Shown here piece by piece: positions 1 through 64,000 of a DNA stretch of 64,000 nucleotides. Location of the stretch: NCBI GenBank assembly GCA_965247985.1, contig OZ252051.1, forward strand, positions 252,240-316,239, in the 5' to 3' direction. Under the pieces are notes generated by a model, which saw nothing but the letters and a program-made list of their open reading frames with translations, made no database searches and was not told where the DNA came from. The stretch comes from an uncultured Candidatus Binatia bacterium (GTDB taxonomy: Bacteria > Desulfobacterota > Binatia > Bin18). The position numbers and the translations under genes are program-made. How positions within the stretch are numbered: the first letter of the stretch is position 1; each line of letters begins with the position of its first letter.

Positions 1-1089
1 TAAAAAATGGTCAATATACGGCAGGGCGGCCTTCATGCCCTGGGCGCGCGGCTCAAAACTGGCCGCGCCGTACATGGGATTGATCCAGACCACCGTATCC
101 ACCCGTCGCCGCAGGGCGCGCATTTCGCGCTGAATGACTTCAGTTTGACCGCTGTCATAACCATCACTGATAATGATGGCCACTGTCGAACGGGCCGAGC
201 CTTCACGCAGGACGCCACGATTCAACTCGGCGAGCGCCCGTCCGATATCCGTGCCGCCGGACCAATGCCGGACCGTCTCACCGACCTGCTGCAAGGTGTG
301 TTGCACGGAGCCACGGCGCAAGAGCGCGGTAATCTCGGTCATCTCCGTACTGAACACCACCGTACGGGAATTCTTGAGTTCCTGCTGAATCCCCAGCATA
401 AGCTGCAACAGGAACGGGTTAAACGCATCCATAGAGCCGCTCACATCGCACAGCATGACGAGGCGCGTCTTGCGCACGCGGCGTTGGACGCGGGAGAGTT
501 CCAGCATGTCCAGGCCGTGACGCAGATTGCGCCGGAGTGAGCGACGCAGGTCTATTCGCCGGCCGCGTGGGGACGGCTTGAGACGCCGGCTGGGGCGCGT
601 GGCAAGCCGCCTTGCCAGGATACGAACCGTCTGGGCTATGGGCGGAGCGTCCTCATCCCAGCGCGCCGTCAGGTTGAGGTCGCGCAGGGTTTCTTCCGCG
701 CTGCTGTCTTCCCGCTGGCCAATAATGTCCTGGTGCGCCTCCTGAAAGCCCTGATCCAACGCTCCCCGGAGCAATTCGGTTTGCATCCCCATGCGGTGGC
801 CTTCGTTCTCTGCTTCCCCGTACCAGTAAGCGTGGAACAGACGGTCAAAGCGCTGTTCCTCCTCGCGGCTACTGGCCAGATTCGTGCGCAGGGCAAGGCG
901 GAAGTCGTCCTCATGCACAAACCGAATCCCACCCAGGGAACGCACCGCATCAATGACCCGCCCCTGGGTCACACCCAGCCGCGCATCCTTGGCTAATCGA
1001 CACAGTGCAAGCGTGCGGGTGAGCAGCGTCTCGGGCAGCTCGCTCAGAGCGGATGGCTCTTCTTTCAGAGGGTTTTCTGTTGGTGGCAT
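1..1089 (-). CDS. VWA (von Willebrand factor A) domain protein, CoxE-like; 3' end runs off window start
   Basis: Minus-strand frame is open from ATG at 1089-1087 to the window edge. The translation (MPPTENPLKEEPSALSELPETLL...) contains the MIDAS-like motif VMLCDVSGSM. It lies immediately downstream of a MoxR ATPase, as in MoxR-VWA pairs. It is not in the ORF track because its stop is off-window. Confidence 0.8.
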   Translation of the reverse strand, partial: MPPTENPLKEEPSALSELPETLLTRTLALCRLAKDARLGVTQGRVIDAVRSLGGIRFVHEDDFRLALRTNLASSREEEQRFDRLFHAYWYGEAENEGHRMGMQTELLRGALDQGFQEAHQDIIGQREDSSAEETLRDLNLTARWDEDAPPIAQTVRILARRLATRPSRRLKPSPRGRRIDLRRSLRRNLRHGLDMLELSRVQRRVRKTRLVMLCDVSGSMDAFNPFLLQLMLGIQQELKNSRTVVFSTEMTEITALLRRGSVQHTLQQVGETVRHWSGGTDIGRALAELNRGVLREGSARSTVAIIISDGYDSGQTEVIQREMRALRRRVDTVVWINPMYGAASFEPRAQGMKAALPYIDHFL

Positions 1090-1107
1090 GTTACACCCTC
1101 CCCCGCC

Positions 1108-2043
1108 TCACTCTCCCGCCGCCTCTCCGCTCAGGATGCTCGCCGCCCCGACTGTACGTAATCGCTTAATATCGTCATGGTATTTGAGAATCACCCCCGC
1201 GGTTTCCTCAAGGGTCTCGGCGCGGAGTTCCTCAACGTCCAGCCCAAGCAAGGCCCGACTCCAGTCCAGGCTCTCGGCAATGCCGGGCCGTTTGTAGAAG
1301 TCCATACTGCGCAGCGTCTGCATCACGCCGACTATGCGTTCGGCCAGAGCAGTCCGAATCCCCGGCACCCGGCGCAGGATGATCTCACGCTCCTTGTCCG
1401 GCGCGGGGTAGTCGATCCATAAATACAGACAGCGCCGCTTGAGGGCGTCGTGCAGCTCTCGGCTACGGTTTGAGGTCAGGACTACATAGGGCGGCTGCGT
1501 GGCGGTAAAGGTTCCGATCTCGGGCACGCTCACTTGAAAGTCAGACAGTATCTCTAAGAGAAAGGCTTCAAACTCTTCGTCCGCACGATCGACCTCATCA
1601 ATGAGTAGGACGACCGGCCGTGGACCCGGATGACGAATCGCCTCAAGCAGCGGACGGTTCAGGAGAAACTCATCCCCGAAGATGGTGCGCTCGACGCTGG
1701 AGCGCTCCTGCTGCTGTTCGACCATGCGAATATGCAGCATCTGCCGCGCATAATTCCATTCATACAGCGTGGTATTGGCGTCCAGCCCTTCGTAGCACTG
1801 CAGGCGAATCAGCGGGGTGTCGAGCACATCGGCCAGCACTTTGGCAACCTCCGTCTTGCCCACGCCGGCTTCCCCTTCGAGCAAGAGCGGTTTTTCCAGG
1901 TCTGCGGCCAGCTTGACAGTCAGGGCTAGCGCCCGGTCGGCAATATAATTCCGCGCTGCAAATTCCGCCTGCACAGCCTCAATTGACCGAAAAACCGGTC
2001 GCCTGGCTTCCGACATCACCCCTCCCTGGTGTTCTTTCCTCAA
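1108..2043 (-). CDS. MoxR-family AAA+ ATPase
   Basis: 311-aa ORF with Walker A GEAGVGKT and MoxR-like motifs. Paired with the downstream VWA gene. Confidence 0.9.
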   Translation of the reverse strand: MRKEHQGGVMSEARRPVFRSIEAVQAEFAARNYIADRALALTVKLAADLEKPLLLEGEAGVGKTEVAKVLADVLDTPLIRLQCYEGLDANTTLYEWNYARQMLHIRMVEQQQERSSVERTIFGDEFLLNRPLLEAIRHPGPRPVVLLIDEVDRADEEFEAFLLEILSDFQVSVPEIGTFTATQPPYVVLTSNRSRELHDALKRRCLYLWIDYPAPDKEREIILRRVPGIRTALAERIVGVMQTLRSMDFYKRPGIAESLDWSRALLGLDVEELRAETLEETAGVILKYHDDIKRLRTVGAASILSGEAAGE

Positions 2044-2100
2044 CTTACTGAGTCAGCGCTTCAGCCCCGGGATGCCACCCGCCCGCGGATGGAGGGCCGG

Positions 2101-5100
2101 CTAGAACGCAGCCACGCTGAGATCGTTTGATCTGTCTGCCAGCCGTTGCTCAAAAGCGACCAGCTCGTCATCCAGGATGCTGAAGTATTTGGCTTCGGGA
2201 TGATGAAAGACGAGCGCCGAGACCGAGGCTTCCGGCTCCATCATGTAGCCCTCGGTCAGCTCGACGCCGATTGCCTCGCTGACTGGTAGCAACTGAAACA
2301 AGCGTTCCTGGTCTTCAAGGCGCGGACAGGCCGGATAGCCGAAGCTTACCCGGACCCCGCGGTATTGGGCCTTGAAGCGCTCGCGCATGGTCAACTCTGG
2401 CGGGTCGGCAAAACCCCACATCTCACGCAGGCGTTGATGGAGCAGTTCGGCAAACGCCTCCGCGCCTTCAATGGCAAGGGATTGGAGAATATGGGAGTCG
2501 AGGTAGCGGCCGGCTTCGCGGTAGTGTTCCGCCAGTTCGCGTACACCATGGCCACAGGTCACCACGAACAGCGCGATATAATCCTGTGTGCCGGCGCTGG
2601 TCGGAGCCGCGAAGTCGCTCAGACAGCGCCCCTCGCCGTGCTGCTGACGGGGAAAAAGAAACGTCTCGGCAAGGTCTTTTCCGTTTGCCCGATACAGCCG
2701 TAGGCTATCGCCGTCCGCCTGGGCCGGAAAGAATTGATACACCGCCCGCGCGTGGAGCAGTTTTTTTGCAATAACCTCGTCCATCACGGCTTCGACCTGC
2801 TGGTGTAACTCGACGGCTTTCTCGTTGCCCTGCTCTAATAAGGTCTCAAGATTGCCCTTGAGCCCCAGGTGCTTGCCGTACAGCATGGTCGGGTTGAGAT
2901 AGGCAAAGATCGCGTCCAGGTCGTAATCATCAAGCGTATGCAGACGCAGATCAGGCGGGCGGGGGGCTGGCTGTTCGTGCGACAGCACGAGCGGTTGGAC
3001 TATAGGGGCCATGGATTTTCGCGGCTGAGACTTGCGGTCCTGCCGGGCCAGACGGGTCCGTTCTTTTTCAAGCTCCAGAATAAGCGCCGCGTGCTTGTCT
3101 TCATCCACAAGCCGGTTGGCCAGATCAAGACCGCGCATGGCATCGTTGGCGTAACACACCAGGCCGTCGTATTCCGGTGCAATTTTATTCGCGGTAAAAC
3201 GCGGCGTCAGCGCGGCCCCCCCCACCAGAATGGGGCACCCCACCTGGGCGGTTTTGAGGTCCTGGGCCGTCACCACCATCTGTTGGGCCGATTTGACCAG
3301 CAAACCGGACAGACCCACGATATCCGGCTGATGCTCCCGCACGGCGGCGATGAGAGTTTCGGGCGCGACTTTAATACCCAGGTTCACCACGCGGTAGCCG
3401 TTATTGGACAGGATGATTTCCACCAGGTTTTTGCCGATATCATGCACATCGCCCTTGACGGTGGCCAGGAGGACGGTGCCTTTGAGCACACTGTCAGCTT
3501 TCTCCATAAAGGGTTCGAGATGACCAACCGCAGCCTTCATGGCCTCGGCGCTTTGCAGGACCTCGGCCACAATGAGTTCGTTGTTGTTAAACAGTCGTCC
3601 GACTTCATCCATCCCCGCCATGAGCGGGCCGTTGATGATATCCAGGGGCAGCCGCTCTTGGAGGGCGGTGTTGAGATCGGCAATCAGGCCATCTTTTGAG
3701 CCTTCTATAATATACCGAGCCAGCCGTTCATCCAGCGGCAGGTCGGCGCGGTTATCCTCAAGCGGCGTTTCTTTTTTCTGTCGAAAGTGGGCCGCAAAAG
3801 CGGCGACCGGGTCCTCACCGCGCCAATAAATCAGATCGTCAGCGAGTTGTTTCTCTTCTTCGGCAATCGAGGCGTAGCGTTCCAGCTTTTCCGTGTTGAC
3901 AATCGCCAGGTCGAGACCGGCTTTGACACAGTGGTAGAGAAACACGGAGTTCAGCACCTCTCGGCCGGCCGGCGGCAGGCCAAAGGAGACATTGCTGATA
4001 CCCAGGATGGTCTTGCAGGCCGGCAGCGCTTGGGTAATCAGCCGGACGCCTTCAATCGTCTCTTCCCCCGCGCCAATATAGTTATGGTCTCCGGTTCCGA
4101 GGGGAAACACCAGCGGATCAAAAATGAGATCTTCAGCAGACAGGCCGTATTTTTGGGTGAGTAGCGCATAGCTCCGTTTCGCAACTGCGAGTTTCCGCTG
4201 ACGGGTGACGGCCATGCCCTGTTGCGGGTCTTCATCAATACAGCCCACCACCACTGCCGCGCCGTAGCGTTTGATGAGCGGCACGACCTGCGCAAACCGC
4301 TCCTCGCCGTCTTCCAGGTTGATCGAGTTGATAATAGCCTTGCCCTGCGACCGTTCCAGCGCGGCTTCAATGACCTGGGCATCGGTCGAGTCGATCATAA
4401 GCGGCACTTTGATCTTCCGTACCAGAATGTCCAGGAAGGTGGTCATATCGCTGAGTTCTTCGCGGTCCGGGTCTGCGACACACACATCCACGACCTGGGC
4501 TCCACCACGCACCTGCCGACGGCCGATTTCTGCGCCTTCTTCAAACGCACCATCAGTGATGAGCCGCTTGAATTTGCGTGACCCAATCACGTTCGTTCGC
4601 TCACCGACCAGCACCGGCCGTTTGTCTTCGTCGATCACCAGGGGTTCGAGTCCAGACACCACACTCCGTTTGGTCGTCGGCAGCGTCCGAGGCCGCTTGC
4701 CCTCCAACATCTGACTGAGCAACTCGATATGCGCGGGCGTCGTGCCACAGCAGCCGCCCAGCATATTGAGCCAGCCGGCATCGACAAAACGTTCGAGCTT
4801 GGCCGCAATCATCTCGGGCGATTCGTTGTACTGCCCGTCTTCGTCCGGCAAGCCGGCGTTCGGAATACACAACACGGGAAAATGAGAGAGCTCGGCTAAG
4901 GTACGTAAATGATCGGTCATAAAATCGGGGCCGGTGGCGCAGTTCAGCCCGAGCGCGAACAGGTCCTGATGCGCCACGGAGGTATACAACGCCTCCACAC
5001 CCTGTCCGGCCAACATCGTCCCCATCGTTTCAACTGTGATGGAGACGGCGACAGGCACGCGGTGCCCGACCGTTCGAAACGCGTCATCGATTCCCAACAG

Positions 5101-5655
5101 GCCCGATTTCAGATTGAGCGTGTCCTGTGTGGTTTCCATCACCAGCAGGTCCACTCCACCCCGCAACAGACCTTCTGCCTGGCCGGCATAGGCGTGGCGC
5201 AGCTGGCTGAAGGTCACACCGCCAGTGACGGAAATCGTTTTGGTCGTCGGCCCCATGGAGCCGGCCACAAAGCGGGACTTTTGGGGTGAGCTATAGCGTT
5301 GGGCACAGGCCCGAGCAAGCTGTGCCGCGGCCTGGTTTATTTCTACCGCTTTCTCTTGCAGACCATATTCGGCCAGGACGATGCTGGCAGCGCCAAAGGT
5401 ATTCGTCTCAATAATATCCGACCCGGCCTGTAAGAAGCTGTCATGAATCTGCGTAATCGCCTCAGGGCAGGTCAACACCAGGTGTTCATTACAGCCTTCA
5501 TACTCAAGGCCGCCGAAATCTTCTGCGCTCAGATTTTGGGCTTGGATGGACGTCCCCATTGCGCCATCGAAGAGCAGCACCCGTTCGTGTAGGAGGGCAC
5601 GCAGTTCACTGGCAGTAGCCGATAAGGAAGGCAATGTGTCGCTCAAATCTCCCAC
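2101..5655 (-). CDS. metH: cobalamin-dependent methionine synthase
   Basis: 1184-aa ORF with homocysteine-binding, pterin-binding, B12-binding (DVHDIGKN) and AdoMet-activation domains in canonical order. Confidence 0.95.
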   Translation of the reverse strand: MGDLSDTLPSLSATASELRALLHERVLLFDGAMGTSIQAQNLSAEDFGGLEYEGCNEHLVLTCPEAITQIHDSFLQAGSDIIETNTFGAASIVLAEYGLQEKAVEINQAAAQLARACAQRYSSPQKSRFVAGSMGPTTKTISVTGGVTFSQLRHAYAGQAEGLLRGGVDLLVMETTQDTLNLKSGLLGIDDAFRTVGHRVPVAVSITVETMGTMLAGQGVEALYTSVAHQDLFALGLNCATGPDFMTDHLRTLAELSHFPVLCIPNAGLPDEDGQYNESPEMIAAKLERFVDAGWLNMLGGCCGTTPAHIELLSQMLEGKRPRTLPTTKRSVVSGLEPLVIDEDKRPVLVGERTNVIGSRKFKRLITDGAFEEGAEIGRRQVRGGAQVVDVCVADPDREELSDMTTFLDILVRKIKVPLMIDSTDAQVIEAALERSQGKAIINSINLEDGEERFAQVVPLIKRYGAAVVVGCIDEDPQQGMAVTRQRKLAVAKRSYALLTQKYGLSAEDLIFDPLVFPLGTGDHNYIGAGEETIEGVRLITQALPACKTILGISNVSFGLPPAGREVLNSVFLYHCVKAGLDLAIVNTEKLERYASIAEEEKQLADDLIYWRGEDPVAAFAAHFRQKKETPLEDNRADLPLDERLARYIIEGSKDGLIADLNTALQERLPLDIINGPLMAGMDEVGRLFNNNELIVAEVLQSAEAMKAAVGHLEPFMEKADSVLKGTVLLATVKGDVHDIGKNLVEIILSNNGYRVVNLGIKVAPETLIAAVREHQPDIVGLSGLLVKSAQQMVVTAQDLKTAQVGCPILVGGAALTPRFTANKIAPEYDGLVCYANDAMRGLDLANRLVDEDKHAALILELEKERTRLARQDRKSQPRKSMAPIVQPLVLSHEQPAPRPPDLRLHTLDDYDLDAIFAYLNPTMLYGKHLGLKGNLETLLEQGNEKAVELHQQVEAVMDEVIAKKLLHARAVYQFFPAQADGDSLRLYRANGKDLAETFLFPRQQHGEGRCLSDFAAPTSAGTQDYIALFVVTCGHGVRELAEHYREAGRYLDSHILQSLAIEGAEAFAELLHQRLREMWGFADPPELTMRERFKAQYRGVRVSFGYPACPRLEDQERLFQLLPVSEAIGVELTEGYMMEPEASVSALVFHHPEAKYFSILDDELVAFEQRLADRSNDLSVAAF

Positions 5656-5910
5656 CCTAATCCTTTCATCTCATCATACGGAGGCCGACATGGAGAATAA
5701 AGAGACTAGAGACGGGCGTGTAAAAAAGACCCGGCTCTCGGCATCCGGCGACAGCTCCCACTGAATAAGGGGCGCGCCTTGTTGATGCGGTGCCCCTTAT
5801 ATACGCCAGGAATTTTCTTGTCTAATAGGCTGCGCATGAAGGACGGATACAAAAAGGGGATTGCCACAACACAGTGGAGGCGCTAGGGGGAGAAAAATAG
5901 GAGAGGACGT

Positions 5911-7542
5911 ATGCAGCCCTTTTTTGAAGAATCGTTAGCCGAACATTTGACGCGTATCGAACATTATATGCGGGGCTGTGAGTTGCTTGATTTTCCTCGC
6001 GAAGCAGGTGACTTGCGGGCTGAACTGGCCGCGTTCATGCGAGACCACGCAACTGCCGTTGTCCAAGAATGGGTCGGACTGATCGCACCGACGTTCCCCA
6101 TTCCAACCGATCACGTCCTTGGCGTCACCCGCGATATGCGGGCGGCCCTGCTGCGTTGGGCCCTACATATCGAGCACCCCCACGATACGCAGACCTACGA
6201 ATATCTGCGCGAACATGCCCGGCAGGGGTTTATCTCTCTTTTCCCAGCCTCCCGTTTCCTGGCCAGCCAGATGAAAATTCGCCTCCTGCTCGTGGAGCGT
6301 TTGCGCCACGCGTATGCGAAAGATCGGAAGAAACTCGTTGCCCTGCTGACCTTGCTGGACCAGGAGTTCTCCGAACGTCTTTTGCATATTACGGACTTCT
6401 TTGTTGAAGCCCGAGAAGAAGCGCTGCGGGATGAAGAGGAACGTCATCGCAAGGCGGTTGATTATGCCCCGGCGCCAATCTTTCAGATCAGCGGCTCTGA
6501 CGGCACGATTCAGCAGGCCAATCGAGAAGCGGAGAAAGCCACCGGTATGTCCCAGACCGAGCTGGCCGGGCGGGCCATTTGGGACCTGCATCCAGCAGAG
6601 GAAAGAGAGCACGTCCGCCGGCTCTATCACGAGACCTTAAAGCGGGGCTATCTGGGCTGGGAAAACCTGCGTCTGGTAACGAAAAAAAGAGGGGAGGTTG
6701 TTCCGGTCTCGGTCTATTTTGGGGCTATCGAGCATCGCGGAGAAAAAACCATCCAGGGTATTTATGTGGACATTTCCGATCGGCACCAGTTGGAGAGCCA
6801 GCTCATCCAGTCAGAAAAAATGGCGGCAATCGGACAGCTGGCCGCGGGTATCGCCCACGAAATTCGCAATCCCCTCGGTATCATTTTGAATGCGTTATAC
6901 GATCTGGACCACATTGCAGATACAACCAACCCGGAGATTCATGAGGATCTGCACATCGCCAAGGAGGAAATTACTCGCGCCCAAGAAATCATCACCAATC
7001 TGCTTGAGTTCTCACGCGAGGGCGGGACCGATATGGAAGAGGTCGCCCTTGACGATCTGCTTGGAAAAACGCTCCAATTCATGCGGAAATATTTGGAGAC
7101 GCATAATATCCAAGTCGCGACCCACTTTGGTGATGTTGGCCGCTGTCTGACCAACCAGAACGCCCTGCGCCAAGTCTTTCTGAATCTCATAACCAATGCG
7201 GTTCAGGCCATGCCTCAGGGTGGCGAGTTGCGCTTACAGACCAGGCGGAATGCTCACAATCACGTCACGATTGAATTCAGCGATACGGGTGTCGGCATTC
7301 CCGCACATCAGCTGAACAGCATCTTCAACCCCTTTTTTACGACAAAGGAGCCCGGCCAAGGGACCGGCCTCGGCCTCTCGATCGTGCATTCAGTGATCAA
7401 ACGCTACCAGGGGGATATTGTCGTGCACAGCGCGGTGAACCAGGGCACGACGTTTCTCATCGAGCTTCCCTGTCCGTGCGCGAATGAATCCCCGGTTCTG
7501 GAAGCAGCCTCGACTGATACAACACGGCTTGCCGTTCCCTGA
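5911..7542 (+). CDS. PAS-domain sensor histidine kinase
   Basis: 543 aa with a PAS region, H-box AHEIRNPLG and HATPase_c G-boxes. Immediately upstream of a response regulator. Confidence 0.9.
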   Translation: MQPFFEESLAEHLTRIEHYMRGCELLDFPREAGDLRAELAAFMRDHATAVVQEWVGLIAPTFPIPTDHVLGVTRDMRAALLRWALHIEHPHDTQTYEYLREHARQGFISLFPASRFLASQMKIRLLLVERLRHAYAKDRKKLVALLTLLDQEFSERLLHITDFFVEAREEALRDEEERHRKAVDYAPAPIFQISGSDGTIQQANREAEKATGMSQTELAGRAIWDLHPAEEREHVRRLYHETLKRGYLGWENLRLVTKKRGEVVPVSVYFGAIEHRGEKTIQGIYVDISDRHQLESQLIQSEKMAAIGQLAAGIAHEIRNPLGIILNALYDLDHIADTTNPEIHEDLHIAKEEITRAQEIITNLLEFSREGGTDMEEVALDDLLGKTLQFMRKYLETHNIQVATHFGDVGRCLTNQNALRQVFLNLITNAVQAMPQGGELRLQTRRNAHNHVTIEFSDTGVGIPAHQLNSIFNPFFTTKEPGQGTGLGLSIVHSVIKRYQGDIVVHSAVNQGTTFLIELPCPCANESPVLEAASTDTTRLAVP

Positions 7543-7554
7543 GACACTACTGTC

Positions 7555-8916
7555 ATGCCTGGACATCTTCTCCTGGTCGAAGACGAAGCGAATATGGCCA
7601 AGATGCAGACCAAGATTCTGCAACGTAAAGGCTATACGGTAGAAGCCGTCTGTCATGGCCAAGCAGCACTCCAGGTGCTTGGCCAGACAAATTTTGACGT
7701 CGTCATCACTGACCTCAAGATGCCGGTCATGGATGGGATGCAACTCCTGGGCGAGATGCGGGCGCGCTCCTATGAGTGTCCGGTGATTGTCCTGACCGGC
7801 TACGGCACAATTGAAAGCGCGGTTGAAGCCATGCAGTCCGGGGCGGCGGATTATCTCACCAAACCCTGCAACCCGGATGAGCTGCTGCTCAAAGTCGAGA
7901 AGCTGGTTGAAACACGTCGTCTCCGCCAAGAGGTGGCGCAACTCCGGCACGAGGTGCGGAGCTATAAGCGCTTTGGTGAACTCATCGGACACAGTGCGGC
8001 CATGCGTCGCCTGTACGCCACTATTGGCTCAGTCAGCAGCAATAAAAGTACGGTGCTCATCACCGGAGAAAGCGGGACCGGCAAGGAACTTGTGGCACGC
8101 ACAATTCACCTCAAAGGACCGTGGGCCGGTCAGCCATTTCTCGCCCTCAACTGTGGCGCCATGTCTGAGACCCTGCTTGACAGCCAACTCTTTGGCCATA
8201 AGCGGGGCGCTTTTACCGGAGCCATTGCGGATCACGACGGCGTGTTCCAAGCGGCCAGCGGCGGCACCCTGTTCTTGGATGAAGTGGCGGAAATTCCGCT
8301 GGCGCTCCAGGGCAAATTTCTACGCGCCATTCAAGAGCGGGAAGTCATGCCGTTAGGGGCGAGCCGCCCGATCAGGGTCGATGTCCGGATCATCGCGGCG
8401 AGCAATACCAACCTCGAACAGGCCCTCGCGGCTGGAACGTTTCGGAAAGATTTATTCTATCGCCTGAATGTTGTCCCCATAGATATCCCGCCGCTCAAGG
8501 AACGGCGGGATGACATCCCCCTACTGGTCGATCACCTCGTTGCGGTGTTCAGCACCGCATACAAGGTCCAACCAAAACGCTTGACGGCCGAGGCCATGGA
8601 CAAGCTTGTTGCGTATCCGTGGCCGGGGAATGTGCGTGAGTTACAAAATGTGATTGAGCGCTTGTTCGCATTACATCACGGGCAAGAGATTACCCGGGCC
8701 GATCTGCCGACGCCTATTAGCGAGTTTACGTACGCCGAACCACATTTTGAGGCCTGGGCGGACATGCCTTCCTTAGCCGCTATGGAACGGGCTCTCATCC
8801 TGGCGGCCCTGCGGCGGGGACACGGCAACAAAAACGAAGCCGCGCGCCTGCTCAAGATTGACCGCCAACGCCTGTATCGGAAGATGGAGAAGTATCAGCT
8901 CGATAGCGGAGACTAG
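7555..8916 (+). CDS. sigma-54-dependent response regulator (NtrC family)
   Basis: 453 aa: REC domain (DVVITDLKMPVMDG), AAA+ sigma-54 activator domain (GESGTGKE, GAFTGA) and a C-terminal HTH. Confidence 0.92.
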   Translation: MPGHLLLVEDEANMAKMQTKILQRKGYTVEAVCHGQAALQVLGQTNFDVVITDLKMPVMDGMQLLGEMRARSYECPVIVLTGYGTIESAVEAMQSGAADYLTKPCNPDELLLKVEKLVETRRLRQEVAQLRHEVRSYKRFGELIGHSAAMRRLYATIGSVSSNKSTVLITGESGTGKELVARTIHLKGPWAGQPFLALNCGAMSETLLDSQLFGHKRGAFTGAIADHDGVFQAASGGTLFLDEVAEIPLALQGKFLRAIQEREVMPLGASRPIRVDVRIIAASNTNLEQALAAGTFRKDLFYRLNVVPIDIPPLKERRDDIPLLVDHLVAVFSTAYKVQPKRLTAEAMDKLVAYPWPGNVRELQNVIERLFALHHGQEITRADLPTPISEFTYAEPHFEAWADMPSLAAMERALILAALRRGHGNKNEAARLLKIDRQRLYRKMEKYQLDSGD

Positions 8917-9357
8917 CCGGCGTCCTGCGGTTATCCGCACGGTGCGGGCTGACCCGACGCACGGACCTGAGAGAAGACATACGGTCTGTCAGGAATAACG
9001 GCCACCTTTGACCCGGCGGGCAGACCGTTGCAGAGCGCATAGACGGCGTGAGCGGGTAGAGGAGCCTTCTGGAGACTGGTATATACAAAGGGAAAACCGG
9101 CTCACGGCATAGAGCGGAACCCCTATTCTGGACAACCGATTCTTCGAACAGCCGGTCTTCTGGATTCCCGGAGTGAATAACCACGGACAGTATGGGTGTT
9201 GGGCCTTCGCCGAATTCACGGAGGTGTATCAGATCGAGGCTGACTTTCAGGCCAAGCCCGAAGCCTATCTTGGCAGTCTCATCAACCGATCCCGAGAGTG
9301 ACCTGCGTTGCCAGCGCTGAATCAGAATACACCCGCCGTGCGCCTGGAAAAGTCGAT

Positions 9358-9665
9358 ATGAAAACCGTTGAACAAATACGGAGCCAACTATCGCTAGGCG
9401 AGTTCGGATTCAGCCGTCACGCTCTAAAGCGCGTCGTGGAACGGAATATCAGTGAACAGGAGATCAGACAGGCGGGGCGGCGAGCAACCGTGATTGAAGA
9501 GTATCCACAGGATAAGTATTCTCCAAGCTGTTTGTGTTGGGTTTCACACAAACGGGACGCCCGCTGCATATCCAGGTATCGCTTTCAGAGACAGTTCTCG
9601 TAAAAATCATTACGCTCTATGAGCCAAATGCAAGGGAATGGGTCAATTACTCCCAGCGGAGGTAA
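9358..9665 (+). pseudogene. DUF4258-family toxin-like protein with a -1 frameshift near 9531-9534
   Basis: Frame A (MKTVEQIRSQLSLGEFGFSRHALKRVVERNISEQEIRQAGRRATVIEEYPQDKYSPSCL...) matches the DUF4258 N-terminal part. The conserved C-terminal part (VLGFTQTGRPLHIQVSLSETVLVKIITLYEPNAREWVNYSQRR) is in the -1 frame and ends at TAA 9663-9665. The two frames overlap at tgtTTGtg. Confidence 0.65.
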
Positions 9666-9668
9666 GCT

Positions 9669-9914
9669 ATGGTCACCTGTGAGGTCTGTCATGCCGAGGA
9701 GAGCCGAGAGGCAGTGGTAGACGAAATTTTTCAGATCGATGGGAAGTATGTCCGAGTCGATCATATTCCCGCCACTGTGTGTATCCGCTGTGGGGAAGAG
9801 ACCTTCAGCCGTGAAACCACAGAAACAATTCGTCTGATGGTTCATGGACAAGCGAAACCGGCAAAGTCTATTGCCCTGGAGGTCTTCGAGTTTACCCATG
9901 CCCTGAAAATATAA
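9669..9914 (+). CDS. YgiT-type zinc-finger protein (MqsA N-domain-like), putative antitoxin partner of DUF4258
   Basis: 81 aa with CxxC...CxxC (CEVC...CIRC). It starts 4 nt after the DUF4258 stop. Confidence 0.7.
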   Translation: MVTCEVCHAEESREAVVDEIFQIDGKYVRVDHIPATVCIRCGEETFSRETTETIRLMVHGQAKPAKSIALEVFEFTHALKI

Positions 9915-9930
9915 GAGTCCCCTAAAGACC

Positions 9931-10227
9931 GTGAAAACGCTCATACACCAAGACGCATCGCGCAAGAACATCCTCACGGCGGAGTTTCAGTCGATGATGC
10001 GTAAGGACGGGTTTTGCGGAAGAGAGTTCAAGCCAGCCACTTTCCCTGGGGCCAACGACCCTTACAAGGCCCTCAAGACCACCCTCAAAGCCGAGATCAA
10101 CGCAGGCGCCTGGGCGGCACTCCACAGCGACGCCTCACGCCCGTTCGACAAACCCACGTCCGGTCGGACTGCAGTCAAGGTCATCAACCATCTGGGCGAC
10201 GAGGTGATGAAGGTGTTTCGGATATGA
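9931..10227 (+). CDS. hypothetical protein
   Basis: 98-aa ORF. Its stop overlaps the ATG of the next gene (ATATGA). No recognisable domain. Confidence 0.35.
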   Translation: MKTLIHQDASRKNILTAEFQSMMRKDGFCGREFKPATFPGANDPYKALKTTLKAEINAGAWAALHSDASRPFDKPTSGRTAVKVINHLGDEVMKVFRI

Positions 10228-11718
10228 GAACACCCCCTCCGAGACAAGTCTTTGACGATCCGACAGGGCATTGGGCCTTTCTCACCCAAAGCTCTGATGA
10301 CGATTTCGAGGGTCAGCATTTCGACCGTAAAGAGGCTGGTCGGGCGGATGTTGATACAGCAAAGCTTAAGAAACAACTACAAGAAGTACGAGATGAGATA
10401 AAAGCGTCTATCTCGGCATTCGCCAACAGCAACATTGAGGGTGGGCTGCTCGTTCTTGGGATTGCCTCCGATGGAACCGTGAGCGGCATTGACCATCTAT
10501 CAGAAGAGCAAAAGAACAGTCTGACAGATTTTGCGACACTTCTGCATCATCAGGCAGCGGAACCTAAGCTGCATGAATACGTGGACACTGATGGCAACTC
10601 TAAGACTATCTGTCTAATCTTCGTTCCCTACGCAGATAAAGGCATTTGCCAAACACCAGAGCGGATGCCTAAAGCCTGGACCCGAAATGGCCCCCAAAAT
10701 GTCCCAATGACGCAGGAGGTCCGTGATCGAATCAGGTCTCGGAAGGGATTACTGGATTTTGAGAGCACTTTCTGCTGCCCATTCAACAATGAGGATGTCG
10801 CCAAGGATGTTTTGGGAGAATTCCGAAGAGTATTCCTTCCTACGTCAAACGGCGAGTTTACCGACGAGCGGCTGCTTTATGAAGCGGGAGCTATCGCTCA
10901 ACGCAATGGAGAGTATTGGTTTACACACGCCGGCCTGTTGTTCTTTGCATCAAATCCACAACGTGTCCTTCCTCAATCCCATATTCGCCTGCTTCGCCGT
11001 TTCTTCCGACCAATTCCAATAGCGGGGTCTGCCGACTCTTGATAGGTCGTTTACAGGTCCGCTGACGAAGCAGATTCGCGACGCTCGGACTTTCTTCCGG
11101 GAATCGGCGTTTTTCAAACGATACCAGAGGCGAAAAACCGGAGGCGGCTTTGTGGAGGAACAGGAGTTTCCGCCAACAGTGATTGATGAAGCCATCGTCA
11201 ATGCGATCACTCACCGTGATTACCGAACTGGTATCCCGATTGAATGTGAGTCGTACTCCGATGCCTTCCTGGTAAAGAACCCCGGTCGAATGCTGCAACG
11301 AGATAACGACCTACCAAACGAATTCTCGCTCTCCGATACGGTACTGAACTCGATGCCGAGAAACGCAAAATTGATCGAATGGCTCAAGCTGATGAAAGAC
11401 CCTGACGGCGTTATCTATCTCTCGACGACCGGCTACAACCCGTTTCGTCGGGCGCTGGGAACACCGAAACCGCTGGAAGTCTCGGCGTGGATCCATCGGC
11501 CAGAAGAATTACCGAGGGCGGAACTCGACCTTCGTGTTCTCGCGGTGCAAGTTCTAAACCTGACCAAGTTGAATTGGGCGTCTACAGATTCGTTCTGCGG
11601 AGAGCCTATTACTTTGAAGTACGCTGGAAACATTGCGTACTTGACCGCCGCATTTCTAAGACAATCCGAACCGTTCAACCTTCACCCTGTCCTGGAAAAA
11701 ACACCGTGGTTCATTTGA
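10224..11718 (+). pseudogene. Schlafen-like AlbA_2 + HATPase_c_4 (RecG-C-terminal-like) putative DNA-binding protein split by a +1 frameshift near 11036-11040
   Basis: 10224-11042 encodes the AlbA_2 domain (ISAFANSNIEGGLLVLGIASDGTVSGI). The frame starting at 11023 (RGLPTLDRSFTGPLTKQIRDARTFF...VIDEAIVNAITHRDY) carries HATPase_c_4. Deleting one T near 11037 joins them into one ORF of about 498 aa. Confidence 0.6.
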
Positions 11719-11766
11719 TTCCAATCACGATGCCCAGAAATTATCCTTCTGGGCGGCAAGCTCGGC

Positions 11767-12759
11767 TCAGCGCAGCTTGCCTTCAACAAAGGGGACTTCG
11801 TAGACTTTTTCATGGTTGATAGGTCCGTGCCCGAAATATCCCGCCTCACCAAATAACTCACCGTGGTCTGCGGTAATCGTAATATAGGTGTTTGGCGGCA
11901 CAACATCGAAGAGGCGTTCAAAAACGTCATCGAGGTAGCGCACAGCATTGACTTGTCGCCGGCGGAGGCGGTCGAGTTTGTCTTGATTGAAAAACCGAAC
12001 GCTTTCTTCTTCCGTTTCCGCTAACTGCCCGCCGACCACGGCTTCATCAAGATGCTTAAAGACGCCGTGGACGCCGTGAATCTTCGGCCATTCCTCGCTG
12101 GGCTCGCTGGGTAACGCGTACGGATAGTGAGTCTCTCCAACATTCAACAAATAAAACGACGGCCGGTCAGGAGAGAAAGATAACCGATCAACCATAGCAG
12201 CCATGTCGTTATGGGCTGGCATCAGGGTAAATGAGTCGAAATCCTTATTGAGCAGCGTGGCGGGGTTCAAAACGGGCAGGGAGACCATCGCATGCGTATG
12301 GTAGCCCAGCTTCCATTTTAAGAATGTGGGTAAAAAGAGCTGCGGCACCAGACTTTTGAACTCAATCCGTTCTGCGCCGAGGCGTTCTTGGTATTTGAAA
12401 AAATCCTGTTTGTAATACTCGGAAGCATAGACTTGCTGCGGACTGGAGTGGGGCAGTAGCCCCATCAGCAGGTTGTAATGAGACGGGGCTGTCCAGGACG
12501 CATAGCTCCACCGACGCTGTACCTCCCCCAGGGCACTGACCGTTCTCGGCCGTGCTTCCATAAAGGCATCATAGCGGCAGCTATCAAGGATCACGATGAG
12601 GTAATTATTCCTGCCCTGGGGGAGAGGAAGCTGCGGTGGCGCGGCGACTTGGGAGGGCGTAGCCAGCGGTATCTCAGCCGGCTGAGATACCGCCCCGGAC
12701 TCGCTCCGATTGAAGAGCCGCTTCAAAATACCCATACCTCCCCCTCGCCTACTCCTCAC
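11767..12759 (-). CDS. alkaline-phosphatase-superfamily (sulfatase/phosphodiesterase-like) hydrolase
   Basis: 330 aa with metal-site-like motifs LIVILDSCRYD and ITADHGE. Confidence 0.5.
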   Translation of the reverse strand: MRSRRGGGMGILKRLFNRSESGAVSQPAEIPLATPSQVAAPPQLPLPQGRNNYLIVILDSCRYDAFMEARPRTVSALGEVQRRWSYASWTAPSHYNLLMGLLPHSSPQQVYASEYYKQDFFKYQERLGAERIEFKSLVPQLFLPTFLKWKLGYHTHAMVSLPVLNPATLLNKDFDSFTLMPAHNDMAAMVDRLSFSPDRPSFYLLNVGETHYPYALPSEPSEEWPKIHGVHGVFKHLDEAVVGGQLAETEEESVRFFNQDKLDRLRRRQVNAVRYLDDVFERLFDVVPPNTYITITADHGELFGEAGYFGHGPINHEKVYEVPFVEGKLR

Positions 12760-12795
12760 TGGCGATCCTTACTTTTCAAGTGAAATCTCGACCGG

Positions 12796-13470
12796 CTACC
12801 GGGGTACCAGTTCAGATGAAAGAATATGTTCAGGGTTATGCCCCCCGGCGCGTAATAAGCGGGTCACTTCTGCCTCTGGTAAAGGCGTTGCTCCTCCGAG
12901 GAGGCGCGCCCGGAAGAGAATTTGGGCGGAGTGCTCAAGCATCTCCAGCTTTGAGTAGGCCTCTTGGAGAGTCACGCCTACCGTTACAGAGCCATGCCGC
13001 GCTAACATAATCGCGTCGAATTGGCGGATGAGGGGACAGATTGCCTCACCCGCCTGACGCGTCCCGGGCGTGACATACGGGACAGTCGGAATGGCGCCCA
13101 GAGCAGTCACAACTTCGGGCAGTGTACCGTCGGCAAGCGAGATGCCGGCTAAGGTACACGCAACCGCTGTTGTCGGATGGGCATGAATGACCGCCGCAAT
13201 ATCCGTCCGCTCTCGATACGCGGCAAGGTGGAGGGCGATTTCCGATGACGGCCAGCCCTCGTCACTCACCGGCTGCCCATCCAAATCGGTCTCAATCAAT
13301 TGCTCTGGGCGCAGAAAGCCTTTGTGCACGCCTCGGCAAGTGACCAGGACACGGTCCGACCCAAGGCGCGCGCTTACATTCCCTTCTGAAGACGCAATGA
13401 AGCCCTTGTGGTACATGGCGTGGCAGATATTAACGAGCTCAGTCGTTACAGCATGCAGGCTGGTATTCAT
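12796..13470 (-). CDS. class II aldolase/adducin family protein
   Basis: 224 aa with an AVIHAHP zinc-binding motif. Confidence 0.8.
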   Translation of the reverse strand: MNTSLHAVTTELVNICHAMYHKGFIASSEGNVSARLGSDRVLVTCRGVHKGFLRPEQLIETDLDGQPVSDEGWPSSEIALHLAAYRERTDIAAVIHAHPTTAVACTLAGISLADGTLPEVVTALGAIPTVPYVTPGTRQAGEAICPLIRQFDAIMLARHGSVTVGVTLQEAYSKLEMLEHSAQILFRARLLGGATPLPEAEVTRLLRAGGHNPEHILSSELVPR

Positions 13471-13740
13471 GGCTACTTAGGATACCAGAAGGGCCAGGGT
13501 CCGCCCCCCGGTATGGAGCTGTTGACTATGGCGTTGCATTCACCAGACTGTCGTAAATCTGTTCGGTCCTTTTTACAAGAGACTGAACAGAAAAATGTGT
13601 AGTGAGGCACGCTTTTGCTCGCCACCCCAGCTGCACTGCACGAGCCTGGGTGGTGGAATAAGTCGGTCCGGCTATTCAGGATTGATAGAATTCTGCTAGG
13701 CTGAACGAACAGCAGACAAGGAAGGTGAGGAGGTGCATAC

Positions 13741-14919
13741 GTGACTGCAGACCTTGATCTATTTCATCCCTCTGCAGAGCATCGTCTTTTACGCCAGACG
13801 GTTCGGGAGTTCGTCAAAAAACGGGTTGAACCGCAGGCCCTTGAGCACGACCGGCAGGAACGCTTCAACCTTACCCTCTTTCGCGAGCTTGGCGAGCTTG
13901 GTCTGCTGGGCATTACTGTGCCGGAACAGTATGGCGGCGCAGGCATGGATGCGGTGGCTGCCGTTATCGCGCATGAGGAACTGTCCGCCTCAGACCCTGG
14001 TTTCTGTCTGGCCTACCTGGCGCACGCCATGCTCCTAGTCAATAATTTCTGTCGCAATGCCAATGACGAACAGCGCCAGCGGTATTTACCGCCCCTCCTG
14101 TCCGGCGAATGGGTCGGAGGGATGTGTATGACTGAGCCCTCAGCCGGCACGGATGTGCTCGGTATGAAAACCCGGGCGGTCCGCCGTGGGGATACCTATG
14201 CCATTACCGGCCGCAAGATGTTCATTACCAATGGCGCTCTTGATGACACGACGTTAGGGGACATCTTTCTCGTCTATGCGCAAACAGAAAAGGGCCTGAG
14301 TTCGTTTGTTGTTGAGAAGGACTTTCCCGGATTTTCGCTTGGCCAACGGCTCCACGGCAAAACCGGCATGCGCGCCTCAATGACCGCCGAACTCGTCTTT
14401 GAAGACTGTCAGGTTCCGGTGGCAAATCGCCTGGGCAAAGAAGGCGATAGCGTGCTCCACATGATGCGCAACCTGGAGATCGAACGAGTCACGATTGGTG
14501 CCATGTCTACCGGCATCGCCGGTCGCTGCGTCGCAGATATGACCCGCTATGCGAGTGAGCGGACCGCCTATGGTCAACCGATTAATCATTTTGGTCAGAT
14601 TCAGCGTTACATCGCTGATTCCTATGCCCAATACATGGCTTCTCGGACCTATCTGTATCACACCGCGGGGAATATGGATCTTGATACACCCGGCCATCGA
14701 GTCGATTCGGATGGTGTCAAGCTTGTCGCCACGACAATGGCAAAAACCGTCGCTGACAACGCCATGCAGGTGTTAGGTGGCTATGGCTATTTTAACGAGT
14801 ATGTTGTTGAGCGCTTATGGCGAGATGCAAAATTGCTTGAGATTGGCGGCGGCACCCTGGAAGCGCATCAAAAGAATATCACCAAAGACTTGACTCGTCA
14901 TATGGACTTCATCCGCTAG
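13741..14919 (+). CDS. acyl-CoA dehydrogenase
   Basis: 392 aa with conserved ACAD N-terminal, middle and C-terminal regions (isovaleryl-CoA DH-like). Confidence 0.9.
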   Translation: MTADLDLFHPSAEHRLLRQTVREFVKKRVEPQALEHDRQERFNLTLFRELGELGLLGITVPEQYGGAGMDAVAAVIAHEELSASDPGFCLAYLAHAMLLVNNFCRNANDEQRQRYLPPLLSGEWVGGMCMTEPSAGTDVLGMKTRAVRRGDTYAITGRKMFITNGALDDTTLGDIFLVYAQTEKGLSSFVVEKDFPGFSLGQRLHGKTGMRASMTAELVFEDCQVPVANRLGKEGDSVLHMMRNLEIERVTIGAMSTGIAGRCVADMTRYASERTAYGQPINHFGQIQRYIADSYAQYMASRTYLYHTAGNMDLDTPGHRVDSDGVKLVATTMAKTVADNAMQVLGGYGYFNEYVVERLWRDAKLLEIGGGTLEAHQKNITKDLTRHMDFIR

Positions 14920-15142
14920 GGAGACAGGCATGCGCACCATATGGGACCGTATCATGATTGCCCTCATGGTTGGGGTGATTGGCTTTTGCTTGATGGAGAT
15001 CTGGAACGAAACCCCAGAGCTCCTCCGTTGTACTGTTGGCATAGGGGGAGCCGTGCTTGTGATTATCCTCAAACTGAACGCACTGCGGCGGGCACGGCAG
15101 GAAATACCCTCCAACCCGTGAGCGCTGCTCTCGCCATTCTCC

Positions 15143-15673
15143 ATGCGAAAAAGAATATCCAACGCTGGCCGACCTTCCAGCATTTTTCCGTCCGACGCGG
15201 GGCAGGGCTTTACCTTTATAGAACTGATCCTGGTCCTGGTCATTATCAGTATTGCCTTTGCCATTGTCGCTCCTGCTGTCGGGAATCGTCTTGGCGGTGG
15301 TGACCCCAAGCGGACGGCGGCGCAGTTATGGACCACACTGGCACTCTTACGCCTGCGGGCAATCACAGACGGCACAGAGCAGCGTCTCATCGTTGACCCG
15401 CAAGACAATCAGTATTGGCAAGAGTCCCTGCGTCACGCCGCGTCTCAGCGTGACAGTGTGGATATGCAGACAATTCCCTCGGGCGGAGGTGTCCTGTCAG
15501 CCACGAGTATGTGGGTGCGGGATGCGGGGGAAGTGGAGTTCCGCTTTTATCCAGATGGGACAAATTCCGGTGGTGCAATAGTCATAGAACAACGGCGGGG
15601 AGTGAACGTCACCGCGTATACCATCTCTCTCAATCCGCTGCTTGGGACAGCCAGCGTCCAATACGGTGAATAA
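15143..15673 (+). CDS. GspH-like type II secretion / type IV pilus minor pseudopilin
   Basis: Prepilin-type N-terminus GFTFIELILVLVIISIAFAIVAP. Confidence 0.7.
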   Translation: MRKRISNAGRPSSIFPSDAGQGFTFIELILVLVIISIAFAIVAPAVGNRLGGGDPKRTAAQLWTTLALLRLRAITDGTEQRLIVDPQDNQYWQESLRHAASQRDSVDMQTIPSGGGVLSATSMWVRDAGEVEFRFYPDGTNSGGAIVIEQRRGVNVTAYTISLNPLLGTASVQYGE

Positions 15674-15749
15674 TACGGAGACGGAGGCGGTCTGCACCAC
15701 AGAGCGTGCAGCGGCCATGCTGAGGGTTTCGCACGTCTTTCGGGCAGTC

Positions 15750-16250
15750 ATGAAAAAAACGGGCCAGCGCCATCAGATGCGCCACAGAACCGTGTCCGGA
15801 GACATCTGGAGGGAGGGGTTTACCCTCTTGGAGGTCATGGTCGCGATTTTTATCTTGGCGGTCGGCCTTGTGGCCGTTCTTGAACTCCTTGCCGGCAGTC
15901 TCCGTCTCACAGGCAAAGCGTCACACCGCACCCAGGTGGTCATCCATGCCCAGAACGTTATGGATGGGCTTTTTGCCCAGGGCTTCCTGGAAGACGGAGA
16001 GGAGAGTGGCGAGCTGCCACAGGGCTTTTTTTGGCGGGCTCACGTGCAAGAAATATTTCCAGATGAAATTGAGGCGGACGAGGCGGGAATTGAAGACCCC
16101 GCGCAGGACGGCCAGACATCTTCTTTTCATATCAAGGAGATCACGGTGAGCATAAGATGGGAGGAAGGGGAGAGCCGCCGCAGTTTCGATCTTCGCTCCA
16201 TGCGCGTCATGTACGACGACCCAACCAATAGCCTCGAAGAAGAGGAATAA
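15750..16250 (+). CDS. GspI-like minor pseudopilin
   Basis: N-terminus MKKTGQRHQ...GFTLLEVMVAIFILAVGLVAV. Start chosen at ATG 15750 rather than the track ORF start at 15642. Confidence 0.7.
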   Translation: MKKTGQRHQMRHRTVSGDIWREGFTLLEVMVAIFILAVGLVAVLELLAGSLRLTGKASHRTQVVIHAQNVMDGLFAQGFLEDGEESGELPQGFFWRAHVQEIFPDEIEADEAGIEDPAQDGQTSSFHIKEITVSIRWEEGESRRSFDLRSMRVMYDDPTNSLEEEE

Positions 16251-16255
16251 TAAGC

Positions 16256-16927
16256 GTGCGACCCGCCGGCGGCTTTACACTGCTTGAACTCCTTATCAGT
16301 CTGACGCTGATGAGTTTGGTCACCCTCGGCGTCTATAGCGCGCTCAGCTTTGGCGCAAACGCGATCGAACGCGGAGAGTCTCGGAGTATTGAGAACCAAC
16401 GTGTCCGGGCGGCTCTTTCACTGATTGTCCGCAAACTGAAGTCCGCCTACCCGCTCATGCTGCTGGTCGAGGGAAAGCGCGTTGTGTATTTTTTTGGTGA
16501 CGCAGAGGAACTCCGTTTCGTGGCCTCTGCCGACCGACCTGAAATCGGCGGTCTGGAGAAGATCTCATACTTCATCAAGGAAGAAGACGGCTCGCGCGGT
16601 CTGTGGATGCGTGTTTCAGCTCCCACCTTACCGGCAGATTTAGCCGAAGAGCGCGAAGGGAGTTTACGCTTGGAGACCGAGGTGCTGGCCGATGTTGATG
16701 AATTGGTCTGGGAGTATTTTGGGAAACAACAAACCGAGGAAGAAGAGTGGCATCAGAGTTGGAGCGGTGAAGAAGTACAGAAACTACCGCAAGCCATCCG
16801 GCTGGCGTGGCGCGCCCAGGTCGGCAATCTGCCAAACGAATGGCAGATCGAAGTACCGATTCATGTTCAGACTCCAATTGCGGGACTGCTTCGCACTCCC
16901 CAGAGCCGCCGCCGGACCCAGAGATAG
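16256..16927 (+). CDS. GspJ-like minor pseudopilin
   Basis: N-terminus GFTLLELLISLTLMSLVTLGV. Confidence 0.7.
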   Translation: MRPAGGFTLLELLISLTLMSLVTLGVYSALSFGANAIERGESRSIENQRVRAALSLIVRKLKSAYPLMLLVEGKRVVYFFGDAEELRFVASADRPEIGGLEKISYFIKEEDGSRGLWMRVSAPTLPADLAEEREGSLRLETEVLADVDELVWEYFGKQQTEEEEWHQSWSGEEVQKLPQAIRLAWRAQVGNLPNEWQIEVPIHVQTPIAGLLRTPQSRRRTQR

Positions 16928-16932
16928 ATACC

Positions 16933-17928
16933 ATGCGGAACGAGCGCGGCGTTGTCCTGCTTGTTGTCATGTGGGCCCTGGTGGTGCTCATGGTTGTTGC
17001 GATTGAGCTGGGCCGTACCGCCCGGGTGGAGGGGCTGAGTACTGATGTCTACCAACAGGAGGTCAAAACCTATTATTTAGCCCTAGCTGGACTGAACCGG
17101 GCACTGTATCAGCTCGTCCAGACGAGCCAGCAGGGCCGCACACGGGATACCCGAGACGATGACCGGCTCGGGCCGCGTGATCGGCTGAATTCTGATGAGG
17201 AAAACCAAGAGGAGTGCCCGGACCCCTGGCTGCTCGGCGACGGACAATGGAAAGATGAACCGTATGGCGAGGGCGGGTATCAGGTCCGCGTCAGTGACGA
17301 GAGCGGTAAAATCAATATCAACCAAGTGGATGAGATTATCTTGCGTCAAACCTTTACCAATCTGGACTTTGATCCGGACTTTGGGGATGCCCTGGCCGAT
17401 GCCATACTCGACTGGCGCGACCCGGATGCGTTAGAGCGGCTGAATGGGGTCGAGAGTGAGTACTACTTGGCGCAAAATATTGCCTATCCGGCAAAGGACG
17501 GACCGTTCGACACGATTGATGAGCTGCTGCTGATTCGTGACGTCACCCAGGAGCTGTTCTACAACACCCTCAATAACGTGTTCACGGTGTATGGGAATGC
17601 ACGAACCGGAAATATGGCCAATGTCCAAACGGCAAACGCCTTGGTGCTCCGGGCCGTACAGGGTATTGATGCGGAAACCGCTGATGAATTGGTCCAGCAA
17701 AGGCAAGAAACCTGCGGGCAAGATTTCCTAGACGCGACTGCTGCCCGGGGAGGTCTCCCCACGCTGGTCACGATAGAGAGCGTCGGCTATCTGCATACCG
17801 GACGTATCACCCGCCGGCTGGCCGGGGTTGTGCACCGCACGGGAGGCCAGTATCAGATGCTGCGCTGGCAAGATCGTCTCCCCTCACCAGCCCTCCCGCT
17901 CAGAAAAGACGCCTTTGAAGACGAGTGA
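16933..17928 (+). CDS. GspK-like minor pseudopilin
   Basis: N-terminus MRNERGVVLLVVMWALVVLMVVAIEL, typical of GspK. ATG at 16933 directly follows the gspJ stop. Confidence 0.7.
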   Translation: MRNERGVVLLVVMWALVVLMVVAIELGRTARVEGLSTDVYQQEVKTYYLALAGLNRALYQLVQTSQQGRTRDTRDDDRLGPRDRLNSDEENQEECPDPWLLGDGQWKDEPYGEGGYQVRVSDESGKININQVDEIILRQTFTNLDFDPDFGDALADAILDWRDPDALERLNGVESEYYLAQNIAYPAKDGPFDTIDELLLIRDVTQELFYNTLNNVFTVYGNARTGNMANVQTANALVLRAVQGIDAETADELVQQRQETCGQDFLDATAARGGLPTLVTIESVGYLHTGRITRRLAGVVHRTGGQYQMLRWQDRLPSPALPLRKDAFEDE

Positions 17929-17969
17929 AGGGGAGGGGTTCTGATCCGGCCCGTCGGATGACGCCCCTG

Positions 17970-17991
17970 GCTAATCCGATCTACGGGACTG
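17970..17991 (-). repeat. REP-like motif R0
   Basis: Minus-strand reading is cagtcccgtagatcggattagc. Confidence 0.7.
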
Positions 17992-17993
17992 TC

Positions 17994-18013
17994 ATTCCTG
18001 CGCAAGCAGGAAT
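17994..18013. repeat. hairpin attcctgc gcaa gcaggaat upstream of the GIY-YIG gene
   Basis: 8-bp perfect inverted repeat with a 4-nt loop. Confidence 0.6.
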
Positions 18014-18026
18014 CCAGGAGTCACCC

Positions 18027-18296
18027 ATGATCGAAAGACAGCCGACCGTGTATATCCTGGCAAGCCACCGCAATGGAACGCTCTATACGGGCGTCACGAG
18101 TCATCTGGTGGCACGAGTGTGGCAGCACAAAAACGACGCGGTTGAGGGGTTTACCAAAAAGTACGGCGTCCACACCTTAGTGTATTATGAAGTGTATGAA
18201 GATATGCTGTCGGCGATCAACAGAGAAAAGCAAATCAAGAAGTGGAAATGGCACTGGAAGCACTCCGCCCACCAAGGGCTGAGCAGCGGGATTTGA
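18027..18296 (+). CDS. GIY-YIG nuclease family protein
   Basis: MIERQPTVYILASHRNGTLYTGVTSHLVARVWQH shows the GIY-YIG motif. It is preceded by the 17994-18013 hairpin and by a REP-like motif. Confidence 0.7.
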   Translation: MIERQPTVYILASHRNGTLYTGVTSHLVARVWQHKNDAVEGFTKKYGVHTLVYYEVYEDMLSAINREKQIKKWKWHWKHSAHQGLSSGI

Positions 18297-18511
18297 CGCT
18301 GAGAATGTGGCATTTCGGAAACTCCATCTTGCGGGTTAACGGACTGACTATTTTGGAGTGAAATCGAGCTCCCATTGGGCCACGCGCTTGTGACTCGATC
18401 AGCACGAAGGCTATTGCCGATAAGACTCAAGTGTAGTCGTATTCGCGATGATGCTTTCCCAATTAAGCCGACACCTCGAAACACCAAGTTAAATTTTGTC
18501 GGGTCAGCGAC

Positions 18512-18770
18512 ATGCCAATCAGATCAATCACACTGTTGTTTCCGGTAATCGTCGGCTGTCTCATCTCCTCCTGCTCCCTGACACCAAATCGAATTCCCCC
18601 GGTTCTCGAAGCAGTTACGGAGTTACCCGACGAGTTTGCCGAAAGTGAAGTTGCCGGCTCATACGAGCCGCTGGAGTGGTGGAAGGCGTTCACCGACCCG
18701 GTTCTCGACCAGGTAATCGAAGCGGTGCTTGCCTCGAACTTCGACCTAGCCGAGGCGACCGTTGCATACC
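18512..18770 (+). pseudogene. N-terminal fragment (about 85 aa) of a NodT/OprM-family efflux outer-membrane lipoprotein
   Basis: Lipobox LISSCSL plus WWKAFTDPVLDQVIEAVLASNFDLAEA. Similarity is lost after about 85 aa. The segment is GC-rich. Confidence 0.5.
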
Positions 18771-18967
18771 TGGCCGCCGACCTCCGGCCCCAGGTACGAG
18801 CCCAGGTGCGGACATACCGCGTCGGCCACGCACACACGGCCTGCTTCGTCGCACCAGGCGACGATTTCCTCGCCCAGCCACGTCTTCTCGATCAGTTTCT
18901 CTCGCAGAATGGACTCGCGGCTTGTGACGAAATACCACCCCTCGGGGAACGCTGGCAACTCATCCAT
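18746..18967 (-). pseudogene. fragment of a Rieske [2Fe-2S] domain protein
   Basis: 73 aa (WYFVTSRESILREKL...VCPHLGSYLG) resembling a Rieske N-terminus including the first CxH box. The second box is absent. Confidence 0.35.
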
Positions 18968-19065
18968 GCTATTCTTTGTTAGAATACTTAATCAGAGATT
19001 CCTCTACAAGTCGCGTACAACAGTACAAGACAGTCTCACCCTTCTCTTTAGGAGGCCTTCTACGC

Positions 19066-19371
19066 ATGAGCGATCAAACCGCTGCGCAAAGCAAGAAGCC
19101 CTCCCCCCGCTCGGAGCACACCTCGACTGACCCGATCGAGGACATGCTGCGGGCCGCGCTCGCCCATCATCGGTCGGGCCGGCCGCAGGCTGCGGCGTCA
19201 CTCTGCCAGCAGATCCTGCGGCAGAACCCCGACCATGCCGACGCCCTACATCTACTCGGCGTGCTCCATGCCCAGGCGGGCCAGTTCGCGGCGGCATTGC
19301 CGCACCTCGTCAAGGCCACACGCCAGGCACCGTGCCACGCTGGCTTCCTGAATAATTACGCCTCCGGCTAA
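19066..19371 (+). pseudogene. N-terminal fragment of an alphaproteobacteria-like TPR-repeat protein
   Basis: AGGAGG 10 nt upstream of ATG 19066. MSDQTAAQSKK...QQILRQNPDHADALHLLGVLHAQAGQFAAALPHL shows TPR repeats. It is truncated after about 100 aa, at REP-like motif R1. Confidence 0.5.
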
Positions 19372-19388
19372 TCCGACCCACGATACTG
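19367..19388 (-). repeat. REP-like motif R1
   Basis: Minus-strand reading is cagtatcgtgggtcggattagc. Confidence 0.7.
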
Positions 19389-19414
19389 CACGCTCGAGGG
19401 CAGAGGAAAGCAGT

Positions 19415-19625
19415 ATTTTCACCAAACCCCGCTTTGGGACCGCCTATCGTGGATATACCGCCCATATCGTAACCAAAGACGAGATGGACGTCTGCATCTG
19501 AGCAGCATTTGGTCCCGGCTTGAAAGGGGTCTGCCTTAGCCGGGCAGCAGTGCCATTTTCACCAAACCCCGCTTTGGGACCGCCTATCGTGGATATACCG
19601 CCCATATCGTAACCAAAGACGAGAT
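19415..19625. repeat. imperfect tandem duplication, 71 identical bp repeated at about 140-bp spacing
   Basis: attttcaccaaaccccgctttgggaccgcctatcgtggatataccgcccatatcgtaaccaaagacgagat occurs at 19415-19485 and 19555-19625. Confidence 0.9.
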
Positions 19626-19959
19626 CGCCCGTATGAAGGGCGAAATCGCCCATCAGGATTCCCCCTTGCATAGGTGCCTTGAGTTTTGCGGACATCCGGA
19701 TGGCGGCGATCAGAAACGAGAGGCAGATGAGCGCCTCGGTCGCGAGGTACGCTCCGGTCTGGATTGCGGGGTTCGTAATGGCCCGCCAAGTGAGGCTTGA
19801 GCCGGAGAAGATGGTGTCCAGGGCGAGGACGTGCCGGACGAACGCCCAGTTGCTCTCGTAGTCGGTGAGGTTCCCGAGCGTGACCAGGAACACCCAGAGG
19901 GCGAGCCCTGCGGTGATCACAATCTTCGAGAGTCGGACGGCGACTGTCTCAGCGTTCAT
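19444..19959 (-). CDS. DUF2165-family small membrane protein with its C-terminus altered by a tandem duplication
   Basis: The N-terminal roughly 135 aa look like a DUF2165 membrane protein. The last roughly 37 codons read through the spacer and the first copy of the 140-bp duplication in a shifted frame. Confidence 0.5.
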   Translation of the reverse strand: MNAETVAVRLSKIVITAGLALWVFLVTLGNLTDYESNWAFVRHVLALDTIFSGSSLTWRAITNPAIQTGAYLATEALICLSFLIAAIRMSAKLKAPMQGGILMGDFALHTGDLVFGYDMGGISTIGGPKAGFGENGTAARLRQTPFKPGPNAAQMQTSISSLVTIWAVYPR

Positions 19960-20065
19960 TGCTGTCCTCCCTGGTGAGCTTGGAAGAGCCGGCCATTGGC
20001 GCTGGCCCGGCGATCCGGTGCCGTGGCGCTCATCTTACACGTTCGCCGGTTCAACCCCAGGTCCG

Positions 20066-20087
20066 CAGTCCCGCAGGTCGGATTAGC
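20066..20087 (+). repeat. REP-like motif R2
   Basis: cagtcccgcaggtcggattagc, flanked by the inverted repeat agtcccgcagg (20067-20077) / cctgcgggact (20102-20112). Confidence 0.7.
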
Positions 20088-20176
20088 GGAGCGTAGTCCG
20101 GCCTGCGGGACTGGCGAGTAACAGCGGAATGGCGTAGGGTAGACGCTCTCTTATCCGTTCTACCAAGGACACAGCG

Positions 20177-20413
20177 ATGAGCCTGAATATCAGAAATGAA
20201 GAGACCTGTCGGCTCGCTGGCGAACTCGCCCGGCTGACGAGTGAGACCATGACCGGTGCTATTACCGTTGCGTTACGCGACCGCTTGGCGTACGAGAAAC
20301 GCCGGCGCAGCGTGGAGGCCCGGGCTCAAAAGATTCACGCCATCGGCCAATATTGTGCCTCTCTATCTGAGGCCAGGGCCAGCGGCCGTAGAACACGGGG
20401 ATATGCTTTATGA
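20177..20413 (+). CDS. vapB: VapB-type antitoxin (Rv0623-like)
   Basis: MSLNIRNEETCRLAGELARLTSETMTGAITVALRDRLAYE matches this antitoxin family. Its stop abuts the vapC start. Confidence 0.75.
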   Translation: MSLNIRNEETCRLAGELARLTSETMTGAITVALRDRLAYEKRRRSVEARAQKIHAIGQYCASLSEARASGRRTRGYAL

Positions 20414-20431
20414 TGAGCGGGGCTTGCCCAG

Positions 20432-20777
20432 GTGATTATCGACACGTCGGCGATCCTGGCTGTCCTGTTCGCCGAGCCGGATACGGAACGCTACGAAAAA
20501 GCCATAGCCGCGGCCTCGCCTTGCCGGATGTCGGTCGCCAATCTGCTTGAAGCGTCAATCGTGGTCGAGAGTCGTGGCGACGGAGATCGAGTTGATACCG
20601 GTCACGCGTGAACAGGCCGCGGCCGCTCGTCAGGCGTGGCGACGCTTCGGCAAGGGCAATCATCCAGCAGCGTTGAATTTTGGAGACTGCTTCGCATATG
20701 CGCTCGCACAAACGAACCGCGAGCCTCTTCTGTTCAAGGGCGAGGATTTCGCCCGGACCGATGTCGAGGTGGCCTGA
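20432..20777 (+). pseudogene. vapC: VapC PIN-domain toxin with an internal deletion and frameshift
   Basis: GTG 20432 frame gives VIIDTSAILAVLFAEPDTERYEKAIAA...ESRGDGD, then stops. A different frame from about 20583 gives EIELIPVTREQAAAARQAWRRFGKGNHPAALNFGDCFAYALA...FKGEDFARTDVEVA. About 12 residues are missing at the junction. Confidence 0.6.
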
Positions 20778-20899
20778 CGCGCCTGATCGTGGGCCAGAAC
20801 CTCCCCCGACCCGAACCAGGCCGACGATCTGGAGTGGCTCCGGGCTCGTCCAAGACTCTTCGGAGGTAGTTTGTGTGGGCGGCTTCAATACCAACAAAA

Positions 20900-20921
20900 T
20901 AGTTCCGTAGGTCGGATTAGC
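20900..20921 (+). repeat. REP-like motif R3
   Basis: tagttccgtaggtcggattagc, followed by the partial palindrome gcgtaagccgac. Confidence 0.7.
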
Positions 20922-20968
20922 CTAGCGTAAGCCGACATTTCCGGCTAAGGCGAATCGCTGTCCCCTTG

Positions 20969-21205
20969 TCACGCCTCCTCATCTTCCAGTTCCGATTCCA
21001 GTAATTCCTCTTGTTCTTCGAGACGCACCTGGAGCGTACTCAGCGCTTCAAATACGGCACTCACCGCTTCCTGAAAGTCATCCTCGGCACTGACCACTCC
21101 GGCTGCCACGCGCTCTTCACAATCCCGACTCACCTCTGCAATGGACAGTTTGGCTGATTTCACTAAGCCGATCCATTGACCGATAATCGCAAGCGCATCT
21201 TCCAT
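20969..21205 (-). CDS. small acidic coiled-coil hypothetical protein (78 aa)
   Basis: Strong SD AAAGGAGG 8 nt upstream of ATG 21205. The remainder of the 304-aa track ORF overlaps the thiolase gene and is rejected. Confidence 0.5.
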   Translation of the reverse strand: MEDALAIIGQWIGLVKSAKLSIAEVSRDCEERVAAGVVSAEDDFQEAVSAVFEALSTLQVRLEEQEELLESELEDEEA

Positions 21206-21280
21206 CCGATCTGCCTCCTTTCTGCCTGCACCATCCCCTGGTAGACTAGGGTCCTCACATCTACAGGAAAGGGGAACAGT

Positions 21281-22483
21281 ATGCGACAGGTTGCACTCGT
21301 TGGAGCGGGGATGACGCACTTTGGCAAACATGTGGATCGCAGCATGAAAGATTTGGCCCGGGAGGCGATTGAAGGCGCCGTGCAATCGGCAGGGGTCAGC
21401 CCGCAGGATATTGAGGCCGCGGCCGTGGGGAATGCGGTGGCCGGCTTGATCACCGGACAGGAGTGTATCCGGGGGCAGGTCGTGCTGCGTGAGCTCGGCA
21501 TTGGGGGCATCCCGGTCATTAATACCGAAAATGCGTGTGCCAGCTCTTCCACCGCCTTTCATCTGGCCTGGCTCTACGTTGCGTCCGGGATGTATGACGT
21601 TGTGCTCGCGCTCGGGATGGAGAAGCTCTTTCATCCAGATAAGCAGCGGACGTTCCAGGCGATTGGCAGCGCAATCGATCTCGAGCAGGCCGAGACGTTT
21701 GCCAGAGAGATGAGCGGCGAGCAAAGCGCGGGAGCCGGTCAGTCCCGAAGCGTTTTTATGGATTACTATGCTAACCTCGCCCGGCAGCATATGCAGCGCT
21801 ACGGCACAACGCAGAAACAGTTCGCCCGCATCGCCGCCAAGAATCATACCAACGGGAGCTTGAATCCTCATGCCCAGTATCAAACCCGCCGCTCGGTCGA
21901 AGATGTGCTAGCAGCGCCACTCATTGCGGACCCGCTCACCCGCATGATGTGTTCTCCCATTGGCGATGGCGCAGCGGCTGTCCTCGTGACAACAGCCGAC
22001 AAAGCGCGCCAACTCACAACACAGCCGGTCTATGTCAAAGCTTCTACTTTGGGTTCAAGCAAGAAACACGATGCAGATACCCCTGGTATCGTCCCGTCAG
22101 TCGCCCACAAGGCATACGAGCAAGCTGGGCTTGGACCGGATGATCTCCAGGTTGTTGAGGCCCACGACGCCACTGCTCCAGCCGAGCTCCTTGTGTATGA
22201 GGAATTGGGTCTGTGCCAAGCCGGCGAGGGCGGGAAACTCATTGATGAGGGCGTGACACAGCTTGGTGGACGCTGCCCGGTCAATCCGAGTGGCGGTCTC
22301 CTCGCCAAAGGCCATCCGGTCGGTGCGACCGGAGTTGCCCAGATCTGTGAAATATTCTGGCAGCTCCGTGGCGAGGCCGGCGAGCGGCAGGTAGAGGGCG
22401 CAAAAGTGGGCCTGACCGAAAACGGCGGCGGCGTGCTTGGCGGCGAAAACGCGGCAGCGTCCATCCACGTGTTTAGCGTCTGA
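21281..22483 (+). CDS. thiolase-like protein (SCP-x / acetyl-CoA acetyltransferase-like)
   Basis: 400 aa with thiolase N- and C-terminal domains and active-site region NTENACASS. Confidence 0.85.
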   Translation: MRQVALVGAGMTHFGKHVDRSMKDLAREAIEGAVQSAGVSPQDIEAAAVGNAVAGLITGQECIRGQVVLRELGIGGIPVINTENACASSSTAFHLAWLYVASGMYDVVLALGMEKLFHPDKQRTFQAIGSAIDLEQAETFAREMSGEQSAGAGQSRSVFMDYYANLARQHMQRYGTTQKQFARIAAKNHTNGSLNPHAQYQTRRSVEDVLAAPLIADPLTRMMCSPIGDGAAAVLVTTADKARQLTTQPVYVKASTLGSSKKHDADTPGIVPSVAHKAYEQAGLGPDDLQVVEAHDATAPAELLVYEELGLCQAGEGGKLIDEGVTQLGGRCPVNPSGGLLAKGHPVGATGVAQICEIFWQLRGEAGERQVEGAKVGLTENGGGVLGGENAAASIHVFSV

Positions 22484-22490
22484 TCTCCAG

Positions 22491-22537
22491 ACAAAGAAAA
22501 AGGCCCGCAGGGGAAAGGAGGGGAAACCTGCGGGCCT
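22491..22537 (-). terminator. rho-independent terminator downstream of the porin gene (minus strand)
   Basis: 11-bp stem aggcccgcagg / cctgcgggcct with an A-run on the plus strand (U-tract on the minus transcript). Confidence 0.5.
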
Positions 22538-22724
22538 TGAATCATCGTCAGGACGGGGAGGACCTGACGATGATGACCTGAACACTATGACTGTGTGAAC
22601 ACTACAAACTGTAGCCGAGTCGAGCGGCTTTTGCAATATAAGTCATCCTGAATTAAATTTGTTTTATTTATAATGTGAACTTATAAGGCAGTCGTTCCAG
22701 CGCTGCCTTCGTTATCTTCAACTT

Positions 22725-24017
22725 TCAAAATAGGATTTGGGTCTGTACCCGGAGGCGATCGGCACTCGTACTCTTGCCTACAAATGGGTCTCCATCCAGG
22801 AAACTGTAATCCACCTGGAGTTTGACCCCGTGCCCGTACAGATAGTAATTAAATCCCCCCATGTATTCTCGCATATCCCCCGCCGTTCTGGGGTTGTTGG
22901 CAAACTGAAAGTCCACCCCGGAGACCCGGCCGGCGATTTCCAGTTTTTCCGTCAGATAATACCCAATCTGGCCGTAGTAGCCCCAGTCGTGGCCGATCTC
23001 GTTGAGGGCTTCGAGGTTATTACGGCGGTAATAGCTCGCAGCCTGAACACTGAGGCCCTGATAACGGAAGCCACCGTCGATGGTGACATTGGTCGTGCGG
23101 TCGCCGGGCATCACGTTCTGAAAGCGGGAGGCCTGATCGACCGGGTTAAATGCCGCCGCAATACCAATGGACAGCTGCGGTACGGAGGCCGGGGTCGGGG
23201 AGCTTTCCAGATAACCGTATGAATCAAGGAGGTCGTATTCCAAACGCCCTTGCCAGGCGACTTCTGCGCCAGCGTTCTGCTGTCCGCCCGCATCCAGTGC
23301 CCGAATACTGTTGGTGGCCAGCCCGTGGTAGGACAGCCGACCCACTTTCCCGCTCAGATGCAAGCCGATCGCCCGGTGTAAATTAAAGGCATAATCCGCT
23401 TCGGACAGGTCTGGGAACAGCAGATGGCCAGGGTGTGCGTAGAACTGACGGCTATAGGGCAGGAGAAAGCGACCGGCCTGCGCCTTCAGGTATGGGGAAT
23501 GGCTGTACTGCATCCACCAGTCGAGCAGGGTCGATCGGTTGCTGTTGCCGAACGTCGAGGCTTCATACTGGAAGAAATACTTCACCTTGGGATCAAAGAC
23601 CGTCCCGGAGAAGGCAAGGTGCGCCAGAGCCACGTCGAAATTATTTCTGCTTCTCCCCGTATCCGGCGCAGTCAAGGTATATCTGGCCTGAAGGAAGCCA
23701 TTGACGTTAAGCGAGAAGCGCCCATCTTTACTTCGGATGAAAAACCCATTGTCATACACATCTTCCGCGGCAAAGCCTTCCTTCCGGGTTCCGGCCGCGT
23801 ACCCAAAATCGACCCCCTGCTCGGCCCGCTCCTTTTCCTTTGCTTCGAGTTCCATCATGCGGCTCTCGAGGGCCTGCATGACCTTGTGTTGCTCAGCGAG
23901 TTGCTGACGCAACTCGCTGAGCTCACCTGCCAGCACCGGGGTAGCCAGGGTGCTGATAACAATTCCTGCAATGAGACGGACCTGTGCGACGAGGCCGCGC
24001 CTTCCTCTTCCTCTCAT
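22725..24017 (-). CDS. phosphate-selective porin O/P family outer-membrane protein
   Basis: 430 aa with a signal peptide, a coiled-coil and the OprO/P-type block FSLNVNGFLQARYT. Confidence 0.8.
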   Translation of the reverse strand: MRGRGRRGLVAQVRLIAGIVISTLATPVLAGELSELRQQLAEQHKVMQALESRMMELEAKEKERAEQGVDFGYAAGTRKEGFAAEDVYDNGFFIRSKDGRFSLNVNGFLQARYTLTAPDTGRSRNNFDVALAHLAFSGTVFDPKVKYFFQYEASTFGNSNRSTLLDWWMQYSHSPYLKAQAGRFLLPYSRQFYAHPGHLLFPDLSEADYAFNLHRAIGLHLSGKVGRLSYHGLATNSIRALDAGGQQNAGAEVAWQGRLEYDLLDSYGYLESSPTPASVPQLSIGIAAAFNPVDQASRFQNVMPGDRTTNVTIDGGFRYQGLSVQAASYYRRNNLEALNEIGHDWGYYGQIGYYLTEKLEIAGRVSGVDFQFANNPRTAGDMREYMGGFNYYLYGHGVKLQVDYSFLDGDPFVGKSTSADRLRVQTQILF

Positions 24018-24085
24018 ATATTTGTTCGCTCCTTCCTCTCATATATTTGTTCGCTCCTTCCTCTCATATACTTGTTCACTCCTTC
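24011..24085. repeat. three tandem 25-bp units, each containing the SD and start codon of the porin gene
   Basis: ctctcatatatttgttcgctccttc x2 plus one variant. The minus-strand reading of each unit is GAAGGAGCGAACAAATATATGAGAG. Confidence 0.9.
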
Positions 24086-24148
24086 TTTTCGACCGTGAGC
24101 GATCGCTTCTGAGTCGGGGAGGGGAGACGGCAAAATAGAAGCCGGATT

Positions 24149-24843
24149 TTGGGAGGACGTATGGACGACGAAGCATTCATAGCGGCACTACAGCTGAGCG
24201 ACTCCTTTTTTCCCGCCGGCACAGTCACCCTGTCTCACGGCCTGGAAACCTTTCTCAGCGACCAGTCCACGGCTCTCGACCTGTCTCAGCTCCTTCACAA
24301 TTATCTCGAACGGAAAATGACTCCCTGTGATCTCGTTGCCTATGCGCACGCTTATCGGGCCGCAGAAGAGGGAGACGTTGAGCGTTTGCATCAGATCGAT
24401 CGCTACTTGCATGTTTCGCTTCTGCCGCAAGAACTGCGTCAAGGCTCCGCACGTTCAGGCCGGGCGACGCTGGAAACACTGCGTCGCTTAGTCGAGGAGC
24501 CCCTCTTCCAGACATTTCTCGTTGGCATAGACGCGGGCAAGAGTGGCGTCATATACCCATTTGCCTGGGCCTCTTACACGTTCTGTGGCGCATCCCCCAA
24601 CGCAGAGGCGGCGCGATGCTGCTCTACACCTTTATGGTGAATTTTCTTGGTGCAGCCATCCGTTTGGGCTGTCTGGGGCATCGGGAAGCACAGAGGTTGC
24701 TCGTCAAATTCCGGCCTCATTTGATTCCACTCGTGGATCAAGCACTAGAGAGCCCACTCGAAGAGATCGGTACTTTTGTTCCGCTCGCAGATATCCGAGC
24801 GATGCAACATGCCCACTTAGCTGTCCGACTTTTTAGTAGCTAG
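24149..24843 (+). pseudogene. ureF: urease accessory protein UreF, -1 frameshift near 24611-24613, no other ure genes nearby
   Basis: N-part ALQLSDSFFPAGTVTLSHGLETF... (24149-24640) and C-part FLGAAIRLGCLGHREAQRLL...RLFSS (to 24843) are in different frames. One G appears to be missing in gaggcggcgcgatg. Confidence 0.6.
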
Positions 24844-24930
24844 AGCAACGCTATCCTGACTCCCCATTTGTCTTCACCAGGCTTGTCTGGAGGCTGGGCT
24901 ATGGAGTAAGATTCCACATTATTTTTCTGT

Positions 24931-25004
24931 GCCCCCGTAGCTCAGTAGGATAGAGCACCGGATTCCTAATCCGGGTGTCGTGCGTTCGAATCGCGCCGGG
25001 GGCA
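24931..25004 (+). tRNA. tRNA-Arg (anticodon CCU)
   Basis: Cloverleaf with acceptor stem GCCCCCG/CGGGGGC, anticodon loop UUCCUAA and T-loop TTCGAAT. Confidence 0.85.
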
Positions 25005-25038
25005 GTTTTCTTCTCAGCGCGGGATATGCGGGCTACAA

Positions 25039-26205
25039 ATGATGCGTGAAAGTCGGCGGATGCGGGAGGTACAGTCGCCGATCATTCCGGTGATTGGTGA
25101 ATTAATCCGCGCGAACCCCGGTACGGTTTCTCTGGGCCAAGGAGTCGCGTACTACGGCCCGCCGCCTGAGGCGCTGGAAGCGGTCCGCCAGTTTCAGGCT
25201 GAACCGGACAACCATAAATACAAACCCGTCCAAGGCATTGACCCGCTCTTAGAGATCATTCGCCACAAACTGTTGGAGGAGAACGGTATCGCGCTGAATG
25301 ATGCCCAGCGTATCGTGGTGACGGCCGGGGGCAATATGGCGTTCATGAATGCGCTGATGGCGATTACCGACCCCGGCGATCAAATTATTTTGCAACTGCC
25401 GTATTACTTCAACCATGAAATGGCGATTGGCATGGTCAATTGCGAGGCCGTGTGCGTACCGACCAACGCGCAGTACCAACTTCAACTTGAGACGATCAGA
25501 AACGCGATTACAGATCGCACGCGCGCCATTGTGACCGTGTCGCCAAACAATCCGGCCGGCGTGGTGTATTCGGAATCGGACCTGCGTGCGGTCAATGCGC
25601 TCTGTCGTGAGGCCGGCCTCTATCACATCAGCGACGAAGCGTATGAGTATTTCACCTACGATGGCGCAACCCATTTCTCGCCGGGATCAATTCCAGATAA
25701 CGGCGAGTATACGATCTCCCTGTACTCGCTGTCCAAAGCGTACGGATTTGCGAGCTGGCGCATCGGCTGGATGGTCACGCCCGACCACCTGTATACGGCG
25801 ATCAAAAAGGCCCAGGATACGATCCTGATCTGTCCGCCGGTTGTATCCCAATACGCCGCCGCGGCGGCCATGCGCGTCGGTGCGGCCTACTGTCGTGAAA
25901 AACTCAGGGCGATGACCGCGACACGCCGGGTCGTACAGAGTAGCCTGAACGAGTTGAGCGATCTGCTCACGCTGCCTCGGTCTGACGGCGCGTTCTACTT
26001 CCTGCTGCGGGTGCACACAGATATGGATGCCATGACGTTGACTGAGCGATTAATCCAAGAGCATCACGTCGCCGTGATTCCCAGTACGGCGTTCGGCGTA
26101 ACCGAGGGGTGCTATCTGCGCGTAGCCTACGGCGCGCTGAACGAAGAGGTGGCTGCCGAAGCCGGCGGGCGGCTTGCGCACGGGCTGCGTTGCATTGTGC
26201 AGTAG
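25039..26205 (+). CDS. class I/II PLP-dependent aminotransferase
   Basis: 388 aa with PLP-lysine region SLSKAYGFASWRIGW. Confidence 0.85.
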   Translation: MMRESRRMREVQSPIIPVIGELIRANPGTVSLGQGVAYYGPPPEALEAVRQFQAEPDNHKYKPVQGIDPLLEIIRHKLLEENGIALNDAQRIVVTAGGNMAFMNALMAITDPGDQIILQLPYYFNHEMAIGMVNCEAVCVPTNAQYQLQLETIRNAITDRTRAIVTVSPNNPAGVVYSESDLRAVNALCREAGLYHISDEAYEYFTYDGATHFSPGSIPDNGEYTISLYSLSKAYGFASWRIGWMVTPDHLYTAIKKAQDTILICPPVVSQYAAAAAMRVGAAYCREKLRAMTATRRVVQSSLNELSDLLTLPRSDGAFYFLLRVHTDMDAMTLTERLIQEHHVAVIPSTAFGVTEGCYLRVAYGALNEEVAAEAGGRLAHGLRCIVQ

Positions 26206-26370
26206 CAAGCTGGAACGGTCGCGCCATTCTTGAAGCGCTCAGGTGTTACGCTGCCCCTTCCCATCTCCGGAGCTTCAGCATCTTGTCTGTGGCGTGTTCT
26301 GGCAGACGGCTACCCTCTTGAGCCGCAGATTCCACCCGATATGTTGCGCCTAGACATTCTGATACCGTCA

Positions 26371-26418
26371 GCAGTATCGAGAATCTCAAATTGAATCAGA
26401 CGTTATTCTCGATACTGC
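26371..26418. repeat. palindromic repeat family 2, copy 1
   Basis: 14-bp perfect arms gcagtatcgagaat / attctcgatactgc around a 20-nt loop ctcaaattgaatcagacgtt. Confidence 0.85.
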
Positions 26419-26469
26419 GGTTGCTGCGTTTTGGAGTAAATCGAAAGATACGCGAGAGGACGTACTGTT

Positions 26470-27630
26470 ATGCGAGAAGGCTTTCATGTGATGGACAGTG
26501 ATCTCCACGTTATTGAAAACGGAGAGGTCTATGAGAAATATCTCGACGAGAAATACCGCGATAAGAAGCCCCGTTACCTGGGCTGGAGTCCAACCAATTT
26601 TCCGCACTGGGAGGTACAGGGACAGATGATCCCCCCCTGGGCTCAGTCCGCGGAAGTGGTGAAGGCCCAGGAATATCTCGACAAACCAACTGAGCATATC
26701 TACAAGTCAGTCCGCGAGCGGAAGTACGAGCCCGCTTCCACTCTTGAAGCCATGGACGCGGAGGGTATTGATGTCGGTATTGTCTACCGCACGTTTGCGC
26801 ACATGGTTGTTTCCATTGATGATCTGGAGCCAGCATATGCCACTGCCTACTGCGCCGCGTTTAACGATTGGCTGGCTGATTACTGTCAGACTGACCCACG
26901 GCGTCTCAAAGCTGCCGCTATTGTGTCATTACACGACCCCGAACTCGCCGCGGCAGAGGCGCAGCGAGCAGTGGAAGACAAAGGCCACGTTGCCGTCGTT
27001 CTTCTCCCCATGCCCTGCAACGGACGCTATTTCAACGCGCCTGAGTGTGATGTGCTGTGGAAAGAAATCGTCCGACTGAATGTGCCCTTGGCCTTTCATG
27101 GAACGAGCGGTGGGGCATCAAAAGATTACGCGACCAATCGGTATCGGGGCCATCCGAATTTCCGCACCCTGAACCATTCTTCCGCCTTTCCCATGGAGCT
27201 GATGCTTGCAATGGGCGCAATGACGGTGGGTGGTGTGCTTGAGCGCTTTCCTCATCTGCGAGTCGGTTTTCTGGAGGGCAATTGCGGCTGGCTACCGTGG
27301 TGGCTGGACCGTCTTGACGACCAGTGGGAGAAGTACGGCGGTGGCGAGGAAATCAAGCTCTCGGCTAAGCCGAGTGAATATTTTAAGCGTCAGTGCTTTA
27401 TTGGGACCGATGTCGATGAAGAGTTGTTGGCCGTCACGGTTGATAAAATCGGCGATGACAATATTGTCATGTCGGTCGATTATCCCCATGCCGACGGTCC
27501 GTTCCCGAACGGCATCAAAGAATTTCTGGAGCTGCCTGGGGTAGGCTTGGACTCCAAACGCAAAATTATGTGGAAAAACTGTCTCCGCTTGTACGATTTT
27601 GATGAAAAGAAGATGCTTACCGGAGATTGA
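26470..27630 (+). CDS. amidohydrolase-2 family metal-dependent hydrolase
   Basis: 386 aa TIM-barrel hydrolase pattern (ACMSD-like). Confidence 0.75.
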   Translation: MREGFHVMDSDLHVIENGEVYEKYLDEKYRDKKPRYLGWSPTNFPHWEVQGQMIPPWAQSAEVVKAQEYLDKPTEHIYKSVRERKYEPASTLEAMDAEGIDVGIVYRTFAHMVVSIDDLEPAYATAYCAAFNDWLADYCQTDPRRLKAAAIVSLHDPELAAAEAQRAVEDKGHVAVVLLPMPCNGRYFNAPECDVLWKEIVRLNVPLAFHGTSGGASKDYATNRYRGHPNFRTLNHSSAFPMELMLAMGAMTVGGVLERFPHLRVGFLEGNCGWLPWWLDRLDDQWEKYGGGEEIKLSAKPSEYFKRQCFIGTDVDEELLAVTVDKIGDDNIVMSVDYPHADGPFPNGIKEFLELPGVGLDSKRKIMWKNCLRLYDFDEKKMLTGD

Positions 27631-28563
27631 TTACGTAGGCTGTGGCATTCCAACCATGGCATAATGCTCAGGCGCGGCAGTCCGCGGGTCCTTATACATG
27701 ATGACCCGACAGGGTCCGCCAGTTGCCCCTTTTTCGCACACAATGGCTGGCCACGGCGCACCAATACGCTCGATGGGCATGATGGTATGCATAACGGCGA
27801 TATGCGCCTGATAGACTGAGACATCCCCATCCAGAAAAGAGATGGGATGCTGTTCTTTGACGAGGGCGAGACTGAGCGGTGGTTTGAGACAGCCTTGCCG
27901 AATCTGACGGCCACAACTCCCGCACGGATCTTGGAAGAGGGTAAATTTATCGTCGCTCTCTTCTATTCTGAGTGTGGCAAAATTCCCGAGCAAAAGGGCA
28001 ACCCAGCTCTGGAGCCGCTCTTTGGCATCTTGGGTAATGTCGTCCATCATCCAGGGCATCCAGCGCTTATCACTGCTGAAGCGGAGACACTGTTCGAGCT
28101 CATCGACGCCATATTCTCGGTAGACGTGGGACAGGAGGAGGGAGACCCATTCCCGATAGAGGTCATGCAGGTCTCGAAAACCCTTCTCCATATAGTCATA
28201 CAATTTTTTGACTTCCTCAACGTCGCCTTTGTCAATGAGCGCATTCATGCGGTCTGTGGCCGACTTGCTGCAGTTGAGGACTTCGCCAACGCTCATGTCG
28301 AGCTTAAGCGCTTCGGCAAGCACTGCACCAATCGGCGCCGCTTGGGCCAAACCCTCATGACCATGGGTCTCGTAAATGAATTCCTGCTCCGTGGCTACCC
28401 AGTGGTAATAAATATCATGAAAGGCGAGAAAGGCTTCTTCGAGCTCTGCATACTTCGCCTTAGCCTCTTCTCTGTCTCCGGTCTCAAGAGCCGAGTACAT
28501 CTGTTCACGCGGAGGACGGCACATTGCATCGAGCTCGTCTTGGGTAAAGAGCCGAGTTGTCAT
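27631..28563 (-). CDS. Cys-rich hypothetical protein, last gene of the glcDEF-like operon
   Basis: 310 aa with no recognised domain. C-terminal CGSCG and CEKGATGGPC motifs. Co-directional with and immediately downstream of the glcF-like gene. Confidence 0.5.
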   Translation of the reverse strand: MTTRLFTQDELDAMCRPPREQMYSALETGDREEAKAKYAELEEAFLAFHDIYYHWVATEQEFIYETHGHEGLAQAAPIGAVLAEALKLDMSVGEVLNCSKSATDRMNALIDKGDVEEVKKLYDYMEKGFRDLHDLYREWVSLLLSHVYREYGVDELEQCLRFSSDKRWMPWMMDDITQDAKERLQSWVALLLGNFATLRIEESDDKFTLFQDPCGSCGRQIRQGCLKPPLSLALVKEQHPISFLDGDVSVYQAHIAVMHTIMPIERIGAPWPAIVCEKGATGGPCRVIMYKDPRTAAPEHYAMVGMPQPT

Positions 28564-28617
28564 ATTTGCCCCCTTTATTGGTCGGATCTCTTGTTGATCT
28601 ATTCCCGATAGGGTTGA

Positions 28618-29877
28618 CTACTCTTCGTAGGCTTGTGCCAATAAATCAATGGTATGCACGGCTGTAATCGGCAGTCCACTCTGCTGTAATCCGGCCCGTA
28701 TCTGCATTAAACAGCCCGGATTACCGGTCACTACAACGTCGGCTTCAGTTGTCTGGATATTGCCGAGTTTACGCTCCAGCAGCCGGGCCGCCATCTCAGG
28801 TTGGGTCAGATTATATGTGCCGGCACTGCCACAGCACCAGTCTGACTCGGGTAAGTCGGTAAGCGTCAGCCCAGGAATAGCCCGGAGCAGTGCACGAGGT
28901 TGTTCGCGGACACCTTGTCCATGCGCCAAGTGACAGGCGTCATGGTAGGTGACCTTTGCTCTGATTTCTCGGGTGGGTGGTGTAAGCGGAATACTCCCAA
29001 CAAACTCAGCCACGTCTTTCATTTTTTCCGTGAGGCGGGCCGCCTTCTCTCGGTAGGCAGGGTCGTCCTTGAACAGCTCGCCGTACTCCTTCATCATCGC
29101 TCCGCAGCCAGCGGCGTTGATAATAAGAGCGTCCAGCTCAATTTTGCTGAATACGTCAATATTGTGCTTAGCCAGCGACAGGGCATTCGGCTTATCCCCA
29201 TTATGCAAGAGGAGCGCACCACAGCAGGATTGGGCCTTTGGAACCAGGACTTCACAGCCATTATGGCGGAGCACTTTCACCGTGGACTGGTTGGTCGCTC
29301 CAAAGACGGTAGACATGACACAGCCCGATAGCACGGCAACGGTGTGGCGTTTTTCACCAATCGCGGGATAGCGCTCTAAGAGTGGTGCGGAAGATACGCT
29401 TCCACGTTCCGGCAGGAGCCCCAGCCAATAACGAAGTTTTCCGGGCAGTGCTTCAGAGTGCGCAAATCGAGCAAATCCAAGGGCGGCGCCGACTTTAAGA
29501 GAAAGCGCAAAAAGACGGGCTCCCAATGGATTAGGGAAAGTCTTGTTCATCATCCAGCGCTTGAGGCGTTCCAGCACAGGCCGGCGATAGTGTTGCTCAA
29601 TAAAGGGCCGGGCGCCTTCGATGAGTTCTCCATACCGCACCCCGGATGGACAAGCGGTTTCACATGCCCGACACCCCAGGCACAGATCAAGATGTTGAAC
29701 GATCTCAGCGTCGAGCTGCGCGTGCCCCTCTTGAAGCGCGCGCATCATCACGATGCGTCCCCGAGGGGAGTCCATCTCCGTACCTAATTCGACATAGGTT
29801 GGACACGAGGCCAGGCACAGTCCACAGTGCACGCAGTCAAAGAATTTTTCGTGGTCGACAAAAGAAACGTTTTCCAT
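28618..29877 (-). CDS. GlcF-like (Fe-S)-binding oxidoreductase subunit
   Basis: Two 4Fe-4S ferredoxin motifs (CVHCGLCLASCP, CLGCRACETACP) plus CCG cysteine-rich domains. Confidence 0.85.
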   Translation of the reverse strand: MENVSFVDHEKFFDCVHCGLCLASCPTYVELGTEMDSPRGRIVMMRALQEGHAQLDAEIVQHLDLCLGCRACETACPSGVRYGELIEGARPFIEQHYRRPVLERLKRWMMNKTFPNPLGARLFALSLKVGAALGFARFAHSEALPGKLRYWLGLLPERGSVSSAPLLERYPAIGEKRHTVAVLSGCVMSTVFGATNQSTVKVLRHNGCEVLVPKAQSCCGALLLHNGDKPNALSLAKHNIDVFSKIELDALIINAAGCGAMMKEYGELFKDDPAYREKAARLTEKMKDVAEFVGSIPLTPPTREIRAKVTYHDACHLAHGQGVREQPRALLRAIPGLTLTDLPESDWCCGSAGTYNLTQPEMAARLLERKLGNIQTTEADVVVTGNPGCLMQIRAGLQQSGLPITAVHTIDLLAQAYEE

Positions 29878-29931
29878 AGAGAGCGTCAGCCTTATAAAAA
29901 TGAGTCTAGGATTCGTACAGCGTAAAAATTC

Positions 29932-31197
29932 CTATATTCCGCCAATAAAGCGGCCGGGGTTCAAAATACCGTTGGGGTCTAGGGTTTCTTTGAGCCGTTG
30001 CATAAGCGGAAACGCTTTTCCCACAGTGCCCCATACATCCGCCCGTTCCTTGAGCGCCGATGGGATCTCTTCCACGACGGCAAAACCGTTGTAGCCGGTT
30101 GCGTGGACGCGTATCCAGTCGACAAGAGCCAAGAGCTGGTCATCGGGAACGGCCTCCCCTTCAAAAGCCGTGTACAGGATGCCGTTCCCGGCCCGGGCCA
30201 GTAAACGGACCGGAACCTGGCGGCGCTGAGCTTCCGCCGCCAGGTCCGCACAGAACGTCGCAAGCTGGGTTGGCTGAAGGCTCACCTTACACCGAAGCGC
30301 AGCGTGACCGGACACTGGAAAATCCCGGAGTGCCTGAGAGAGCGTCTGCGCCTCGTCGGCACTCAGCTCCTCAACAACACATTCGTCATCCCCAAGGACA
30401 GCACGGAGGCGACTGCGCTGATCGTCGACTTCTTCCTGAATCCCGGCAAAGCCTAAGAATAGACGATAGACCTGCTCGTCCCCGCTTTGATCTGTGCGAG
30501 CCGGGAGCGGAGAAAAATTGGCCAGTTCAAGGAAAAAGGGCTGGATATCCGAGCCAGTCAATTTCAGCGCCGCTTCTCCGGCTTTTTCAGCAGATGAGAA
30601 CGTTAAGGCGAGCGTTGTTTGCGCTTCAGGTCGGGGCCGGATCATAAAGGTCGCTTCGACAATAACGCCGAGCGTCCCAAACGACCCACAGTAGAGTTTC
30701 GGCAAATCATAGCCGGCAACGTTTTTGACGACTTGCCCGCCGCCCTTAATCAGTGTCCCATCCGAGCGAACGACTTTGAGGCCAATAAGAAAATCGCGGA
30801 CTGTGCCTTGAGAGAGTCGAGACGGACCATTGAGATTGGCAGCAATGACTCCGCCGACCGTCGCCTGCTCCGGACACGGCGGGTCGAGGGGCAACCATTG
30901 ACCGTTTTCCCCAAGAACAGCCTGGAGTTGGGCTAGAGACATACCGGCGCCAACTTTAACGGTCATATCTGCAGGCTGGTAGTCTACGAGCGTATCCAGC
31001 GCCGTCGTACACAGCGCCTGCTCATAGCGTTTCGGTACGCCACCGAGGTGGAGAAACGCGCCGTGCCCCACCGGGCTTATGGCGCGGCCGTGTTCATTCG
31101 CCTCTTTCAGCAGTTGCGAGACTTCTTCAATCGATGAGGGATAGACCACACTCTCGGGCGCTTTCCCATCGATGATAAACTGGTTGGCCTCCCTCAT
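29932..31197 (-). CDS. GlcE-like FAD-binding oxidoreductase subunit
   Basis: 421 aa with an FAD-binding PCMH-type domain. Confidence 0.8.
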   Translation of the reverse strand: MREANQFIIDGKAPESVVYPSSIEEVSQLLKEANEHGRAISPVGHGAFLHLGGVPKRYEQALCTTALDTLVDYQPADMTVKVGAGMSLAQLQAVLGENGQWLPLDPPCPEQATVGGVIAANLNGPSRLSQGTVRDFLIGLKVVRSDGTLIKGGGQVVKNVAGYDLPKLYCGSFGTLGVIVEATFMIRPRPEAQTTLALTFSSAEKAGEAALKLTGSDIQPFFLELANFSPLPARTDQSGDEQVYRLFLGFAGIQEEVDDQRSRLRAVLGDDECVVEELSADEAQTLSQALRDFPVSGHAALRCKVSLQPTQLATFCADLAAEAQRRQVPVRLLARAGNGILYTAFEGEAVPDDQLLALVDWIRVHATGYNGFAVVEEIPSALKERADVWGTVGKAFPLMQRLKETLDPNGILNPGRFIGGI

Positions 31198-31236
31198 CAG
31201 TGTGGCTTTCTCTCAAAAAGTCCCTAGAGCGTGTCC

Positions 31237-32661
31237 CTAGAGCGGGACTTGGCGTCGAGGCGTGGTCACATCAATACAGCCACCGGGCGTAGGGATAATT
31301 TTATTGGGATTACACAGGTTGTCCGGATTAAAAACAGACCGGAGCTGGGTCATCACCATCAAATCTTCCGGACTGAAGATGAGTGGCATCTGGCCCATCT
31401 TTTCTATGCCAATGCCGTGCTCGCCAGTCAGACTTCCCCCTAAGTCTATACATGCGTTCAAGATTTCCTTCCCCGCTTTGACCACGCGCTGGGTTTCGTC
31501 TGCATTGCGCTCGTCATACATCAGAATCGGATGGATGTTGCCGTCTCCGGCGTGAAACACATTGGCAATCCGCAGGTGATACTTTTCTGAAATCTCAGTA
31601 ATCCGCTGCAGAATGTCCGGAACCTTAGTGCGAGGGACTACGCCATCTTGGGTGCAATAATTTGGTGATAGACGGCCAATTGCGCCAAAGGCACGCTTGC
31701 GACTCTTCCAGAGCGCCATACGTTCGGCATCGTCTTGAGCGATACGTACCTCGCGAGCATTATTGTGTTTGCAAATGGCCTGAATCTGGACAGTTTGTGG
31801 GTCGAGACTGGCTGCAAGGCCATCAATCTCAATAATCAAAACAGCACCGGCATCGGTCGGGAAGCCAAAGTGAAAGGCTTCTTCGACTGCTTGGATAATA
31901 AGCGTATCCATCATTTCCAGGGCAGCGGGGACAATGCCGGAAGTAATAATACCAGAGACCGTTTGGGTGGCTTGGTGGACCGACTCAAACACCGCCAGAA
32001 ACGTGCGATAGGCCTGCGGCTGGCGCGTTAGCTTGAGGGCGGCCTGGGTGACAATCCCAAAAGTGCCTTCCGCGCCTATGGTAATGCCGCGTAAATCATA
32101 GCCGGGAACGTCCTCAACCGCCCCGCCTAGGGTTACGATTTCTCCGTCTGGTAGGACGACTTCCAAGCCGAGAACGTGATTGGTCGTGACGCCATATTTG
32201 AGCGTGTGCGGCCCGCCGGAATTTTCTGCGATGTTGCCGCCAATAGTGCACGCCTGCTGGCTGGACGGGTCAGGCGCATACTGAAAGCCCTGATCTTTGA
32301 CCGCATTACTCACCCACAGATTCACTACACCGGACTGGGCCACAACGTAACGATTGAGCAAATCAATGTGTACGATTTTATTGAGCCGGCTGGTACCGAT
32401 CATGACCGGCGCTTCAACTGGCAGGCAGCCGCCACTGAGGCCGGTCCCGGCTCCGCGCGGGACAAAGGCGATCTTTTCCTTGTTGAGAAATTTGACGACA
32501 GCCGCCACTTCTTCAGTTGAATGCGGCAAGACAACAACATCGGGGACGGACTTCTCTAAGGTATAGCCATCGCAGTCGTAGACTGAGCGCGCGCTCTTAT
32601 TGGCGACCACCCCATCAGGGCCAACGAGTTCATACAACCGATCAAGAATTTTCTGCTCCAT
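31237..32661 (-). CDS. GlcD-like FAD-linked oxidase
   Basis: 474 aa with FAD_binding_4 and FAD-oxidase_C domains. Confidence 0.85.
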   Translation of the reverse strand: MEQKILDRLYELVGPDGVVANKSARSVYDCDGYTLEKSVPDVVVLPHSTEEVAAVVKFLNKEKIAFVPRGAGTGLSGGCLPVEAPVMIGTSRLNKIVHIDLLNRYVVAQSGVVNLWVSNAVKDQGFQYAPDPSSQQACTIGGNIAENSGGPHTLKYGVTTNHVLGLEVVLPDGEIVTLGGAVEDVPGYDLRGITIGAEGTFGIVTQAALKLTRQPQAYRTFLAVFESVHQATQTVSGIITSGIVPAALEMMDTLIIQAVEEAFHFGFPTDAGAVLIIEIDGLAASLDPQTVQIQAICKHNNAREVRIAQDDAERMALWKSRKRAFGAIGRLSPNYCTQDGVVPRTKVPDILQRITEISEKYHLRIANVFHAGDGNIHPILMYDERNADETQRVVKAGKEILNACIDLGGSLTGEHGIGIEKMGQMPLIFSPEDLMVMTQLRSVFNPDNLCNPNKIIPTPGGCIDVTTPRRQVPL

Positions 32662-32687
32662 GAGAGCCCCTTACTCATCACCTCCGA

Positions 32688-33137
32688 CTACAATGGCCGG
32701 CGGCGGATCATCCGTTTGACAGTATACTCAAGTAAAACAGTGTCATCTTGATTCATAACCTGAGTCAACGAAGTGACCACCCCACGGTCAGGTTTTGAGG
32801 TCTCACGCTTACCAAGAATGTGTACTTTGACATGCACAGTGTCTCCGCAGCGTAATGGCGCCGGGATTTTCATATCTTCAATCCCGAGGAGAGCCATGCC
32901 GCCCTTTGCCATGCCAGACTGCACCGTCAGACCTTCTGCAAGGGCAAAGGTGAACGAGCCTGGCGATATCCGGCCTTCAAACAGGCTGTTGTTTTTAACG
33001 AACTCCATGTCCATGAATAAGGGCTCGTGAAAGCCAAAAAGGTTTACGAAATTGACGATATCCGCTTCGGTTATAGTACGCGCTTTAGTCTCAAACTCCG
33101 CGCCGATTTCATACTCTTCAAAGTATTCGAGTGCCAT
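32688..33137 (-). CDS. MaoC-like (R)-specific enoyl-CoA hydratase, hotdog fold
   Basis: 149 aa MaoC dehydratase pattern. Confidence 0.8.
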   Translation of the reverse strand: MALEYFEEYEIGAEFETKARTITEADIVNFVNLFGFHEPLFMDMEFVKNNSLFEGRISPGSFTFALAEGLTVQSGMAKGGMALLGIEDMKIPAPLRCGDTVHVKVHILGKRETSKPDRGVVTSLTQVMNQDDTVLLEYTVKRMIRRRPL

Positions 33138-33186
33138 ATGCTTTCCTGGGCAAGAGAGTCAGCCAGAAGTCTGCGTGCTTGTGCTA

Positions 33187-33297
33187 AGGAGTAAGCGTAT
33201 CCTCCAAAATGAGTGAACGTGCCCTCCAACGGACATACACATGTTGGCACGTTTACTCATTGACACGCTGAGCTGTTGATACGTTTACTCCTCGGAG
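33187..33297. repeat. palindromic repeat family 1, nested double copy
   Basis: Four arms: aggagtaagcgtatcctccaaaa, tgagtgaacgtgccctccaac, ttggcacgtttactcatt and tgttgatacgtttactcctcggag. They lie in the divergent maoC / asd intergenic region. Confidence 0.8.
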
Positions 33298-33351
33298 AAG
33301 TCAACACTAGGGTGTTGACAATTCGTCCACCCTGGCGTTGTTTTAGCCGTT

Positions 33352-34431
33352 ATGAAAAAGCGTGTCGCCGTTGTTGGAGCAACTGGGATTGCGGGTCAGC
33401 AATTTCTCGTTGCGCTTGAGGACCATCCCTGGTTTGAGGTTGCTGTGCTGGCTGCGTCAGAGCGCTCGGCCGGCAAAAGCTATGCAGAAGCCATCCGCGA
33501 CCCAAAAACGGGAGCGCGGCGCTGGTGGTGCGAGGCAGAACCATCCCAGCCCATGCTGACACTTCCGGTCTACGAAGCGTCGTCTCTGAACCTGAGTGGT
33601 ATTGATCTCGTCTTTACCGCGGTCGAATCAGGGCCGGCGCGAGAACTGGAACCACTGTATGCCAAAACAACACCAGTGGTCAGTACGGCTTCGGCGTTTC
33701 GGCAAGAGGCGGATGTTCCGCTCCTTATTCCGGGTGTCAATCTGGATCATATCTACTTGATCGATACCCAAAAGAAAAATCGTGCCTGGCAAGGCTATAT
33801 TGTCACTCAGCCCAACTGTACCACCATAGGTCTGGCCATTACCCTCAAGCCGCTGTTTGATCAATTCGGTCTGAAAAAAGTCATCATGACCTCCATGCAG
33901 GGGCTATCCGGGGCCGGTCGCTCGCCGGGTGTGATCGCAATGGACACCATAGACAACATCATTCCGTTCATTGCTGGCGAGGAAGAGAAGGTCGAACAGG
34001 AAGGTCACAAAATTCTTGGCAGCCTCGAAAACGGAGCCATTATACCGGCCAACTTTCTCGTCAGCGCAACCTGTACTCGCGTCCCGGTTCTTGAGGGCCA
34101 TACGGAAGCGCTGCTGGTCTCTATGAATACACCCTGCTCTGTCGCGGATGTCCGGGCAGCTATGATCGGATTTGGCCAAGAGTTTATCGAAATGGGCCTG
34201 CCCTCTGCTCCGCGGCATATGATCATCGTGCACGATGACCCCTTTCGGCCCCAGCCGCGCTTGGACCGCGATGCGGAAGACGGCATGGCGACCTCGGTGG
34301 GTCGTCTGCGGCCAGACCATACACTTGAGAATGCGGTGAAATATCTTCTGGTCAGCCATAATACCAAGATGGGGGCGGCCAAAGGCGCAGTACTCACCGC
34401 GGAATACCTGTATCAGCAGGGGTATATATAA
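33352..34431 (+). CDS. asd: aspartate-semialdehyde dehydrogenase
   Basis: 359 aa with N-terminal VAVVGATGIAGQ and the catalytic-Cys region. Confidence 0.9.
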   Translation: MKKRVAVVGATGIAGQQFLVALEDHPWFEVAVLAASERSAGKSYAEAIRDPKTGARRWWCEAEPSQPMLTLPVYEASSLNLSGIDLVFTAVESGPARELEPLYAKTTPVVSTASAFRQEADVPLLIPGVNLDHIYLIDTQKKNRAWQGYIVTQPNCTTIGLAITLKPLFDQFGLKKVIMTSMQGLSGAGRSPGVIAMDTIDNIIPFIAGEEEKVEQEGHKILGSLENGAIIPANFLVSATCTRVPVLEGHTEALLVSMNTPCSVADVRAAMIGFGQEFIEMGLPSAPRHMIIVHDDPFRPQPRLDRDAEDGMATSVGRLRPDHTLENAVKYLLVSHNTKMGAAKGAVLTAEYLYQQGYI

Positions 34432-34467
34432 TTCACCTCGCCAGTCTGGAAACAGTATACTGCCGAG

Positions 34468-35868
34468 ATGCCTGCACCCTTCAAAACCGCTGACCTACCT
34501 CCAAAAGCGCGCGGCTTCTGGAAGCTCGCAGGGCCGGGGGCTGTCTTAGTCGGACTCTCAATCGGCGCGGGCGAGTTGATTGTATGGCCGCGTAATACAG
34601 CGCAATTTGGCGCCGGCATGACCTGGGCGGCGCTGCTCGGCATCTTTCTCCAATTCTGGATTAACTGCGAGATTGGCCGCTACACCTTAGCCACGGGAGA
34701 AAGTATTTACGCCGGATTCAGCCGAATCTCGCGGCACTTTGCGTGGATCTTTATTCTGCTCAACATCCTCGGCTGGATTCTTCCGGGCTGGGCGCGGGCC
34801 TGCGGCGGAGCGCTCAAAGCCCTCATGGTCGGTCCACAGGGCTGGGGGGAGCCGTGGGTCTGGACGGCCATTACCTTTGCCGGCGTTGCCTTTGTCTTAT
34901 TCGGTCCTAAGCGTGTGTATGCTTCCGTTGAGAAAACAACGGAAGTTCTGGTCATTTTGGTCGCGGTCGGCCTTGGTCTCGTTGCCTGTGTCGTTGGCAA
35001 TACGGAAACGTGGGCAGAGCTGGGACGCGGGATGCTGAATTTTCCGTTCAAGCATCCGGATATGCCGATATATATTCTGTTCTCTTCAGTTGTTTTTGCT
35101 GGAGCCGGGGGTACCGCGAATCTCTTTTTCTCGTTCTATATTCGAGACAAAGGCTGGGGCATGGGCGCGTTGATGCCCACAGTGGTGAATCCGCTCCGAG
35201 CGCAGGAGGAAGCTGCTTCAGATCAGGCGTTTCAGATTGACGCGACCGAGTCCAACCTGGCGCGCTGGCGTGCATGGTTCAGACATTTGTCTTTGGATCA
35301 AATGCTCTTTTTCTGGCTGCTCAACACGTTTACCATTCTCTTGTTTATCTTTGGTGCTCTGGCGGTGCTGCATCCACAAGGCATAGTGCCAAGCCAGGAA
35401 ATGCTGGTCTGGGAGGAGGCCGAAATTTTAGGCAGCGTGGGAGGAGGCTTCGGAAAAATCCTCTTTCTTTTAGTCGGGATCGCGTGTTTGTTCAGCACCC
35501 AACTGACGCTTATCGATGGGGTTGCCCGTACAGGCGCGGATATTCTGCATACCAACTATGCCTGGGCGCAAAGGAAGCCGCTGAGTTGGTGGTATGGCGT
35601 CATTGCCGTGGGTTGGATCGTACTGGGTATTTTCTTGACATATGCGTATGAGAGCCTGCCACCTATTCTCTTTTTAATGGGATCAGCGTTTTTTGGTGGG
35701 ATTGCGATGGCCGTCTACACACCGCTGACACTGGTGATCAATCGAAAACTGCTCCCGCCGGCACTGCGGCCCGGCCCGGCGAAAACTGCTCTTCTTGTCG
35801 GGATTAGCTGTTTTTATGTTATTTTTGCCGTCTTTTCGATTGTTCGACTTGGACAGCAGCTATTGTAA
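34468..35868 (+). CDS. Nramp-family-like divalent metal transporter (membrane protein)
   Basis: 466 aa polytopic protein. N-terminal block AGPGAVLVGLSIGAGE...TAQFGAGMTWAALLGIFLQFWINCEIGRYTLATGE resembles Nramp. Confidence 0.45.
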   Translation: MPAPFKTADLPPKARGFWKLAGPGAVLVGLSIGAGELIVWPRNTAQFGAGMTWAALLGIFLQFWINCEIGRYTLATGESIYAGFSRISRHFAWIFILLNILGWILPGWARACGGALKALMVGPQGWGEPWVWTAITFAGVAFVLFGPKRVYASVEKTTEVLVILVAVGLGLVACVVGNTETWAELGRGMLNFPFKHPDMPIYILFSSVVFAGAGGTANLFFSFYIRDKGWGMGALMPTVVNPLRAQEEAASDQAFQIDATESNLARWRAWFRHLSLDQMLFFWLLNTFTILLFIFGALAVLHPQGIVPSQEMLVWEEAEILGSVGGGFGKILFLLVGIACLFSTQLTLIDGVARTGADILHTNYAWAQRKPLSWWYGVIAVGWIVLGIFLTYAYESLPPILFLMGSAFFGGIAMAVYTPLTLVINRKLLPPALRPGPAKTALLVGISCFYVIFAVFSIVRLGQQLL

Positions 35869-35899
35869 AAAAGGGCCCGCCGCCGCGGGCCCTTTTTCT
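35866..35899. terminator. bidirectional rho-independent terminator
   Basis: aaaaa gggcccgc cgcc gcgggccc ttttt, between the convergent Nramp-like and atpE genes. Confidence 0.85.
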
Positions 35900-35915
35900 C
35901 TCCTCGATTAAGCGC

Positions 35916-36248
35916 TTATACGCTTCCGGACAGCGTAAACGCGATCACCAGCGCGTAAATAGCCAGCGCCTCGATGAAGGCGATACCGATGATCATCGGC
36001 GTCTGGATACGATCAGCCGCATTTGGGTTACGACCGATGGACTCCATAGCGGCAGCCACCGCACGTCCCTGACCCAAGCCGGCACCAACAGCGGCAATAC
36101 CCATACCGAGGCCGGCAGCAAGGGCAATCATTCCTCTTGAGGAATCACCGTCTCCGTCAGCCGCGAGGGCAGCGCCAGCGGTTAGCAGCATACATACTGC
36201 GAGCACCCCAGTTACACATACTTTCTTCATACGTCCTACTCCTTTCAT
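35916..36248 (-). CDS. atpE: F0 ATP synthase subunit c
   Basis: C-terminal proteolipid helices with conserved [18 protein letters not shown], plus an N-terminal extension. Confidence 0.85.
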
Positions 36249-36358
36249 GTCCCAATGGCGCAGTATAGGGTCCGCCTCCTCTTATCCTCCTCGCCGCTGC
36301 ATACCCTTTCCGCCACATGGACAATGGATTGTATTGCACTCTTTCTCTTCTCTTTCCC

Positions 36359-37060
36359 CTAGTGATGCTCGTCATGGGCAACCGCCAGAGAGACATAGAC
36401 CATGCTGAGCAGCGTAAAAACAAAAGCCTGCACTAAGGAAACAAACGCCCCAAGCGCGTAAAAGACGACCGGAATACCGATTTTCGTCAGATCCGTAAAG
36501 ATCTCTAACACAACGTGGTCGCCGGTCATATTCCCAAAGAGTCGCAGGGAAAGCGAGAAGGGCCGGACAAAATTGTCAATGAGTTCCAGCGGGACCATCA
36601 AAATGCCCAGCCACCAGATCGGTCCGACAAAATGTTTCAGGTAGGCAAGGCCCTGTTCTTGGAAAGCATAAAAATTATACGCAACAAAGGACAGGACGCC
36701 GAGGGCGAGCGTCACGTTGAAATTGCTTGTCGGGGGAGAAAACCCAGGTAAGAGCCCAGAGAGGTTTGCGACCAAAATAAAGAGAAAGAAACTGCCATAC
36801 AGATGTATATATTTATGCGCTTGGTCACCCAGTACCCCCTCGGCCATGTCAGAAACGCCTTGGGTGAGGAGTTCAGCCATGTTCCGAAAGGTCAGGGAGT
36901 CGTCAGGGACAGCCGCATCTTCTGCAGCAGCCAGCTGCCTCTTTGCCATGTAAGCAAAGAAAATAAGTATTGCGGAAACGATGAGGGATGTTGCGATATG
37001 ACCGGGGAGCAGTTTGAGTCCAGGAATAACAGAGACCCATGTGAAGAGATGATGTTCCAT
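36359..37060 (-). CDS. atpB: F0 ATP synthase subunit a
   Basis: 233 aa with LSLRLFGNMTGDH. Confidence 0.9.
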   Translation of the reverse strand: MEHHLFTWVSVIPGLKLLPGHIATSLIVSAILIFFAYMAKRQLAAAEDAAVPDDSLTFRNMAELLTQGVSDMAEGVLGDQAHKYIHLYGSFFLFILVANLSGLLPGFSPPTSNFNVTLALGVLSFVAYNFYAFQEQGLAYLKHFVGPIWWLGILMVPLELIDNFVRPFSLSLRLFGNMTGDHVVLEIFTDLTKIGIPVVFYALGAFVSLVQAFVFTLLSMVYVSLAVAHDEHH

Positions 37061-37116
37061 AGGATCGGTCGATTTCTTTCACTCTCTTTCTGTACGCGAG
37101 TCGGCTGCTCAAAGAC

Positions 37117-37509
37117 TCACTTCACCCCTGCTGAAGGAGGGGGATCATCATCTTTTTTTGACTCGGCCAAGCTGACTATCACGCAAGCAAGAAGCAGTAA
37201 AGGGACCCCGGCGGCAAAGCTCTTTGCCTGAATTGGGTAGCGAAAAAATATTGCACTCAGCATGACCAGAAAGAGTATTCCCTTGGCAGAAAACCAGAAA
37301 GCTGCCCGAATTTTCGGCCGGCGCTGGGCCTGGGAGGAGGAGAGAGTAGAACGGACCAGTTTTTTAAGCAGCCAGAAATTGGCCTGCATGACGCCTCCGC
37401 CAAGCAGAAAGCTGGGGACGTGGACAATTCCGGTCACTCCTCCGACGAGCGCTCCGGCCCCAAGCAGAACGAGGCTCAGTCGTTCAATCTTCTCGGCTGT
37501 CTTCTTCAC
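37117..37509 (-). CDS. atpI: ATP synthase protein I
   Basis: 130-aa membrane protein upstream of atpB. Confidence 0.6.
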   Translation of the reverse strand: MKKTAEKIERLSLVLLGAGALVGGVTGIVHVPSFLLGGGVMQANFWLLKKLVRSTLSSSQAQRRPKIRAAFWFSAKGILFLVMLSAIFFRYPIQAKSFAAGVPLLLLACVIVSLAESKKDDDPPPSAGVK

Positions 37510-37771
37510 GAGCAGAAAGACGCTGGAGCACGATTATCAGACGATATATCGCTCCTGCCATACCAAAGATCACTCCAATGACCATGAGGAGGGGCGCTGT
37601 ACCAAACTGGGTGTCCGCATAGTTTCCAATAAAGAGACCGGCGACAATGGCTCCGGCAAACTCAAACCCAAGCGCCCCGTACCTTCCATAGGTGACGAAA
37701 AGAGGAAACGTATCCCGCTTTTTTGTATGATTGGAGGACACGTTTCCTCTTTGTGGACTTTCCTGAGCCAT
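37484..37771 (-). CDS. atpZ: AtpZ-like putative F0F1-ATPase-associated membrane protein
   Basis: 95 aa with two TM helices (GALGFEFAGAIVAGLFIGNYADTQFG). Confidence 0.6.
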   Translation of the reverse strand: MAQESPQRGNVSSNHTKKRDTFPLFVTYGRYGALGFEFAGAIVAGLFIGNYADTQFGTAPLLMVIGVIFGMAGAIYRLIIVLQRLSAREEDSRED

Positions 37772-37781
37772 TTTGCCTCGA

Positions 37782-37830
37782 TGAATAAACGTGCCAACAT
37801 CTCAAAGCCTGTTGAGGGCACGTTTATTCA
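37782..37830. repeat. palindromic repeat family 1, copy between hemL stop and atpZ start
   Basis: tgaataaacgtgccaaca tctcaaagcc tgttgagggcacgtttattca. Confidence 0.85.
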
Positions 37831-39114
37831 TTAGCCACGGATATTTTTAAGCACCGTCCTGGCGGCACGTATGGTTTCTTGGATTTCGTCCTCGCTGTGC
37901 GCCAAGGAAATAAAGGCGGATTCGAATTGAGAGGGTGGAAGGTATATGCCCTGCTCAATCATACCGCGAAAGTAACTGGCGAACATTTTTGTATCGCTCT
38001 GAGTTGCCGTGTCATAGTCGCGCACGTGGTCTACCCCAAAGAAAACAGTGAACATCGAACCCATTTGGTTCACACAGGCTTTTATGTCAGTCTCACGAAT
38101 GACATTGCGCAGTCCCTTGGCCAGCATATCTCCAAGCATATTCAGCCTCTCATAGGCTCCAGCGGCGTGAACGAGCTTTAACGTTTCAATCCCAGCGGTC
38201 ACAGCCAACGGATTGCCAGACAGCGTCCCAGCTTGGTAGACCCCCCCCAATGGGGCAAGCACGTCCATTATCGCCGCTTTTCCGCCAACCGCGGCCAATG
38301 GGAGGCCACCGCCCACAACTTTCCCTAAGCAGGTGAGATCCGGATCGATGTTGTAGACCTCTTGAGCTCCGCCACGTGCTACACGGCAGCCGGTCATCAC
38401 CTCGTCAAAGATGAGCACAACTCCCAACTCCCGGGTGAGTTCTCGTAGACCTTCAAGGAAGCCTTGCTCGGGCGGCACGAGGCCCATATTTCCAGGAACA
38501 GGCTCCAGTATGACAGCCGCCACCCCCTCTGAATCAGCCTCTAGATACGCCCGTACACTAGAGAGGTCATTGTACTCCGCCACAAGCGTCAGGCTGCTAA
38601 ATGCCTCGGGAACGCCTTGACTGTCTGGGGTGCTGAGCGTAAGCGCACCGGACCCAGCTCTCACAAGAAGCGCGTCAGTATGACCATGATAGCAGCCAGA
38701 GAATTTTATGATCTTTGCGCGACCAGTATAGCCGCGAGCGAGACGCAGGGCGGTCATGGTCGCTTCTGTACCCGAGGAGGTCAGGCGGACTTTCTCGATT
38801 GACGGAACGGTCTGAGTAAGCGTTCTTGCGAGCTCAATCTCTTTTGCAGTTGGGGCACCAAAACTTGTCCCTTGTTTCACAACCCGCTCAAGTGCACCAA
38901 CAACCTGCGGATGAGCATGTCCTGCTATTAAAGGTCCCCAGGAGCCTACATAGTCTATATACTCGCGCCCATCCGTATCAGTGACGCGACACCCTTTCCC
39001 CCTGTGGATAAAAAGAGGGTCACCACCAACGGCCCGCCACGCACGAACCGGGCTGTTCACTCCACCTGGGATATATTTTTGCGCTTCATTAAAGAGTTTT
39101 TGCGATGTTGACAT
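37831..39114 (-). CDS. hemL: glutamate-1-semialdehyde 2,1-aminomutase
   Basis: 427-aa class III aminotransferase with a canonical HemL N-terminus. Confidence 0.95.
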   Translation of the reverse strand: MSTSQKLFNEAQKYIPGGVNSPVRAWRAVGGDPLFIHRGKGCRVTDTDGREYIDYVGSWGPLIAGHAHPQVVGALERVVKQGTSFGAPTAKEIELARTLTQTVPSIEKVRLTSSGTEATMTALRLARGYTGRAKIIKFSGCYHGHTDALLVRAGSGALTLSTPDSQGVPEAFSSLTLVAEYNDLSSVRAYLEADSEGVAAVILEPVPGNMGLVPPEQGFLEGLRELTRELGVVLIFDEVMTGCRVARGGAQEVYNIDPDLTCLGKVVGGGLPLAAVGGKAAIMDVLAPLGGVYQAGTLSGNPLAVTAGIETLKLVHAAGAYERLNMLGDMLAKGLRNVIRETDIKACVNQMGSMFTVFFGVDHVRDYDTATQSDTKMFASYFRGMIEQGIYLPPSQFESAFISLAHSEDEIQETIRAARTVLKNIRG

Positions 39115-39299
39115 CTACGTCTACCCACGTCCCAGTTCAGCCACTCCGGACTTTATCAAGCCAGACTTTCATTGAGATTTCCCCTGCTACCACCCGCCCA
39201 CAAGAGAGTCAAGATAAAAGAGATTTTCCCATCAGAATATCGAATTTTCCCGGAAATATGAGACTTTACTCTTTCTCCCGGTGTCCTCTTATAGAAACT

Positions 39300-39740
39300 G
39301 ATAACAAAATGTGATGCCTTCACCCCTTTTTTTTACGACCGACGTGCTCAGAAATGATTAAAAAAACAAATAGATACGAACCCCCTCTTTCAAGGCTATT
39401 ATTTTTCATATTATCACTTCGTGTTATGCATTGGATTTTATCTAGCGATATCCGCTGCTTTGGAAAAATCCTGATTTTTTTCTTGCGTTCTTTAGAGAAA
39501 AAGTTTAAGACGCAGGGGTCCTATCCTCTCTGGTCTGATAGATTTTAAGCGGCATATTGATTCGAGTAGATATGGGTCTTCTTCTCGCCCTCCTGACCAT
39601 GCGGTCGGTGAACGGGGCTTCCCCGGGGCAGAAGGCTAGACAGAGGGACAAGTGCGTGTGGATAACTCTTTTACCGGATGGACATTTCATTAGTTTGCAG
39701 AGGAAGTTATCGAGTTATCCACACCTGTGGATAACTTCAT
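39300..39740. promoter_or_regulatory. AT-rich tract plus three DnaA boxes upstream of dnaA (dnaA promoter / upstream origin half)
   Basis: TGTGGATAA 39657-39665, TTATCCACA 39715-39723, TGTGGATAA 39726-39734. AT-rich tract 39325-39520. Confidence 0.75.
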
Positions 39741-39765
39741 ACGTTGAGCGGCGTAGGGGTGTGGT

Positions 39766-41097
39766 ATGTATCGGGTGTGGGAACGGGTGTTGGGGATTGT
39801 TGAGGGAAAAGTAGGAAAGACGAATAGTGAAACCTGGCTAAAACCGATTCGCCCCCTTGGACTACAAGATGACACGTTCCATCTTGAGGTGCCAAGCGCG
39901 CTCTTTAAGGATTGGTTACTCAGTAATCTCGTCGGCCCTTTAGAAAACGCATTGACTGAGGTTCTTGGTCAGCCAACGCACCTCATATTGCATGTACAGG
40001 AAAAACCACAAGGAGAACTCTTCCTGGAAGAAGAGAAAAAACAAACAGCCGAGGAAAAGGAAAAAGGGGGAGGAAAGAGAAACGGACTTATTCAGAACTA
40101 TACATTTTCCTCCTTTGTTGTGGGTGGCGGTAATCAGTTTGCTCATGCCGCGGCTACGGCAGTCAGTAAACACCCAGGGAAAAGCTACAATCCGTTGTTC
40201 ATTTATGGAGGAGTTGGGTTAGGAAAAACTCATCTCATTAATGCTATTGGTCATGAGACATCGATAAAGAAAGGAAAGGACAATATTGTCTATCTTTCTT
40301 CAGAGTCTTTTACCAATGAATTGATTGTTCATTTACGAAAGAACCGGATGACGGAATTTAAAAATAGATTTCGTCGTGCGGATGTTCTCATTCTTGATGA
40401 TGTGCAGTTCCTGTCCGGTCGTGAGCGGACACAGGAGGAATTTTTTCACACCTTTAATTCTCTGCACGAGTCGAGTAAGCAGATTGTATTAACGTCCGAT
40501 AAATTTCCAAATGAGATTGGCGGGCTAGAAGAGCGGTTACGAAACCGTTTTGAATGTGGATTGATTGCTGACATTCAGCCACCCGACCTCGAGACTCGGG
40601 TAGCAATTCTGCAAAAGAAATCACGCGCAAAACGTATCTCCCTCCCCGACGATGTTGCCCTTTTTATTGCCTCTCATGTTACTTCAAATGTCCGAGAGCT
40701 TGAGGGCGGCCTGACGCGATTAGGAGCGCTGGCAGCCTTAAATCAGGCTGATATTACTGTCAACTTTGCACGCCAGGCCCTCCAAAACTTAGTCACAGCC
40801 AAGGAAAAGGAAGTCTCGATTGAGACCGTACAGAAAACTGTGAGTAAGTATTTTGGTGTCAGCGTTGCTGATATTACCTCAAAGAAACGGACAAAGCTGG
40901 TTTTGTTTCCAAGACAGATTAGTATGTTTCTCTGCCGCAAGCTCGCCGGCGCCTCCTACCCAATGATTGGAATGCGATTTGGAGGAAAAGATCATACTAC
41001 GGCTCTGCATGCCTGTACTACCATTGAAAAGCGGTTCAAAAAGGATGAAGAGCTTCGTGATATTATCAATAGAATAGAAATCATGATCTATGATTAG
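39766..41097 (+). CDS. dnaA: chromosomal replication initiator DnaA
   Basis: 443 aa with AAA+ Walker A GGVGLGKTHL and a C-terminal DnaA-box-binding domain. Confidence 0.97.
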   Translation: MYRVWERVLGIVEGKVGKTNSETWLKPIRPLGLQDDTFHLEVPSALFKDWLLSNLVGPLENALTEVLGQPTHLILHVQEKPQGELFLEEEKKQTAEEKEKGGGKRNGLIQNYTFSSFVVGGGNQFAHAAATAVSKHPGKSYNPLFIYGGVGLGKTHLINAIGHETSIKKGKDNIVYLSSESFTNELIVHLRKNRMTEFKNRFRRADVLILDDVQFLSGRERTQEEFFHTFNSLHESSKQIVLTSDKFPNEIGGLEERLRNRFECGLIADIQPPDLETRVAILQKKSRAKRISLPDDVALFIASHVTSNVRELEGGLTRLGALAALNQADITVNFARQALQNLVTAKEKEVSIETVQKTVSKYFGVSVADITSKKRTKLVLFPRQISMFLCRKLAGASYPMIGMRFGGKDHTTALHACTTIEKRFKKDEELRDIINRIEIMIYD

Positions 41098-41497
41098 ACT
41101 GTCTTTCCTGTGGATAACCTGTGGATAACCTGTGGATAACCTGTGGATAACCTGTGGATAACCTGTGGATAACCTGTGGATAACCTGTGGATAACCTGTG
41201 GATAACCTGTGGATAACCTGTGGATAACCTGTGGATAACCTGTGGATAACCTGTGGTCTGGGAAAAGTTATCCACAGGTATCCACAGGTATGGCGAAGTT
41301 ATCCACACCCCCTGTGGATAACTTTTCCCAGAATAAACAAATACTTAACCCACTTATCCACATATCCACAGGCCCTACTACTACTATTAGTACTTCTATA
41401 TATTAATAAGTAGTAGAATAAGTAGTAGTAGTAAGAAAAATGAGAATAAAAATCAGAGAAAAGACTATGGTTAATAAAAGGAAGGAAAGGGGGGTAT
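41098..41497. other. putative oriC in the dnaA-dnaN intergenic region
   Basis: 13-box array, plus boxes at 41268-41276, 41299-41307, 41313-41321 and 41354-41362, then an AT-rich DUE-like tract 41378-41490. Confidence 0.8.
41109..41249. repeat. 13 perfect head-to-tail DnaA boxes (TGTGGATAA) at an exact 11-bp period
   Basis: Unit cctgtggataa x13 followed by a degenerate copy tgtggtctg. Confidence 0.95.
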
Positions 41498-42646
41498 ATG
41501 GAATTCAGCGTCAGTAAGGAAGACCTCCTTCAGTGCCTATATCTAGTCCAGGGTGTTGTTGAAAAACGCTCCTCCCTCCCTATGCTCTCCCATGTTCTAA
41601 TTGAATCTAACTCCACGGAAGAGAAAGATGGAGGCATCTCTCTTGGAGCAACAGATCTTGAAATTGGAATCCGCCAACAATGTCAGGCAGAAGTAAAAGC
41701 GTCTGGATCAATGACAGCAGATGCAAGAAAGCTGTACGAGATCATTCGTGAGCTGCCGTCCGGTCAAGTCTATTTACGCTCAAGTGGAAACGGATGGGTG
41801 GAGGTCAAGAGCGGCAAGTCTCGGTTCCGGATCGCAAGTCTTGATCCCAAGGAGTTTCCCACAATAACAGCACAGAAAGAATCGAGCGAGGAACCTCCTG
41901 CTTCATCATTCCTATCTTTACCTGGACCAACCATGCGGGAGATGATTGAAAAAACCCTCTTTGCAACCTCACCGGACGAGACACGACTGAACCTCAGCGG
42001 TGTCTATCTTGAGACCTCGGCCGAGGGAAAGGTTCGCATGGTCGCCAGTGACGGTCACCGCCTCTCTCTTATAGAAAAAAAAATGGACGCCTCTCCTTTA
42101 CCCGATTGGCCGAGCGTTATCCTTCCGAAAAAGGGTCTGGTGGAAACACGGAAACTTCTTGAACGAAGCGAAGGAACAATAGAGGTCTCCCTCAGCGACT
42201 CGGTGATGAACCTCAAGAAAGAAACAACGGAACTTTTTATGCGTCTGATAGAAGGGGATTTTCCTGACTACCAGCAGGTCGTTCCAAAAGATCATACGCA
42301 CTGCGTTAAGTTTCTCCGAGATGAGCTCCTCTTTGCGCTCCGTCGGATTTTGATTCTGACAACAGAACGATCTCGGGGGGTGAAATTACAGTTCGGGAAG
42401 GACAAGATCGAGGTTTCAGTCAATACTCCAGACGTGGGGGAAGGGACAGAGGAGATTGCGGCTTCATACGCCGGAGATGGATTATCAATCGGGTTTAACG
42501 GGAGATATTTGACAGAGGCATTGAATGTCATAGATGAAGGAGATTCCGTCGTCCTTCTTCTCAAAGATGAGATGAGTCCTGGGCTCCTACAGACGGAAGA
42601 AAACAGTGAATTTTTATATGTCATAATGCCTATGAAAATAAACTAA
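41498..42646 (+). CDS. dnaN: DNA polymerase III beta sliding clamp
   Basis: 382 aa with three-domain clamp architecture. Confidence 0.95.
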   Translation: MEFSVSKEDLLQCLYLVQGVVEKRSSLPMLSHVLIESNSTEEKDGGISLGATDLEIGIRQQCQAEVKASGSMTADARKLYEIIRELPSGQVYLRSSGNGWVEVKSGKSRFRIASLDPKEFPTITAQKESSEEPPASSFLSLPGPTMREMIEKTLFATSPDETRLNLSGVYLETSAEGKVRMVASDGHRLSLIEKKMDASPLPDWPSVILPKKGLVETRKLLERSEGTIEVSLSDSVMNLKKETTELFMRLIEGDFPDYQQVVPKDHTHCVKFLRDELLFALRRILILTTERSRGVKLQFGKDKIEVSVNTPDVGEGTEEIAASYAGDGLSIGFNGRYLTEALNVIDEGDSVVLLLKDEMSPGLLQTEENSEFLYVIMPMKIN

Positions 42647-42708
42647 TAGAAAATCGTTTTAATAAAACCTATGGTTTACGTAAGATAGAGGAAATGTTAG
42701 AGTTTTAG

Positions 42709-45165
<2,457 letters not shown>

Positions 45166-45247
45166 TTCCACAATAACAGGCCAGTAGTGCTTATCTTATT
45201 TTAGGCATTCACGCTCCCCGTTGTAATCAAAAAGGAATCTCCTTTGT

Positions 45248-47764
45248 ATGGAAGACCATTCCGATTCCCACCCCCTTCCCTCCGTCAATATTGAACAAGA
45301 AATGCGTCAGTCCTACATGGACTACGCCATGAGTGTGATTATTGGTCGAGCATTGCCCGATGTCCGTGATGGACTGAAGCCTGTACACCGACGCGTCCTG
45401 TATGCCATGCACGACCTTGGAAATGAGTGGAACCGTTCGTATAAAAAGTCGGCCCGCGTCGTTGGGGATGTCATTGGGAAATACCACCCACACGGAGATT
45501 CGGCCGTCTATGACACCCTTGTCCGCATGGCGCAGGATTTCTCTCTTCGCTATCCGTTGATTGATGGTCAGGGGAATTTCGGTTCGGTCGATGGCGACCC
45601 TCCGGCGGCCATGCGCTATACCGAAGTCCGCATGACCCGAATCACTTCGGAATTGCTAGCCGATATTGACCGAGAAACCGTCAACTTTATACCGAACTAC
45701 GACGATACCAGCCATGAGCCTGCCGTTCTTCCCGGAAAATTCCCGAATTTATTGGTGAACGGCTCATCTGGAATTGCCGTGGGGATGTCAACCAATATTC
45801 CCCCTCACAATCTTGGCGAAGTGATTGACGCTCTCCTTGCGCTGATTGAGAACACGACGCTCGAAAATCGTGATCTCATGCAATACATCCCTGGTCCGGA
45901 TTTTCCCACTGGAGCGTTCATCCATGGACGATCAGGAGTACGGGACGCCTATGAAACCGGGCGAGGCATCGTTCAGATGCGGGCCCGGACATCTATCGAG
46001 GAAGACGAGAAGACCGGAAAAAGCCGGATTGTCGCCCACGAGATTCCTTATCAGGTGAATAAAGCCCGCCTGATTGAGCGTATCGCTGACTTGGTGAATG
46101 AGAAACGTATTACGGGAATCTCTGACCTGCGTGACGAGTCCGACAGAGAAGGGATGCGCATTGTTATCGAGCTGAAAAGAGATGTGGTCCCGAATATCAT
46201 TCTCAATCAACTGTATAAAATGACGCCCCTCCAGGATTCATTTGGAGTTATTCTTCTCGCCATTGTCGATGGCCGTCCTCTTCTCCTGACTCTTAGAGAC
46301 GCACTGCTTCACTTTCTTGAACACCGTCGAGAAGTGGTCAGACGCCGGATTGCCTTCGATCTGAAGAAGGCCGAGGAACGGCTCCACCTTCTTGAAGGGC
46401 TCAAAATCGCGCTGGACAGCCTCGATCCAGTGCTTCAGACCATCCGCCAAGGGCAGAACCCGGCCAGCGTACGACAGGCCCTTATGAGCCAATTTTCGCT
46501 GAGTGAGACGCAAGCTCAGGCCATTCTCGACATGCGCTTACAGCGCCTCACGCAGCTCGAACAAGGGAAGATCATTTCAGAGCATAGCGAAACGGTGAAA
46601 TTAATTGCTTCGTTACAAGGTATTCTGGCTAGCCCGGAAAAGATCGACGGAGTGATAAAAGAAGAACTGAAAGACCTTCATACCCGATTTTCTGATGGAC
46701 GGCGAACAGAAATCCTACCTGACAGCGCAGATCTCTCGGACGAAGATTTGATTGCTGAAGAAGATGTCGTTGTGACCATATCACACGCCGGCTACATCAA
46801 GAGAAACCCAGTGACTGAATACCGCTCGCAGCGTCGGGGAGGAAAAGGAGTTGTTGGAGCAACAACCCGAGAAGAAGATTTTGTTGAGCACATGTTCATC
46901 TCCTCTACGCACGCCTTTCTGTTATTTTTTTCCTCAATTGGTAAAGTGTATTGGGTAAAAGTCCATGAAATCCCTCAAGGCAGCCGAATTGCAAAGGGAA
47001 AAGCAATAGTCAACCTGTTGCCCCTGCAAGAAGGAGAGAAAATTTCGGCCTTTCTCCCTATCCGAGAGTTCCAAGACAACGGCTTCATTGTCTTTGCCAC
47101 CCGCAAAGGACAAGTCAAGAAAACGGCACTGATGTCGTATGCAAATCCGCGTCGTGGCGGAATCATTGCTCTCACTCTTGGGACCGACGATGAGGTGATC
47201 GGTGTCCAACTAACGGACGGTAAACAAGAGATCCTCCTTTCGACAAAAAACGGCAAAGCGATTCGATTTGCAGAAAAGGAAGTACGAGCAACTGGACGCG
47301 GCACCTCCGGCGTTCGAGGTATTAACCTGGAAGATGAGGATGCCGTGGTTTCCCTTGAAATCCTCAATCAGGAGGCCACCCTCCTCACTGTGTCGTCCCA
47401 GGGATATGGTAAGCGGAGCAGCATAGATGAATACCGGGTGCAGTCGCGCGGGGGGAAAGGGGTCAGTACGATGCGCACCACGGACAAGACCGGAGAGGTC
47501 TGTGGTGTTCGGCAGGTGAAGGAAGACGATGACTTGATGCTCGTGACGGACAGTGGCAAGATCATACGGCTTCGGATCGCTGAGTTACGGGTGATTGGCA
47601 GAAATACCCAAGGGGTGAAACTCTTTAACGTCGGTGCGGATGGATACGTCTCCAGTCTCGCACTGGTAGCAGAAGAGGAGGTAGAAGAGGAAGACGAGGC
47701 AAGGAAAGTCGAAAATACAGAAACGGTTCTCAATTCACACAGTATGGAGGAGCAACAGCTATGA
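45248..47764 (+). CDS. gyrA: DNA gyrase subunit A
   Basis: 838 aa with active-site Tyr region AAMRYTE and C-terminal beta-pinwheel repeats. Confidence 0.97.
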
Positions 47765-48231
47765 GTATTCAGGTCGGCCAAACGGCCCCGGATTTTACCC
47801 TCAAGACAAACAAGATGCAGGACTTTGCACTCGGCGAGGCAAAGGGGAAGAAGAATACCGTCATCCTTTTTGTTCCTTTTGCCTTTACCAGTGGTTGAAC
47901 GAAGGAATTGTGCTCGGTTCGAGACAATATCAACACCTTGCAGAATGACGATACTCAGGTTGTGGCCATTAGCGTGGATAGCCCGTTCTCGCTCGACGCG
48001 TGGGCGGCGAAGGAAGGCTATGATTTTCCACTGCTGAGTGACTTTAGTAAAGAAGTTTCTCAAGCGTACGGGTCGTTCTATGAAGACCTGATCGGTTTCA
48101 AAGGCGTCTCCAAACGTTCGGCCTTTGTCGTGGATAAGAGCGGGACGGTTCAGTACGCCTGGATTACAGAAGATGCCAGTCAACTTCCTGAACTTGATCC
48201 CATACGGGACTGTCTACAGCAGTGCGGCTAA
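47761..48231 (+). CDS. AhpE/BCP-type peroxiredoxin with in-frame TGA (candidate selenocysteine) at the peroxidatic-Cys position
   Basis: ATG overlaps the gyrA stop (ATGA). The translation reads ...[11 protein letters not shown][TGA 47896-47898][10 protein letters not shown]..., aligning with AhpE FFPLAFTGICQGELDQLRD. The track gives only a 107-aa fragment from TTG 47908. Confidence 0.65.
47906..47928 (+). promoter_or_regulatory. candidate bacterial SECIS hairpin
   Basis: aauugu(g)cucg GUU cgagacaau, beginning 8 nt after the UGA. 9-bp stem with one bulged G and a G/U-containing apical loop. Confidence 0.45.
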
Positions 48232-48251
48232 GGGTAGAGCGTTCCGGGAAC

Positions 48252-48286
48252 GGTAAGGGTGGGGCTCACTCCGCCCTTACTTTTTT
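48252..48286 (+). terminator. rho-independent terminator after the peroxiredoxin gene
   Basis: Stem gtaagggtgg / ccgcccttac with loop ggctcact, then TTTTTT. Confidence 0.6.
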
Positions 48287-48519
48287 CCCTCTTTTCCCTG
48301 TGCCACGAGGAGGAGTATCGTGAGGGCCCATATACCAAAAAGCAGCCCGCCAATGACCCAGGGGTAGGGTGGACGCGCGCTCTTTCTGGCAATGAGACCG
48401 CAGGCAATTCCGTCAAGAAAGTGAACAAAGAGCGCAGTCCCAACAAGCGTCGAGAAGTCCATTGTCCCGGCGAGGAAACGTAAGCCGGTGAAATACCCGA
48501 GAAGGATTCCGAAATCCAT
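48277..48519 (-). CDS. small hypothetical membrane protein
   Basis: 80 aa with two hydrophobic segments. No known domain. Confidence 0.35.
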   Translation of the reverse strand: MDFGILLGYFTGLRFLAGTMDFSTLVGTALFVHFLDGIACGLIARKSARPPYPWVIGGLLFGIWALTILLLVAQGKEGKK

Positions 48520-48530
48520 ACTATCTCTCC

Positions 48531-48583
48531 CAGAAGTATCGAGAATATCAAATCGAATCGGAATGTTATTCTCGATACTTCTG
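48531..48583. repeat. palindromic repeat family 2, copy 2
   Basis: 17-bp perfect arms cagaagtatcgagaata / tattctcgatacttctg around loop tcaaatcgaatcggaatgt. Confidence 0.85.
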
Positions 48584-48639
48584 CATTCCTGACAACGTTG
48601 TTATATCTGATTTTCCTGAGCGGAAAACCTTCCTAGGGT

Positions 48640-48984
48640 ATGGACGAAGAGAAAACTGTTTTCGAGAAGCTGTACGAGGCAAATAGAGAGAACTTTACCA
48701 ACCTTGTAAGGGACCTCTTTGCACAGGTTTCTACGCACGAGGTTATGGAGGAAACGTTGCTGAACGCGACACAAGCGAAAGAAGAATTCGCCCAAAATAT
48801 GGAAGCTTTCCTCTCCCTGCTAAGTATACCCTCCAAAACAGACTACGAGCATTTGGTTGAAAAGATTGAAGAAGTCCAAGGCAATCTTCTCAATATCAAT
48901 ATGAAACTTGATCGTTTACTCGCTAAGAAAGACAAGACGCGCCGGCGCTCTACCGATAAAAGAAAGACCAAAAAAACCGAATAA
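48640..48984 (+). CDS. hypothetical coiled-coil protein, possibly phasin-like
   Basis: 114 aa, alpha-helical, with a Lys/Arg-rich C-terminus. No confident domain. Confidence 0.4.
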   Translation: MDEEKTVFEKLYEANRENFTNLVRDLFAQVSTHEVMEETLLNATQAKEEFAQNMEAFLSLLSIPSKTDYEHLVEKIEEVQGNLLNINMKLDRLLAKKDKTRRRSTDKRKTKKTE

Positions 48985-49022
48985 TCCTCCCTCCTTAAAG
49001 GCTCGATGGTGACTATTCAGTA

Positions 49023-49715
49023 ATGGCTTCGCCCATTCCCACTTGGCCCGAATCGGACCGGCCGCGCGAAAAGCTCATCGAGCATGGTTCGGCAACCCTC
49101 TCCGACGCAGAACTCCTCGCTATCATCCTCCGCACTGGTGATGCAAGCTCGGGCCAGAGCGCGCTCGACCACGGGCGGGCGCTTATCTCCCGTTTTGGCG
49201 ACTCTTTTCGAAAACTCGAAGAAGTCAGCGTAGCCGAACTGTGTGAGGTCAAAGGGATAGGGCCTGCAAAGGCTGCACAGATAAAAGCCTCCTTGGAGAT
49301 TGCCAAGCGTTTCTCACAAGAAGAAATTCGGCGTGGCGCGTCTTTCCGTTCCAGTGCTGATGTCTTCAATCACTATCGTGAACAACTCGGCAGCCTCAAA
49401 AAAGAAGAGTTTCACGTGCTTCTACTGGACGCTAAGAACAGAAAACTCAAAGACGTGCGTATCTCGGAGGGGTCTTTGACCTCCTCCTTGGTGCATCCAC
49501 GTGAGGTCTTTCAGCCCATCATCCGCGAGTCAGCCGCGGCGGCTATCCTGGTGCATAATCACCCCAGTGGCGACCCTATGCCGAGCCAGGAAGACCTCCA
49601 GATCACGCAAAGACTCAGAGAGGTTGGTCAAGTCATGGGTGTTCATATTCTGGACCACCTCATTATCGGCAAAGGCCGCTATATTAGCTTTGTTGACGAT
49701 GGATACTGGGATTAG
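49023..49715 (+). CDS. radC: RadC-family JAB-domain protein
   Basis: N-terminal HhH region plus JAMM motif HNHPSGDPMPSQED. Confidence 0.85.
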   Translation: MASPIPTWPESDRPREKLIEHGSATLSDAELLAIILRTGDASSGQSALDHGRALISRFGDSFRKLEEVSVAELCEVKGIGPAKAAQIKASLEIAKRFSQEEIRRGASFRSSADVFNHYREQLGSLKKEEFHVLLLDAKNRKLKDVRISEGSLTSSLVHPREVFQPIIRESAAAAILVHNHPSGDPMPSQEDLQITQRLREVGQVMGVHILDHLIIGKGRYISFVDDGYWD

Positions 49716-49730
49716 AGAGAAGTCAGAACC

Positions 49731-50567
49731 ATGGGCCTCAATCGAGACCTGATAGACAAAGAATACGACCCGCAGGAGTATGTGGTAAGCCCGGCAGCCA
49801 CAACGGCCTACGCACGCGCGTACAACGAAGATAACGCTTGGTTTCTTGATGTAGACAAACCCGCCGGCATCATTGCTCCCCCGCTGTTTGGCGCGGTCGC
49901 AAGCTGGCTGTCCCTTATGATGGTTGTGACCGACGCTGAACTGAATGTCGATGTCTTACGTTTGGTTCACAGCCAGCAAGATATGCATTTTTTCTGTCCG
50001 ATTGTTCCTGGAGACACTATCAATAGCACCGCAAAAATTGTGGCGATTGAAGAGCAGCGTGGAGGTGAGTCTCTCGCCATTGATCTCCACTGTCGCAATC
50101 ACACAGGAGAGACCGTCCAGCAGATAACGTTTACCGCTTTTATTCGAGGACAAGGACGCCGCCAACATCCAGCGGCATTGACTGACAGGCTTCCCGGTCG
50201 CGCACCACTTCATCGTATCTCCCAGACAATCGACGCTGACCAAACATTTCGCTATGCGGAAGCATCAGGCGACCGCAATCCCATTCATCTGGATGAAAAT
50301 ATTGCCAAGCTGGCAGGACTGCCAGGCATTGTTGTCCACGGTATGTGCACTCTGGCGTTTGTCTCAAAAGCGATTATTGACAGCATATGTGAAAAGGACC
50401 CGCGCCGACTCAGGCGGCTGAGCGCCGGGTTTGCACGGCCGGTACTTCCCGGTCAGACGATTACGACAAATATATGGTCGGATGAGAATTCCGGGAGGTA
50501 TCGGTATGAGACCGCCAATCCCGCTGGCCGGGCAGTGATACAACCCGGCTACGCTGAGATTGCATAG
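49731..50567 (+). CDS. MaoC-family dehydratase with two hotdog domains
   Basis: 278 aa with N- and C-terminal MaoC-like halves. Confidence 0.7.
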   Translation: MGLNRDLIDKEYDPQEYVVSPAATTAYARAYNEDNAWFLDVDKPAGIIAPPLFGAVASWLSLMMVVTDAELNVDVLRLVHSQQDMHFFCPIVPGDTINSTAKIVAIEEQRGGESLAIDLHCRNHTGETVQQITFTAFIRGQGRRQHPAALTDRLPGRAPLHRISQTIDADQTFRYAEASGDRNPIHLDENIAKLAGLPGIVVHGMCTLAFVSKAIIDSICEKDPRRLRRLSAGFARPVLPGQTITTNIWSDENSGRYRYETANPAGRAVIQPGYAEIA

Positions 50568-50588
50568 ATTTTGTACAAGCCCAGACTT

Positions 50589-51026
50589 CTAGAACGGCAC
50601 ATCATCATCCGGAGGGACTGAGCCTGCTCCCACATCATCAAAACCGCCACTAGGTTCATCATCAAACGACTGGCCCGAACGGGTGCCGCCACCGTCACGG
50701 CTACCGAGGAACGTCACTTGCTGAGCGTTGATCTCGGTGAAATAGCGTTCCTTCCCTTCCTTGTCCTCGAATTTCCGTGTCTGGATACGTCCTTCGATAT
50801 AGACCTGACGACCTTTGGATAGATATTGTCCGCACGTCTCGGCCTGTTTTCCCCACACCACGATGTTGTGCCACTCCGTGCGTTCCTGACGGCTATTTTC
50901 CCGGTCCGTCCACGTATCTGTCGTGGCGACGGAAAAGCGTGCCATAGCCTGCCCACTTTGAGTGAAGCGCACCTCTGGATCTTTACCAAGATTCCCAACA
51001 ATAATCGCTTTGTTCACCGAAGCCAT
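50589..51026 (-). CDS. ssb: single-stranded DNA-binding protein
   Basis: MASVNKAIIVGNLGKDPE... OB fold and acidic tail DDDVPF. Start set at ATG 51026 rather than the track ORF start at 51077. Confidence 0.9.
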   Translation of the reverse strand: MASVNKAIIVGNLGKDPEVRFTQSGQAMARFSVATTDTWTDRENSRQERTEWHNIVVWGKQAETCGQYLSKGRQVYIEGRIQTRKFEDKEGKERYFTEINAQQVTFLGSRDGGGTRSGQSFDDEPSGGFDDVGAGSVPPDDDVPF

Positions 51027-51158
51027 GGAAAAACCCTCCCTGGCGAGAACCGTACCAACCTCGTCTTTTGAAGTCAATCTGATTGACCGAGGCTGACAAT
51101 AGGGATTGTTGCTCCCTTCCGGGTCGCCTATATTCGTTCACGTCTGCATGAGGAAAAT

Positions 51159-52943
51159 ATGATGCTGAAGGCTCGAACTTTCCAAAGAGTAAAGCCGGTT
51201 TTCTTATTGCTGGTCTTGTTCAGTCCTCTTACCGGGCTGGCGTACGGTGCTGATTCGTCCAGTCTCAGAAAGAATTCTCCCTTCATTGCCACCTCCCAGC
51301 ACGGCATGGTTGCTGCCGCGAACGCGCCGGCGAGCGAAGCCGGCGTAGCAATGCTCCGGCGTGGAGGCAACGCGGTTGATGCCGCGGTGGCTGCATCCTT
51401 TGCCATCAGTGTGCTCAGGCCGCAATCAACCGGCATAGGTGGCGGTGGTTTTCTGCTGCTCTATCTGGCGAAAGAACAAAAAACGCTGGCGATTGATTTC
51501 CGCGAACGGGCCCCGCTCAAAGCCACACGAGACATGTTTGTCCGGGACGGAAAAGCCGTCCCCTCCCTGAGCCGAACCGGCCCCCTTGCCGTAGCCGTGC
51601 CGGGCCTTGTTGCCGGACTGGTGGAGGTCCAGCACCGATTTGGGCACCTGCCGCTCGAAGAGGTCATGCAGCCGGCTATCCGCCTGGCAGAAGCCGGCTT
51701 CCCCGTCTATCCGCATTTGGCCAGGGCCATAGCCTACCGAGCTGAGACCTTGGGCGCATCCGAGGCAACCCGGGCGGTGTATTTCCACAACGATCAGCCG
51801 CTTGAGCAAGGCGCCCTCTTTGTCCAAAAAGACTTGGCCAAGACGCTGCGGGCTGTGGCCAAAGCCGGCAAGGATGCCTTTTACACCGGCTGGGTCGCCC
51901 AGGCGCTGGTCACAGAAATGCAACGAACAGGCGGCTTGCTGACCCAGGAAGATTTGGATCAATATCGGGTGATTGAGCGCCTGCCGGTGAGTGGGACTTT
52001 CCAGGGCGCTCGTATTGACGCTATGCCACCGCCCAGCTCCGGTGGCGTCCTGCTGGTGCAGATGCTGAACGTCCTGTCAGGCTTTCCCTTACAAAAGCTG
52101 GGCTTCCAAACTCCCGGTGCAATGCACCTGCTCACCGAAACCCTGCGTCTGGCCTTTCGCGACCGAGCCCAGTATTTAGGCGATGCGGACTTTGTGTCTG
52201 TTCCGGTTGAGCGGCTGGTCTCTCTTCCCTATGCACAAGACCTGCGGGCGAAGATTGATGTGACTCAAGCCACTCCCAGCCAGGGCATTCCGCAAACCCC
52301 AACGGGAAAGGTAGAATCGACGAGTACGACGCATCTTTCCGTGATTGATAAAGCTGGAAACGCCGTCGCCACAACCCAGACGGTGAACTTGTATTTTGGC
52401 AGCGGAGTCATGGTTCCTGGGACCGGTATTATGCTCAACGATGAGATGGACGATTTCAGTGCCCAGCCCGATCAACCCAACGCCTTTGGCCTGATCGGCA
52501 ATACGGACGCGAATGCTATTGCGCCCCGGAAAACGCCACTGAGCAGCATGAGTCCAACCATTGTTACCCGTGACGGCAAGGTCGAACTCGTGATTGGTGG
52601 ACCAGGTGGCTCACGCATTATCAGTTCGGTCCTGCAAGTCATGCTCAATGTCCTGGCCTACAATATGTCCTTGCCGGATGCCATGTTTGCCCCGCGCATT
52701 CATCATCAGTGGTATCCGGACAGGCTGAATCTGGAAGTCCAAACAGGCAGTGAATCGAATGGGCTTGCCGAAGCGCTTCAGACTATGGGCCACACTGTGA
52801 AGGTCGTGGAATGGGGGCCCGGCAAGCGTTCCCGCTTTGGTAACATCCAGGCGATTCATGTTGACCGGGATACAGGTCTGATAACGGGCGTCTCTGACCC
52901 GCGTGGGGAAGGACAACCGCGCGGCTTAGAGAATAAGAAGTAG
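51159..52943 (+). CDS. ggt: gamma-glutamyltranspeptidase
   Basis: 594 aa with a signal peptide and catalytic Thr region TTHLSVIDKAGNAVATT. Confidence 0.9.
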   Translation: MMLKARTFQRVKPVFLLLVLFSPLTGLAYGADSSSLRKNSPFIATSQHGMVAAANAPASEAGVAMLRRGGNAVDAAVAASFAISVLRPQSTGIGGGGFLLLYLAKEQKTLAIDFRERAPLKATRDMFVRDGKAVPSLSRTGPLAVAVPGLVAGLVEVQHRFGHLPLEEVMQPAIRLAEAGFPVYPHLARAIAYRAETLGASEATRAVYFHNDQPLEQGALFVQKDLAKTLRAVAKAGKDAFYTGWVAQALVTEMQRTGGLLTQEDLDQYRVIERLPVSGTFQGARIDAMPPPSSGGVLLVQMLNVLSGFPLQKLGFQTPGAMHLLTETLRLAFRDRAQYLGDADFVSVPVERLVSLPYAQDLRAKIDVTQATPSQGIPQTPTGKVESTSTTHLSVIDKAGNAVATTQTVNLYFGSGVMVPGTGIMLNDEMDDFSAQPDQPNAFGLIGNTDANAIAPRKTPLSSMSPTIVTRDGKVELVIGGPGGSRIISSVLQVMLNVLAYNMSLPDAMFAPRIHHQWYPDRLNLEVQTGSESNGLAEALQTMGHTVKVVEWGPGKRSRFGNIQAIHVDRDTGLITGVSDPRGEGQPRGLENKK

Positions 52944-53029
52944 GGTGCGCCCTGCGCACCAAGCAAAATGGTGCATGGGATGCACCCTACAAAAGGATAA
53001 AGCCAATTTTTACGCGAAGGGAGTCTGCC

Positions 53030-54211
53030 GTGGCGGATTTAATTGATACCGATTTTTACCAAATTGAAGAGCTGCTGAGTGAAGAAGAACGCTTGGTGCG
53101 CGATGTGGCCCGCCGTTTCGTGGATGAAGAATTCATGCCACGCGTTCAGCAGTGTTTCCGTGAGGGCTCTTTTCCTATGGAACTCGTCCCTCGAATAGCC
53201 GAGCTGGGCTTCCTCGGTATTACTGTTCCAACCGAATACGGTGGCGCCGGCATGAACAGCGTTATCTACGGCTTGGTCAGCCAGGAGTTGGAGCGCGGGG
53301 ATAGTGGGTTGCGCTCCTTTGCCAGCGTACAGTCGTCATTGGTGATGTATCCGATTTTGACGTTCGGCTCGGAGGAGCAAAAGAAATTCTGGCTGCCACG
53401 TCTGGCTCAGGCTGAGGCTATTGGCTGCTTTGGACTGACGGAGCCGGACTTTGGCTCGAATCCGGGTGGGATGATAACCCGCGCCCGGAAAGAAAACGGC
53501 GGCTATGTCCTCAACGGCACCAAGCGTTGGATCACCAACGGGTCAATCTCTGATGTTGCCGTGGTGTGGGCCAAGCTTGAAGAGGATGGCAAAGATGTGA
53601 TTCGTGGCTTCCTGGTTGAAAAAGAACGGGCCGGCTTCACCCGGCAAAACATTGATGGGAAATTCAGTTTTCGGGCGTCCGTGACTTCGGAGCTTATTTT
53701 CGAGGATTGCTGGATTCCTGAAGACAATCTTCTCCCCAAGTCGGGTGGCCTCAAATCCCCGCTCATGTGTCTGACCCAAGCCCGCTACGGTATTTCCTGG
53801 GGTGCAACTGGGGCTGCCATGGCCTGTTATGAATGCGCGGTCGATTACGCCCAGAATCGAAAGATGTTCTCGCGGCCGATTGGGGGTTATCAGCTCGTGC
53901 AGGCCAAACTGGTGACGATGCTGACGGAGATTACCAAAGCGCAACTTTTAGCCTATCGGCTTGGCCGGCTCAAAGACGCCGGCAAGATGCGACCGGACCA
54001 CGTCAGCATGGCGAAGATGAATAATGTTTCGACCGCGTTGCACACTACGCGGCTCGCTCGGGACATTCTCGGTGGGAACGGCATCACGGATGAGTATCCG
54101 ATTATTCGACATCTGCTCAACCTTGAGACGGTCAATACCTACGAAGGCACCGAGGATATCCACCGCTTGACGCTCGGTCGCTATATTACCGGGCTGAGTG
54201 CGTTTGAGTGA
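53030..54211 (+). CDS. acyl-CoA dehydrogenase (glutaryl-CoA DH-like)
   Basis: 393 aa with ACAD domains. Confidence 0.85.
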   Translation: MADLIDTDFYQIEELLSEEERLVRDVARRFVDEEFMPRVQQCFREGSFPMELVPRIAELGFLGITVPTEYGGAGMNSVIYGLVSQELERGDSGLRSFASVQSSLVMYPILTFGSEEQKKFWLPRLAQAEAIGCFGLTEPDFGSNPGGMITRARKENGGYVLNGTKRWITNGSISDVAVVWAKLEEDGKDVIRGFLVEKERAGFTRQNIDGKFSFRASVTSELIFEDCWIPEDNLLPKSGGLKSPLMCLTQARYGISWGATGAAMACYECAVDYAQNRKMFSRPIGGYQLVQAKLVTMLTEITKAQLLAYRLGRLKDAGKMRPDHVSMAKMNNVSTALHTTRLARDILGGNGITDEYPIIRHLLNLETVNTYEGTEDIHRLTLGRYITGLSAFE

Positions 54212-54912
54212 GCGCTTTGGCGTATCAGGCAAAGAGTAAACGTGCCAACAGCTTTGTATGTGTTGGAGGGCACGTTTACTCTTCGGAGCCGATTGAGGTC
54301 GTCATCGGCGTCCGCACGCTTACCCTGCTCAGAGTAAAAGACCTGGAGCGCTATGTTGACCGTGAGGCCCTGCTGCGCGACGACACCGAGGAGCCGCCGT
54401 ACTGGGCCCATTTGTGGACGGGCGCTCTGACCCTGGCGCGCCATATTAACGCTTGCATTGATGTTCGAGACCAGACTGTGCTCGATCTCGGTTGTGGACT
54501 TGGGTTGACGGGCATCATCGCCGCGCAAAAAGGGGGGCGGGTCACCTTTGCCGACAAGGAAGCCAACGCGGTGTCCTTTGCGCAGGAGAACGCGCGGCTC
54601 AACGGATGTGCGCAATACGAAGCACGCCCGCTCGACTTTACCCAGGACGCACTGGATACACGTTTCTCGCTCATCTTTGGTGCGGAGATTTTATACGATA
54701 GGCCGACCTTCCCTGCCCTCGTGCATTTTCTCGCAACGCATCTCTCCTCCGACGGACGGGCTATCCTGTCCGATGCCAAACGGACGAATACCCAAGACTT
54801 CTACCACCAACTTGACCAAGCCGGCTTGCGGTGGACTCGGAAAGAAATACGCGAGCGAGAAGACAATCTGCCCCTGCCGGTCAGCATTGTCACCATATGC
54901 GGGAGCGTGTAG
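54208..54912 (+). CDS. class I SAM-dependent methyltransferase (Methyltransf_16-like); start uncertain
   Basis: PYWAHLWTGALTLARHI and SAM motif VLDLGCGLGLTGI. The only in-frame start before the conserved region is GTG 54208, which overlaps the ACAD stop. Confidence 0.65.
   Translation: MSALAYQAKSKRANSFVCVGGHVYSSEPIEVVIGVRTLTLLRVKDLERYVDREALLRDDTEEPPYWAHLWTGALTLARHINACIDVRDQTVLDLGCGLGLTGIIAAQKGGRVTFADKEANAVSFAQENARLNGCAQYEARPLDFTQDALDTRFSLIFGAEILYDRPTFPALVHFLATHLSSDGRAILSDAKRTNTQDFYHQLDQAGLRWTRKEIREREDNLPLPVSIVTICGSV
54233..54283. repeat. palindromic repeat family 1, copy inside the 5' end of the methyltransferase ORF
   Basis: gagtaaacgtgccaaca gctttgtatg tgttggagggcacgtttactc. Confidence 0.85.
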
Positions 54913-54925
54913 GGAGAAGAACGGA

Positions 54926-55585
54926 ATGGTGACGAACCGGACAATTTCTCGGGTTATCGGTATCCTGCGTCAAGCGTCGGCAGGTTGGAACGCGCCTGTG
55001 GTGACGGAAATGGCGGGGTTTTCGCGTGATCCCTACCAGGTGTTGATCGCCTGTCTCCTAAGTTTGCGGACCAAAGATGAAACAACCGGCCCTGCGGCCC
55101 GACGGCTGTTTGCCCTGGCTGATACACCGGAAAAAATGGTTACTCTCACACCAGCGCAAGTGAAGAAAGCGATTTATCCGGTTGGGTTCTATAAAACCAA
55201 AGCGCAAACCGTGCTCGATATCTCACAAAGACTGCTCGACGAATACACCGGGCAGGTGCCGGACGATATTGACGCCCTGTTGACTTTCAAGGGCGTGGGT
55301 CGGAAAACTGCGAATCTGGTTGTGACCTTGGGCTTCCAGAAACCTGGCATCTGTGTAGATACGCACGTCCACCGCATCTCTAACCGTTGGGGCTATGTGG
55401 AGACGGCAGACCCGGAAAAAACGGAAATGGCGCTCCGCGCCAAGCTGCCCAAGCGTTTCTGGATCGGCTATAACGACCTACTGGTCGCCTTTGGACAGAC
55501 CTTGTGTCATCCCACTTCACCCAAGTGTAGCGCGTGCCCGATTGAGCGATTTTGCGCAAAGGTCGGTGTGGGGCGGAGTCGCTAA
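54926..55585 (+). CDS. nth: endonuclease III (HhH-GPD glycosylase with 4Fe-4S cluster)
   Basis: HhH motif LLTFKGVGRKTANLV and C-terminal CHPTSPKCSACPIERFC. Confidence 0.85.
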   Translation: MVTNRTISRVIGILRQASAGWNAPVVTEMAGFSRDPYQVLIACLLSLRTKDETTGPAARRLFALADTPEKMVTLTPAQVKKAIYPVGFYKTKAQTVLDISQRLLDEYTGQVPDDIDALLTFKGVGRKTANLVVTLGFQKPGICVDTHVHRISNRWGYVETADPEKTEMALRAKLPKRFWIGYNDLLVAFGQTLCHPTSPKCSACPIERFCAKVGVGRSR

Positions 55586-55606
55586 GTCTGCGCGACGGCA
55601 GTTCGT

Positions 55607-56881
55607 ATGAATCCGGCGGCCCAGACTCTGACCACCCGCACGAAACTGATTTGGGTAGCCCTGCTGTATTTTGCCGAGGGTTTTCCATTCGGGCTCCTGT
55701 TTGACGCCTTTCCGGTGTATTTCCGGACGCATGGTATGAGCCTGACGGAAATCGGTCTGTTGAGTGTGGTCGGACTGCCGTGGACGCTGAAATTCCTGTG
55801 GGCACCGCTGGTTGATGTAGTAGGGTCGCGGCGAAGCTGGATCGTGTCCTGCCAAGGCTTGCTCGCTTTCGACCTGGGCTTACTTCTTTTCCTCGATCCA
55901 ACCAATATCGGCAGTCTGGCGTGGGCCGGACTTATTGCGCTCGCCCTCCTGGCGGCAACCCAGGACATTGCTATTGACGCCTATACGATCGAACTCCTGG
56001 ACCAAACAGAAATGGGACCTGCCAATGGGCTACGAGTCAGTACCTATCGTGTCGCATTGATCGTTGCCGGCGGGGTGTTTGTTGGGGCCGCTGGTCTCGT
56101 CGGTTGGCGGGTGGCATTTCTGACCGCGGCTGTCCTCTTCGCCGTACTGGCCCTTATCTCAAGTCAAATGCCTCGTCCTGCGCCGGGACCACCCCGCACG
56201 CAGCGGACTCTACCCTGGTCCACTGCACTCACCCATGGATTCCTCAACCCGCTCAAAAGTTTTTGGCGGCGGCCTGGCGTTATTGCGGTCCTCCTCTTTG
56301 TGTTGCTCTTCAAACTCGGGGATATGGCATTGGGGCCGATGGTCCGGCCGTTCTGGGTGGACCGGGACTTTACGCCGCTGCAAATCGGCCTGATTCCGGG
56401 AACGGTTGGAGTCGTCAGTACGATTCTCGGCGCGTTGCTCGGCGGTCGTCTCACCAAACAATGGGGGCTTTTTCGCGCATTGTGGGTGTTGGGCATCGCC
56501 CAAGCAGGATCTAATTTATTCTATGCCATGACCGCCGCTGTCTCCCGTTCTGAAACGCTTATGTATTGTGCTTCGGTTGTTGAGTCGTTTTGTGGCGGGC
56601 TGGGAACTGCGCCGTTCTTGGCCTTTTTGATGAGCATCTGTGACAAACGCCAAGCCGCCACCCAGTACGCCCTGCTGAGTGCACTCTTTGGGCTTGGGCG
56701 GACGCTGTCAGGAGCCTTGTCCGGGGTGCTCACGCAGAGCGTCGGGTATGCCGCGTATTTCACTGCAACTTTTTTTCTGGCGTGGCCCGCTTTTGTGCTC
56801 TTGCCGTGGGTCCGCACGTGGATCGTTCAAGCAGAGCAGCATTCGTCTTCTCTTCGGACCTCCGGAGAGCCCGCTGCTTAA
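55607..56881 (+). CDS. ampG: AmpG-family MFS muropeptide transporter
   Basis: 424 aa, 12-TM MFS protein with an AmpG-like N-terminus. Confidence 0.8.
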   Translation: MNPAAQTLTTRTKLIWVALLYFAEGFPFGLLFDAFPVYFRTHGMSLTEIGLLSVVGLPWTLKFLWAPLVDVVGSRRSWIVSCQGLLAFDLGLLLFLDPTNIGSLAWAGLIALALLAATQDIAIDAYTIELLDQTEMGPANGLRVSTYRVALIVAGGVFVGAAGLVGWRVAFLTAAVLFAVLALISSQMPRPAPGPPRTQRTLPWSTALTHGFLNPLKSFWRRPGVIAVLLFVLLFKLGDMALGPMVRPFWVDRDFTPLQIGLIPGTVGVVSTILGALLGGRLTKQWGLFRALWVLGIAQAGSNLFYAMTAAVSRSETLMYCASVVESFCGGLGTAPFLAFLMSICDKRQAATQYALLSALFGLGRTLSGALSGVLTQSVGYAAYFTATFFLAWPAFVLLPWVRTWIVQAEQHSSSLRTSGEPAA

Positions 56882-57027
56882 GAAGTCTGAGCGATAAGAG
56901 AGACGCTCTTCAAGTTGCAGACGGAATGGGGGCGGAAGAGCCGCTTTACTTCTACGATTTCATGCGCATGTGGAGGACATTGCACCCAGCAGGACCACGG
57001 CATAAGACAGAGGAAAGGAGACAAACT

Positions 57028-58032
57028 ATGGCAACGGATCGCGAAGCCTGGCTCAATTTGACCCAAGAAGAAGCGCTCGACCCGAACCTGCCTATTTGTG
57101 ACCCGCATCATCATCTGTGGGATTATCCCCAGAATCGATATTTGCTGGAAGATTTGCTCCAGGACCTCGGGGGCGGGCATCGGGTGACCCAGACGGTTTT
57201 TGTTGAGTGCGTGTCCATGTACCGAAAAGACGGCCCGGAAGAGATGAAGCCAATCGGAGAGACAGAATTTGTTCAAGGCATTGCTGCCCAGAGTGCCAGC
57301 GGCAACTACGGGCCGACAGCGGTTGCCGCCGGGATTGTGAGCTTGGCCAATCTCTCTCTTGGCCCCGCGGTTGAACCCGTCCTCGAAGCGCATGTTGCCG
57401 CAAGCCGTAACCGTTTCCGTGGGATTCGGCACGCGACAAGCTGGCACGCGCATGAGAAGGTCAGGAACGCGCATACTCATCCGTCGGAAGGCCTCTTATT
57501 AGACGCGACGTTCAGACAGGGATTTGCCTGTTTACATAAGCTCGGTCTGAGTTTTGATGCCTGGATGTATCATACCCAGCTGGCCGACCTGGTTGATCTG
57601 GCTCACGCATTTCCTGACGCAACGATCATCCTCGATCATGTTGGCGGGCCGCTCGGTATTGGTCCGTACGCGGGGAAGCAAGACGATGTCATGCAAGTAT
57701 GGAAGCAGGGAATTGCTGATCTCTCACACTGTCAGAATGTGGTGGTCAAGCTTGGTGGCGTCACCATGCCGATGTGTGGATTTGGCTGGCATCAGAGGGA
57801 AAAACCGCCGACTTCAGAGGAAGTTGCCAAAGCCACCGCCCCGTATTACCTCTTTTGTATCGAGCAGTTTGGCGTAGAGCGGTGTATGTTCGAGAGCAAT
57901 TTCCCTGTTGATAAGGCTTCGTGCTCGTACACCGTGCTCTGGAATTCGTTTAAGCGTATCACCCAAGATTTCTCACGCGACGAACGGGTGGCGCTCTTCC
58001 ATGATACGGCTGCGCGGACCTATAAAATATAG
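57028..58032 (+). CDS. amidohydrolase-2 family hydrolase
   Basis: ATG 57028 with SD AGGAAAGGAG. Metal site PICDPHHHLWDY. The longer track ORF from 56782 overlaps ampG and is rejected. Confidence 0.75.
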   Translation: MATDREAWLNLTQEEALDPNLPICDPHHHLWDYPQNRYLLEDLLQDLGGGHRVTQTVFVECVSMYRKDGPEEMKPIGETEFVQGIAAQSASGNYGPTAVAAGIVSLANLSLGPAVEPVLEAHVAASRNRFRGIRHATSWHAHEKVRNAHTHPSEGLLLDATFRQGFACLHKLGLSFDAWMYHTQLADLVDLAHAFPDATIILDHVGGPLGIGPYAGKQDDVMQVWKQGIADLSHCQNVVVKLGGVTMPMCGFGWHQREKPPTSEEVAKATAPYYLFCIEQFGVERCMFESNFPVDKASCSYTVLWNSFKRITQDFSRDERVALFHDTAARTYKI

Positions 58033-58073
58033 TCCGCGGCCCAGCTATCGTAGGGGCGAGAAATCTTTCGCTC

Positions 58074-58862
58074 CTACAGAGCGCCAGGCAGAGCTTGGTA
58101 AAAGCCATTGGTCTGGACCAGCTCGACTGGTGTGTCGAACAGGGCACTGAGATTCGCATTGGTGAGAATATCTTCTTTCTCACCATCGGCGATAACCTTG
58201 CCCTGTTTGAGCAGGACAACGCGCGAGACCTCTGGTGGTATTTCATGAATGTGGTGGGTGACCAGAGCAACGGTCTTCCCGGCTTGCATCAACTGCCGAA
58301 TGGTCGCGATGTATTGAAAACACGCCCGCAGGTCGAGTCCACTGGTTGGTTCGTCCAATACCAGCGTTTCAGGATCATTAATCAGCGCCCGCCCGAGCAG
58401 AAAGCGGCGCTGCTCACCCGTAGACATAGTGGCATAGGTTTTATTTTGCAGCGCACCGATCCCGAGTGTGTCTAGGACTTTTTGCGCCCGAGCGGTATCG
58501 TCGGCACTAAATGTGTGGTGCCACGCGATGTCTATGCTTGAGTAGAAGCCTGATAAAATAATATTGAACCCGCGGGCATTGCCAACATATTGTTGCTGCA
58601 AATCGTGGGACACGATGCCAAAGCGGGAGCGGAGTTCCCAGACATCCCAACGCTCCTTCCCATAGAGGTGCACATAACTGTTGTCCTGATGAACCGGATA
58701 GAGATCGCGGGACAGGAGCTTGAGCAAGGTGGATTTGCCAGCGCCATTGGGGCCAAGGATGACCGTGTTCTGGCCCTCGCTGAGGTCGAGAGAGAAATTC
58801 TCGAACACGCAGGTTTGACCACGATAGACGGTCGCATTTTTAATCTCGATAATTTTCTGCAT
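58074..58862 (-). CDS. ABC transporter ATP-binding protein (orphan, ModF-like)
   Basis: Walker A GPNGAGKST, signature MSTGEQRR and Walker B LVLDEPTSGLD. Confidence 0.85.
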   Translation of the reverse strand: MQKIIEIKNATVYRGQTCVFENFSLDLSEGQNTVILGPNGAGKSTLLKLLSRDLYPVHQDNSYVHLYGKERWDVWELRSRFGIVSHDLQQQYVGNARGFNIILSGFYSSIDIAWHHTFSADDTARAQKVLDTLGIGALQNKTYATMSTGEQRRFLLGRALINDPETLVLDEPTSGLDLRACFQYIATIRQLMQAGKTVALVTHHIHEIPPEVSRVVLLKQGKVIADGEKEDILTNANLSALFDTPVELVQTNGFYQALPGAL

Positions 58863-58870
58863 ACTGGCCT

Positions 58871-59212
58871 CTATTCGAGTTGGAGCCAGAGACAGTCCGT
58901 CCCATCCAGAAACATATGAATGACAAGCCCCAGGGAGATCAGTCTCAACGGGCTCAACTGATTCGACTGATTCAACTTGGGGATTCCGAGGAGGAATAGA
59001 TAGACTGCAATGGCCGGGTAGGAGTGGAGCGGATGAAAGCCGATACCACAGCGATGAGGATCGTAAATGGGGTCGGCGAGAAGATGATCAATATCAACGA
59101 CCATAGTTCCGACCATGATCAGGAAAGCCCACCGCCACCGATCCAAATAAAATGTCCGCGCGACAAGCGCTGGAACAATGAAATGGAGAACCATATGAAT
59201 AATTGGACGCAT
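58871..59212 (-). CDS. hypothetical membrane protein
   Basis: 113 aa with 3-4 TM segments and His-rich motifs. Confidence 0.4.
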   Translation of the reverse strand: MRPIIHMVLHFIVPALVARTFYLDRWRWAFLIMVGTMVVDIDHLLADPIYDPHRCGIGFHPLHSYPAIAVYLFLLGIPKLNQSNQLSPLRLISLGLVIHMFLDGTDCLWLQLE

Positions 59213-59249
59213 GGGCGCTGAGAGGGCTCATGTCTATGAGCAGAAAGAA

Positions 59250-60380
59250 CTAGTGTTTCCCGAGCTTGAGATACGGACGTGGGGAATACGGCTCTCTAGC
59301 TCCTCGGGTAGCAAGGTCTTGTAGCAGGGCGTCGCCGAGGGCGAGGGCAAGCATAGCCTCGGCCATGGGCACGCCGCGAATGGCAACGCACGGATCGTGC
59401 CGACCCCTGGTACTAATTGTTCGCGGCTGCAACTGCGTGTCTAGCGTCTGCTGTTCGCGCGGCAGCGAAGACGTGGGTTTCACCACGACCCGGGCAATAA
59501 TAGGGGCGCCAGACGAAATGCCGCCAAGAATACCGCCATGATTATTGCTGCGAAAGCCATTAACGTCCATTTCGTCGTTCATCTGACTGCCACGCATAGC
59601 CGCAGCGGCAAAACCGGCTCCAACCTCAACGCCTTTCACTGCGGGAAGAGACATCAGGGCGCTAACAATAGTGGAATCGAGCTTGCCAAAGACCGGCTCG
59701 CCAAGACCGGGCGGAACACCCGTGGCGACAACTTCAATAATGCCTCCAACCGAATCGCGTTCTTTCCGGGCCTGTTCGACTTCCTCCCGCATGGCTTGCA
59801 CAGTGTCCGGATCAACGCTGCGCAGCTCATTGTGCTCGACCTGTTCCCAGACATAGCGTTGTGCTCGGACGCTGCCAACTTGGACGACGCCGCCGACTAT
59901 CGATATGCCGAATTGCGCGAGGAGCTGTTTTGCGAGAGCCCCGGCGATCACGCGGCCGACTGATTCGCGGGCTGAGGCTCTCCCCCCTCCCCGATGGTCG
60001 CGATGGCCGTATTTTGCGAAATACGTAAAGTCTGCGTGTCCGGGACGAAAGAGGTCTTTGATATTCGTATAGTCTTTTGATCGGGTATCTTCATTGAAGA
60101 CCATGATCATCATGGGTGTACCGGTGGTTTTGCCTTCATAGACGCCAGAGAAAATCTCGAACTGTTCTTTTTCCTGACGTTGTGTCACCAGCGTGGATTG
60201 GCCAGGCCGGCGGCGCTGAAGTTCGGTGTGAATACCGGCCTCGTCGATCTCGAAGTCAGCCGGAAAACCATCGATGACCACGCCGACCGCTCTGCCATGG
60301 CTCTCCCCGAAGGTTGTGACGCGTAAGATTGTGCCGAAAGTATTGCCTGTCATCGGTTCACCGTCAAACGTGTGAGGCAA
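59250..60380 (-). CDS. aroC: chorismate synthase
   Basis: 376 aa with GESHG and other conserved AroC blocks. Confidence 0.95.
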
Positions 60381-60533
60381 AGCCCCTACTGTCGGGGACC
60401 CCCTCTCCCTAGCCCGCTCCCCCTCCGGGGGAGCGGGAACACAATGGTGATACTACCACGTGTGCCTCAACGAAAAAGGGGCCGATACATCGGCCCCTGG
60501 AGAATGTACAGTGTTTGAGTGAAGTTGAGCAGT

Positions 60534-60941
60534 TTAGTTGCGAGACGCAACGTCCAAACGGACCTGAGCAAGACGGAGAGTATTTTGAGCGTCCTCAAAG
60601 CCGGCGTCGTCTGGCGAAAGGGTGCTGAGCGAGGCTGAAGCCTCGCGGACCGCCTCTTGCGCTTGTGCCGCGTCAATTTCGTTTGCGTACGCGGCATCAG
60701 TACACAGGACAGTCATCAGGTTGTCCACCACTTCAGCGAATCCGTCACTTACTGCCAATGACTGGCTTTGTCCACCCTGCTTATAGGATAAGCGCCCAGG
60801 CTGGAGCGAAGACAAAAACGTGGTGTGATTTGGGAATACGCCGAACTCACCCACTGTGCCGGGAGCGGTGACTTCATCGACCTCCTCATCAAGGAGGAGA
60901 CGCTCCGGGGTGACTAAACGCAGACGCAGGATATCAGCCAT
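60534..60941 (-). CDS. atpC: F1 ATP synthase subunit epsilon
   Basis: 135 aa with an epsilon-type N-terminal beta-sandwich. Confidence 0.85.
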   Translation of the reverse strand: MADILRLRLVTPERLLLDEEVDEVTAPGTVGEFGVFPNHTTFLSSLQPGRLSYKQGGQSQSLAVSDGFAEVVDNLMTVLCTDAAYANEIDAAQAQEAVREASASLSTLSPDDAGFEDAQNTLRLAQVRLDVASRN

Positions 60942-60995
60942 AATTCTCGTTACACGCTCGTGAAGGAAAAGGTCTTGTCCCCCTTCCCTTCTTGC

Positions 60996-62417
<1,422 letters not shown>

Positions 62418-62434
62418 CTATAACATGCAGTGTT

Positions 62435-63310
<876 letters not shown>

Positions 63311-63325
63311 ATGTCAGTCGTTCAG

Positions 63326-64000
63326 TTAGGCGGAAAAGCTCTCGTTGAATTCTTTTAGCGCAGTGTCCATACGTCCGGTGAGATCATCATCAAGGGCACC
63401 CTTGGTGATGATCTCAGAGTAGATGTCAGGGTGAGAATTTTCGATGAAGCGGACGAGCTCCGACTCATATTGGGGGATCGAAGGCTCCGGGATTTCATCC
63501 AGATAGCCATTGGTGCCGGCGTAGATCATGACGACTTGGCGCTCGACCGAAAGTGGCTGATACTGCCCCTGCTTGAGGATCTCGACTAAGCGCGTGCCGC
63601 GTGCCAGCATCCGCTGCGTGGCCACATCCAAGTCAGACCCGAATTGTGCAAATGCTGCCATTTCGCGGTACTGCGCCAGGTCAAGTCGCAGAGACCCTGC
63701 GACTTGTTTCATGGCTTTAATCTGGGCGTTCCCACCCACCCGGGAGACCGAGATACCAACGTTCACGGCTGGTCGTACACCGGAGAAGAATAGATCAGAC
63801 TCTAAGAATATCTGCCCGTCAGTAATAGAAATAACATTGGTCGGAATATAAGCGGAGACGTCTCCGGATTGTGTTTCAATGACGGGGAGGGCGGTTAACG
63901 ATCCGCCCCCCTGGGCGTCGCTCATTTTTGCCGCGCGCTCTAACAACCGTGAATGGAGATAAAACACGTCACCCGGAAAGGCTTCACGGCCTGGCGGGCG
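63326..64000 (-). CDS. atpA: F1 ATP synthase subunit alpha, C-terminal part (5' end beyond window)
   Basis: The translation matches the alpha C-terminal domain. The gene continues past 64000. Confidence 0.9.

What the first reader, a model, noticed from the sequence alone, without database searches (positions are those of the whole stretch)
17930..20950. GC-rich mosaic of truncated, alphaproteobacteria-like gene remnants between gspK and the thiolase locus
Within about 3 kb lie an efflux-OMP N-terminus (about 85 aa), a Rieske fragment, a TPR N-terminus with a strong SD, a DUF2165 gene with a rearranged tail, and vapBC with an internal deletion. All are markedly more GC-rich than the flanking genes, and their best resemblance is to Rhizobiales-type proteins. 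Every gene is incomplete or damaged, and REP-like repeats lie between the segments. This looks like a decaying horizontally acquired patchwork or a recombination hotspot. An assembly chimera is the alternative.
Basis: partly seen in the sequence, partly recalled or inferred. Interest (0 to 1): 0.65.

Follow-up and report, generated by a model that had tools for sequence, protein, structure and literature searches.

The report
Decayed cargo in a genome hotspot
This 3-kb run of broken gene remnants in an uncultured Binatia bacterium is the eroded cargo of a chromosomal spot where related species keep gaining, swapping and losing accessory (mostly defence) genes; it is real, but it is an ordinary kind of genome feature.

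Summary
The gene remnants are real. Four GTAG-type REP hairpins occur here and nowhere else in the 64 kb.

Two claims fail. GC is 0.586, against 0.578 and 0.602 in the flanking genes, and tetranucleotide use is unremarkable. No Rhizobiales affinity was found.

In 19 related Binatia genomes this interval ranges from 89 bp to over 10 kb. It holds an intact RND efflux operon, a type ISP restriction-modification gene, toxin-antitoxin pairs, other defence candidates and IS elements.

Independent assemblies share the window's odd joins: OMP|Rieske with L005, and REP-tail-DUF2165 with L002. This rules out a chimera everywhere except around the TPR piece.

Shared fragments are 90-97.5% identical, while four-fold sites of core genes are only 60-73% identical. 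The cargo therefore moved between lineages recently. Further erosion came from microhomology deletions and a duplication.

REPs mark several module borders, but a causal role is only inferred.

Verdict: an eroded horizontal-transfer/defence hotspot, a new member of a known kind, of modest interest.

The parts
16807..17928 (+). gspK, last gene of the type II secretion operon; conserved left border of the hotspot
   Evidence: Pfam T2SSK_1st/T2SSK. It is present in all 19 relatives at 70-84% aa identity.
17947..17991 (+). REP1, a GTAG-type REP hairpin immediately after the gspK stop codon; it is the crossover point between two kinds of neighbourhood
   Evidence: REP HMM hit, E 1.8e-10. In the three-way alignment the sequence to its left follows L007/L008/L013 and the sequence to its right follows the L005 REP-GIY unit.
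17991..18017 (+). 27-nt hairpin GTCATTCCTGCGCAAGCAGGAATCCAG that precedes the GIY-YIG gene
   Evidence: Single copy in the window. DNA fold -9.3 kcal/mol, z -4.4. In L005, inverted copies flank the intact GIY-YIG gene.
18027..18296 (+). GIY-YIG nuclease pseudogene; homology to the intact 97-aa L005 copy ends at 18260 (residue 78), followed by a deletion scar at 18260-18304
   Evidence: Pfam GIY-YIG positions 3-72 of 78. tblastn 84.6% over residues 1-78. About 255 bp are missing relative to L005.
18305..18757 (+). Upstream region plus codons 1-82 of a NodT-family efflux outer-membrane lipoprotein; remnant of an RND efflux operon
   Evidence: 92-97% nt identical to L004, L005, L008, L013, L017, L018 and L019. 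The intact OMP-MFP-RND operon is present in 7 relatives.
18758..18772 (.). 15-bp remnant left by two deletions totalling about 270 bp relative to L005
   Evidence: Alignment A1.
18773..18967 (-). Rieske [2Fe-2S] N-terminal fragment (about 65 codons) joined head-on to OMP codon ~177; the same junction is present in L005
   Evidence: Pfam Rieske positions 2-51 of 88. 97.5% nt identity to L005 17561-17762, with the identical join GCCGCCG|ACCTCyGGCCCCAGG.
18978..19354 (+). Orphan segment: AT-rich 88 bp, a Shine-Dalgarno sequence and TPR codons 1-97 (ORF 19066-19371, whose last 4-5 codons and stop come from REP2)
   Evidence: TPR families in Pfam. Only a self hit among 5.8 billion proteins. At most 43% identity to long TPR proteins among 1.84 billion representatives. 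No match in any fetched locus.
19349..19388 (+). REP2, whose left arm is truncated by the TPR junction and which no longer folds
   Evidence: REP HMM hit, E 8.7e-8. Fold -2.4 kcal/mol, z -0.15. L002 has the intact REP at the same place after its restriction-modification gene.
19389..19665 (.). Non-DUF2165 'tail' shared with L002; it contains a 140-bp insertion/duplication with perfect 71-nt direct repeats at 19415-19485 and 19555-19625
   Evidence: L002 has a single copy at 94.5% identity.
19666..19959 (-). DUF2165 N-terminal 98 codons (the C-terminal ~75 residues are lost); the annotated ORF 19444-19959 is a chimera
   Evidence: Pfam DUF2165 positions 2-103 of 157. tblastn of intact homologues stops at 19666. 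Decayed copies sit at the same hotspot in L002 and L006.
20066..20113 (-). REP3, an extended palindrome; left border of the vapBC module
   Evidence: REP HMM hit. Fold -20.6 kcal/mol, z -5.4. Homology to the L028 vapBC begins at 20110.
20177..20413 (+). vapB pseudogene (+1 frameshift near 20365; the true C-terminus ...EHGDMLYDERGLPR is out of frame)
   Evidence: Pfam PSK_trans_fac positions 1-67 of 82. Alignment A4 to L028. ORF 20256-20435.
20432..20777 (+). vapC (PIN) pseudogene: a 41-nt deletion between direct repeats GGCGGCG/GGCGACG at 20575/20576, causing a frameshift
   Evidence: Pfam PIN positions 1-52 and 64-118 of 120 in two frames. Alignment A4. Family members are 127-128 aa against 114 aa when reconstructed.
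20900..20945 (-). REP4, downstream of the small gene; conserved right border of the hotspot
   Evidence: REP HMM hit, E 5e-13. Orthologous REPs are present in L002, L005, L007 and L016.
20969..21205 (-). Small acidic 78-aa gene of unknown function, convergent with gspK; with the thiolase gene (21281-22483) it forms the right flank
   Evidence: Conserved next to the thiolase in 12 relatives. No Pfam family. Thiolase confirmed by NCBIfam.

Best explanation
The region is the eroded cargo of a hypervariable chromosomal hotspot. The hotspot lies between two convergent conserved genes: gspK, and a small acidic-protein gene next to a thiolase. It sits about 19 kb from dnaA in a chromosome-scale Candidatus Binatia genome.

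Shown:
- The same interval in related species is either empty or holds quite different accessory modules. These include an RND efflux operon, a type ISP restriction-modification gene, toxin-antitoxin pairs, other defence candidates, IS elements and a GIY-YIG nuclease.
- The window's copy is a chain of module remnants that also occur, more complete, in other Binatia genomes.
- Several of its abnormal junctions are identical in independent assemblies.
- Its shared fragments are far more similar between species than neutral sites of the core genes.

Inferred:
- Modules enter by recombination with DNA from other Binatia lineages. They can also move between at least two hotspots.
- They are then lost piecemeal by illegitimate events. 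Examples are a 41-nt deletion between 7-nt direct repeats in vapC, nested deletions in the OMP and GIY genes, an inversion-type join of OMP to Rieske, and a 140-bp duplication/insertion.
- The GTAG-type REP hairpins that flank modules probably act as preferred breakpoints or crossover sites.

None of the seven genes is intact, so the segment most likely has no protein-level function today.
For: 1. Variable interval. It measures 89 bp (L011), 155 bp (L015), 0.6-8.2 kb (10 genomes) and more than 10 kb (7 genomes).

2. Cargo in relatives.
- NodT OMP + MFP + RND operon.
- Type ISP/IIG restriction-modification gene.
- HicAB and HTH antitoxin-like genes, and DDE transposases.
- ThiF/E1 + DUF6527, DUF5131/PDC-M30B, and HsdR_N.

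3. Shared junctions.
- Window 17946-18977 is colinear with L005 16266-17775, including the OMP|Rieske join.
- The REP2-tail-DUF2165 stretch and the spacer-REP4 stretch are shared with L002. L002 has deleted the equivalent of window 19710-20820.

4. Age of the fragments. They are 90.4%, 93.2% and 97.5% identical to L005, and 94.5-97% identical to L002, L004 and L008. By contrast, thiolase four-fold sites are 0.60-0.71 identical and gspK four-fold sites 0.63-0.73. Core intergenic DNA is 0.5-0.75 identical.

5. Cargo shared with a second locus.
- The window's vapBC is about 91% identical in aligned columns to vapBC next to a type ISP restriction-modification gene in the L011 genome.
- That gene is homologous to the hotspot genes of L001, L002 and L005.
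- A DUF5131 module is 92% identical between L001 and a second locus of the L006 genome.

6. REPs.
- All 29 REP HMM hits with E<0.01 fall inside the hotspot, which is 24% of the 452 kb searched.
- REP1 is the crossover between L007-type and L005-type neighbourhoods.
- The TPR junction lies inside the left arm of REP2.
- The vapBC module starts at the edge of REP3.
- The indel of the ORF163 module starts exactly at a REP stem.

7. Microhomology at the vapC deletion.
Against: - No recombinase, integrase or RAYT gene was found in the window near the site. The agent of exchange is therefore unknown.
- Core sequence immediately flanking the hotspot shows no clear tract of raised identity to L005 or L002. 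Import by homologous recombination in the flanks is not demonstrated.
- Only about 4 of 12 breakpoints coincide with REPs. A rough hand calculation, not a tool result, gives a binomial p of about 0.01. REPs also sit naturally at gene ends, so their causal role is weak.
- The orthologous REP hits are not independent.
- The TPR segment (18978-19354) has no counterpart anywhere, so its two junctions have no independent support.
- The DUF2165 copy in L006 is only 82% identical. At least that gene may be an old resident rather than recent cargo.
- The fragments are short (200-450 nt), so the identity estimates are noisy.
Confidence: 0.8

Rival explanations
1. Assembly chimera: the mosaic was produced by a metagenome assembler jumping between genomes at short repeats such as the REPs.
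For: Four 23-nt repeats lie at segment borders. The source is a MAG (for the relatives; for the 4.48-Mb source contig). The TPR segment has no relative in any other assembly.
Against: Independent chromosome-scale assemblies of different species contain the same abnormal junctions. These are OMP|Rieske plus REP-hairpin-GIY in L005, and REP-tail-DUF2165 and spacer-REP in L002. Both flanks are syntenic with 12 relatives. The exact ORFs lie on one 4,480,886-bp contig. A chimeric insert of 377 bp would be shorter than long reads; that the source is a long-read assembly is an inference.
Confidence: 0.03
2. A patchwork acquired directly from Alphaproteobacteria/Rhizobiales, recognisable by its high GC.
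For: The TPR piece (GC 0.672) and the Rieske piece (0.633) are GC-rich. DUF2165 occurs on some Ensifer, Martelella and Bartonella plasmids.
Against: - Overall GC (0.586) equals that of the flanks, and tetranucleotide use is not an outlier.
- Plasmid DUF2165 hits are at most 48% identical and are mostly Ralstonia, Burkholderia-group and actinobacterial.
- The best DUF2165 and VapC relatives (70-75%) include Binatia chromosomes; the one named VapC hit is a Caldilineaceae MAG and the one named DUF2165 hit (60%) a Pseudomonadota MAG.
- OMP, GIY, Rieske, the DUF2165 tail and vapBC all have 83-97.5% nt matches in Binatia genomes.
Confidence: 0.05
3. An integron-like cassette array (CALIN), in which the repeats are attC sites and the small genes are cassettes.
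For: Small genes, including a toxin-antitoxin pair, are separated by imperfect palindromes.
Against: No R''(RYYYAAC)...R'(GTTRRRY) pairs occur in 17.9-21.0 kb. The repeats instead carry the GTAG tag and 9-bp stem of REPs. Gene orientations are mixed. No integrase was found in the window near the site or in any relative's hotspot.
Confidence: 0.02
4. Active REP-directed cassette shuffling: a REP-recognising enzyme (a RAYT or another recombinase encoded elsewhere) moves REP-bounded modules between hotspots, and the remnants are by-products of its errors.
For: - REPs are confined to the hotspot in 452 kb.
- Single genes are bracketed by inverted REPs with the GTAG ends facing inwards. Examples are ORF163 in six relatives, ORF195 in L005 and DUF2165 in the window.
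- There is a crossover inside REP1.
- REP-ended modules are shared between two hotspots.
Against: - No RAYT or Y1 transposase was seen. The genes inside the REP pairs have no Pfam match.
- Most breakpoints are not at REPs.
- REP2 and REP4 are themselves degenerate.
- The same REP family occurs as ordinary intergenic doublets next to housekeeping genes in unrelated GC-rich metagenome contigs.
- Known RAYTs are thought to move only REPs/REPINs (abstract of PMC3733652).
Confidence: 0.12

Closest known systems
Chromosomal hotspots of horizontal gene transfer (Oliveira, Touchon, Cury & Rocha 2017, PMC5635113)
   Same: Here, one interval between the same two conserved genes concentrates gene gain and loss with rapid turnover. 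Many such hotspots lack recognisable mobile elements (abstract). This interval ranges from 89 bp to more than 10 kb, its content is almost never shared, and most versions have no integrase.
   Different: That paper links such hotspots to frequent homologous recombination in the flanking core genes. I could not show a recombination tract in the flanks. The comparison here is between species (about 80-87% nt identity), not between strains of one species.
Defence islands at dedicated integration hotspots (Hochhauser, Millman & Sorek 2023, PMC10121019)
   Same: The cargo in relatives is dominated by defence-type genes: type ISP/IIG restriction-modification, toxin-antitoxin pairs, E1-like + DUF6527, and DUF5131/PDC-M30B.
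   Different: In E. coli the defence cargo is usually carried on identifiable mobile elements such as prophages, ICEs and transposons (abstract). Here only IS fragments occur in 4 of 19 versions. The window's copy carries only dead genes and also a remnant of a non-defence RND efflux operon.
GTAG-tagged repetitive extragenic palindromes (REPs) and their RAYT transposases (Di Nocera et al. 2013, PMC3733652; Nunvar et al. 2010, PMC2817692)
   Same: The repeats are short palindromes of about 40-45 nt with a 9-bp stem and an unpaired GTAG at one end. They lie downstream of genes and between convergent genes, often in inverted pairs (abstract).
   Different: A further 7-8 nt beyond GTAG (GGGACTG) is conserved. 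Copy number appears low and, in the DNA I could see, is confined to accessory modules rather than genome-wide. No RAYT gene was found, and the phylum (Binatia) is outside the taxa named in that abstract.
Integron cassette arrays / CALINs
   Same: Both are runs of small genes separated by imperfect palindromes, including a toxin-antitoxin pair.
   Different: There are no attC core sites, no integrase and mixed gene orientation. This is a resemblance of layout only.

Membership tests
HGT / integration hotspot between conserved core genes | The same flanking conserved genes are present in related genomes | tested here: met
   gspJ and gspK flank the left side in all 19 relatives. The small gene and the thiolase lie on the right within 10 kb in 11 relatives. 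In L015 the small gene is present but the contig ends before any thiolase could be seen.
HGT / integration hotspot between conserved core genes | Highly variable gene content and size of the interval, including empty sites | tested here: met
   The interval ranges from 89 bp to more than 10 kb. In L011 the two stop codons are about 18 bp apart.
HGT / integration hotspot between conserved core genes | Evidence that the content is transferred rather than inherited vertically | tested here: met
   Fragments are 90-97.5% identical, against 60-73% at four-fold sites of the core genes. Modules are shared with a second locus in other genomes.
HGT / integration hotspot between conserved core genes | Raised homologous recombination in the flanking core genes | tested here: inconclusive
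   Sliding-window identity in the flanks shows no clear tract. Proper recombination inference needs whole genomes.
Defence island | Clustering of several recognised defence systems | tested here: met
   Met in relatives only. PADLOC and Pfam detect a type IIG/ISP restriction-modification gene, an E1-like protein, PDC-M30B/DUF5131, HsdR_N and HicAB. In the window itself only a dead vapBC and a dead GIY-YIG remain.
GTAG-type REP | Short imperfect palindrome able to form a stem-loop | tested here: met
   A 9-bp stem is paired in 91.5% of cells across 25 copies, with one compensatory A-T to C-G change in 2 copies. Folds are: REP3 is strong, and REP2 has lost its stem.
GTAG-type REP | Conserved unpaired GTAG at one end of the stem | tested here: met
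   CCTAC(GGGACTG), which reads as GTAGG on the other strand, is nearly invariant next to the stem.
GTAG-type REP | High copy number dispersed in extragenic regions of the genome | not testable with these tools
   Only 64 kb of this genome and about 21 kb of each relative are held. Within them all 29 hits lie in the hotspot. An exact 20-mer scan of public metagenomes found only 5 contigs.
GTAG-type REP | A cognate RAYT (Y1 transposase) gene flanked by the REPs | tested here: inconclusive
   The REP-flanked ORF163 and ORF195 gave no Pfam or PADLOC hit, and DUF2165 hit only the DUF2165 family; none is a Y1 transposase. The rest of the genomes was not visible.
Integron cassette array / CALIN | attC sites with R''/R' core motifs (RYYYAAC ... 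GTTRRRY) | tested here: not met
   0 pairs in 17.9-21.0 kb, with 0.28 expected.
Integron cassette array / CALIN | Cassettes co-oriented, with an integron integrase in complete integrons | tested here: not met
   Orientations are mixed. No integrase was found nearby or in the relatives' hotspots.
VapBC type II toxin-antitoxin | Intact PIN toxin (~128 aa) and intact antitoxin in an overlapping operon | tested here: not met
   PIN is split over two frames by a 41-nt deletion, and vapB is frameshifted. The sequences belong to the family but are pseudogenes.

The most novel reading that the evidence does not exclude
In these Binatia genomes a low-copy GTAG-type REP, with a conserved GGGACTG extension, is not a general genome-wide repeat. 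Instead it is the boundary element of mobile single-gene or few-gene modules carrying defence, toxin-antitoxin and other cargo. These modules are shuffled by REP-directed recombination between at least two chromosomal hotspots and between species. This would be an integron-like cassette economy without attC sites or an integron integrase.
Probability: 0.1. Interest if true: 0.7.

Novelty: new member of a known kind. Interest (0 to 1): 0.3.

Why it matters
It shows that an odd-looking 3-kb 'junkyard' in a metagenome-assembled genome is genuine biology rather than misassembly. It also shows that an uncultured phylum (Binatia/Binatota) has the same kind of gene-turnover hotspot, loaded with defence genes, that is known from well-studied bacteria.

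In practice it identifies a site, and a second one between an alcohol dehydrogenase and an alpha/beta-hydrolase/Rieske oxygenase cluster, where new defence or accessory systems of this phylum can be looked for. It also warns annotators that the ORFs called here are pseudogene chimeras. Two of the exact chimeric ORFs are already in public protein collections.

The REP association is a testable lead on how modules are cut and joined.

Tried and rejected
- Exact look-ups of the window's thiolase and of the DUF2165 ORF to find the source contig returned nothing on record.
- tblastn of VapB against plasmids found no match.
- An Rfam scan of 17-22 kb gave only two chance-level hits.
- A scan of viral contigs for the REP 20-mer found none, so there is no sign of phage origin.
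- Cluster-member look-up to obtain organism names for the VapC and DUF2165 relatives returned no names. Taxonomy could be inferred only by matching contig lengths to the Binatia chromosomes.
- The Rieske and TPR genes next to vapBC in the L011 genome (L028) looked like possible parents of the window's fragments, but they share no detectable similarity with them. Rejected.
- I checked whether tRNA-Arg at 24930-25005 marks an integrase-borne island. The next gene is an aminotransferase. Rejected.
- The low-GC block at 39-45 kb was a suspected second foreign island. It is the dnaA-dnaN-gyrB-gyrA origin region. Rejected.
- Covariation support for the REP stem is weak because the copies are too similar.
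- ORF163, flanked by inverted REPs, was tested as a possible RAYT and has no family match.

Full report
WHAT IS IN THE SEQUENCE

Between the stop codon of gspK (17928) and the stop codon of a small minus-strand gene (20969) there are seven recognisable genes. None is intact.

- GIY-YIG nuclease gene (18027-18296). It matches Pfam positions 3-72 of 78. It aligns to an intact 97-aa copy in relative L005 only up to residue 78.
- Efflux outer-membrane lipoprotein (18512-18757). Only the first 82 codons and the upstream region (from 18305) remain. Seven relatives have the full 550-aa NodT-family protein followed by the adaptor and RND pump genes.
- Rieske fragment (18773-18967, minus strand). It covers profile positions 2-51 of 88.
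- TPR ORF (19066-19371). It has AGGAGG 10 nt before its ATG. Its last codons and its stop codon are supplied by a REP.
- DUF2165 (minus strand). It is homologous to intact 170-183-aa proteins only for residues 1-98 (19959 down to 19666). The rest of the called 171-aa ORF is unrelated in every frame.
- vapB. It has a +1 frameshift near 20365.
- vapC. It has lost 41 nt between two GGCGGCG/GGCGACG repeats at 20575/20576. This explains the two PIN half-matches in different frames and the 114-aa reconstructed length against 127-128 aa in the family.

Repeats are also present.

- A 23-nt motif occurs four times here and nowhere else in the 64 kb; none is expected by chance.
- A perfect 71-nt direct repeat (19415-19485 and 19555-19625) marks a 140-bp insertion/duplication that L002 lacks.

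WHAT IS NOT CONFIRMED

The region is not markedly GC-rich.

- Its GC is 0.586, against 0.578 for gspK and 0.602 for the thiolase.
- Only the TPR piece (0.672), the Rieske piece (0.633) and one spacer are high.
- The GIY and OMP pieces are below the flanks.
- The tetranucleotide distance to the window is at the 77th percentile.
- The truly deviant part of the window is 39-45 kb, which is the replication origin region.

No Rhizobiales affinity could be shown.

- DUF2165 hits on plasmids are at most 48% identical. They are mainly Ralstonia and Burkholderia-group, with a few alphaproteobacterial and actinobacterial records.
- The best DUF2165 and VapC relatives in 5.8 billion proteins are 70-75% identical. 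Some sit on contigs whose lengths equal those of the Binatia chromosomes.
- The TPR piece has no relative above generic TPR similarity (at most 43%) in 1.84 billion representatives.

COMPARATIVE EVIDENCE

A scan of one genome per species with GspK returned 19 loci. Eighteen are Candidatus Binatia MAGs and one (L007) is labelled Thermodesulfobacteriota. Many are complete chromosomes, and GspK identity is 70-84%. The exact window ORFs are on record from a 4,480,886-bp contig. The source is therefore a chromosome-scale assembly of another species of this group.

In 11 relatives the small gene and the thiolase lie downstream of gspK, as in the window. In a twelfth, L015, the small gene is there but the contig ends before the thiolase. 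The distance varies widely.

| Interval size | Genomes |
|---|---|
| 89 bp (two stop codons about 18 bp apart) | L011 |
| 155 bp | L015 |
| 0.6-8.2 kb | ten others |
| More than 10 kb (thiolase not reached) | L003, L004, L008, L013, L017, L018, L019 |

The contents differ almost completely between genomes.

- RND efflux operon: the seven genomes with intervals over 10 kb.
- Type ISP/IIG restriction-modification gene: L001 (split), L002, L005.
- Toxin-antitoxin genes: HicAB in L005; HTH antitoxin-like genes in L002 and L007.
- Other defence candidates in L001: ThiF/E1-like + DUF6527, an HsdR_N protein, and DUF5131/PDC-M30B.
- A cytidine/guanine-type deaminase in about eight genomes and an unknown 163-aa ORF in six.
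- DDE transposases: L003, L004, L014, L017.

This is the signature of a gene-turnover hotspot as defined by Oliveira et al. (PMC5635113). Its cargo is that of a defence island (PMC10121019).

THE WINDOW'S MOSAIC IS BUILT FROM BINATIA MODULES, AND ITS JUNCTIONS ARE REAL

Window 17946-18977 is colinear with L005 16266-17775. The shared order is REP, 27-nt hairpin, GIY-YIG, OMP upstream region, OMP N-terminus, then the head-on join of OMP codon ~177 to Rieske codon ~65. The junction sequence is identical in both: GCCGCCG|ACCTCyGGCCCCAGG. Relative to L005 the window has lost about 255 bp at the GIY 3' end and about 270 bp inside the OMP remnant. L005 has its own nonsense codon in the OMP.

The REP2-tail-DUF2165 stretch, including the point where DUF2165 homology ends, is shared with L002, as is the spacer before REP4. 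In L002 these two stretches are joined directly. L002 has therefore deleted the equivalent of window 19710-20820, and the window's order is the older state. L006 has another decayed DUF2165 at the same site.

The vapBC pair is about 91% identical in aligned columns to vapBC at a different locus of the L011 genome. There it follows a type ISP restriction-modification gene homologous to the hotspot genes of L001, L002 and L005. A DUF5131 module is 92% identical between the L001 hotspot and that second locus in the L006 genome.

Because independent assemblies of other species reproduce the joins, an assembly chimera is excluded for everything except the two junctions of the orphan TPR segment.

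AGE OF THE FRAGMENTS

| Sequence compared | Identity |
|---|---|
| Shared fragments, window vs L005 | 90.4%, 93.2%, 97.5% |
| Shared fragments, window vs L002, L004, L008 | 94.5-97% |
| Thiolase four-fold degenerate sites, same genomes | 0.60-0.71 |
| gspK four-fold degenerate sites | 0.63-0.73 |
| Core intergenic DNA | 0.5-0.75 |

Dead gene pieces should diverge at least as fast as four-fold sites. They must therefore share a much more recent ancestor than the genomes do. The cargo, already partly decayed, moved between lineages.

I could not see a tract of raised identity in the adjacent core genes, so the route of import is not shown. The DUF2165 copy of L006 is only 82% identical and may be an old resident.

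THE REPEATS

Each unit reads TGTCGGATTACGC-loop-GCTAATCCGAC-CTAC-GGGACTG. It has a 9-bp stem, paired in 91.5% of cells over 25 copies, with one compensatory A-T to C-G change. An unpaired GTAG on the other strand adjoins the stem. This fits the GTAG-tagged REP super-family (PMC3733652).

An HMM built from 15 copies finds 29 hits with E<0.01 in the window plus the 19 loci. All lie inside the hotspot, which is 24% of the 452 kb searched. More copies lie next to cargo at the second locus. The orthologous copies are not independent, but within the window alone 4 of 4 fall in 4.8% of the sequence.

Several borders coincide with REPs.

- REP1 is the exact switch point between an L007/L008/L013-type left side and an L005-type right side.
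- The TPR join is inside the left arm of REP2.
- The vapBC module begins at the edge of REP3.
- REP4 closes the hotspot.
- The indel of the ORF163 module in L018 and L003 starts at a REP stem.

Three single genes are bracketed by inverted REPs with the GTAG ends facing inwards: ORF163, ORF195 of L005, and the window's DUF2165.

Against a causal role:

- About two thirds of the breakpoints are not at REPs.
- REP2 and REP4 are degenerate.
- No RAYT was seen.
- The same REP family occurs as ordinary intergenic doublets beside housekeeping genes in unrelated GC-rich metagenome contigs.

I therefore treat REP-mediated breakage or crossover as a plausible contributor, with a probability of about one in three, and not as established.

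MECHANISM

Shown:

- The interval is hypervariable and bounded by convergent conserved genes.
- Its cargo belongs to the Binatia accessory pool and is shared between species and between two loci.
- The cargo has decayed through a microhomology deletion (vapC), nested deletions (GIY, OMP), an inversion-type join (OMP|Rieske), a frameshift (vapB) and a 140-bp duplication/insertion.

Inferred:

- Modules are imported by recombination with DNA from related lineages.
- REP hairpins act as preferred break or crossover sites.
- There is no present protein function, because every gene is broken.

COMPARISON WITH KNOWN SYSTEMS AND NOVELTY

The site behaves like, and meets the tested criteria of, a horizontal-transfer hotspot / defence island. 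Its repeats meet the structural criteria of GTAG REPs. It fails the tests for an integron cassette array: there are no attC core pairs, no integrase, and gene orientation is mixed.

It is a new member of a known kind, in a phylum where such sites have not, to my knowledge, been described. A literature search found only general Binatota genomics and sponge-metagenome notes. Whether these particular MAGs come from sponges was not established.

Interest is modest (0.3). The one lead that could raise it is the apparent restriction of a low-copy REP family to mobile modules.

Noticed in passing
window 38700-47800: This is the replication-origin region: dnaA 39766-41097, dnaN 41498-42646, gyrB 42769-45165, gyrA 45248-47764. 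It has the lowest GC of the window (0.39-0.42 in the blocks around 39.0-41.5 kb), the cumulative GC-skew minimum near 39.5 kb, and the most deviant tetranucleotide windows. The hotspot therefore lies about 19 kb from dnaA.
   Followed up: partly
L005 15900-16670 (and window 17991-18017): In L005 the intact 97-aa GIY-YIG gene is flanked by inverted copies of a 27-nt hairpin (GTCATTCCTGCGnAAGCAGGAATCCAG). A second 3' remnant of the gene, with its own hairpin, lies 300 bp upstream. Solo hairpins occur elsewhere (L002 4667, L016 2614, L007 12404). This looks like a small selfish GIY-YIG unit, but that was not tested.
   Followed up: partly
L028 (L011 genome, 414-425 kb) and L030 (L006 genome, 1.55 Mb): A second variable locus lies between an alcohol dehydrogenase/GST and an alpha/beta-hydrolase-Rieske oxygenase-MFS cluster. 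It carries a type ISP restriction-modification gene plus vapBC in one genome. In the other it carries vapBC-REP-219aa-DUF5131-418aa-REP. These cargo families, and the REPs, are the same as at the gspK hotspot.
   Followed up: partly
L007 11198-11829 (also L008, L009, L010, L012, L013): A conserved 163-aa ORF has no Pfam, NCBIfam or PADLOC match. It is bracketed by inverted REPs directly after gspK and is followed by a cytidine/guanine-type deaminase gene. Its function is unknown. The whole REP-ORF-REP unit is absent from L018 and L003.
   Followed up: partly
L024, L025, L026 (metagenome contigs Ga0209536_100357829, MKWU01010455.1, MKWU01008867.1): The same REP family, up to 35 nt identical to the L005 copy, occurs as inverted doublets and clusters. 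These lie between housekeeping genes on GC 0.63-0.65 contigs unrelated to Binatia. The family is therefore not phylum-specific.
   Followed up: partly
window 19415-19625: A perfect 71-nt direct repeat is separated by a 69-nt insert. Part of the insert resembles the sequence just downstream of the small gene, next to REP4 (inverted repeat I6). L002 has a single copy. The perfect identity suggests a very recent event.
   Followed up: partly
window 20969-21205 (-): A small 78-aa protein with a strongly acidic C-terminus (...EEQEELLESELEDEEA) and no family match is conserved next to the thiolase in 12 relatives. The 304-aa ORF listed at 20969-21883 is an artefact that overlaps the thiolase gene.
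   Followed up: no
window 24930-25005: tRNA-Arg(CCT) lies 4 kb right of the hotspot. It is followed by a class I/II aminotransferase, not an integrase, so there is no sign of a tRNA-targeted island.
   Followed up: yes
window 19444-19959 and 19066-19371: The chimeric DUF2165 ORF (171 aa) and the truncated TPR ORF (101 aa) are already present as predicted proteins in public collections (P0001 and P0144, sources NCBI and ENA). These pseudogene products have therefore been annotated as proteins.
   Followed up: yes
L001 11151-14591: The type ISP restriction-modification gene of L001 is split into 214-aa and 897-aa ORFs. L017 keeps only an 85-nt 3' remnant of it next to a REP (12208-12292). Decay of this cargo is therefore widespread among the relatives.
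   Followed up: partly

What the first reader, a model, noticed from the sequence alone, without database searches (positions are those of the whole stretch)
17970..20921. Four copies of a REP-like about 22-bp motif (CAGTYCCGYAGGTCGGATTAGC) between the mosaic segments, as two inverted pairs
R0 (17970-17991) and R1 (19367-19388) are in one orientation. R2 (20066-20087) and R3 (20900-20921) are in the other. R1 and R2 flank the DUF2165 segment as imperfect inverted repeats. R0 and R3 bracket the whole mosaic. Each motif begins with a GTAG, GCAG or GTGG tetranucleotide followed by GTCGGATTAGC and a partially complementary tail. This is reminiscent of REP/BIME elements mobilised by RAYT-type transposases, or of site-specific recombination sites. 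Only R2 sits inside an extended 11-bp inverted repeat.
Basis: seen in the sequence. Interest (0 to 1): 0.55.

Follow-up and report, generated by a model that had tools for sequence, protein, structure and literature searches.

The report
Decayed REP hairpins bounding a variable islet
The four repeats are real, worn-out copies of a well-known kind of small bacterial repeat (a REP hairpin, elsewhere spread by a RAYT transposase), and they mark the ends and two inner joints of a 3-kb patch of broken genes that related bacteria lack; this is an ordinary kind of element in a slightly unusual setting.

Summary
The 22-mer occurs four times against zero expected, and nowhere else in the 64 kb. Each full unit is 34-48 nt: AGTyCCG, then GTAG/GCAG/GTGG, then a bulged hairpin GTCGGATTAGC-loop-GCGTAATCCGAC.

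This is a GTAG-tagged REP. A capped scan of species genomes gave 120 loci from at least six phyla or classes. Outside the searched bases, 89% of copies carry GTAG and 89% carry the full 3' arm. They form close dimers and tandem arrays. In three loci they flank RAYT genes, one matching E. coli TnpArep (PDB 4ER8) at E 2.7e-52.

The window has no RAYT, transposase or integrase. Its four copies are degenerate: two have a mutated tetranucleotide, one lacks its 3' arm and one has a weakened stem.

Comparison with relatives shows that 17953-20968 is an islet inserted between gspK and a conserved 78-aa gene. R0 and R3 lie at or near its two ends. About 105 kb of relatives' DNA holds no copy.

Verdict: REP relics in a hypervariable, pseudogene-filled islet. 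It is a new member of a known kind. There is no evidence for an inversion switch or an integron. Whether the REPs caused the mosaic or only travelled with it is unresolved.

The parts
17953..17991 (-). R0, a REP copy. On the minus strand it reads CAGTCCC-GTAG-ATCGGATTAGC-CAGGG-GCGTCATCCGAC. GTAG is intact, but the stem is weakened by a G-to-A change and an extra bulge. It is the left end of the islet.
   Evidence: It scores 16.9 bits against the family profile, below the family's 5th percentile of 22.5. Homology to relatives L126 and L127 stops at 17952-17955, exactly where its 3' arm begins.
19355..19388 (-). R1, a truncated REP copy. On the minus strand it reads CAGTATC-GTGG-GTCGGATTAGC-CGGAG-GCGTAAT. 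The 3' arm is missing because the copy is joined directly to the truncated 3' end of a TPR gene fragment.
   Evidence: It scores 23.4 bits and has no stable fold. GTGG is a minority variant in the family, seen in 4 of 171 copies.
20066..20113 (+). R2, a REP copy turned into a 48-nt near-perfect palindrome: CAGTCCC-GCAG-GTCGGATTAGC-GGA-GCGTAGTCCGGC-CTGC-GGGACTG. It reads as a tagged REP on both strands.
   Evidence: Arms are 20 nt and 90% complementary (I5). The fold is -23.2 kcal/mol with z = -5.96. It scores 26.9 bits. GCAG is seen in 7 of 171 family copies.
20900..20936 (+). R3, the best-preserved REP copy: TAGTTCC-GTAG-GTCGGATTAGC-CTA-GCGTAAGCCGAC. It lies at the right end of the islet, 32 nt before the stop codon of the conserved 78-aa gene.
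   Evidence: It scores 38.1 bits against a family median of 42.5. Homology to relatives L121-L125 and L128 resumes at 20962-20969.
17953..20968 (.). The variable islet, about 3.0 kb of gene fragments inserted between gspK (stop codon at 17926-17928) and the 78-aa gene (20969-21205, minus strand). GC content runs from 50% to 64% along it.
   Evidence: L125 has gspK, then 62 bp, then the 78-aa gene, then thiolase. Blastn breakpoints are, the alignment and composition.
17991..18296 (+). A 3'-truncated small GIY-YIG gene (ORF 18027-18296; similarity to intact relatives ends after codon 74). It is preceded by the hairpin GTCATTCCTGCGCAAGCAGGAATCCAGG (17991-18018), which abuts R0.
   Evidence: Pfam GIY-YIG at E 1e-13. 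The intact relative L130 has the same hairpin on both sides of a 97-aa gene.
18512..18747 (+). The first 78 codons of a lipoprotein-type ORF. It resembles the N-terminus of an outer-membrane efflux factor, but this is my reading and has no Pfam hit. It is cut off at the junction with the Rieske fragment, and there is no REP at this junction.
   Evidence: ORF and sequence. No Pfam family. The junction is placed by the end of the Rieske match.
18748..18974 (-). The N-terminal fragment of a Rieske (KshA-like) oxygenase gene. It is 94% identical in DNA to the intact gene that lies about 1.2 kb from the 78-aa gene in relatives L122-L124.
   Evidence: Pfam Rieske, blastn and gene maps.
19066..19371 (+). 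The N-terminal fragment of a TPR protein. Its reading frame ends inside R1.
   Evidence: Pfam TPR families and sequence.
19409..19959 (-). A disrupted DUF2165 gene. Only about the first 100 codons (roughly 19660-19959) match homologues. Its tail holds a direct duplication of 71 nt exact (about 80 nt at 96%), at 19409-19485 and 19546-19625.
   Evidence: Pfam covers residues 9-107 of 171. Homologues cover 73% of the query. L150 matches at 81% DNA identity over 19703-19959 only. The repeat is (D1).
20177..20777 (+). A vapB antitoxin gene (20177-20413) and a frameshifted vapC PIN toxin gene, split into 20432-20611 and 20547-20777.
   Evidence: Pfam PSK_trans_fac, plus the two halves of PIN at profile positions 1-52 and 64-118. 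There are weak VapC hits on plasmids.

Best explanation
The four motifs are degenerate copies of a widespread GTAG-tagged REP family. Its consensus is CCGTAGGTCGGATTAGC-GAA-GCGTAATCCGACA, forming a 9-bp stem, a one-base bulge and a GC/GC clamp.

How such elements work is established for the E. coli system, not tested here. On single-stranded DNA the hairpin and its 5' GTAG are bound by a RAYT (TnpAREP, an HUH/Y1 nuclease). The enzyme cuts at a CT dinucleotide beside the hairpin and can rejoin strands, which spreads copies to new intergenic sites.

In this window the copies are relics. No RAYT is present. R1 has lost an arm, R1 and R2 have mutated tetranucleotides and R0 has a weakened stem. 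At most R3, and perhaps R0, could still be substrates.

They sit in a 3-kb hypervariable islet (17953-20968) made of truncated genes between gspK and a conserved 78-aa gene. R0 and R3 lie at or near its two ends with their GTAG ends facing inward. R1 and R2 mark two internal joints in the same relative orientation.

Inferred, not shown: the copies share a common origin, because all four carry the rare 5' extension AGTyCCG. REP hairpins, or the short spacers of tail-to-tail REP dimers where the RAYT cut site lies, may have served as preferred break or insertion points while the islet was repeatedly rebuilt. The copies have no current role beyond possibly forming hairpins in DNA or RNA.
For: Repeat reality: 4 matches against 0 expected. 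A profile finds only these four in 64 kb.

Family identity:
Hosts were Marinobacter, Cellvibrio, Stutzerimonas, Janthinobacterium, Nitrosospira, Binatia, Nitrospirales, Entotheonella/Tectimicrobiota and Desulfobacterales.
- Bases outside the search pattern are conserved. GTAG occurs in 152 of 171 copies, with GCAG in 7 and GTGG in 4. The 3' arm ATCCGAC occurs in 153 of 171.
- Close dimers number HH 33, TT 26 and HT 31, with a median TT gap of 18 nt.

RAYT link:
- L086 ORF 161-652 matches PDB 4ER8 TnpArep at E 2.7e-52. REPs lie at 98-139 (+) and 699-663 (-).
- L052 and L101 (a Nitrospirales genome) have the same layout.

Decay: window copies score 38.1, 26.9, 23.4 and 16.9 bits, against a family median of 42.5. 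For the E. coli enzyme no GTAG mutation is tolerated. For the Stenotrophomonas enzyme GCAG is barely cut (PMC8266576).

Islet:
- L125 has gspK, 62 bp, the 78-aa gene and thiolase.
- Homology breaks at 17911-17955 and resumes at 20962-20969.
- No REP was found in L121-L130 or L150, about 105 kb in total.

Shared rare flank: AGT[CT]CC lies next to the tetranucleotide in only 5 of 171 family copies, yet all four window copies carry the AGTyCCG-type flank (R1 degenerate: AGTATCG).

Literature: the description of family GTAG-24 fits (12-13-bp stems, one-base bulge at the tenth position, hosts including P. stutzeri, TT dimers more common than HH) (PMC3733652).
Against: - A defining REP trait, high copy number across the host genome, is not seen. 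There are no copies in the other 61 kb of the window or in about 105 kb of relatives. The source chromosome (4.48 Mb) could not be fetched.
- No RAYT lies nearby, so local spread cannot be shown.
- At least three mosaic junctions (about 18250, 18747/18748 and 18975) carry no REP, so REPs do not explain every join.
- At long range (151-3000 nt) the TT orientation is not enriched in other genomes (TT 6, HH 10, HT 9). Split TT dimers are therefore not a general pattern.
- No intermediate form, such as an unsplit dimer at this site, was found in any relative.
Confidence: 0.7

Rival explanations
1. Passive hitch-hikers. Each REP came in with the horizontally acquired fragment next to it, as that gene's ordinary downstream REP in the donor genome. 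On this view the REPs played no part in building the mosaic.
For: - REPs usually lie just downstream of genes (PMC3733652).
- R1 lies downstream of DUF2165 in the sense orientation, and R3 lies downstream of vapBC in the sense orientation.
- GC content differs between segments, from 50% to 64%.
- The family is common in Binatia, Nitrospirales and Entotheonella MAG assemblies, and the window's nearest relatives come from a sponge metagenome, so such genomes are plausible donors. This last step is inference.
Against: - All four copies share a 5' extension that is rare in the family (5 of 171). That argues for one origin rather than several donors, unless one donor supplied everything.
- The related DUF2165 gene in L150 has no REP nearby.
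- R2 lies between divergent gene starts, which is an unusual place for a native REP.
- R0 and R3 lie at or next to the islet's borders (R0 exactly, R3 about 30 nt inside).
Confidence: 0.2
2. Active recombination sites. The inverted pairs R1/R2 or R0/R3 would be substrates of a site-specific recombinase that inverts or excises the enclosed DNA, as in a phase switch or an integron-like cassette array.
For: - The copies form inverted pairs (I1-I4).
- The islet is present or absent among relatives.
- It contains a toxin-antitoxin pair, which is common in cassette arrays.
Against: - The crude set of non-overlapping ORFs of at least 70 aa across the 64 kb includes no integrase, invertase or transposase.
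- The copies are only 83-91% complementary and R1 is truncated.
- The enclosed genes are broken, so a switch would control nothing.
- The copies are not all in one orientation, as attC sites would be, and they lack the GTTRRRY core.
- The same sequence elsewhere is a RAYT-flanking REP.
Confidence: 0.04
3. Assembly artefact. The mosaic would be a chimeric join of unrelated pieces at a repeat shared by co-occurring organisms in a metagenome.
For: - There is an exact 71-nt duplication 140 nt apart (D1).
- vapC is frameshifted.
- Relatives come from sponge metagenomes, and the repeat is shared by several phyla recovered as MAG assemblies, some apparently from similar marine-invertebrate habitats.
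Against: - The four copies share no exact stretch longer than 12 nt, too short to collapse an assembly graph.
- Several junctions have no repeat.
- Both flanks are syntenic with relatives.
- The Rieske fragment matches a gene that neighbours this site in relatives.
- The exact GIY-YIG and DUF2165 ORFs are recorded on one 4,480,886-bp contig.
Confidence: 0.04

Closest known systems
E. coli REP/BIME elements with TnpAREP (RAYT), i.e. the REPtron; structure PDB 4ER8
   Same: The layout is the same: a 5' GTAG followed by a bulged imperfect hairpin. The sequence is also similar (E. coli, from memory, GTAGGCCGGATAAGGCG...CGCATCCGGC; here GTAGGTCGGATTAGCG...CGTAATCCGAC). Elsewhere the family flanks RAYT genes that are 46-51% identical to the E. 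coli enzyme.
   Different: The window has no RAYT. It holds only four copies, all within 3 kb, with no close dimers or BIME-like arrays. Two copies have mutated GTAG and one is truncated. The host is a sponge-associated bacterium whose nearest named protein matches are Binatia, not an enterobacterium.
GTAG-24 family of Di Nocera et al. 2013 (PMC3733652)
   Same: The published description fits this motif: 12-13-bp stems, a one-base bulge at the tenth stem position, hosts including P. stutzeri, and TT dimers outnumbering HH. Stutzerimonas stutzeri loci were among the hits (L044, L098, L104). The degenerate tags GYAG and GTRG are described there too.
   Different: I could not see Figure 1, which holds the consensus, so the assignment is inferred from the text. 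The phyla found here (Nitrospirota, Binatota, Tectimicrobiota) did not turn up in my term searches of that paper's text or of its held supplements.
REPINs (Bertels and Rainey 2011)
   Same: In other genomes the family forms inverted doublets with spacers of about 20 nt. An example is L082 3226-3312.
   Different: The window's inverted pairs are 675 and 2910 nt apart and face tail-to-tail, so they are not REPINs. R2 is a single self-complementary unit, not a doublet.
Integron attC cassette arrays
   Same: Both have imperfect palindromes separating short, unrelated and often promoterless genes, including toxin-antitoxin pairs, in a variable region.
   Different: Orientation here is mixed (- - + +). 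There is no GTTRRRY/RYYYAAC core and no IntI in 64 kb. The genes are fragments rather than intact cassettes.

Membership tests
REP (GTAG-tagged repetitive extragenic palindrome) | A short (20-40 nt) imperfect palindrome able to form a stem-loop | tested here: met
   R0, R2 and R3 keep both arms. R1 keeps only the 5' arm and loop. The family consensus has a 9-bp stem, a bulge and a GC clamp.
REP (GTAG-tagged repetitive extragenic palindrome) | A conserved GTAG tetranucleotide at the 5' foot of the hairpin | tested here: met
   R0 and R3 have GTAG, R2 has GCAG and R1 has GTGG. In 171 family copies the counts are GTAG 152, GCAG 7 and GTGG 4, although these bases were not part of the search pattern.
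REP (GTAG-tagged repetitive extragenic palindrome) | High copy number dispersed through the host genome (typically more than 100) | tested here: inconclusive
   There are 4 copies in 3 kb. None are in the other 61 kb of the window, and none in about 105 kb from relatives. The 4.48-Mb source chromosome could not be retrieved. Loci from other genomes that carry the repeat average 2.7 copies per 10 kb, although those loci were selected for carrying it.
REP (GTAG-tagged repetitive extragenic palindrome) | Extragenic location, mostly downstream of genes | tested here: met
   All four lie outside intact genes. R1 and R3 are downstream of DUF2165 and vapBC respectively, in the sense orientation. The ORF of the TPR remnant runs into R1.
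REP-RAYT system (REPtron) | A RAYT (TnpAREP) gene flanked by inverted copies of the same REP | tested here: not met
   This is not met in the window. Tblastn with four RAYTs gives only noise, and the Pfam scan of the crude non-overlapping ORFs finds no Y1_Tnp. It is met for the family elsewhere, in L086, L052 and L101.
REPIN / BIME | Two REPs in inverted orientation separated by a short spacer, or regular alternating arrays | tested here: not met
   Inverted pairs in the window are 675-2910 nt apart. No significant partner remnants lie next to R0, R1 or R3. Close dimers are common in other genomes.
Integron cassette array (attC sites) | attC sites all in one orientation, with RYYYAAC...GTTRRRY cores, next to an intI gene | tested here: not met
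   Orientation is - - + +. No such cores are visible in the units. No integrase is present in the window.
Site-specific invertible segment | Inverted repeats flanking a functional promoter or gene, plus a cognate invertase or recombinase | tested here: not met
   No recombinase is present. The enclosed DUF2165 gene is disrupted. R1 is truncated. Polymorphism in reads cannot be tested with these tools.

The most novel reading that the evidence does not exclude
REP tail-to-tail pairs may act as landing pads that capture foreign DNA. The short spacer between two inward-facing GTAG ends, where a RAYT acting in trans would nick, is repeatedly opened. Unrelated segments are then ligated in, including a hairpin-ended GIY-YIG mini-element that here abuts R0's tag. 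This would produce REP-bounded mosaics of gene fragments. It would amount to an integrase-free gene-capture route built on a domesticated HUH nuclease, shared among unrelated sponge symbionts that carry the same REP.
Probability: 0.08. Interest if true: 0.6.

Novelty: new member of a known kind. Interest (0 to 1): 0.3.

Why it matters
The practical value is modest. The result shows that a reader working from raw sequence can recognise REPs correctly. It also adds a case where REP relics sit at or near the borders of a strain-variable islet.

Two points may interest specialists:
- The same REP unit of about 31 nt is kept almost unchanged in Gamma- and Betaproteobacteria, Nitrospirales, Binatia, Tectimicrobiota and Desulfobacterales. 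The three RAYTs found next to it, however, are only 45-53% identical to one another. This bears on the debate over whether REP-RAYT systems are inherited vertically or transferred.
- The clade of this window appears to lack the repeat outside the islet. If so, the copies are imported or orphaned rather than part of a resident population. That situation is rarely documented.

Tried and rejected
- Rfam gathering scan of the window: only a tRNA was found.
- Intrinsic-terminator scan: none of the four REPs qualifies.
- RAYT remnant inside the islet: a loose tblastn at E up to 50 gave only noise.
- Decayed partner REPs beside R0, R1 or R3: not significant. There is a marginal match after R2 at p about 0.04, which I ignored.
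- Paralogues of the mosaic fragments elsewhere in the window: none.
- Similarity of the islet to plasmids: only weak VapC matches.
- REP in viral contigs: 11 stretches of DNA in 2.9 million contigs, so it is not phage-borne.
- DUF2165 with flanking REPs as a mobile unit: the nearest retrievable homologue (L150) has no REPs, and similarity starts exactly at the start codon.
- GIY-YIG association with the REP: no GIY-YIG was found in 120 REP loci, so the two elements are independent.
- Fetching the source contig through three exact proteins failed.
- A text search for the motif in papers found nothing relevant.
- Integron, inversion-switch and assembly-chimera readings were considered and rejected, as set out under the rival explanations.


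Full report
**Observation**

The 22-mer CAGTYCCGYAGGTCGGATTAGC with up to three mismatches matches four times, at 17970-17991 (-), 19367-19388 (-), 20066-20087 (+) and 20900-20921 (+). Zero matches are expected in 100 shuffles. A profile built from the four finds nothing else in 64 kb. The next hit (E 0.27) is R2's own second arm. The bare 12-mer with two mismatches is not above chance, at 6 found against 5.0 expected, so the signal lies in the longer unit.

Alignment shows that the real unit is 34-48 nt. It has a 5' extension AGTyCCG, a tetranucleotide (GTAG in R0 and R3, GCAG in R2, GTGG in R1), a 5' arm GTCGGATTAGC, a 3-5-nt loop and a 3' arm GCGTAATCCGAC.
- R0 (17953-17991) has A for G at the first stem base and an extra bulge.
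- R1 (19355-19388) stops at GCGTAAT, where a TPR gene fragment takes over.
- R2 (20066-20113) is a 48-nt near-perfect palindrome with 20-nt arms at 90% complementarity. It folds at -23.2 kcal/mol with z = -6.
- R3 (20900-20936) has one A·G mismatch.

**What the motif is**

I scanned one genome per species for GGTCGGATTAGC-N2-5-GCGTA. Hosts included Marinobacter, Cellvibrio, Stutzerimonas, Janthinobacterium, Nitrosospira, Binatia, Nitrospirales, Entotheonella/Tectimicrobiota and Desulfobacterales.

The bases outside the search pattern are strongly conserved. Among 171 copies the four bases ending at the first G of the pattern are GTAG in 152, GCAG in 7 and GTGG in 4. The 3' arm continues as ATCCGAC in 153. 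The two off-consensus tags in the window are therefore the family's commonest variants. The consensus is CCGTAGGTCGGATTAGC-GAA-GCGTAATCCGACA.

A profile search of the 916 kb of loci gives 243 copies. Close pairs (150 nt or less) occur in all three orientations: GTAG-outside 33, GTAG-inside 26 (median gap 18 nt) and tandem 31. Tandem arrays exist, for example six copies at about 115-nt spacing in L032 and three at 143 nt in L001.

Three loci carry RAYT genes bracketed by these REPs.
- L086 (Janthinobacterium): ORF 161-652, with REPs at 98-139 (+) and 699-663 (-).
- L052 (a gammaproteobacterium): ORF 4843-5385 (-), with REPs at 4846-4883 (+) and 5437-5409 (-).
- L101 (a Nitrospirales MAG): a truncated RAYT at 3576-4034, with REPs just upstream.

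The L086 protein matches E. coli TnpArep (PDB 4ER8) at E 2.7e-52. The other two give weak Pfam Y1_Tnp matches: L052 just reaches the curated cut-off and L101 falls below it. This is the defining arrangement of a REP-RAYT system.

The literature agrees. Di Nocera et al. (PMC3733652) describe 24 GTAG-tagged families, some shared by distant organisms, with degenerate tags such as GYAG and GTRG. Their GTAG-24 family has 12-13-bp stems, a one-base bulge at the tenth position, P. stutzeri among its hosts and GTAG-inside dimers predominating. That description fits this motif. I could not see their Figure 1, so the assignment is inferred.

**What surrounds it**

Between the copies lie gene fragments.
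- A small GIY-YIG gene that has lost its last ~23 codons (18027-18296).
- The first 78 codons of a lipoprotein ORF (18512-18747).
- The N-terminus of a Rieske oxygenase (18748-18974, minus strand).
- The N-terminus of a TPR protein that runs into R1 (19066-19371).
- A DUF2165 gene matching homologues only over its first ~100 codons, with a 71-nt exact duplication in its tail.
- vapB, and a frameshifted vapC.

GC content ranges from 50% to 64% along the segment.

The crude set of non-overlapping ORFs of at least 70 aa across the window was scanned against Pfam. There is no RAYT, transposase, integrase or invertase. A deliberately loose tblastn with four RAYTs gave only noise. The window otherwise holds core genes, including dnaA-dnaN-gyrB-gyrA at 39.8-47.8 kb.

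**Comparison with relatives**

The thiolase at 21281-22483 has relatives at 90-96% protein identity.
- In L125 (759-kb contig) the order is gspK, 62 bp, a 78-aa gene on the minus strand, then thiolase. The window has 3,040 bp (17929-20968) in place of those 62 bp.
- Blastn homology to L125 ends at 17911 and resumes at 20969. Homology to L121-L124 starts at 20962-20968.
- The closest gspK relatives are L126 and L127. L126 comes from an Aplysina aerophoba sponge metagenome. They align up to 17952-17955, which is exactly the first base of R0's 3' arm. Beyond that they carry a deaminase gene.

The islet is therefore 17953-20968. R0 is its first element and R3 ends 32 nt before its right border. 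Both GTAG ends face inward, and R1 and R2 have the same relative orientation.

The Rieske fragment is 94% identical to the intact gene that lies about 1.2 kb from the 78-aa gene in L122-L124. The site is therefore occupied by different content in each lineage, and the window's version is a decayed derivative.

None of L121-L130 or L150 (about 105 kb in total) contains the REP.

**Interpretation**

The copies are REPs by structure and by family. In this window they are relics. They score 38.1, 26.9, 23.4 and 16.9 bits, against a family median of 42.5 and a 5th percentile of 22.5. Experiments on RAYTs show that the E. coli enzyme tolerates no GTAG mutation and needs the stem bulge. They also show that GCAG is barely cut by the Stenotrophomonas enzyme, and that cuts fall at CT beside the hairpin (PMC8266576). 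I infer that R1 and R2 are dead and that only R3, and possibly R0, could still be recognised.

All four share the 5' extension AGTyCCG, which is rare in the family. AGT[CT]CC lies next to the tag in only 5 of 171 copies. This points to one origin for the four, through either local copying or one donor.

Their placement at or near both islet borders and at two internal joints, one of them cut within its own 3' arm, suggests that REP hairpins were preferred break or insertion points. I could not show this. At least three other joints have no REP, long-range GTAG-inside pairs are not enriched elsewhere, and no intermediate form was found.

**Rivals**

- Passive carriage with imported fragments is plausible (confidence 0.2). 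It is weakened by the shared rare flank and by the REP-free context of the related DUF2165 gene.
- An inversion switch or integron is not supported. There is no recombinase, orientation is mixed, the repeats are degenerate and the cargo is broken.
- An assembly chimera is unlikely. The copies share no exact run longer than 12 nt, both flanks are syntenic with relatives, and the exact GIY-YIG and DUF2165 ORFs are recorded on one 4,480,886-bp contig.

**Limits**

The source chromosome could not be retrieved. The genome-wide copy number and the presence of a RAYT elsewhere therefore remain unknown.

**Verdict**

The repeat is real and correctly recognised as REP-like. It is a new member of a known kind, sitting as orphaned relics in a hypervariable islet of a sponge-associated bacterium. 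Interest is low to moderate. The side observation of a hairpin-bracketed GIY-YIG mini-element may deserve its own follow-up.

Noticed in passing
window 17991-18296; L130 4965-5321; L141 1441-2030; L131-L140: A small GIY-YIG gene is bracketed by a palindrome of the form GTCATTCCyGC-N4-GCrGGAATCCAG. In the intact relative L130 the hairpin sits in inverted orientation directly on both sides of the 97-aa ORF. The window copy keeps only the left hairpin and 74 codons. The same palindrome lies near GIY-YIG homologues in a cyanobacterium (Leptolyngbya) and in metagenome contigs, and also occurs free-standing in L027, L059, L079, L085 and L101. Its form matches the Neisseria dRS3 repeat (ATTCCC-N8-GGGAAT; from memory). 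It could be a selfish hairpin-ended GIY-YIG mini-element.
   Followed up: partly
L131-L149: Close homologues of the GIY-YIG protein sit inside type I restriction-modification operons, between hsdS or hsdR and hsdM. This holds in many independent metagenome contigs and in Leptolyngbya sp. PCC 6406.
   Followed up: no
window 19409-19485 and 19546-19625: A direct duplication (71 nt exact, about 80 nt at 96%) lies 140 nt apart inside the 3' part of the DUF2165 remnant, with 60-69 nt of unrelated sequence between the copies. It could be a slippage or repair scar, or an assembly artefact.
   Followed up: partly
L032 3084-3683; L001 214-521: The same REP forms regular tandem arrays in other genomes. 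There are six copies at 114-119-nt spacing in Stutzerimonas tarimensis and three at exactly 143 nt in a gammaproteobacterial MAG. Each repeat unit includes conserved flanking sequence.
   Followed up: no
L086, L052, L101: RAYT proteins that flank an almost identical REP consensus are only 45-53% identical to one another and to E. coli TnpAREP. The DNA element is therefore far better conserved than the enzyme thought to move it.
   Followed up: partly
window 39766-47764: dnaA, dnaN, gyrB and gyrA lie together, so the window probably covers the chromosomal replication origin. The islet is about 20 kb from dnaA.
   Followed up: no
window 9298-11718: There may be a second small accessory patch here: a DUF4258 ORF, a Schlafen AlbA_2 ORF and several ORFs with no family. 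It lies between a sigma-54 regulator and a sulfatase gene. Homology to relative L126 starts only at 11766.
   Followed up: no
window 24149-25005: A 163-aa ORF with a partial UreF match sits next to tRNA-Arg(CCT). Relatives L121 and L122 carry urease genes (ureC, ureA) and a urea ABC transporter operon at this position after the porin-like gene. The urease cluster appears lost or rearranged here.
   Followed up: no

What the first reader, a model, noticed from the sequence alone, without database searches (positions are those of the whole stretch)
33187..33297. Palindromic repeat family 1 (GAGTAAACGTGCC...GGCACGTTTACTC), three intergenic loci
About 50-bp imperfect hairpins with conserved arms occur at 33187-33297 (a nested double copy between the divergent maoC and asd genes), at 37782-37830 (between the hemL stop and the atpZ start) and at 54233-54283 (after the acyl-CoA DH stop). 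The copies share the flanking CTCYTCGGAG. They are candidates for REP/MITE-like elements, protein-binding operators or structured RNA such as a terminator or attenuator. The TGGCACG in the arm was checked against sigma-54 -24/-12 spacing and does not fit.
Basis: seen in the sequence. Interest (0 to 1): 0.55.

Follow-up and report, generated by a model that had tools for sequence, protein, structure and literature searches.

The report
Mobile 54-base hairpin repeat of Binatia
The palindromes are copies of a small mobile DNA hairpin (54 bases, REP/MITE-like) found only in a group of uncultured Binatia bacteria; related genomes differ cleanly in which sites carry a copy, including a few sites inside genes.

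Summary
The window holds five copies, not three: 54231-54284, 33208-33261 nested inside 33185-33207+33262-33292, 37780-37832 and 37699-37752. The oriented consensus is A[A/T]GAGTAAACGTGCC-AACAnCTTTGTATnnGTT-GGAG-GGCACGTTTACTC[T/A]T. A scan of 185,579 species genomes found the motif essentially only in 13 Binatia MAGs. Alignments with congeneric genomes (79-92% nt identity) show clean filled and empty sites with no target-site duplication. The maoC-asd spacer is empty in six relatives, holds only the outer copy in one, and holds outer plus inner in the window, which proves the nested insertion. Inserts are 53-55 nt, usually 54 (18 codons). One copy splits the hemL stop codon and re-creates it. 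Another adds 18 in-frame residues to AtpZ. Orientation relative to transcription is random (18:18), copies flip in place, and stems show compensatory changes. This is a new REP/MITE-like non-autonomous element family, not an operator, terminator or known RNA. The mobilising enzyme was not found. A single-strand hairpin (Y1/RAYT-like) transposase is the best guess. The kind of element is ordinary; the family is new. Interest is moderate.

The parts
54231..54284 (+). Family-1 copy, 54 nt, near-consensus (AAAGAGTAAACGTGCC-AACAGCTTTGTATGTGTTGGAG-GGCACGTTTACTCTTC). It lies 20 nt after the acyl-CoA dehydrogenase stop and upstream of a methyltransferase gene. The GGAG bulge is on the + strand.
   Evidence: I18; 78.3 bits; -28.6 kcal/mol. 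An orthologous copy is present in L022, L023, L027 and L034.
33208..33261 (-). Inner family-1 copy (ATGAG subtype, 54 nt), inserted into the loop of the outer copy. Among the genomes compared it is found only in the window.
   Evidence: I20; 73 bits on the - strand. It is absent from L043, which has the outer copy alone.
33185..33292 (-). Outer, diverged family-1 copy (TAAGGAGTAAGCGTATC...GATACGTTTACTCCT). It is split into 33185-33207 and 33262-33292 (23 + 31 = 54 nt) by the inner copy. It lies between the divergent maoC and asd starts.
   Evidence: whole nest -51 kcal/mol. L043 carries it uninterrupted (54 nt). The site is empty (GTGC|CGGAG) in L042, L044, L045, L055, L056 and L057.
37780..37832 (+). 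Family-1 copy (ATGAAT subtype, 53 nt) inserted inside the hemL stop codon (T|GA). Its terminal AA re-creates a TAA stop at 37831-37833, and the atpZ ribosome-binding site and start follow it.
   Evidence: I19; 61 bits. It is absent in L042, L044, L045 and L057, the site is deleted in L056, and a flipped copy is present in L043.
37699..37752 (+). Family-1 copy of the GAGGAAACGT(A/G)TCC subfamily (54 nt), lying in frame in atpZ after codon 6. It adds the 18 residues QRGNVSSNHTKKRDTFPL.
   Evidence: I12; 45 bits; Pfam PF09527 starts at residue 28 instead of 10. It is present in L045, L056 and L057 and absent in L042, L043 and L044.
32688..33137 (-). maoC-like dehydratase gene (flanking gene; its start faces the nested copies).
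33352..34431 (+). asd, aspartate-semialdehyde dehydrogenase (flanking gene).
37484..37771 (-). atpZ (PF09527, ATPase_gene1), which carries the in-frame copy.
37831..39114 (-). hemL-like class-III aminotransferase. Its stop codon is rebuilt by the element.
53030..54211 (+). Acyl-CoA dehydrogenase gene upstream of copy 54231-54284.

Best explanation
These are copies of a previously undescribed family of small non-autonomous mobile palindromic elements (REP/MITE-like) that is specific to one lineage of Candidatus Binatia.

The unit is about 54 nt. It has a 16-bp stem (AAAGAGTAAACGTGCC / GGCACGTTTACTCTTT, or the ATGAG...CTCAT, AAGCG...CGCTT, GAGGAAACG...CGTTTCCTC and ACGTGTCC...GGACACGT subfamilies). 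The stem encloses a ~22-nt interior with a short inner stem and a conserved one-sided TTGGAG(G) bulge.

Shown here:
- Copies are gained, and apparently lost, at exact nucleotide positions without target-site duplication.
- They can land inside another copy, inside a stop codon, or in frame inside a gene.
- They can be inverted in place.
- Subfamilies keep the stem paired through compensatory changes.

Inferred: the element is recognised as a folded single-stranded DNA hairpin and moved in trans by a host-encoded enzyme. The most likely candidate is an HUH/Y1 tyrosine transposase of the RAYT / IS200-IS605 type, which excises and inserts seamlessly. The invariant arm sequence and the bulge would be the protein recognition features.

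Effects on neighbouring genes (an mRNA hairpin after stop codons, 18 extra residues in AtpZ) are side effects filtered by selection, not the reason the sequence exists.

Confidence is about 0.8 that it is a mobile or indel-dynamic non-autonomous repeat family, and about 0.4 that the enzyme is Y1/RAYT-like.
For: Statistics and structure:
- Searches give the motif excess, arm complementarity and fold energies.

Lineage restriction:
- The pattern scan of 185,579 species genomes gave 41 loci. 34 of them, in 13 Binatia MAGs, share the full consensus including the loop and bulge. The other 7 share only the forced bases, which matches my own estimate of roughly 9 chance hits for that pattern.
- Covariance model R1 found 5 copies in the window (4 compact hits plus the split outer copy) and about 60 distinct copies in ~410 kb of Binatia loci.

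Filled versus empty sites among congeners at 79-92% nt identity:
- maoC-asd site: empty in 6 relatives, outer copy only in L043, outer plus inner in the window.
- hemL-stop site.
- atpZ site.
- Sites A, B and C near window 48.2-49.7 kb, where relatives carry copies and the window does not.
- GlcE-like gene in L043.
- Insert lengths are 54, 54, 54, 53, 55 and 54 nt, with no duplication longer than 1-2 nt at any junction.

Possible seamless loss:
- The atpZ copy occurs in the window's clade and in the L044/L045 clade (window, L045; L056 and L057, not placed in a clade, also carry it) but is missing from L042, L043 and L044.

In-place inversion:
- L034 versus L022/L015 at site C, the window versus L043 at the hemL stop, and L002 versus L005.

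Stem maintenance:
- Column pair 7-60 reads AU:21, UA:10, GC:2. Subfamily arms are compensated.

Context and literature:
- There is no strand bias relative to the mRNA (18:18), and copies occur in every intergenic context.
- The REPIN/RAYT literature describes the same logic: hairpin-forming non-autonomous elements exploiting an IS200-like Y1 transposase (PMC3337134). [quoted passage not shown]
Against: - No transposase was found. There is no Y1/RAYT hit by tblastn with E. coli RayT in the window or in any held locus (best E = 0.29).
- About 40 window ORFs scanned against Pfam include no transposase.
- Genes between neighbouring copies are housekeeping genes.
- No long element bounded by the arms was found.
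- The architecture differs from published REPINs. It is one hairpin, not two short palindromes in inverted orientation, and it has no GTAG-type head.
- Six insertion junctions show no conserved target tetra- or pentanucleotide of the kind IS200/IS605 elements need.
- Copy number may be only tens per genome. Complete relatives have 3-5 strict-pattern copies each.
- Patchy distribution could partly reflect homologous recombination between co-occurring lineages rather than excision. The loci look mosaic, for example L057.
Confidence: 0.8

Rival explanations
1. The hairpins are host-selected structured RNA elements (terminators, attenuators or mRNA-stabilising 3' hairpins). They would be conserved because they regulate neighbouring operons, and their repetition would reflect convergent use of one good hairpin.
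For: - Most copies lie in co-directional gene pairs just after a stop codon. 36 of 63 are co-directional, and in at least 11 the stop lies in the arm.
- The folds are very stable on both strands.
- At site A the window has an ordinary hairpin plus T-run where relatives carry a copy.
- The copy after the acyl-CoA dehydrogenase gene is retained in all five genomes compared.
Against: - There is no U-tract, and the terminator scan gives no call at any copy in the two window regions scanned.
- Orientation relative to the mRNA is 18:18, although the element is asymmetric.
- Copies lie between divergent starts and inside coding sequence.
- Close relatives lack the copies at the same operon junctions without any replacement.
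- Sequence is conserved across unrelated loci, not merely structure.
- No Rfam family matches.
Confidence: 0.08
2. It is a classical MITE: an internally deleted derivative of a DDE-transposase insertion sequence. The 16-nt arms would be the terminal inverted repeats, and the parent IS would move the element by cut-and-paste.
For: The terminal inverted repeats are conserved across copies. The element is small, non-coding and multi-copy. Presence/absence polymorphism is seen.
Against: - None of six filled/empty comparisons shows a target-site duplication.
- 54 nt is far below usual MITE sizes.
- No longer element with the same ends occurs in ~480 kb.
- Compensatory stem changes and the conserved interior bulge point to a folded substrate rather than two independent ends.
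Confidence: 0.08
3. The palindromes are operators for a dimeric or tetrameric DNA-binding regulator that controls a regulon (fatty-acid, amino-acid or energy genes).
For: The half-sites are palindromic and invariant. One copy pair lies in the divergent maoC-asd promoter region.
Against: - The maoC-asd site is empty in six of seven relatives, while the promoter-like palindrome next to it is conserved.
- The half-sites are ~38 nt apart centre to centre, with a paired interior.
- Copies lie after stop codons and inside genes of unrelated function.
- The paired positions of the two arms change together, which base pairing explains and independent half-site binding does not.
Confidence: 0.03
4. The palindromes are coincidental.
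For: None.
Confidence: 0.005

Closest known systems
REP elements / REPINs mobilised by RAYT (Y1 HUH) transposases (E. coli BIMEs, Pseudomonas REPINs; PMC3116915, PMC3337134)
   Same: Both are short hairpin-forming imperfect palindromes. Both are multi-copy, mostly extragenic and lineage-specific, and both persist across related species. Both lack a target-site duplication, show excision/insertion polymorphism, and form clusters and compound arrangements. Here, subfamilies have compensated stems.
   Different: This element is a single 54-nt hairpin whose 16-nt arms have no palindrome of their own. It is not a doublet of two short palindromes (~90 nt). It has no GTAG-like head. Density is apparently much lower. 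Some copies lie in frame inside genes. No RAYT gene was found in the DNA available.
Rickettsia palindromic elements (RPE; summarised in PMC10969869)
   Same: Both are palindromic selfish repeats that can insert in frame into protein-coding genes and are tolerated as extra peptide segments. Here that applies to AtpZ and a GlcE-like oxidase, and probably to Lnt and an ArnT-like transferase.
   Different: RPEs are ~100-150 bp, occur in an unrelated phylum, and show no known sequence relationship. Here most copies are intergenic.
IS200/IS605-family ends and their miniature derivatives (PATEs)
   Same: Both involve an imperfect hairpin with an extrahelical feature that is recognised as single-stranded DNA, and seamless insertion and excision without duplication. 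This comparison rests on my own knowledge of the family.
   Different: Those elements insert 3' of a fixed tetra- or pentanucleotide. No such target is visible at the six junctions examined, and there is no associated tnpA or tnpB.
Bacterial MITEs with TIR + TSD (Correia/CREE, ERIC, Chunjie; PMC10969869)
   Same: Both are small non-autonomous repeats in operon spacers that can supply stops or starts and leave operons intact.
   Different: Those MITEs create target-site duplications and are at least ~100 bp. These copies create none and are 54 nt.
Repeat-type terminators (SPRITE; paired DNA uptake sequences)
   Same: Both are repeated stem-loops placed after genes.
   Different: These copies have no U-tract, are not restricted to 3' ends of transcription units, and occur in both orientations and inside genes.

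Membership tests
REP / REPIN-RAYT system | Short imperfect palindrome able to form a hairpin in single-stranded nucleic acid | tested here: met
   The stem is 16 bp with 94% of cells paired. MFE is -21 to -29 kcal/mol with z down to -7.8.
REP / REPIN-RAYT system | Many dispersed, mostly extragenic copies within a genome | tested here: inconclusive
   There are 5 copies in 64 kb, and about 60 distinct copies in ~410 kb of related loci. Complete relatives show only 3-5 strict-pattern copies each. Whole genomes could not be scanned with the model.
REP / REPIN-RAYT system | REPIN architecture: two REPs, each with its own short palindrome, in inverted orientation around a spacer | tested here: not met
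   Each arm (AAAGAGTAAACGTGCC) has no internal palindrome. The whole element folds as one hairpin. The definition is taken from PMC3337134.
REP / REPIN-RAYT system | A single-copy RAYT (HUH/Y1) gene flanked by copies of the repeat | tested here: inconclusive
   None was found in the window or in any held locus. This rests on tblastn with E. coli RayT (best E = 0.29), Pfam scans of window ORFs and inspection of ORFs between copy pairs.
REP / REPIN-RAYT system | Insertion and excision without target-site duplication | tested here: met
   Six filled/empty junction sets show no duplication longer than 1-2 nt.
REP / REPIN-RAYT system | Conserved GTAG-type tetranucleotide at the 5' foot of the hairpin (from my own knowledge of enterobacterial and pseudomonad REPs) | tested here: not met
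   The flanks outside the stem are not conserved. The stem begins A[A/T]GAG.
MITE (DDE-IS derived) | Target-site duplication flanking each copy | tested here: not met
MITE (DDE-IS derived) | A parent IS with the same terminal inverted repeats | tested here: inconclusive
   No arm pair 0.1-3 kb apart occurs in ~480 kb. Whole genomes were not searchable.
Intrinsic (rho-independent) terminator | GC-rich stem-loop followed directly by a U-run, at 3' ends of transcription units | tested here: not met
   No terminator call falls on any copy in the two window regions scanned. Copies also lie between divergent starts and inside ORFs.
RPE-like in-frame palindromic elements | Insertion inside ORFs that keeps the reading frame | tested here: met
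   AtpZ gains 18 residues. The GlcE-like oxidase in L043 gains 18 residues. Probable decayed cases occur in Lnt and an ArnT-like gene.
RPE-like in-frame palindromic elements | Sequence relationship to Rickettsia RPE families | not tested
   No RPE sequences were compared. A relationship is not expected, given the phylum and the size.
Known RNA families (Rfam 15) | Match at the gathering threshold | tested here: not met
   Only a tRNA at 24931-25004 matched.
Transcription-factor operator / regulon | Fixed position relative to promoters of functionally linked genes, conserved in relatives | tested here: not met
   The contexts are mixed and the sites are dispensable in relatives.

The most novel reading that the evidence does not exclude
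This could be a hairpin transposon of a new type. It would be an exactly 18-codon element, stop-free in at least two of its reading frames, that can live inside genes as well as between them. It would be inserted and removed seamlessly by an enzyme that is not a canonical RAYT or IS200-family protein, since there is no GTAG head, no fixed target, no doublet architecture and no RAYT in view. A second, unrelated 54-nt palindrome family in the same genomes would use the same length-constrained machinery.
Probability: 0.15. Interest if true: 0.6.

Novelty: new member of a known kind. Interest (0 to 1): 0.4.

Why it matters
It adds a documented mobile repeat family to Binatota, a phylum known only from metagenomes, for which the paper search turned up no report of such repeats.

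The filled and empty sites give unusually clean natural experiments. They include a nested insertion, a stop codon that is split and rebuilt, and an 18-residue in-frame addition to AtpZ that is polymorphic among close relatives.

Practical uses follow:
- The repeats explain spurious ORF extensions and start-codon miscalls in these MAGs.
- They are a likely source of assembly breaks.
- They could serve as strain markers.

If the mobilising enzyme is found, the system could extend the REP/RAYT paradigm beyond Proteobacteria, or reveal a different hairpin-handling enzyme.

Tried and rejected
- **Canonical terminator.** The scan gave no call at any copy in the two window regions scanned.
- **Rfam.** There was no match.
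- **Insertion into pre-existing hairpins.** Two cases suggested this: the nested copy, and site A in L015, where the joined flanks fold at -22.7 kcal/mol. Over 60 copies, however, joined flanks are no more structured than nearby control DNA (Mann-Whitney p = 0.99). I rejected it as a general rule.
- **Strand-specific RNA function.** The bulge orientation relative to the mRNA is 18:18.
- **RAYT or other transposase.** I checked ORFs between close copy pairs, ran tblastn with E. coli RayT against all held DNA and scanned about 40 window ORFs against Pfam. Nothing was found.
- **Long parent element bounded by the arms.** None was found.
- **JGI metagenome pattern scan.** Only one true family member came back (L049), so it added nothing.
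- **Target-site consensus.** The junction flanks (GTGC|CGGA, CCAA|TACA, GACGA|GTGGA, CCTC|AGC, GCTGC|AATC, GGTCG|TCCGC) share nothing obvious.
- **Literature.** 'Binatia' plus 'palindromic' returned nothing relevant.
- **parS-like or origin-linked site.** I considered this because the window holds dnaA and oriC. I rejected it because copies in complete relatives are spread over megabases.

Full report
**Observation.**
The three loci read as described. GTAAACGTGCC with at most one mismatch occurs six times in the window, as three inverted pairs. The expectation is 0.58, and none of 100 shuffles reached six. The inverted-repeat finder lists the three hairpins, with 15-16-nt arms at 94-100% complementarity and 21-22 nt between them. 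It also lists a fourth, related hairpin at 37699-37752 (AAAGAGGAAACGTATCC / GGACACGTTTCCTCTTT). Both strands of every copy fold strongly (-21 to -29 kcal/mol, z -2.9 to -7.8), and the nested structure at 33180-33300 folds at -51 kcal/mol. Rfam finds nothing there at gathering thresholds.

**Family and distribution.**
A pattern scan of one genome from each of 185,579 species (AACGTGCC-N14-30-GGCACGTTTAYTC) returned 41 loci. Of these, 34 come from 13 MAGs labelled Candidatus Binatia. One of the 13 is labelled Thermodesulfobacteriota but shares orthologous flanks with the others. The remaining 7 loci (Mycobacterium, Emticicia and others) share only the bases the pattern forced. That is about the number I estimated for chance matches to this pattern.

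When oriented, all Binatia copies share much more than the pattern demanded. The consensus is A[A/T]GAGTAAACGTGCC-AACAnCTTTGTATnnGTT-GGAG-GGCACGTTTACTC[T/A]T. It has a conserved interior and a one-sided GGAG bulge.

A covariance model built from these copies (R1) finds four compact copies in the window. With the interrupted outer copy, that makes five. It also finds about 60 distinct copies in ~410 kb of Binatia loci. These include a second large subfamily with ACGTGTCC...GGACACGT arms, and variants whose stems are compensated: ATGAG/CTCAT, AAGCG/CGCTT and GAGGAAACG/CGTTTCCTC. In loci fetched without regard to the repeat, density ranges from 0 to 4 copies per ~21 kb. Complete relatives carry only 3-5 strict-pattern copies, spread over megabases. 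The genome-wide number is therefore uncertain, from tens to perhaps a few hundred.

**Gene context in the window.**
- The nested pair lies between the divergent starts of a maoC-like gene and asd.
- Two tandem copies lie at the hemL-atpZ junction of a hemL-atpZ-atpI-atpB-atpE string, next to dnaA-dnaN-gyrB.
- One copy lies 20 nt after an acyl-CoA dehydrogenase stop.

**Decisive comparison.**
Loci from congeneric genomes are collinear with the window at 79-92% nucleotide identity. They show clean filled and empty sites.

1. *maoC-asd spacer.* Six relatives read GTGC|CGGAGAAGTCAAC with no element. L043 carries one 54-nt copy. The window carries that copy with a second 54-nt copy inside its loop. 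The nested insertion is thus documented step by step.

2. *hemL stop.* In empty alleles the gene ends AGC TGA, followed by GGTAAAATG, which holds the atpZ start. In the window and L043 a 53-nt copy sits between the T and the GA. Its terminal AA re-forms a TAA stop at the same codon, so hemL stays at 427 codons.

3. *atpZ.* A 54-nt copy follows codon 6 and is read through in frame. It adds QRGNVSSNHTKKRDTFPL, and the Pfam domain start shifts from residue 10 to residue 28. It is present in the window, L045, L056 and L057 and absent from L042, L043 and L044. The window groups with L042 and L043, and L045 groups with L044, so both clades hold filled and empty alleles. That implies an old insertion with several seamless losses, or allele exchange by recombination.

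4. *Sites near 48.2-49.7 kb.* Relatives carry copies at three sites where the window has none. At one of these sites, the copy in L015 sits inside a terminator-like hairpin.

5. *GlcE-like oxidase in L043.* The gene has gained 18 in-frame residues from a 54-nt copy. Decayed copies appear to be translated in an Lnt gene and an ArnT-like gene.

Insert lengths are 54, 54, 54, 53, 55 and 54 nt. No junction shows a duplication beyond 1-2 ambiguous bases.

Three orthologous copies are inverted in place between species, including their arm mismatches.

**What it is not.**
- The copies are not canonical terminators. They have no U-run and no scan call falls on a copy in the two regions scanned.
- They show no strand preference relative to transcription, with 18 versus 18 in co-directional pairs. 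They occupy co-directional (36), convergent (8), divergent (7) and coding contexts.
- An operator model fails. The sites are dispensable in close relatives, and the conserved promoter-like palindrome next to the asd site (GTCAACAC-N4-GTGTTGAC) stays put whether or not the element is present.

**Mechanism.**
*Shown:*
- exact gain, and probably loss, without target duplication;
- tolerance of insertion into a hairpin loop, a stop codon and reading frames;
- maintenance of the stem by compensatory change;
- a conserved asymmetric bulge.

*Inferred:* the element is handled as a folded single strand by a trans-acting enzyme. The best match in known biology is the REP/REPIN-RAYT and IS200/IS605 logic. 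In it, a Y1 HUH transposase recognises an imperfect hairpin (PMC3337134). Seamless excision and insertion by such enzymes is my own knowledge of the family. RAYT systems are also vertically persistent within lineages (abstract of bioRxiv 10.1101/2022.05.22.493013), as this family appears to be.

*Not shown:* the enzyme. No Y1/RAYT or other transposase occurs in the window or in any held locus. There is no parent element with the same ends, no fixed target sequence, and no GTAG head. The architecture is one hairpin rather than a REP doublet. I therefore file it as REP/MITE-like in behaviour, not as a proven REPIN.

The idea that it targets pre-existing hairpins was tested and rejected as a general rule.

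**Novelty and verdict.**
The paper search found no description of such repeats in Binatia. The kind of element, a small palindromic non-autonomous mobile repeat, is well known. The family itself is new, as are the 18-codon unit and the in-frame and stop-codon insertions. I rate it a new member of a known kind, of moderate interest. The open question is which enzyme moves it.

Noticed in passing
window 48531-48583 and 26371-26418: A second, unrelated palindrome family (AGAAGTATCGAGAAT...ATTCTCGATACTTCT). The copy at 48.5 kb is a clean 54-column gap, the same length as family 1. It is present in the window and L023 and absent in L015, L034 and L036. It has only two copies in the window and is almost absent from the other loci.
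   Followed up: partly
window 39766-42646: Replication-origin region. It contains dnaA (39766-41097), then a perfect 22-nt inverted repeat carrying a DnaA-box-like TTATCCACA (41257-41278 / 41311-41332), then an AT-rich TACTAC-type palindromic stretch (41375-41433), then dnaN (41498-42646) and gyrB.
   Followed up: partly
window 33300-33320: Palindrome GTCAACAC-TAGG-GTGTTGAC, containing TTGACA, just upstream of asd. It is conserved in all seven relatives whether or not the mobile element is present. It is likely the asd promoter or operator.
   Followed up: no
window ~48234-48295: An ordinary terminator-like hairpin plus T-run (GTAAGGGTGGGGCTCACTCCGCCCTTAC-TTTTTT) between convergent genes. In L015, L034 and L036 the homologous hairpin carries a family-1 copy inserted 3 nt into its 3' arm.
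   Followed up: partly
L056:14286-14360: In this relative, the ~27 nt between the atpZ-borne copy and the hemL stop are deleted. That stretch holds the atpZ start codon and its first six codons. No atpZ gene was called there.
   Followed up: no
L043:7834-7895; L026:5756-5817 (= L008); L019:4940-5001: Family-1 copies translated in frame inside a GlcE-like FAD oxidase (KSKRIESFGSSGGHVCSF), an Lnt-like gene (KSQRVLHSDDKAGDDDSF) and an ArnT-like glycosyltransferase (MSQRALQQPSDVGHVSPF). All three use the same reading frame of the element. Only the first was checked against an empty allele.
   Followed up: partly
window 17925-18296: A small stand-alone GIY-YIG nuclease-domain ORF (123 aa) directly after a type II secretion/pilus gene cluster. 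No link to the repeats was established.
   Followed up: no
window 52940-52990, 20066-20113, 63379-63416: Other strong, unrelated intergenic hairpins listed by the inverted-repeat finder (I10, I7, I9). They were not examined.
   Followed up: no
window 24931-25004: A tRNA gene, the only Rfam match in the window.
   Followed up: no
L042-L045, L057: The relatives are mosaic. L044 and L045 encode an identical Asd protein but are only ~90% identical overall. L057 resembles L042 at the asd spacer and L045 at atpZ. This suggests frequent homologous recombination among co-occurring Binatia lineages.
   Followed up: no

What the first reader, a model, noticed from the sequence alone, without database searches (positions are those of the whole stretch)
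41098..41497. oriC with 13 perfect DnaA boxes phased at exactly one helical turn
The dnaA-dnaN spacer contains cctgtggataa repeated 13 times (41109-41249). This places 13 identical TGTGGATAA boxes head-to-tail at 11-bp spacing, all on one DNA face. At least four more boxes follow in both orientations, then an AT-rich DUE-like tract (41378-41490). Such a long perfectly phased array is unusual. It suggests a continuous DnaA filament or oligomer assembly, or a DnaA titration array (datA-like) fused to the origin.
Basis: seen in the sequence. Interest (0 to 1): 0.7.

Follow-up and report, generated by a model that had tools for sequence, protein, structure and literature searches.

The report
Hypervariable DnaA-box array in oriC
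The gap between the replication genes dnaA and dnaN of this uncultured soil bacterium (Candidatus Binatia) is a replication origin whose initiator-binding sites have expanded into a perfect 13-copy tandem repeat; the repeat is kept across the whole bacterial class, but its length varies from 4 to 20 copies between nearly identical strains.

Summary
Window 41107-41256 holds 13.6 perfect copies of CCTGTGGATAA, that is 13 consensus DnaA boxes every 11 bp. Four more perfect boxes and two one-mismatch boxes follow, then a tract of 22-28% GC, then dnaN.

It is not an assembly artefact. Independent long-read contigs from relatives carry the same array at the same place, with 4 to 20 copies. Strains whose flanks are 99.7-99.9% identical carry 9, 11, 12 or 16 copies.

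About 30 Binatia species (DnaA 63-97% identical) keep 4-14 same-orientation boxes at 11-12 bp right after dnaA. In the deeper branches the units differ from each other, so the array is old and maintained.

Next to dnaN lies a Bacillus-type unwinding module: TTATCCACA, tATCCACA, GGCC and eight DnaA-trios. The array points away from it, like the E. coli Right-DOR.

Arrays of four or more boxes occur in only 113 stretches among 185,579 species genomes. Arrays of eight or more are almost confined to Binatia.

"Exactly one helical turn, one face" is overstated. Eleven bp is the DnaA protomer step (2-bp interspace), not the 10.5-bp DNA repeat.

Whether the array acts as an oligomer scaffold or a titration sink is not settled. 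The GC-skew test is inconclusive in 64 kb.

Verdict: a new variant of a known kind, of moderate interest.

The parts
39657..39734 (.). Three perfect DnaA boxes upstream of dnaA: 39657(+), 39715(-) and 39726(+). They may be the dnaA autoregulation site or the second half of a bipartite origin.
   Evidence: and sequence. The same box arrangement lies upstream of dnaA in L197, whose DnaA is 78% identical.
39766..41097 (+). dnaA, the chromosomal replication initiator (443 aa).
   Evidence: TIGR00362, 523.7 bits against a cutoff of 343.9. The best solved relative is B. subtilis DnaA 8BTG, E 1e-130, with the domain IV DNA-binding motifs conserved.
41107..41256 (+). Tandem array of 13 full units of CCTGTGGATAA plus a partial unit CCTGTGG. 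That gives 13 consensus DnaA boxes, all in one orientation, with 2-bp interspaces.
   Evidence: The homologous array has 4-20 copies in relatives.
41257..41332 (.). Nested palindromic box cluster. The outer 22-nt perfect inverted repeat is 41257-41278 / 41311-41332. The boxes are 41268(-), 41278(-, one mismatch), 41299(-) and 41313(+). The inner palindrome is TTATCCACA-ccccc-TGTGGATAA.
   Evidence: As single-stranded DNA it folds with z = -6.2. It is conserved in relatives, with compensatory arm changes and ccccc/ggggg loop flips.
41354..41374 (-). The box pair of the unwinding module: TTATCCACA (41354-41362), then tATCCACA (41363-41370; as a 9-mer, 41362-41370 has one mismatch), then the GC spacer GGCC (41371-41374).
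   Evidence: It matches the published BUS box and spacer rules and is invariant across Binatia.
41375..41398 (-). Eight DnaA-trio-like triplets. On the + strand they read CTA CTA CTA CTA TTA GTA CTT CTA. On the bottom strand they read 3'-GAT GAT GAT GAT AAT CAT GAA GAT-5', with the middle A kept in all eight.
   Evidence: Sequence. The criteria (.A.){3,} and the 3'-GAT-5' consensus come from PMC8287927. The spacer from the conserved box is 12 bp; the published peak is 10-13.
41375..41490 (.). AT-rich presumed DNA unwinding element. It includes + strand TAG repeats (41411-41416 and 41423-41434) that mirror the trios.
   Evidence: GC is 0.22-0.28. Inverted repeats I2-I5 are listed. The pattern ccctactactacta...aagtagtagta is conserved across Binatia.
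41498..42646 (+). dnaN, the DNA polymerase III beta clamp.
   Evidence: TIGR00663, 277.3 bits against a cutoff of 137.65.

Best explanation
The 400-bp dnaA-dnaN spacer is the chromosomal replication origin of a Candidatus Binatia bacterium, or at least its unwinding half. Three more boxes lie upstream of dnaA.

Its order is: dnaA stop; 13 same-orientation consensus DnaA boxes with 2-bp interspaces; a nested palindrome with four more boxes; a Bacillus-type basal unwinding module (TTATCCACA, tATCCACA, GGCC, eight DnaA-trios); an AT-rich unwinding element; dnaN.

The array is the distal DnaA-assembly region of this origin. Each unit binds one DnaA through domain IV. The 11-bp step places neighbouring AAA+ domains at the distance at which DnaA protomers contact each other head-to-tail. 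This is the same geometry, and the same orientation relative to the unwinding element, as the five-box Right-DOR of E. coli oriC. Here, however, the array is built only of highest-affinity boxes and has been expanded by replication slippage.

Because consensus boxes bind DnaA whether it carries ATP or ADP, the array should be permanently loaded. It would act as a local store and scaffold of initiator next to the unwinding module. As a by-product, it would be a sink that is doubled as soon as the origin fires.

The exact copy number is not critical, so slippage makes it hypervariable.

What is shown: the anatomy, its conservation, the variability and the rarity. What is inferred: DnaA occupancy, protomer contacts and the role in initiation.
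For: 1. Anatomy. There are 13 perfect boxes at 11 bp, and all 21 perfect boxes of the window lie within 2.4 kb around dnaA. The BUS criteria are met, with 8 trios 12 bp from the conserved box. The AT-rich tract has 22-28% GC. The genes run dnaA-dnaN-gyrB-gyrA.

2. The array is real. Independent long-read contigs (up to 4.86 Mb, 9-182x coverage) carry the same array with 4, 9, 10, 11, 12, 13, 16 and 20 copies. A contig whose ptg...l name suggests a HiFi assembly (an inference from the name only) has 6 copies, against 8 in other samples with the same DnaA. Short-read scaffolds break at the array or have N gaps in it.

3. Hypervariability. Strains whose flanks are 99.7-99.9% identical have 9, 11, 12 or 16 copies. 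Two contigs of one sample have zero differences over 2.5 kb to the right of the array, yet carry 16 and 9 copies.

4. Selection. About 30 Binatia species (DnaA 63-97% identical) keep 4-14 same-orientation boxes right after dnaA, spaced only 11 or 12 bp. In the deep branches the units are heterogeneous (TGTGAATAA, TGTGCATAA; spacers CC, CCC, GT, GC), so the array predates recent slippage. One lineage has a 21-bp period that alternates strong and degenerate boxes.

5. Geometry. For same-orientation boxes, a 2-bp interspace gave maximal cooperative ATP-DnaA dimer formation in T. maritima. E. coli has five same-orientation boxes in each half of its DOR (PMC10316083).

6. The DnaA protein is of the ordinary Bacillus type with conserved domain IV motifs.
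Against: No experiment exists, and the organisms are uncultured.

The GC-skew test is inconclusive in the 64-kb window. The global cumulative minimum is at 5.7 kb, with only a local minimum near 40 kb. Mean skew is -0.004 to the left and +0.023 to the right, and gene orientation is mixed.

Copy numbers from 4 to 20 are tolerated, so most units may be dispensable.

Tandem duplication by itself yields constant spacing and orientation, so these features are weaker evidence for protomer contacts than they look.

The array points away from the unwinding element.

One Binatia lineage (DnaA 78% identical, 7.1-Mb contig) has dnaA with neither dnaN nor an array downstream.

The orientation rule for box versus trios rests on the papers' notation and on my memory of the B. 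subtilis sequence. I could not confirm it from text.
Confidence: 0.7

Rival explanations
1. The array is a neutral, slippage-prone satellite. One or two functional DnaA boxes at the edge of oriC have been amplified by replication slippage. Units beyond the first few have no selected role, and the array persists only because it does no harm.
For: The units in the window lineage are perfectly identical, and copy number runs from 4 to 20 among strains with 98-99.9% identical flanks. An inverted copy of the unit next to the array (13-nt perfect complement at 41267-41279) offers 13 alternative hairpin registers that would promote slippage.
Against: An array of at least four phased boxes is kept at the same position over DnaA divergence down to 63% identity, with heterogeneous units in the deep branches. 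All spanning long-read contigs with dnaA-dnaN synteny have four or more strong boxes. Similar CC-spaced arrays arose independently in other phyla, on a plasmid and on viral contigs.
Confidence: 0.2
2. The array is a built-in initiator titration sink, like datA or the B. subtilis DnaA-box clusters. Its main role would be negative. It sequesters 13-20 DnaA molecules and, because it sits inside the origin, it is duplicated at the instant of firing. That lowers free DnaA and prevents re-initiation.
For: All units are highest-affinity consensus boxes, which by established knowledge bind both ATP- and ADP-DnaA. The array sits inside the origin. Variable copy number is tolerated, as expected of a buffer.
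Against: Pure titration needs neither constant orientation nor 11-12-bp spacing, yet both are kept even where the units have diverged. No E. coli-type IHF consensus, which datA requires, is present in the spacer. This rival is not exclusive of the best explanation.
Confidence: 0.25
3. The array is a DnaA-dependent transcriptional roadblock between dnaA and dnaN. DnaA bound to it would stop or modulate read-through from dnaA into the origin and dnaN, coupling clamp expression or origin transcription to the DnaA level.
For: The array starts 10 bp after the dnaA stop codon. No intrinsic terminator-like site is found on the + strand between dnaA and dnaN, and no sigma-70-like promoter lies in the spacer. 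That DnaA-box complexes can block RNA polymerase is known from E. coli; I recall this and did not check it here.
Against: One or two boxes suffice for a block. Thirteen phased boxes and class-wide retention of four or more are not explained. The consensus scans are weak evidence in a non-model phylum.
Confidence: 0.1
4. The array is an assembly artefact, that is, a collapsed or expanded repeat.
For: Short-read assemblies do break at the array or leave N gaps in it (L008, L012, L015-L020). A 3-copy version in a 9-kb contig (L010) may be collapsed.
Against: More than a dozen independent long-read contigs from different samples and projects carry the array at the same position. The array is only 143 bp, far shorter than long reads.
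Confidence: 0.03

Closest known systems
E. coli oriC DnaA-oligomerisation region, especially the Right-DOR (R4, C1, I3, C2, C3)
   Same: It has same-orientation boxes forming a head-to-tail ATP-DnaA oligomer. The two halves have opposite orientation (PMC10316083). The array here has the R4-type orientation, pointing away from the unwinding element (the orientation of R1 and R4 is recalled from the E. coli sequence). The 2-bp interspace matches.
   Different: E. coli has five boxes per half, mostly low-affinity and ATP-DnaA-specific, fixed in number, with IHF and Fis sites. Here there are 13 (4-20) identical highest-affinity boxes, the number is hypervariable, and there is no IHF consensus.
Bacillus subtilis oriC and its basal unwinding system (BUS)
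   Same: The location between dnaA and dnaN, with further boxes upstream of dnaA. The tandem boxes, a roughly 4-bp GC spacer, DnaA-trios (3'-GAT-5') and an AT-rich tract. The published criteria are met. B. subtilis DnaA is the closest solved relative.
   Different: To my knowledge, B. subtilis oriC has scattered boxes and no long phased tandem array. The helicase-loading partners DnaD and DnaB were not examined here.
Thermotoga maritima oriC
   Same: A compact box cluster beside a DUE that carries TAG repeats. A 2-bp interspace is optimal for same-orientation boxes (PMC10316083).
   Different: It has five 12-mer boxes including an inverted one, and no tandem expansion.
DnaA titration loci (E. 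coli datA, B. subtilis DnaA-box clusters, Streptomyces box cluster)
   Same: They are clusters of high-affinity boxes that can sequester DnaA (established knowledge, recalled).
   Different: They lie outside oriC, have irregular spacing, and datA needs IHF. Here the array is inside the origin, strictly periodic, and no IHF consensus was found.
Bacterial VNTR and contingency loci
   Same: A perfect short tandem repeat whose copy number differs between near-identical strains.
   Different: Known contingency repeats sit in coding regions or promoters of surface or restriction genes. Here the repeat unit is the binding site of the replication initiator, inside the origin.
Plasmid iterons and Vibrio chromosome-2 RctB arrays
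   Same: They are helically phased direct repeats of an initiator-binding site at an origin, and they serve both initiation and copy-number control.
   Different: Iterons are 17-22 bp and bind a plasmid Rep protein. Here the units are 11 bp and bind the chromosomal DnaA.

Membership tests
DnaA-dependent chromosomal origin (oriC) | A cluster of DnaA boxes well above chance | tested here: met
   There are 21 perfect boxes in 2.4 kb and none in the other 61.6 kb. With up to one mismatch, 41 matches are observed against 9.5 +/- 3.3 expected.
DnaA-dependent chromosomal origin (oriC) | An AT-rich unwinding element next to the boxes | tested here: met
   GC is 0.22-0.28 over 41370-41489, against about 0.55 for the window. 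This is composition only; unwinding was not shown.
DnaA-dependent chromosomal origin (oriC) | Linkage to dnaA/dnaN | tested here: met
   It lies between dnaA and dnaN, which are followed by gyrB and gyrA. The synteny is kept in relatives.
DnaA-dependent chromosomal origin (oriC) | The replicon-wide GC-skew switch lies at the locus | tested here: inconclusive
   Only 64 kb of about 4.48 Mb is available. There is a local cumulative minimum near 40 kb, but the global minimum is at 5.7 kb and the skew is weak.
DnaA-dependent chromosomal origin (oriC) | Autonomous replication, or DnaA-dependent unwinding | not testable with these tools
   This needs an experiment.
Basal unwinding system (BUS; Richardson/Pelliciari/Murray) | A DnaA box with at most 2 mismatches within 0-16 bp of the trios | tested here: met
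   The one-mismatch box ends at 41370 and the trios start at 41375. The perfect box ends at 41362, giving a 12-bp spacer; the published peak is 10-13.
Basal unwinding system (BUS; Richardson/Pelliciari/Murray) | At least three consecutive NAN trios, with 3'-GAT-5' preferred near the box | tested here: met
   There are eight triplets with a central A on the bottom strand. The first four are 3'-GAT-5'.
Basal unwinding system (BUS; Richardson/Pelliciari/Murray) | A tandem second box, with the upstream box closer to consensus, and a GC-rich spacer | tested here: met
   The sequence reads TTATCCACA then tATCCACA then GGCC. It is invariant across Binatia.
Basal unwinding system (BUS; Richardson/Pelliciari/Murray) | DnaA-ATP-dependent strand separation | not testable with these tools
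   This needs an experiment.
E. coli-type DOR array | Same-orientation boxes with a 2-bp interspace | tested here: met
   There are 13 boxes, all on the + strand, with 11 bp from start to start.
E. coli-type DOR array | Low-affinity, ATP-DnaA-specific sites flanked by a high-affinity anchor | tested here: not met
   All 13 units are the highest-affinity consensus TTATCCACA.
datA-type DnaA inactivation/titration locus | An IHF-binding site within the cluster | tested here: not met
   There is no WATCAANNNNTTR match in 41098-41497. This is the E. coli consensus, and the IHF specificity of Binatia is unknown.
datA-type DnaA inactivation/titration locus | Located outside oriC and stimulating DnaA-ATP hydrolysis | tested here: not met
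   The array lies inside the dnaA-dnaN origin spacer. Hydrolysis cannot be tested here.
VNTR / hypermutable tandem repeat | A perfect tandem repeat with copy-number polymorphism among close strains | tested here: met
   Copy number is 4-20 among strains with 98-99.9% identical flanks.
VNTR / hypermutable tandem repeat | Copy number changes a phenotype (contingency behaviour) | not testable with these tools
   This needs growth or initiation measurements.
Coding or RNA repeat | An open reading frame kept across variants, or a known RNA family | tested here: not met
   The unit is 11 bp and the copy-number differences are not multiples of 3. Every + strand frame reaches a TAA stop within 33 nt (sequence). 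Rfam gives no hit better than E 0.4.

The most novel reading that the evidence does not exclude
The array may be a heritable, fast-mutating rheostat of replication initiation. Slippage would continually generate cells with 4 to 20 or more permanently DnaA-loaded sites inside oriC. Copy number would then set how much initiator must accumulate before the adjacent unwinding module fires, and how strongly the origin is silenced right after firing. That would make it a contingency locus acting on the cell cycle itself. On this reading, DnaA also forms an exceptionally long (over 200 bp) regular oligomer on double-stranded DNA. This would be a natural periodic substrate for solving the structure of the dsDNA-bound DnaA filament.
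Probability: 0.15. Interest if true: 0.8.

Novelty: new variant of a known kind. Interest (0 to 1): 0.5.

Why it matters
Origins are usually described as fixed, species-specific arrangements of a handful of DnaA boxes. Here a whole bacterial class keeps a strictly periodic, same-orientation run of highest-affinity boxes inside oriC, and its length changes faster than point mutations accumulate.

If the units are occupied as expected, nature has provided a graded series, from 4 to 20 protomers, for two questions. How many DnaA molecules does an origin need or tolerate? Is the initiator stored at the origin a help (scaffold) or a brake (titration)?

The array is also an ideal regular template for structural work on DnaA bound to double-stranded DNA. 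The geometry of that complex is still inferred rather than seen.

On the practical side, the array explains why short-read assemblies of these genomes break at dnaA. It could also serve as a strain-typing marker for Binatia.

Tried and rejected
- GC skew and gene-orientation switch within the window gave too weak a signal, and 64 kb is too short to place the origin.
- The exact look-up of the window's own DnaA in the assembly index found nothing on record. The cluster look-up gave no name or accession. The organism was instead identified through the genome scan.
- Promoter and terminator consensus scans of 38900-41700 found nothing above the shuffle expectation, and nothing in the spacer.
- The Rfam search of 38900-41800 returned only chance-level miRNA hits. 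An RNA element is rejected.
- A coding repeat is rejected. The 11-bp unit, copy differences that are not multiples of 3, and a stop codon in every + strand frame rule it out. The 75-aa minus-strand ORF is an artefact of the repeat.
- No IHF consensus was found in the spacer.
- The hairpin potential of the AT-rich tract is not significant (z -0.94).
- I tried to confirm the B. subtilis box-trio orientation from paper text, but the sequence is only in figures.
- I tried to fetch the annotation of the Pantoea plasmid pSOE2, but it is not in the plasmid collection.
- Literature searches for Binatia oriC, and for tandem or variable DnaA-box arrays, found no description. The library holds only open-access papers and preprints, so this is not proof of absence.
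- ORF lists for three of the metagenome contigs with arrays of eight or more boxes (L209, L217, L220) showed few long ORFs, and I did not pursue them.

Full report
**Observation**

Tandem Repeats Finder reports one array at 41107-41256 with period 11, 13.6 copies, 100% identity and unit CCTGTGGATAA. A pattern search places 13 perfect TGTGGATAA boxes on the + strand from 41109 to 41249, each 11 bp after the last (sequence).

Downstream come perfect boxes at 41268(-), 41299(-), 41313(+) and 41354(-). One-mismatch boxes lie at 41278(-) and 41362(-).

All 21 perfect boxes of the 64-kb window fall between 39003 and 41362. With up to one mismatch there are 41 matches, against 9.5 +/- 3.3 in shuffles.

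The flanking ORFs are dnaA (39766-41097) and dnaN (41498-42646), followed by gyrB and gyrA. hemL and ATP-synthase genes run divergently upstream. The tract 41370-41489 has 22-28% GC in a window that averages about 55%.

**Is the array real?**

The window's DnaA has relatives at 96% identity on long-read metagenome contigs of up to 4.86 Mb. Twenty loci encoding two of these proteins were fetched. Every contig that spans the spacer carries the same CCTGTGGATAA array directly after the dnaA stop codon. The copy numbers are 4, 9, 10, 10, 10, 11, 11, 12, 13, 16 and 20.

Short-read scaffolds have N gaps inside the array, or they end in it. A 3-copy version on a 9-kb contig may be collapsed.

For a second DnaA lineage (90% identity), a contig whose ptg...l name suggests a HiFi assembly (an inference from the name only) has 6 copies, while two other samples have 8. 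The array is therefore not an artefact of one assembly. Only the exact number 13 in this assembly remains unverified at read level.

**Hypervariability**

Outside the array, contigs of the 96% group are 98.3-99.9% identical over about 6.8 kb. Pairs that are 99.7-99.9% identical still differ in copy number: 11 against 16, 11 against 12, 16 against 9. Two contigs from one sample have no difference at all over 2.5 kb to the right of the array, yet carry 16 and 9 copies.

The array thus changes faster than point substitutions accumulate, as expected for slippage in a perfect repeat. An inverted 13-nt copy of the unit just downstream (41267-41279) can pair with any register of the array. This may favour slipped intermediates; that is an inference.

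**Organism and rarity**

A scan of one genome per species (185,579 species) for four or more TGTGNATAA boxes at 11-bp spacing returned 113 stretches. The titles identify the window's relatives as Candidatus Binatia bacteria.

About 31 of the stretches, from roughly 30 species, are of Binatia type: their DnaA is 63-97% identical to the window's, or only the dnaN side matches. In all of them the array sits right after dnaA and before dnaN, with 4-14 boxes.

The remaining roughly 80 stretches are scattered over TM6/Dependentiae (often two facing 4-box arrays), Aquificota, Armatimonadota, Deinococcota, Thiotrichales, Neisseriaceae and others. Most have only 4-6 boxes, and several also lie between dnaA and dnaN.

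Arrays of eight or more outside Binatia were seen only on a 3.8-kb Candidatus Pantoea edessiphila plasmid and in one Holosporales MAG. Sixty-three viral contigs have arrays of 4-6 boxes. Fourteen metagenome contigs have arrays of 8-16 boxes with no recognisable dnaA or dnaN on the contig.

Long phased arrays are therefore rare in general but typical of Binatia.

**Conservation and selection**

Aligning the spacers by eye over the whole DnaA identity range shows one architecture:

- the dnaA stop codon;
- a same-orientation array;
- one to three reverse boxes;
- the palindrome TTATCCACA-c5/6-TGTGGATAA;
- about 31 bp;
- TTATCCACA tATCCACA GGCC CTACTACTA...;
- an AT-rich tract with AAGTAGTAG repeats;
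- dnaN.

In lineages at 63-76% DnaA identity the array units are not identical. They include TGTGAATAA, TGTGCATAA and TGTGGATAA, with interbox CC, CCC, GT, GC or CT. Start-to-start distances are nevertheless only 11 or 12 bp.

One lineage has five 21-bp units, each a strong box plus a degenerate box. Another has eight 12-bp units followed by four 11-bp units.

So an array of phased, same-orientation boxes is old and maintained. The perfect homogeneity in the window's lineage reflects recent slippage or homogenisation.

One counter-example exists. A lineage with 78% DnaA identity on a 7.1-Mb contig has dnaA followed by an unrelated 462-aa ORF, with neither array nor dnaN.

**The unwinding module**

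Next to dnaN the window reads TTATCCACA (41354-41362), tATCCACA (to 41370), GGCC (41371-41374), then CTA CTA CTA CTA TTA GTA CTT CTA (41375-41398). On the bottom strand these triplets read 3'-GAT GAT GAT GAT AAT CAT GAA GAT-5', with the central A kept in all eight.

This satisfies the published search rules for the basal unwinding system (PMC8287927):

- a box with at most 2 mismatches within 16 bp of the trios;
- an upstream, better-matching tandem box;
- a GC spacer of about 4 bp;
- at least three NAN trios, with 3'-GAT-5' preferred next to the box;
- a spacer of 10-13 bp from the conserved box (here 12 bp).

The closest solved protein is B. subtilis DnaA from the BUS cryo-EM complex (8BTG, E 1e-130), and the domain IV motifs are conserved.

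The strand relation of boxes to trios follows the papers' notation and my memory of the B. subtilis sequence (CCACAGGCCCTACTA...). I could not confirm it from the text.

**Orientation and geometry**

The 13 array boxes read TGTGGATAA on the strand where the module's boxes read TTATCCACA. The array therefore points away from the unwinding element and faces the reverse boxes at 41268-41307.

This mirrors E. coli oriC. There, five same-orientation boxes of the Left-DOR face five opposite boxes of the Right-DOR (PMC10316083). The array has the Right-DOR orientation (the orientation of R1 and R4 relative to the DUE is from memory).

The 11-bp step is a 2-bp interspace. In T. maritima this interspace gave maximal ATP-DnaA dimer formation on same-orientation boxes.

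It is not the DNA helical repeat. At 10.5 bp per turn each unit adds about 17 degrees, so 13 boxes sweep about 220 degrees. The period is better read as the DnaA protomer step.

**Mechanism**

I consider it most likely (0.7) that the array is the distal DnaA-assembly region of a BUS-type origin. It would be permanently loaded because its boxes are consensus, and it would be able to support head-to-tail contacts. It would serve as a local store and scaffold of initiator. A sink effect on duplication would come as a by-product.

The rivals are as follows:

- **Neutral satellite (0.2).** Supported by the tolerance of 4-20 copies. Opposed by class-wide retention of arrays with diverged units.
- **Pure titration sink (0.25; not exclusive of the best explanation).** Consistent with consensus boxes at the origin. 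It does not explain the constant spacing and orientation, and no IHF consensus is present.
- **Transcriptional roadblock (0.1).** Consistent with the lack of a terminator after dnaA. It does not require 13 boxes.
- **Assembly artefact (0.03).** Largely excluded by the independent long-read contigs.

A coding or RNA role is rejected. The unit is 11 bp, copy differences are not multiples of 3, and there is no Rfam hit.

One consequence is worth noting. A helicase moving leftward from the unwinding element must pass about 19 DnaA-bound sites. This problem was recently addressed for E. coli (the title and abstract of PMC11952115, listed).

**What remains open**

The cumulative minimum is at 5.7 kb with only a local minimum near 40 kb. 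Mean skew shifts from -0.004 left of dnaA to +0.023 right of dnaN, and gene orientation is mixed.

DnaA occupancy, cooperativity and any effect of copy number on initiation are all inferred.

**Novelty**

Open-access literature searches found no description of a Binatia origin, or of a tandem, copy-number-variable DnaA-box array in an origin. This is not proof of absence.

All the elements are known: DnaA boxes, the 2-bp interspace, the BUS and dnaA-dnaN origins. What is new is the degree and the behaviour: a class-conserved, strictly periodic, all-consensus array inside oriC that behaves as a VNTR.

I rate it a new variant of a known kind, with interest 0.5.

Noticed in passing
window 41257-41332; L003, L011, L082, L109, L117: A perfect 22-nt inverted repeat (41257-41278 / 41311-41332) encloses the palindrome TTATCCACA-ccccc-TGTGGATAA. 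In relatives the outer arms change in a compensatory way (tctgggaaaag/cttttcccaga against tcttgaaaag/cttttcaaga). The 5-6-nt loop is flipped from ccccc to ggggg in several strains and species, which looks like a hairpin-loop inversion polymorphism.
   Followed up: partly
window 41375-41434: The presumed unwinding element holds two mirrored sets of trinucleotide repeats: CTACTACTACTA next to the boxes, and AAGTAGTAG...AAGTAGTAGTAGTAA about 35 bp further on. They are conserved across Binatia. They may offer DnaA-trios on both strands. The hairpin they could form is not significant (z -0.94).
   Followed up: partly
window 39657-39734 and 39003-39011: Three perfect DnaA boxes lie just upstream of dnaA, and the same arrangement is seen in a relative with 78% DnaA identity. 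This suggests autoregulation or a bipartite origin. One more perfect box lies inside hemL.
   Followed up: partly
L198 2922-3242 (contig of 4.31 Mb, DnaA 66% identical): The array has a 21-bp period: TGTGGATAA-ct-CGCGAATAA-t repeated five times. It alternates a consensus box with a degenerate box.
   Followed up: no
L096 (OZ220487.1): The array has eight units with a 3-bp interspace (12-bp period) followed by four units with a 2-bp interspace.
   Followed up: no
L197/L207 (7.09-Mb contig, DnaA 78% identical): Here dnaA is followed by a 462-aa ORF without a Pfam hit, and then by unrelated metabolic genes. There is no dnaN and no array, so the dnaA-dnaN synteny is broken in this lineage.
   Followed up: partly
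L031 (Candidatus Pantoea edessiphila plasmid pSOE2, 3.8 kb); L032/L122 (Holosporales MAG): A tiny symbiont plasmid carries two arrays of 7-9 CCTGTGGATAA units. A Holosporales MAG has 11 CCTGTGCATAA units at two contig ends. These are the only long arrays found outside Binatia in the genome scan.
   Followed up: partly
L134-L196 (IMG/VR viral contigs): Sixty-three viral contigs carry 4-6 DnaA boxes at 11-bp spacing, often with the same CC interbox dinucleotide. They may be phage origins or DnaA decoys.
   Followed up: no
L208-L221 (JGI metagenome contigs): Fourteen contigs carry 8-16 phased DnaA boxes with varied interbox dinucleotides and no recognisable dnaA or dnaN on the contig. Of the three contigs whose ORFs were listed, two show few long ORFs, so their context is unknown.
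   Followed up: partly
L025, L033, L047, L059, L063, L087, L105 and others (TM6/Dependentiae and unnamed Pseudomonadota MAGs): Pairs of 4-5-box arrays face each other about 100-150 bp apart and are not next to dnaA. The layout recalls the two facing DOR halves of E. coli.
   Followed up: no
window 39000-48000: The dnaA-dnaN-gyrB-gyrA block has 44-50% GC, about 5-10 points below the rest of the window (53-61%).
   Followed up: no
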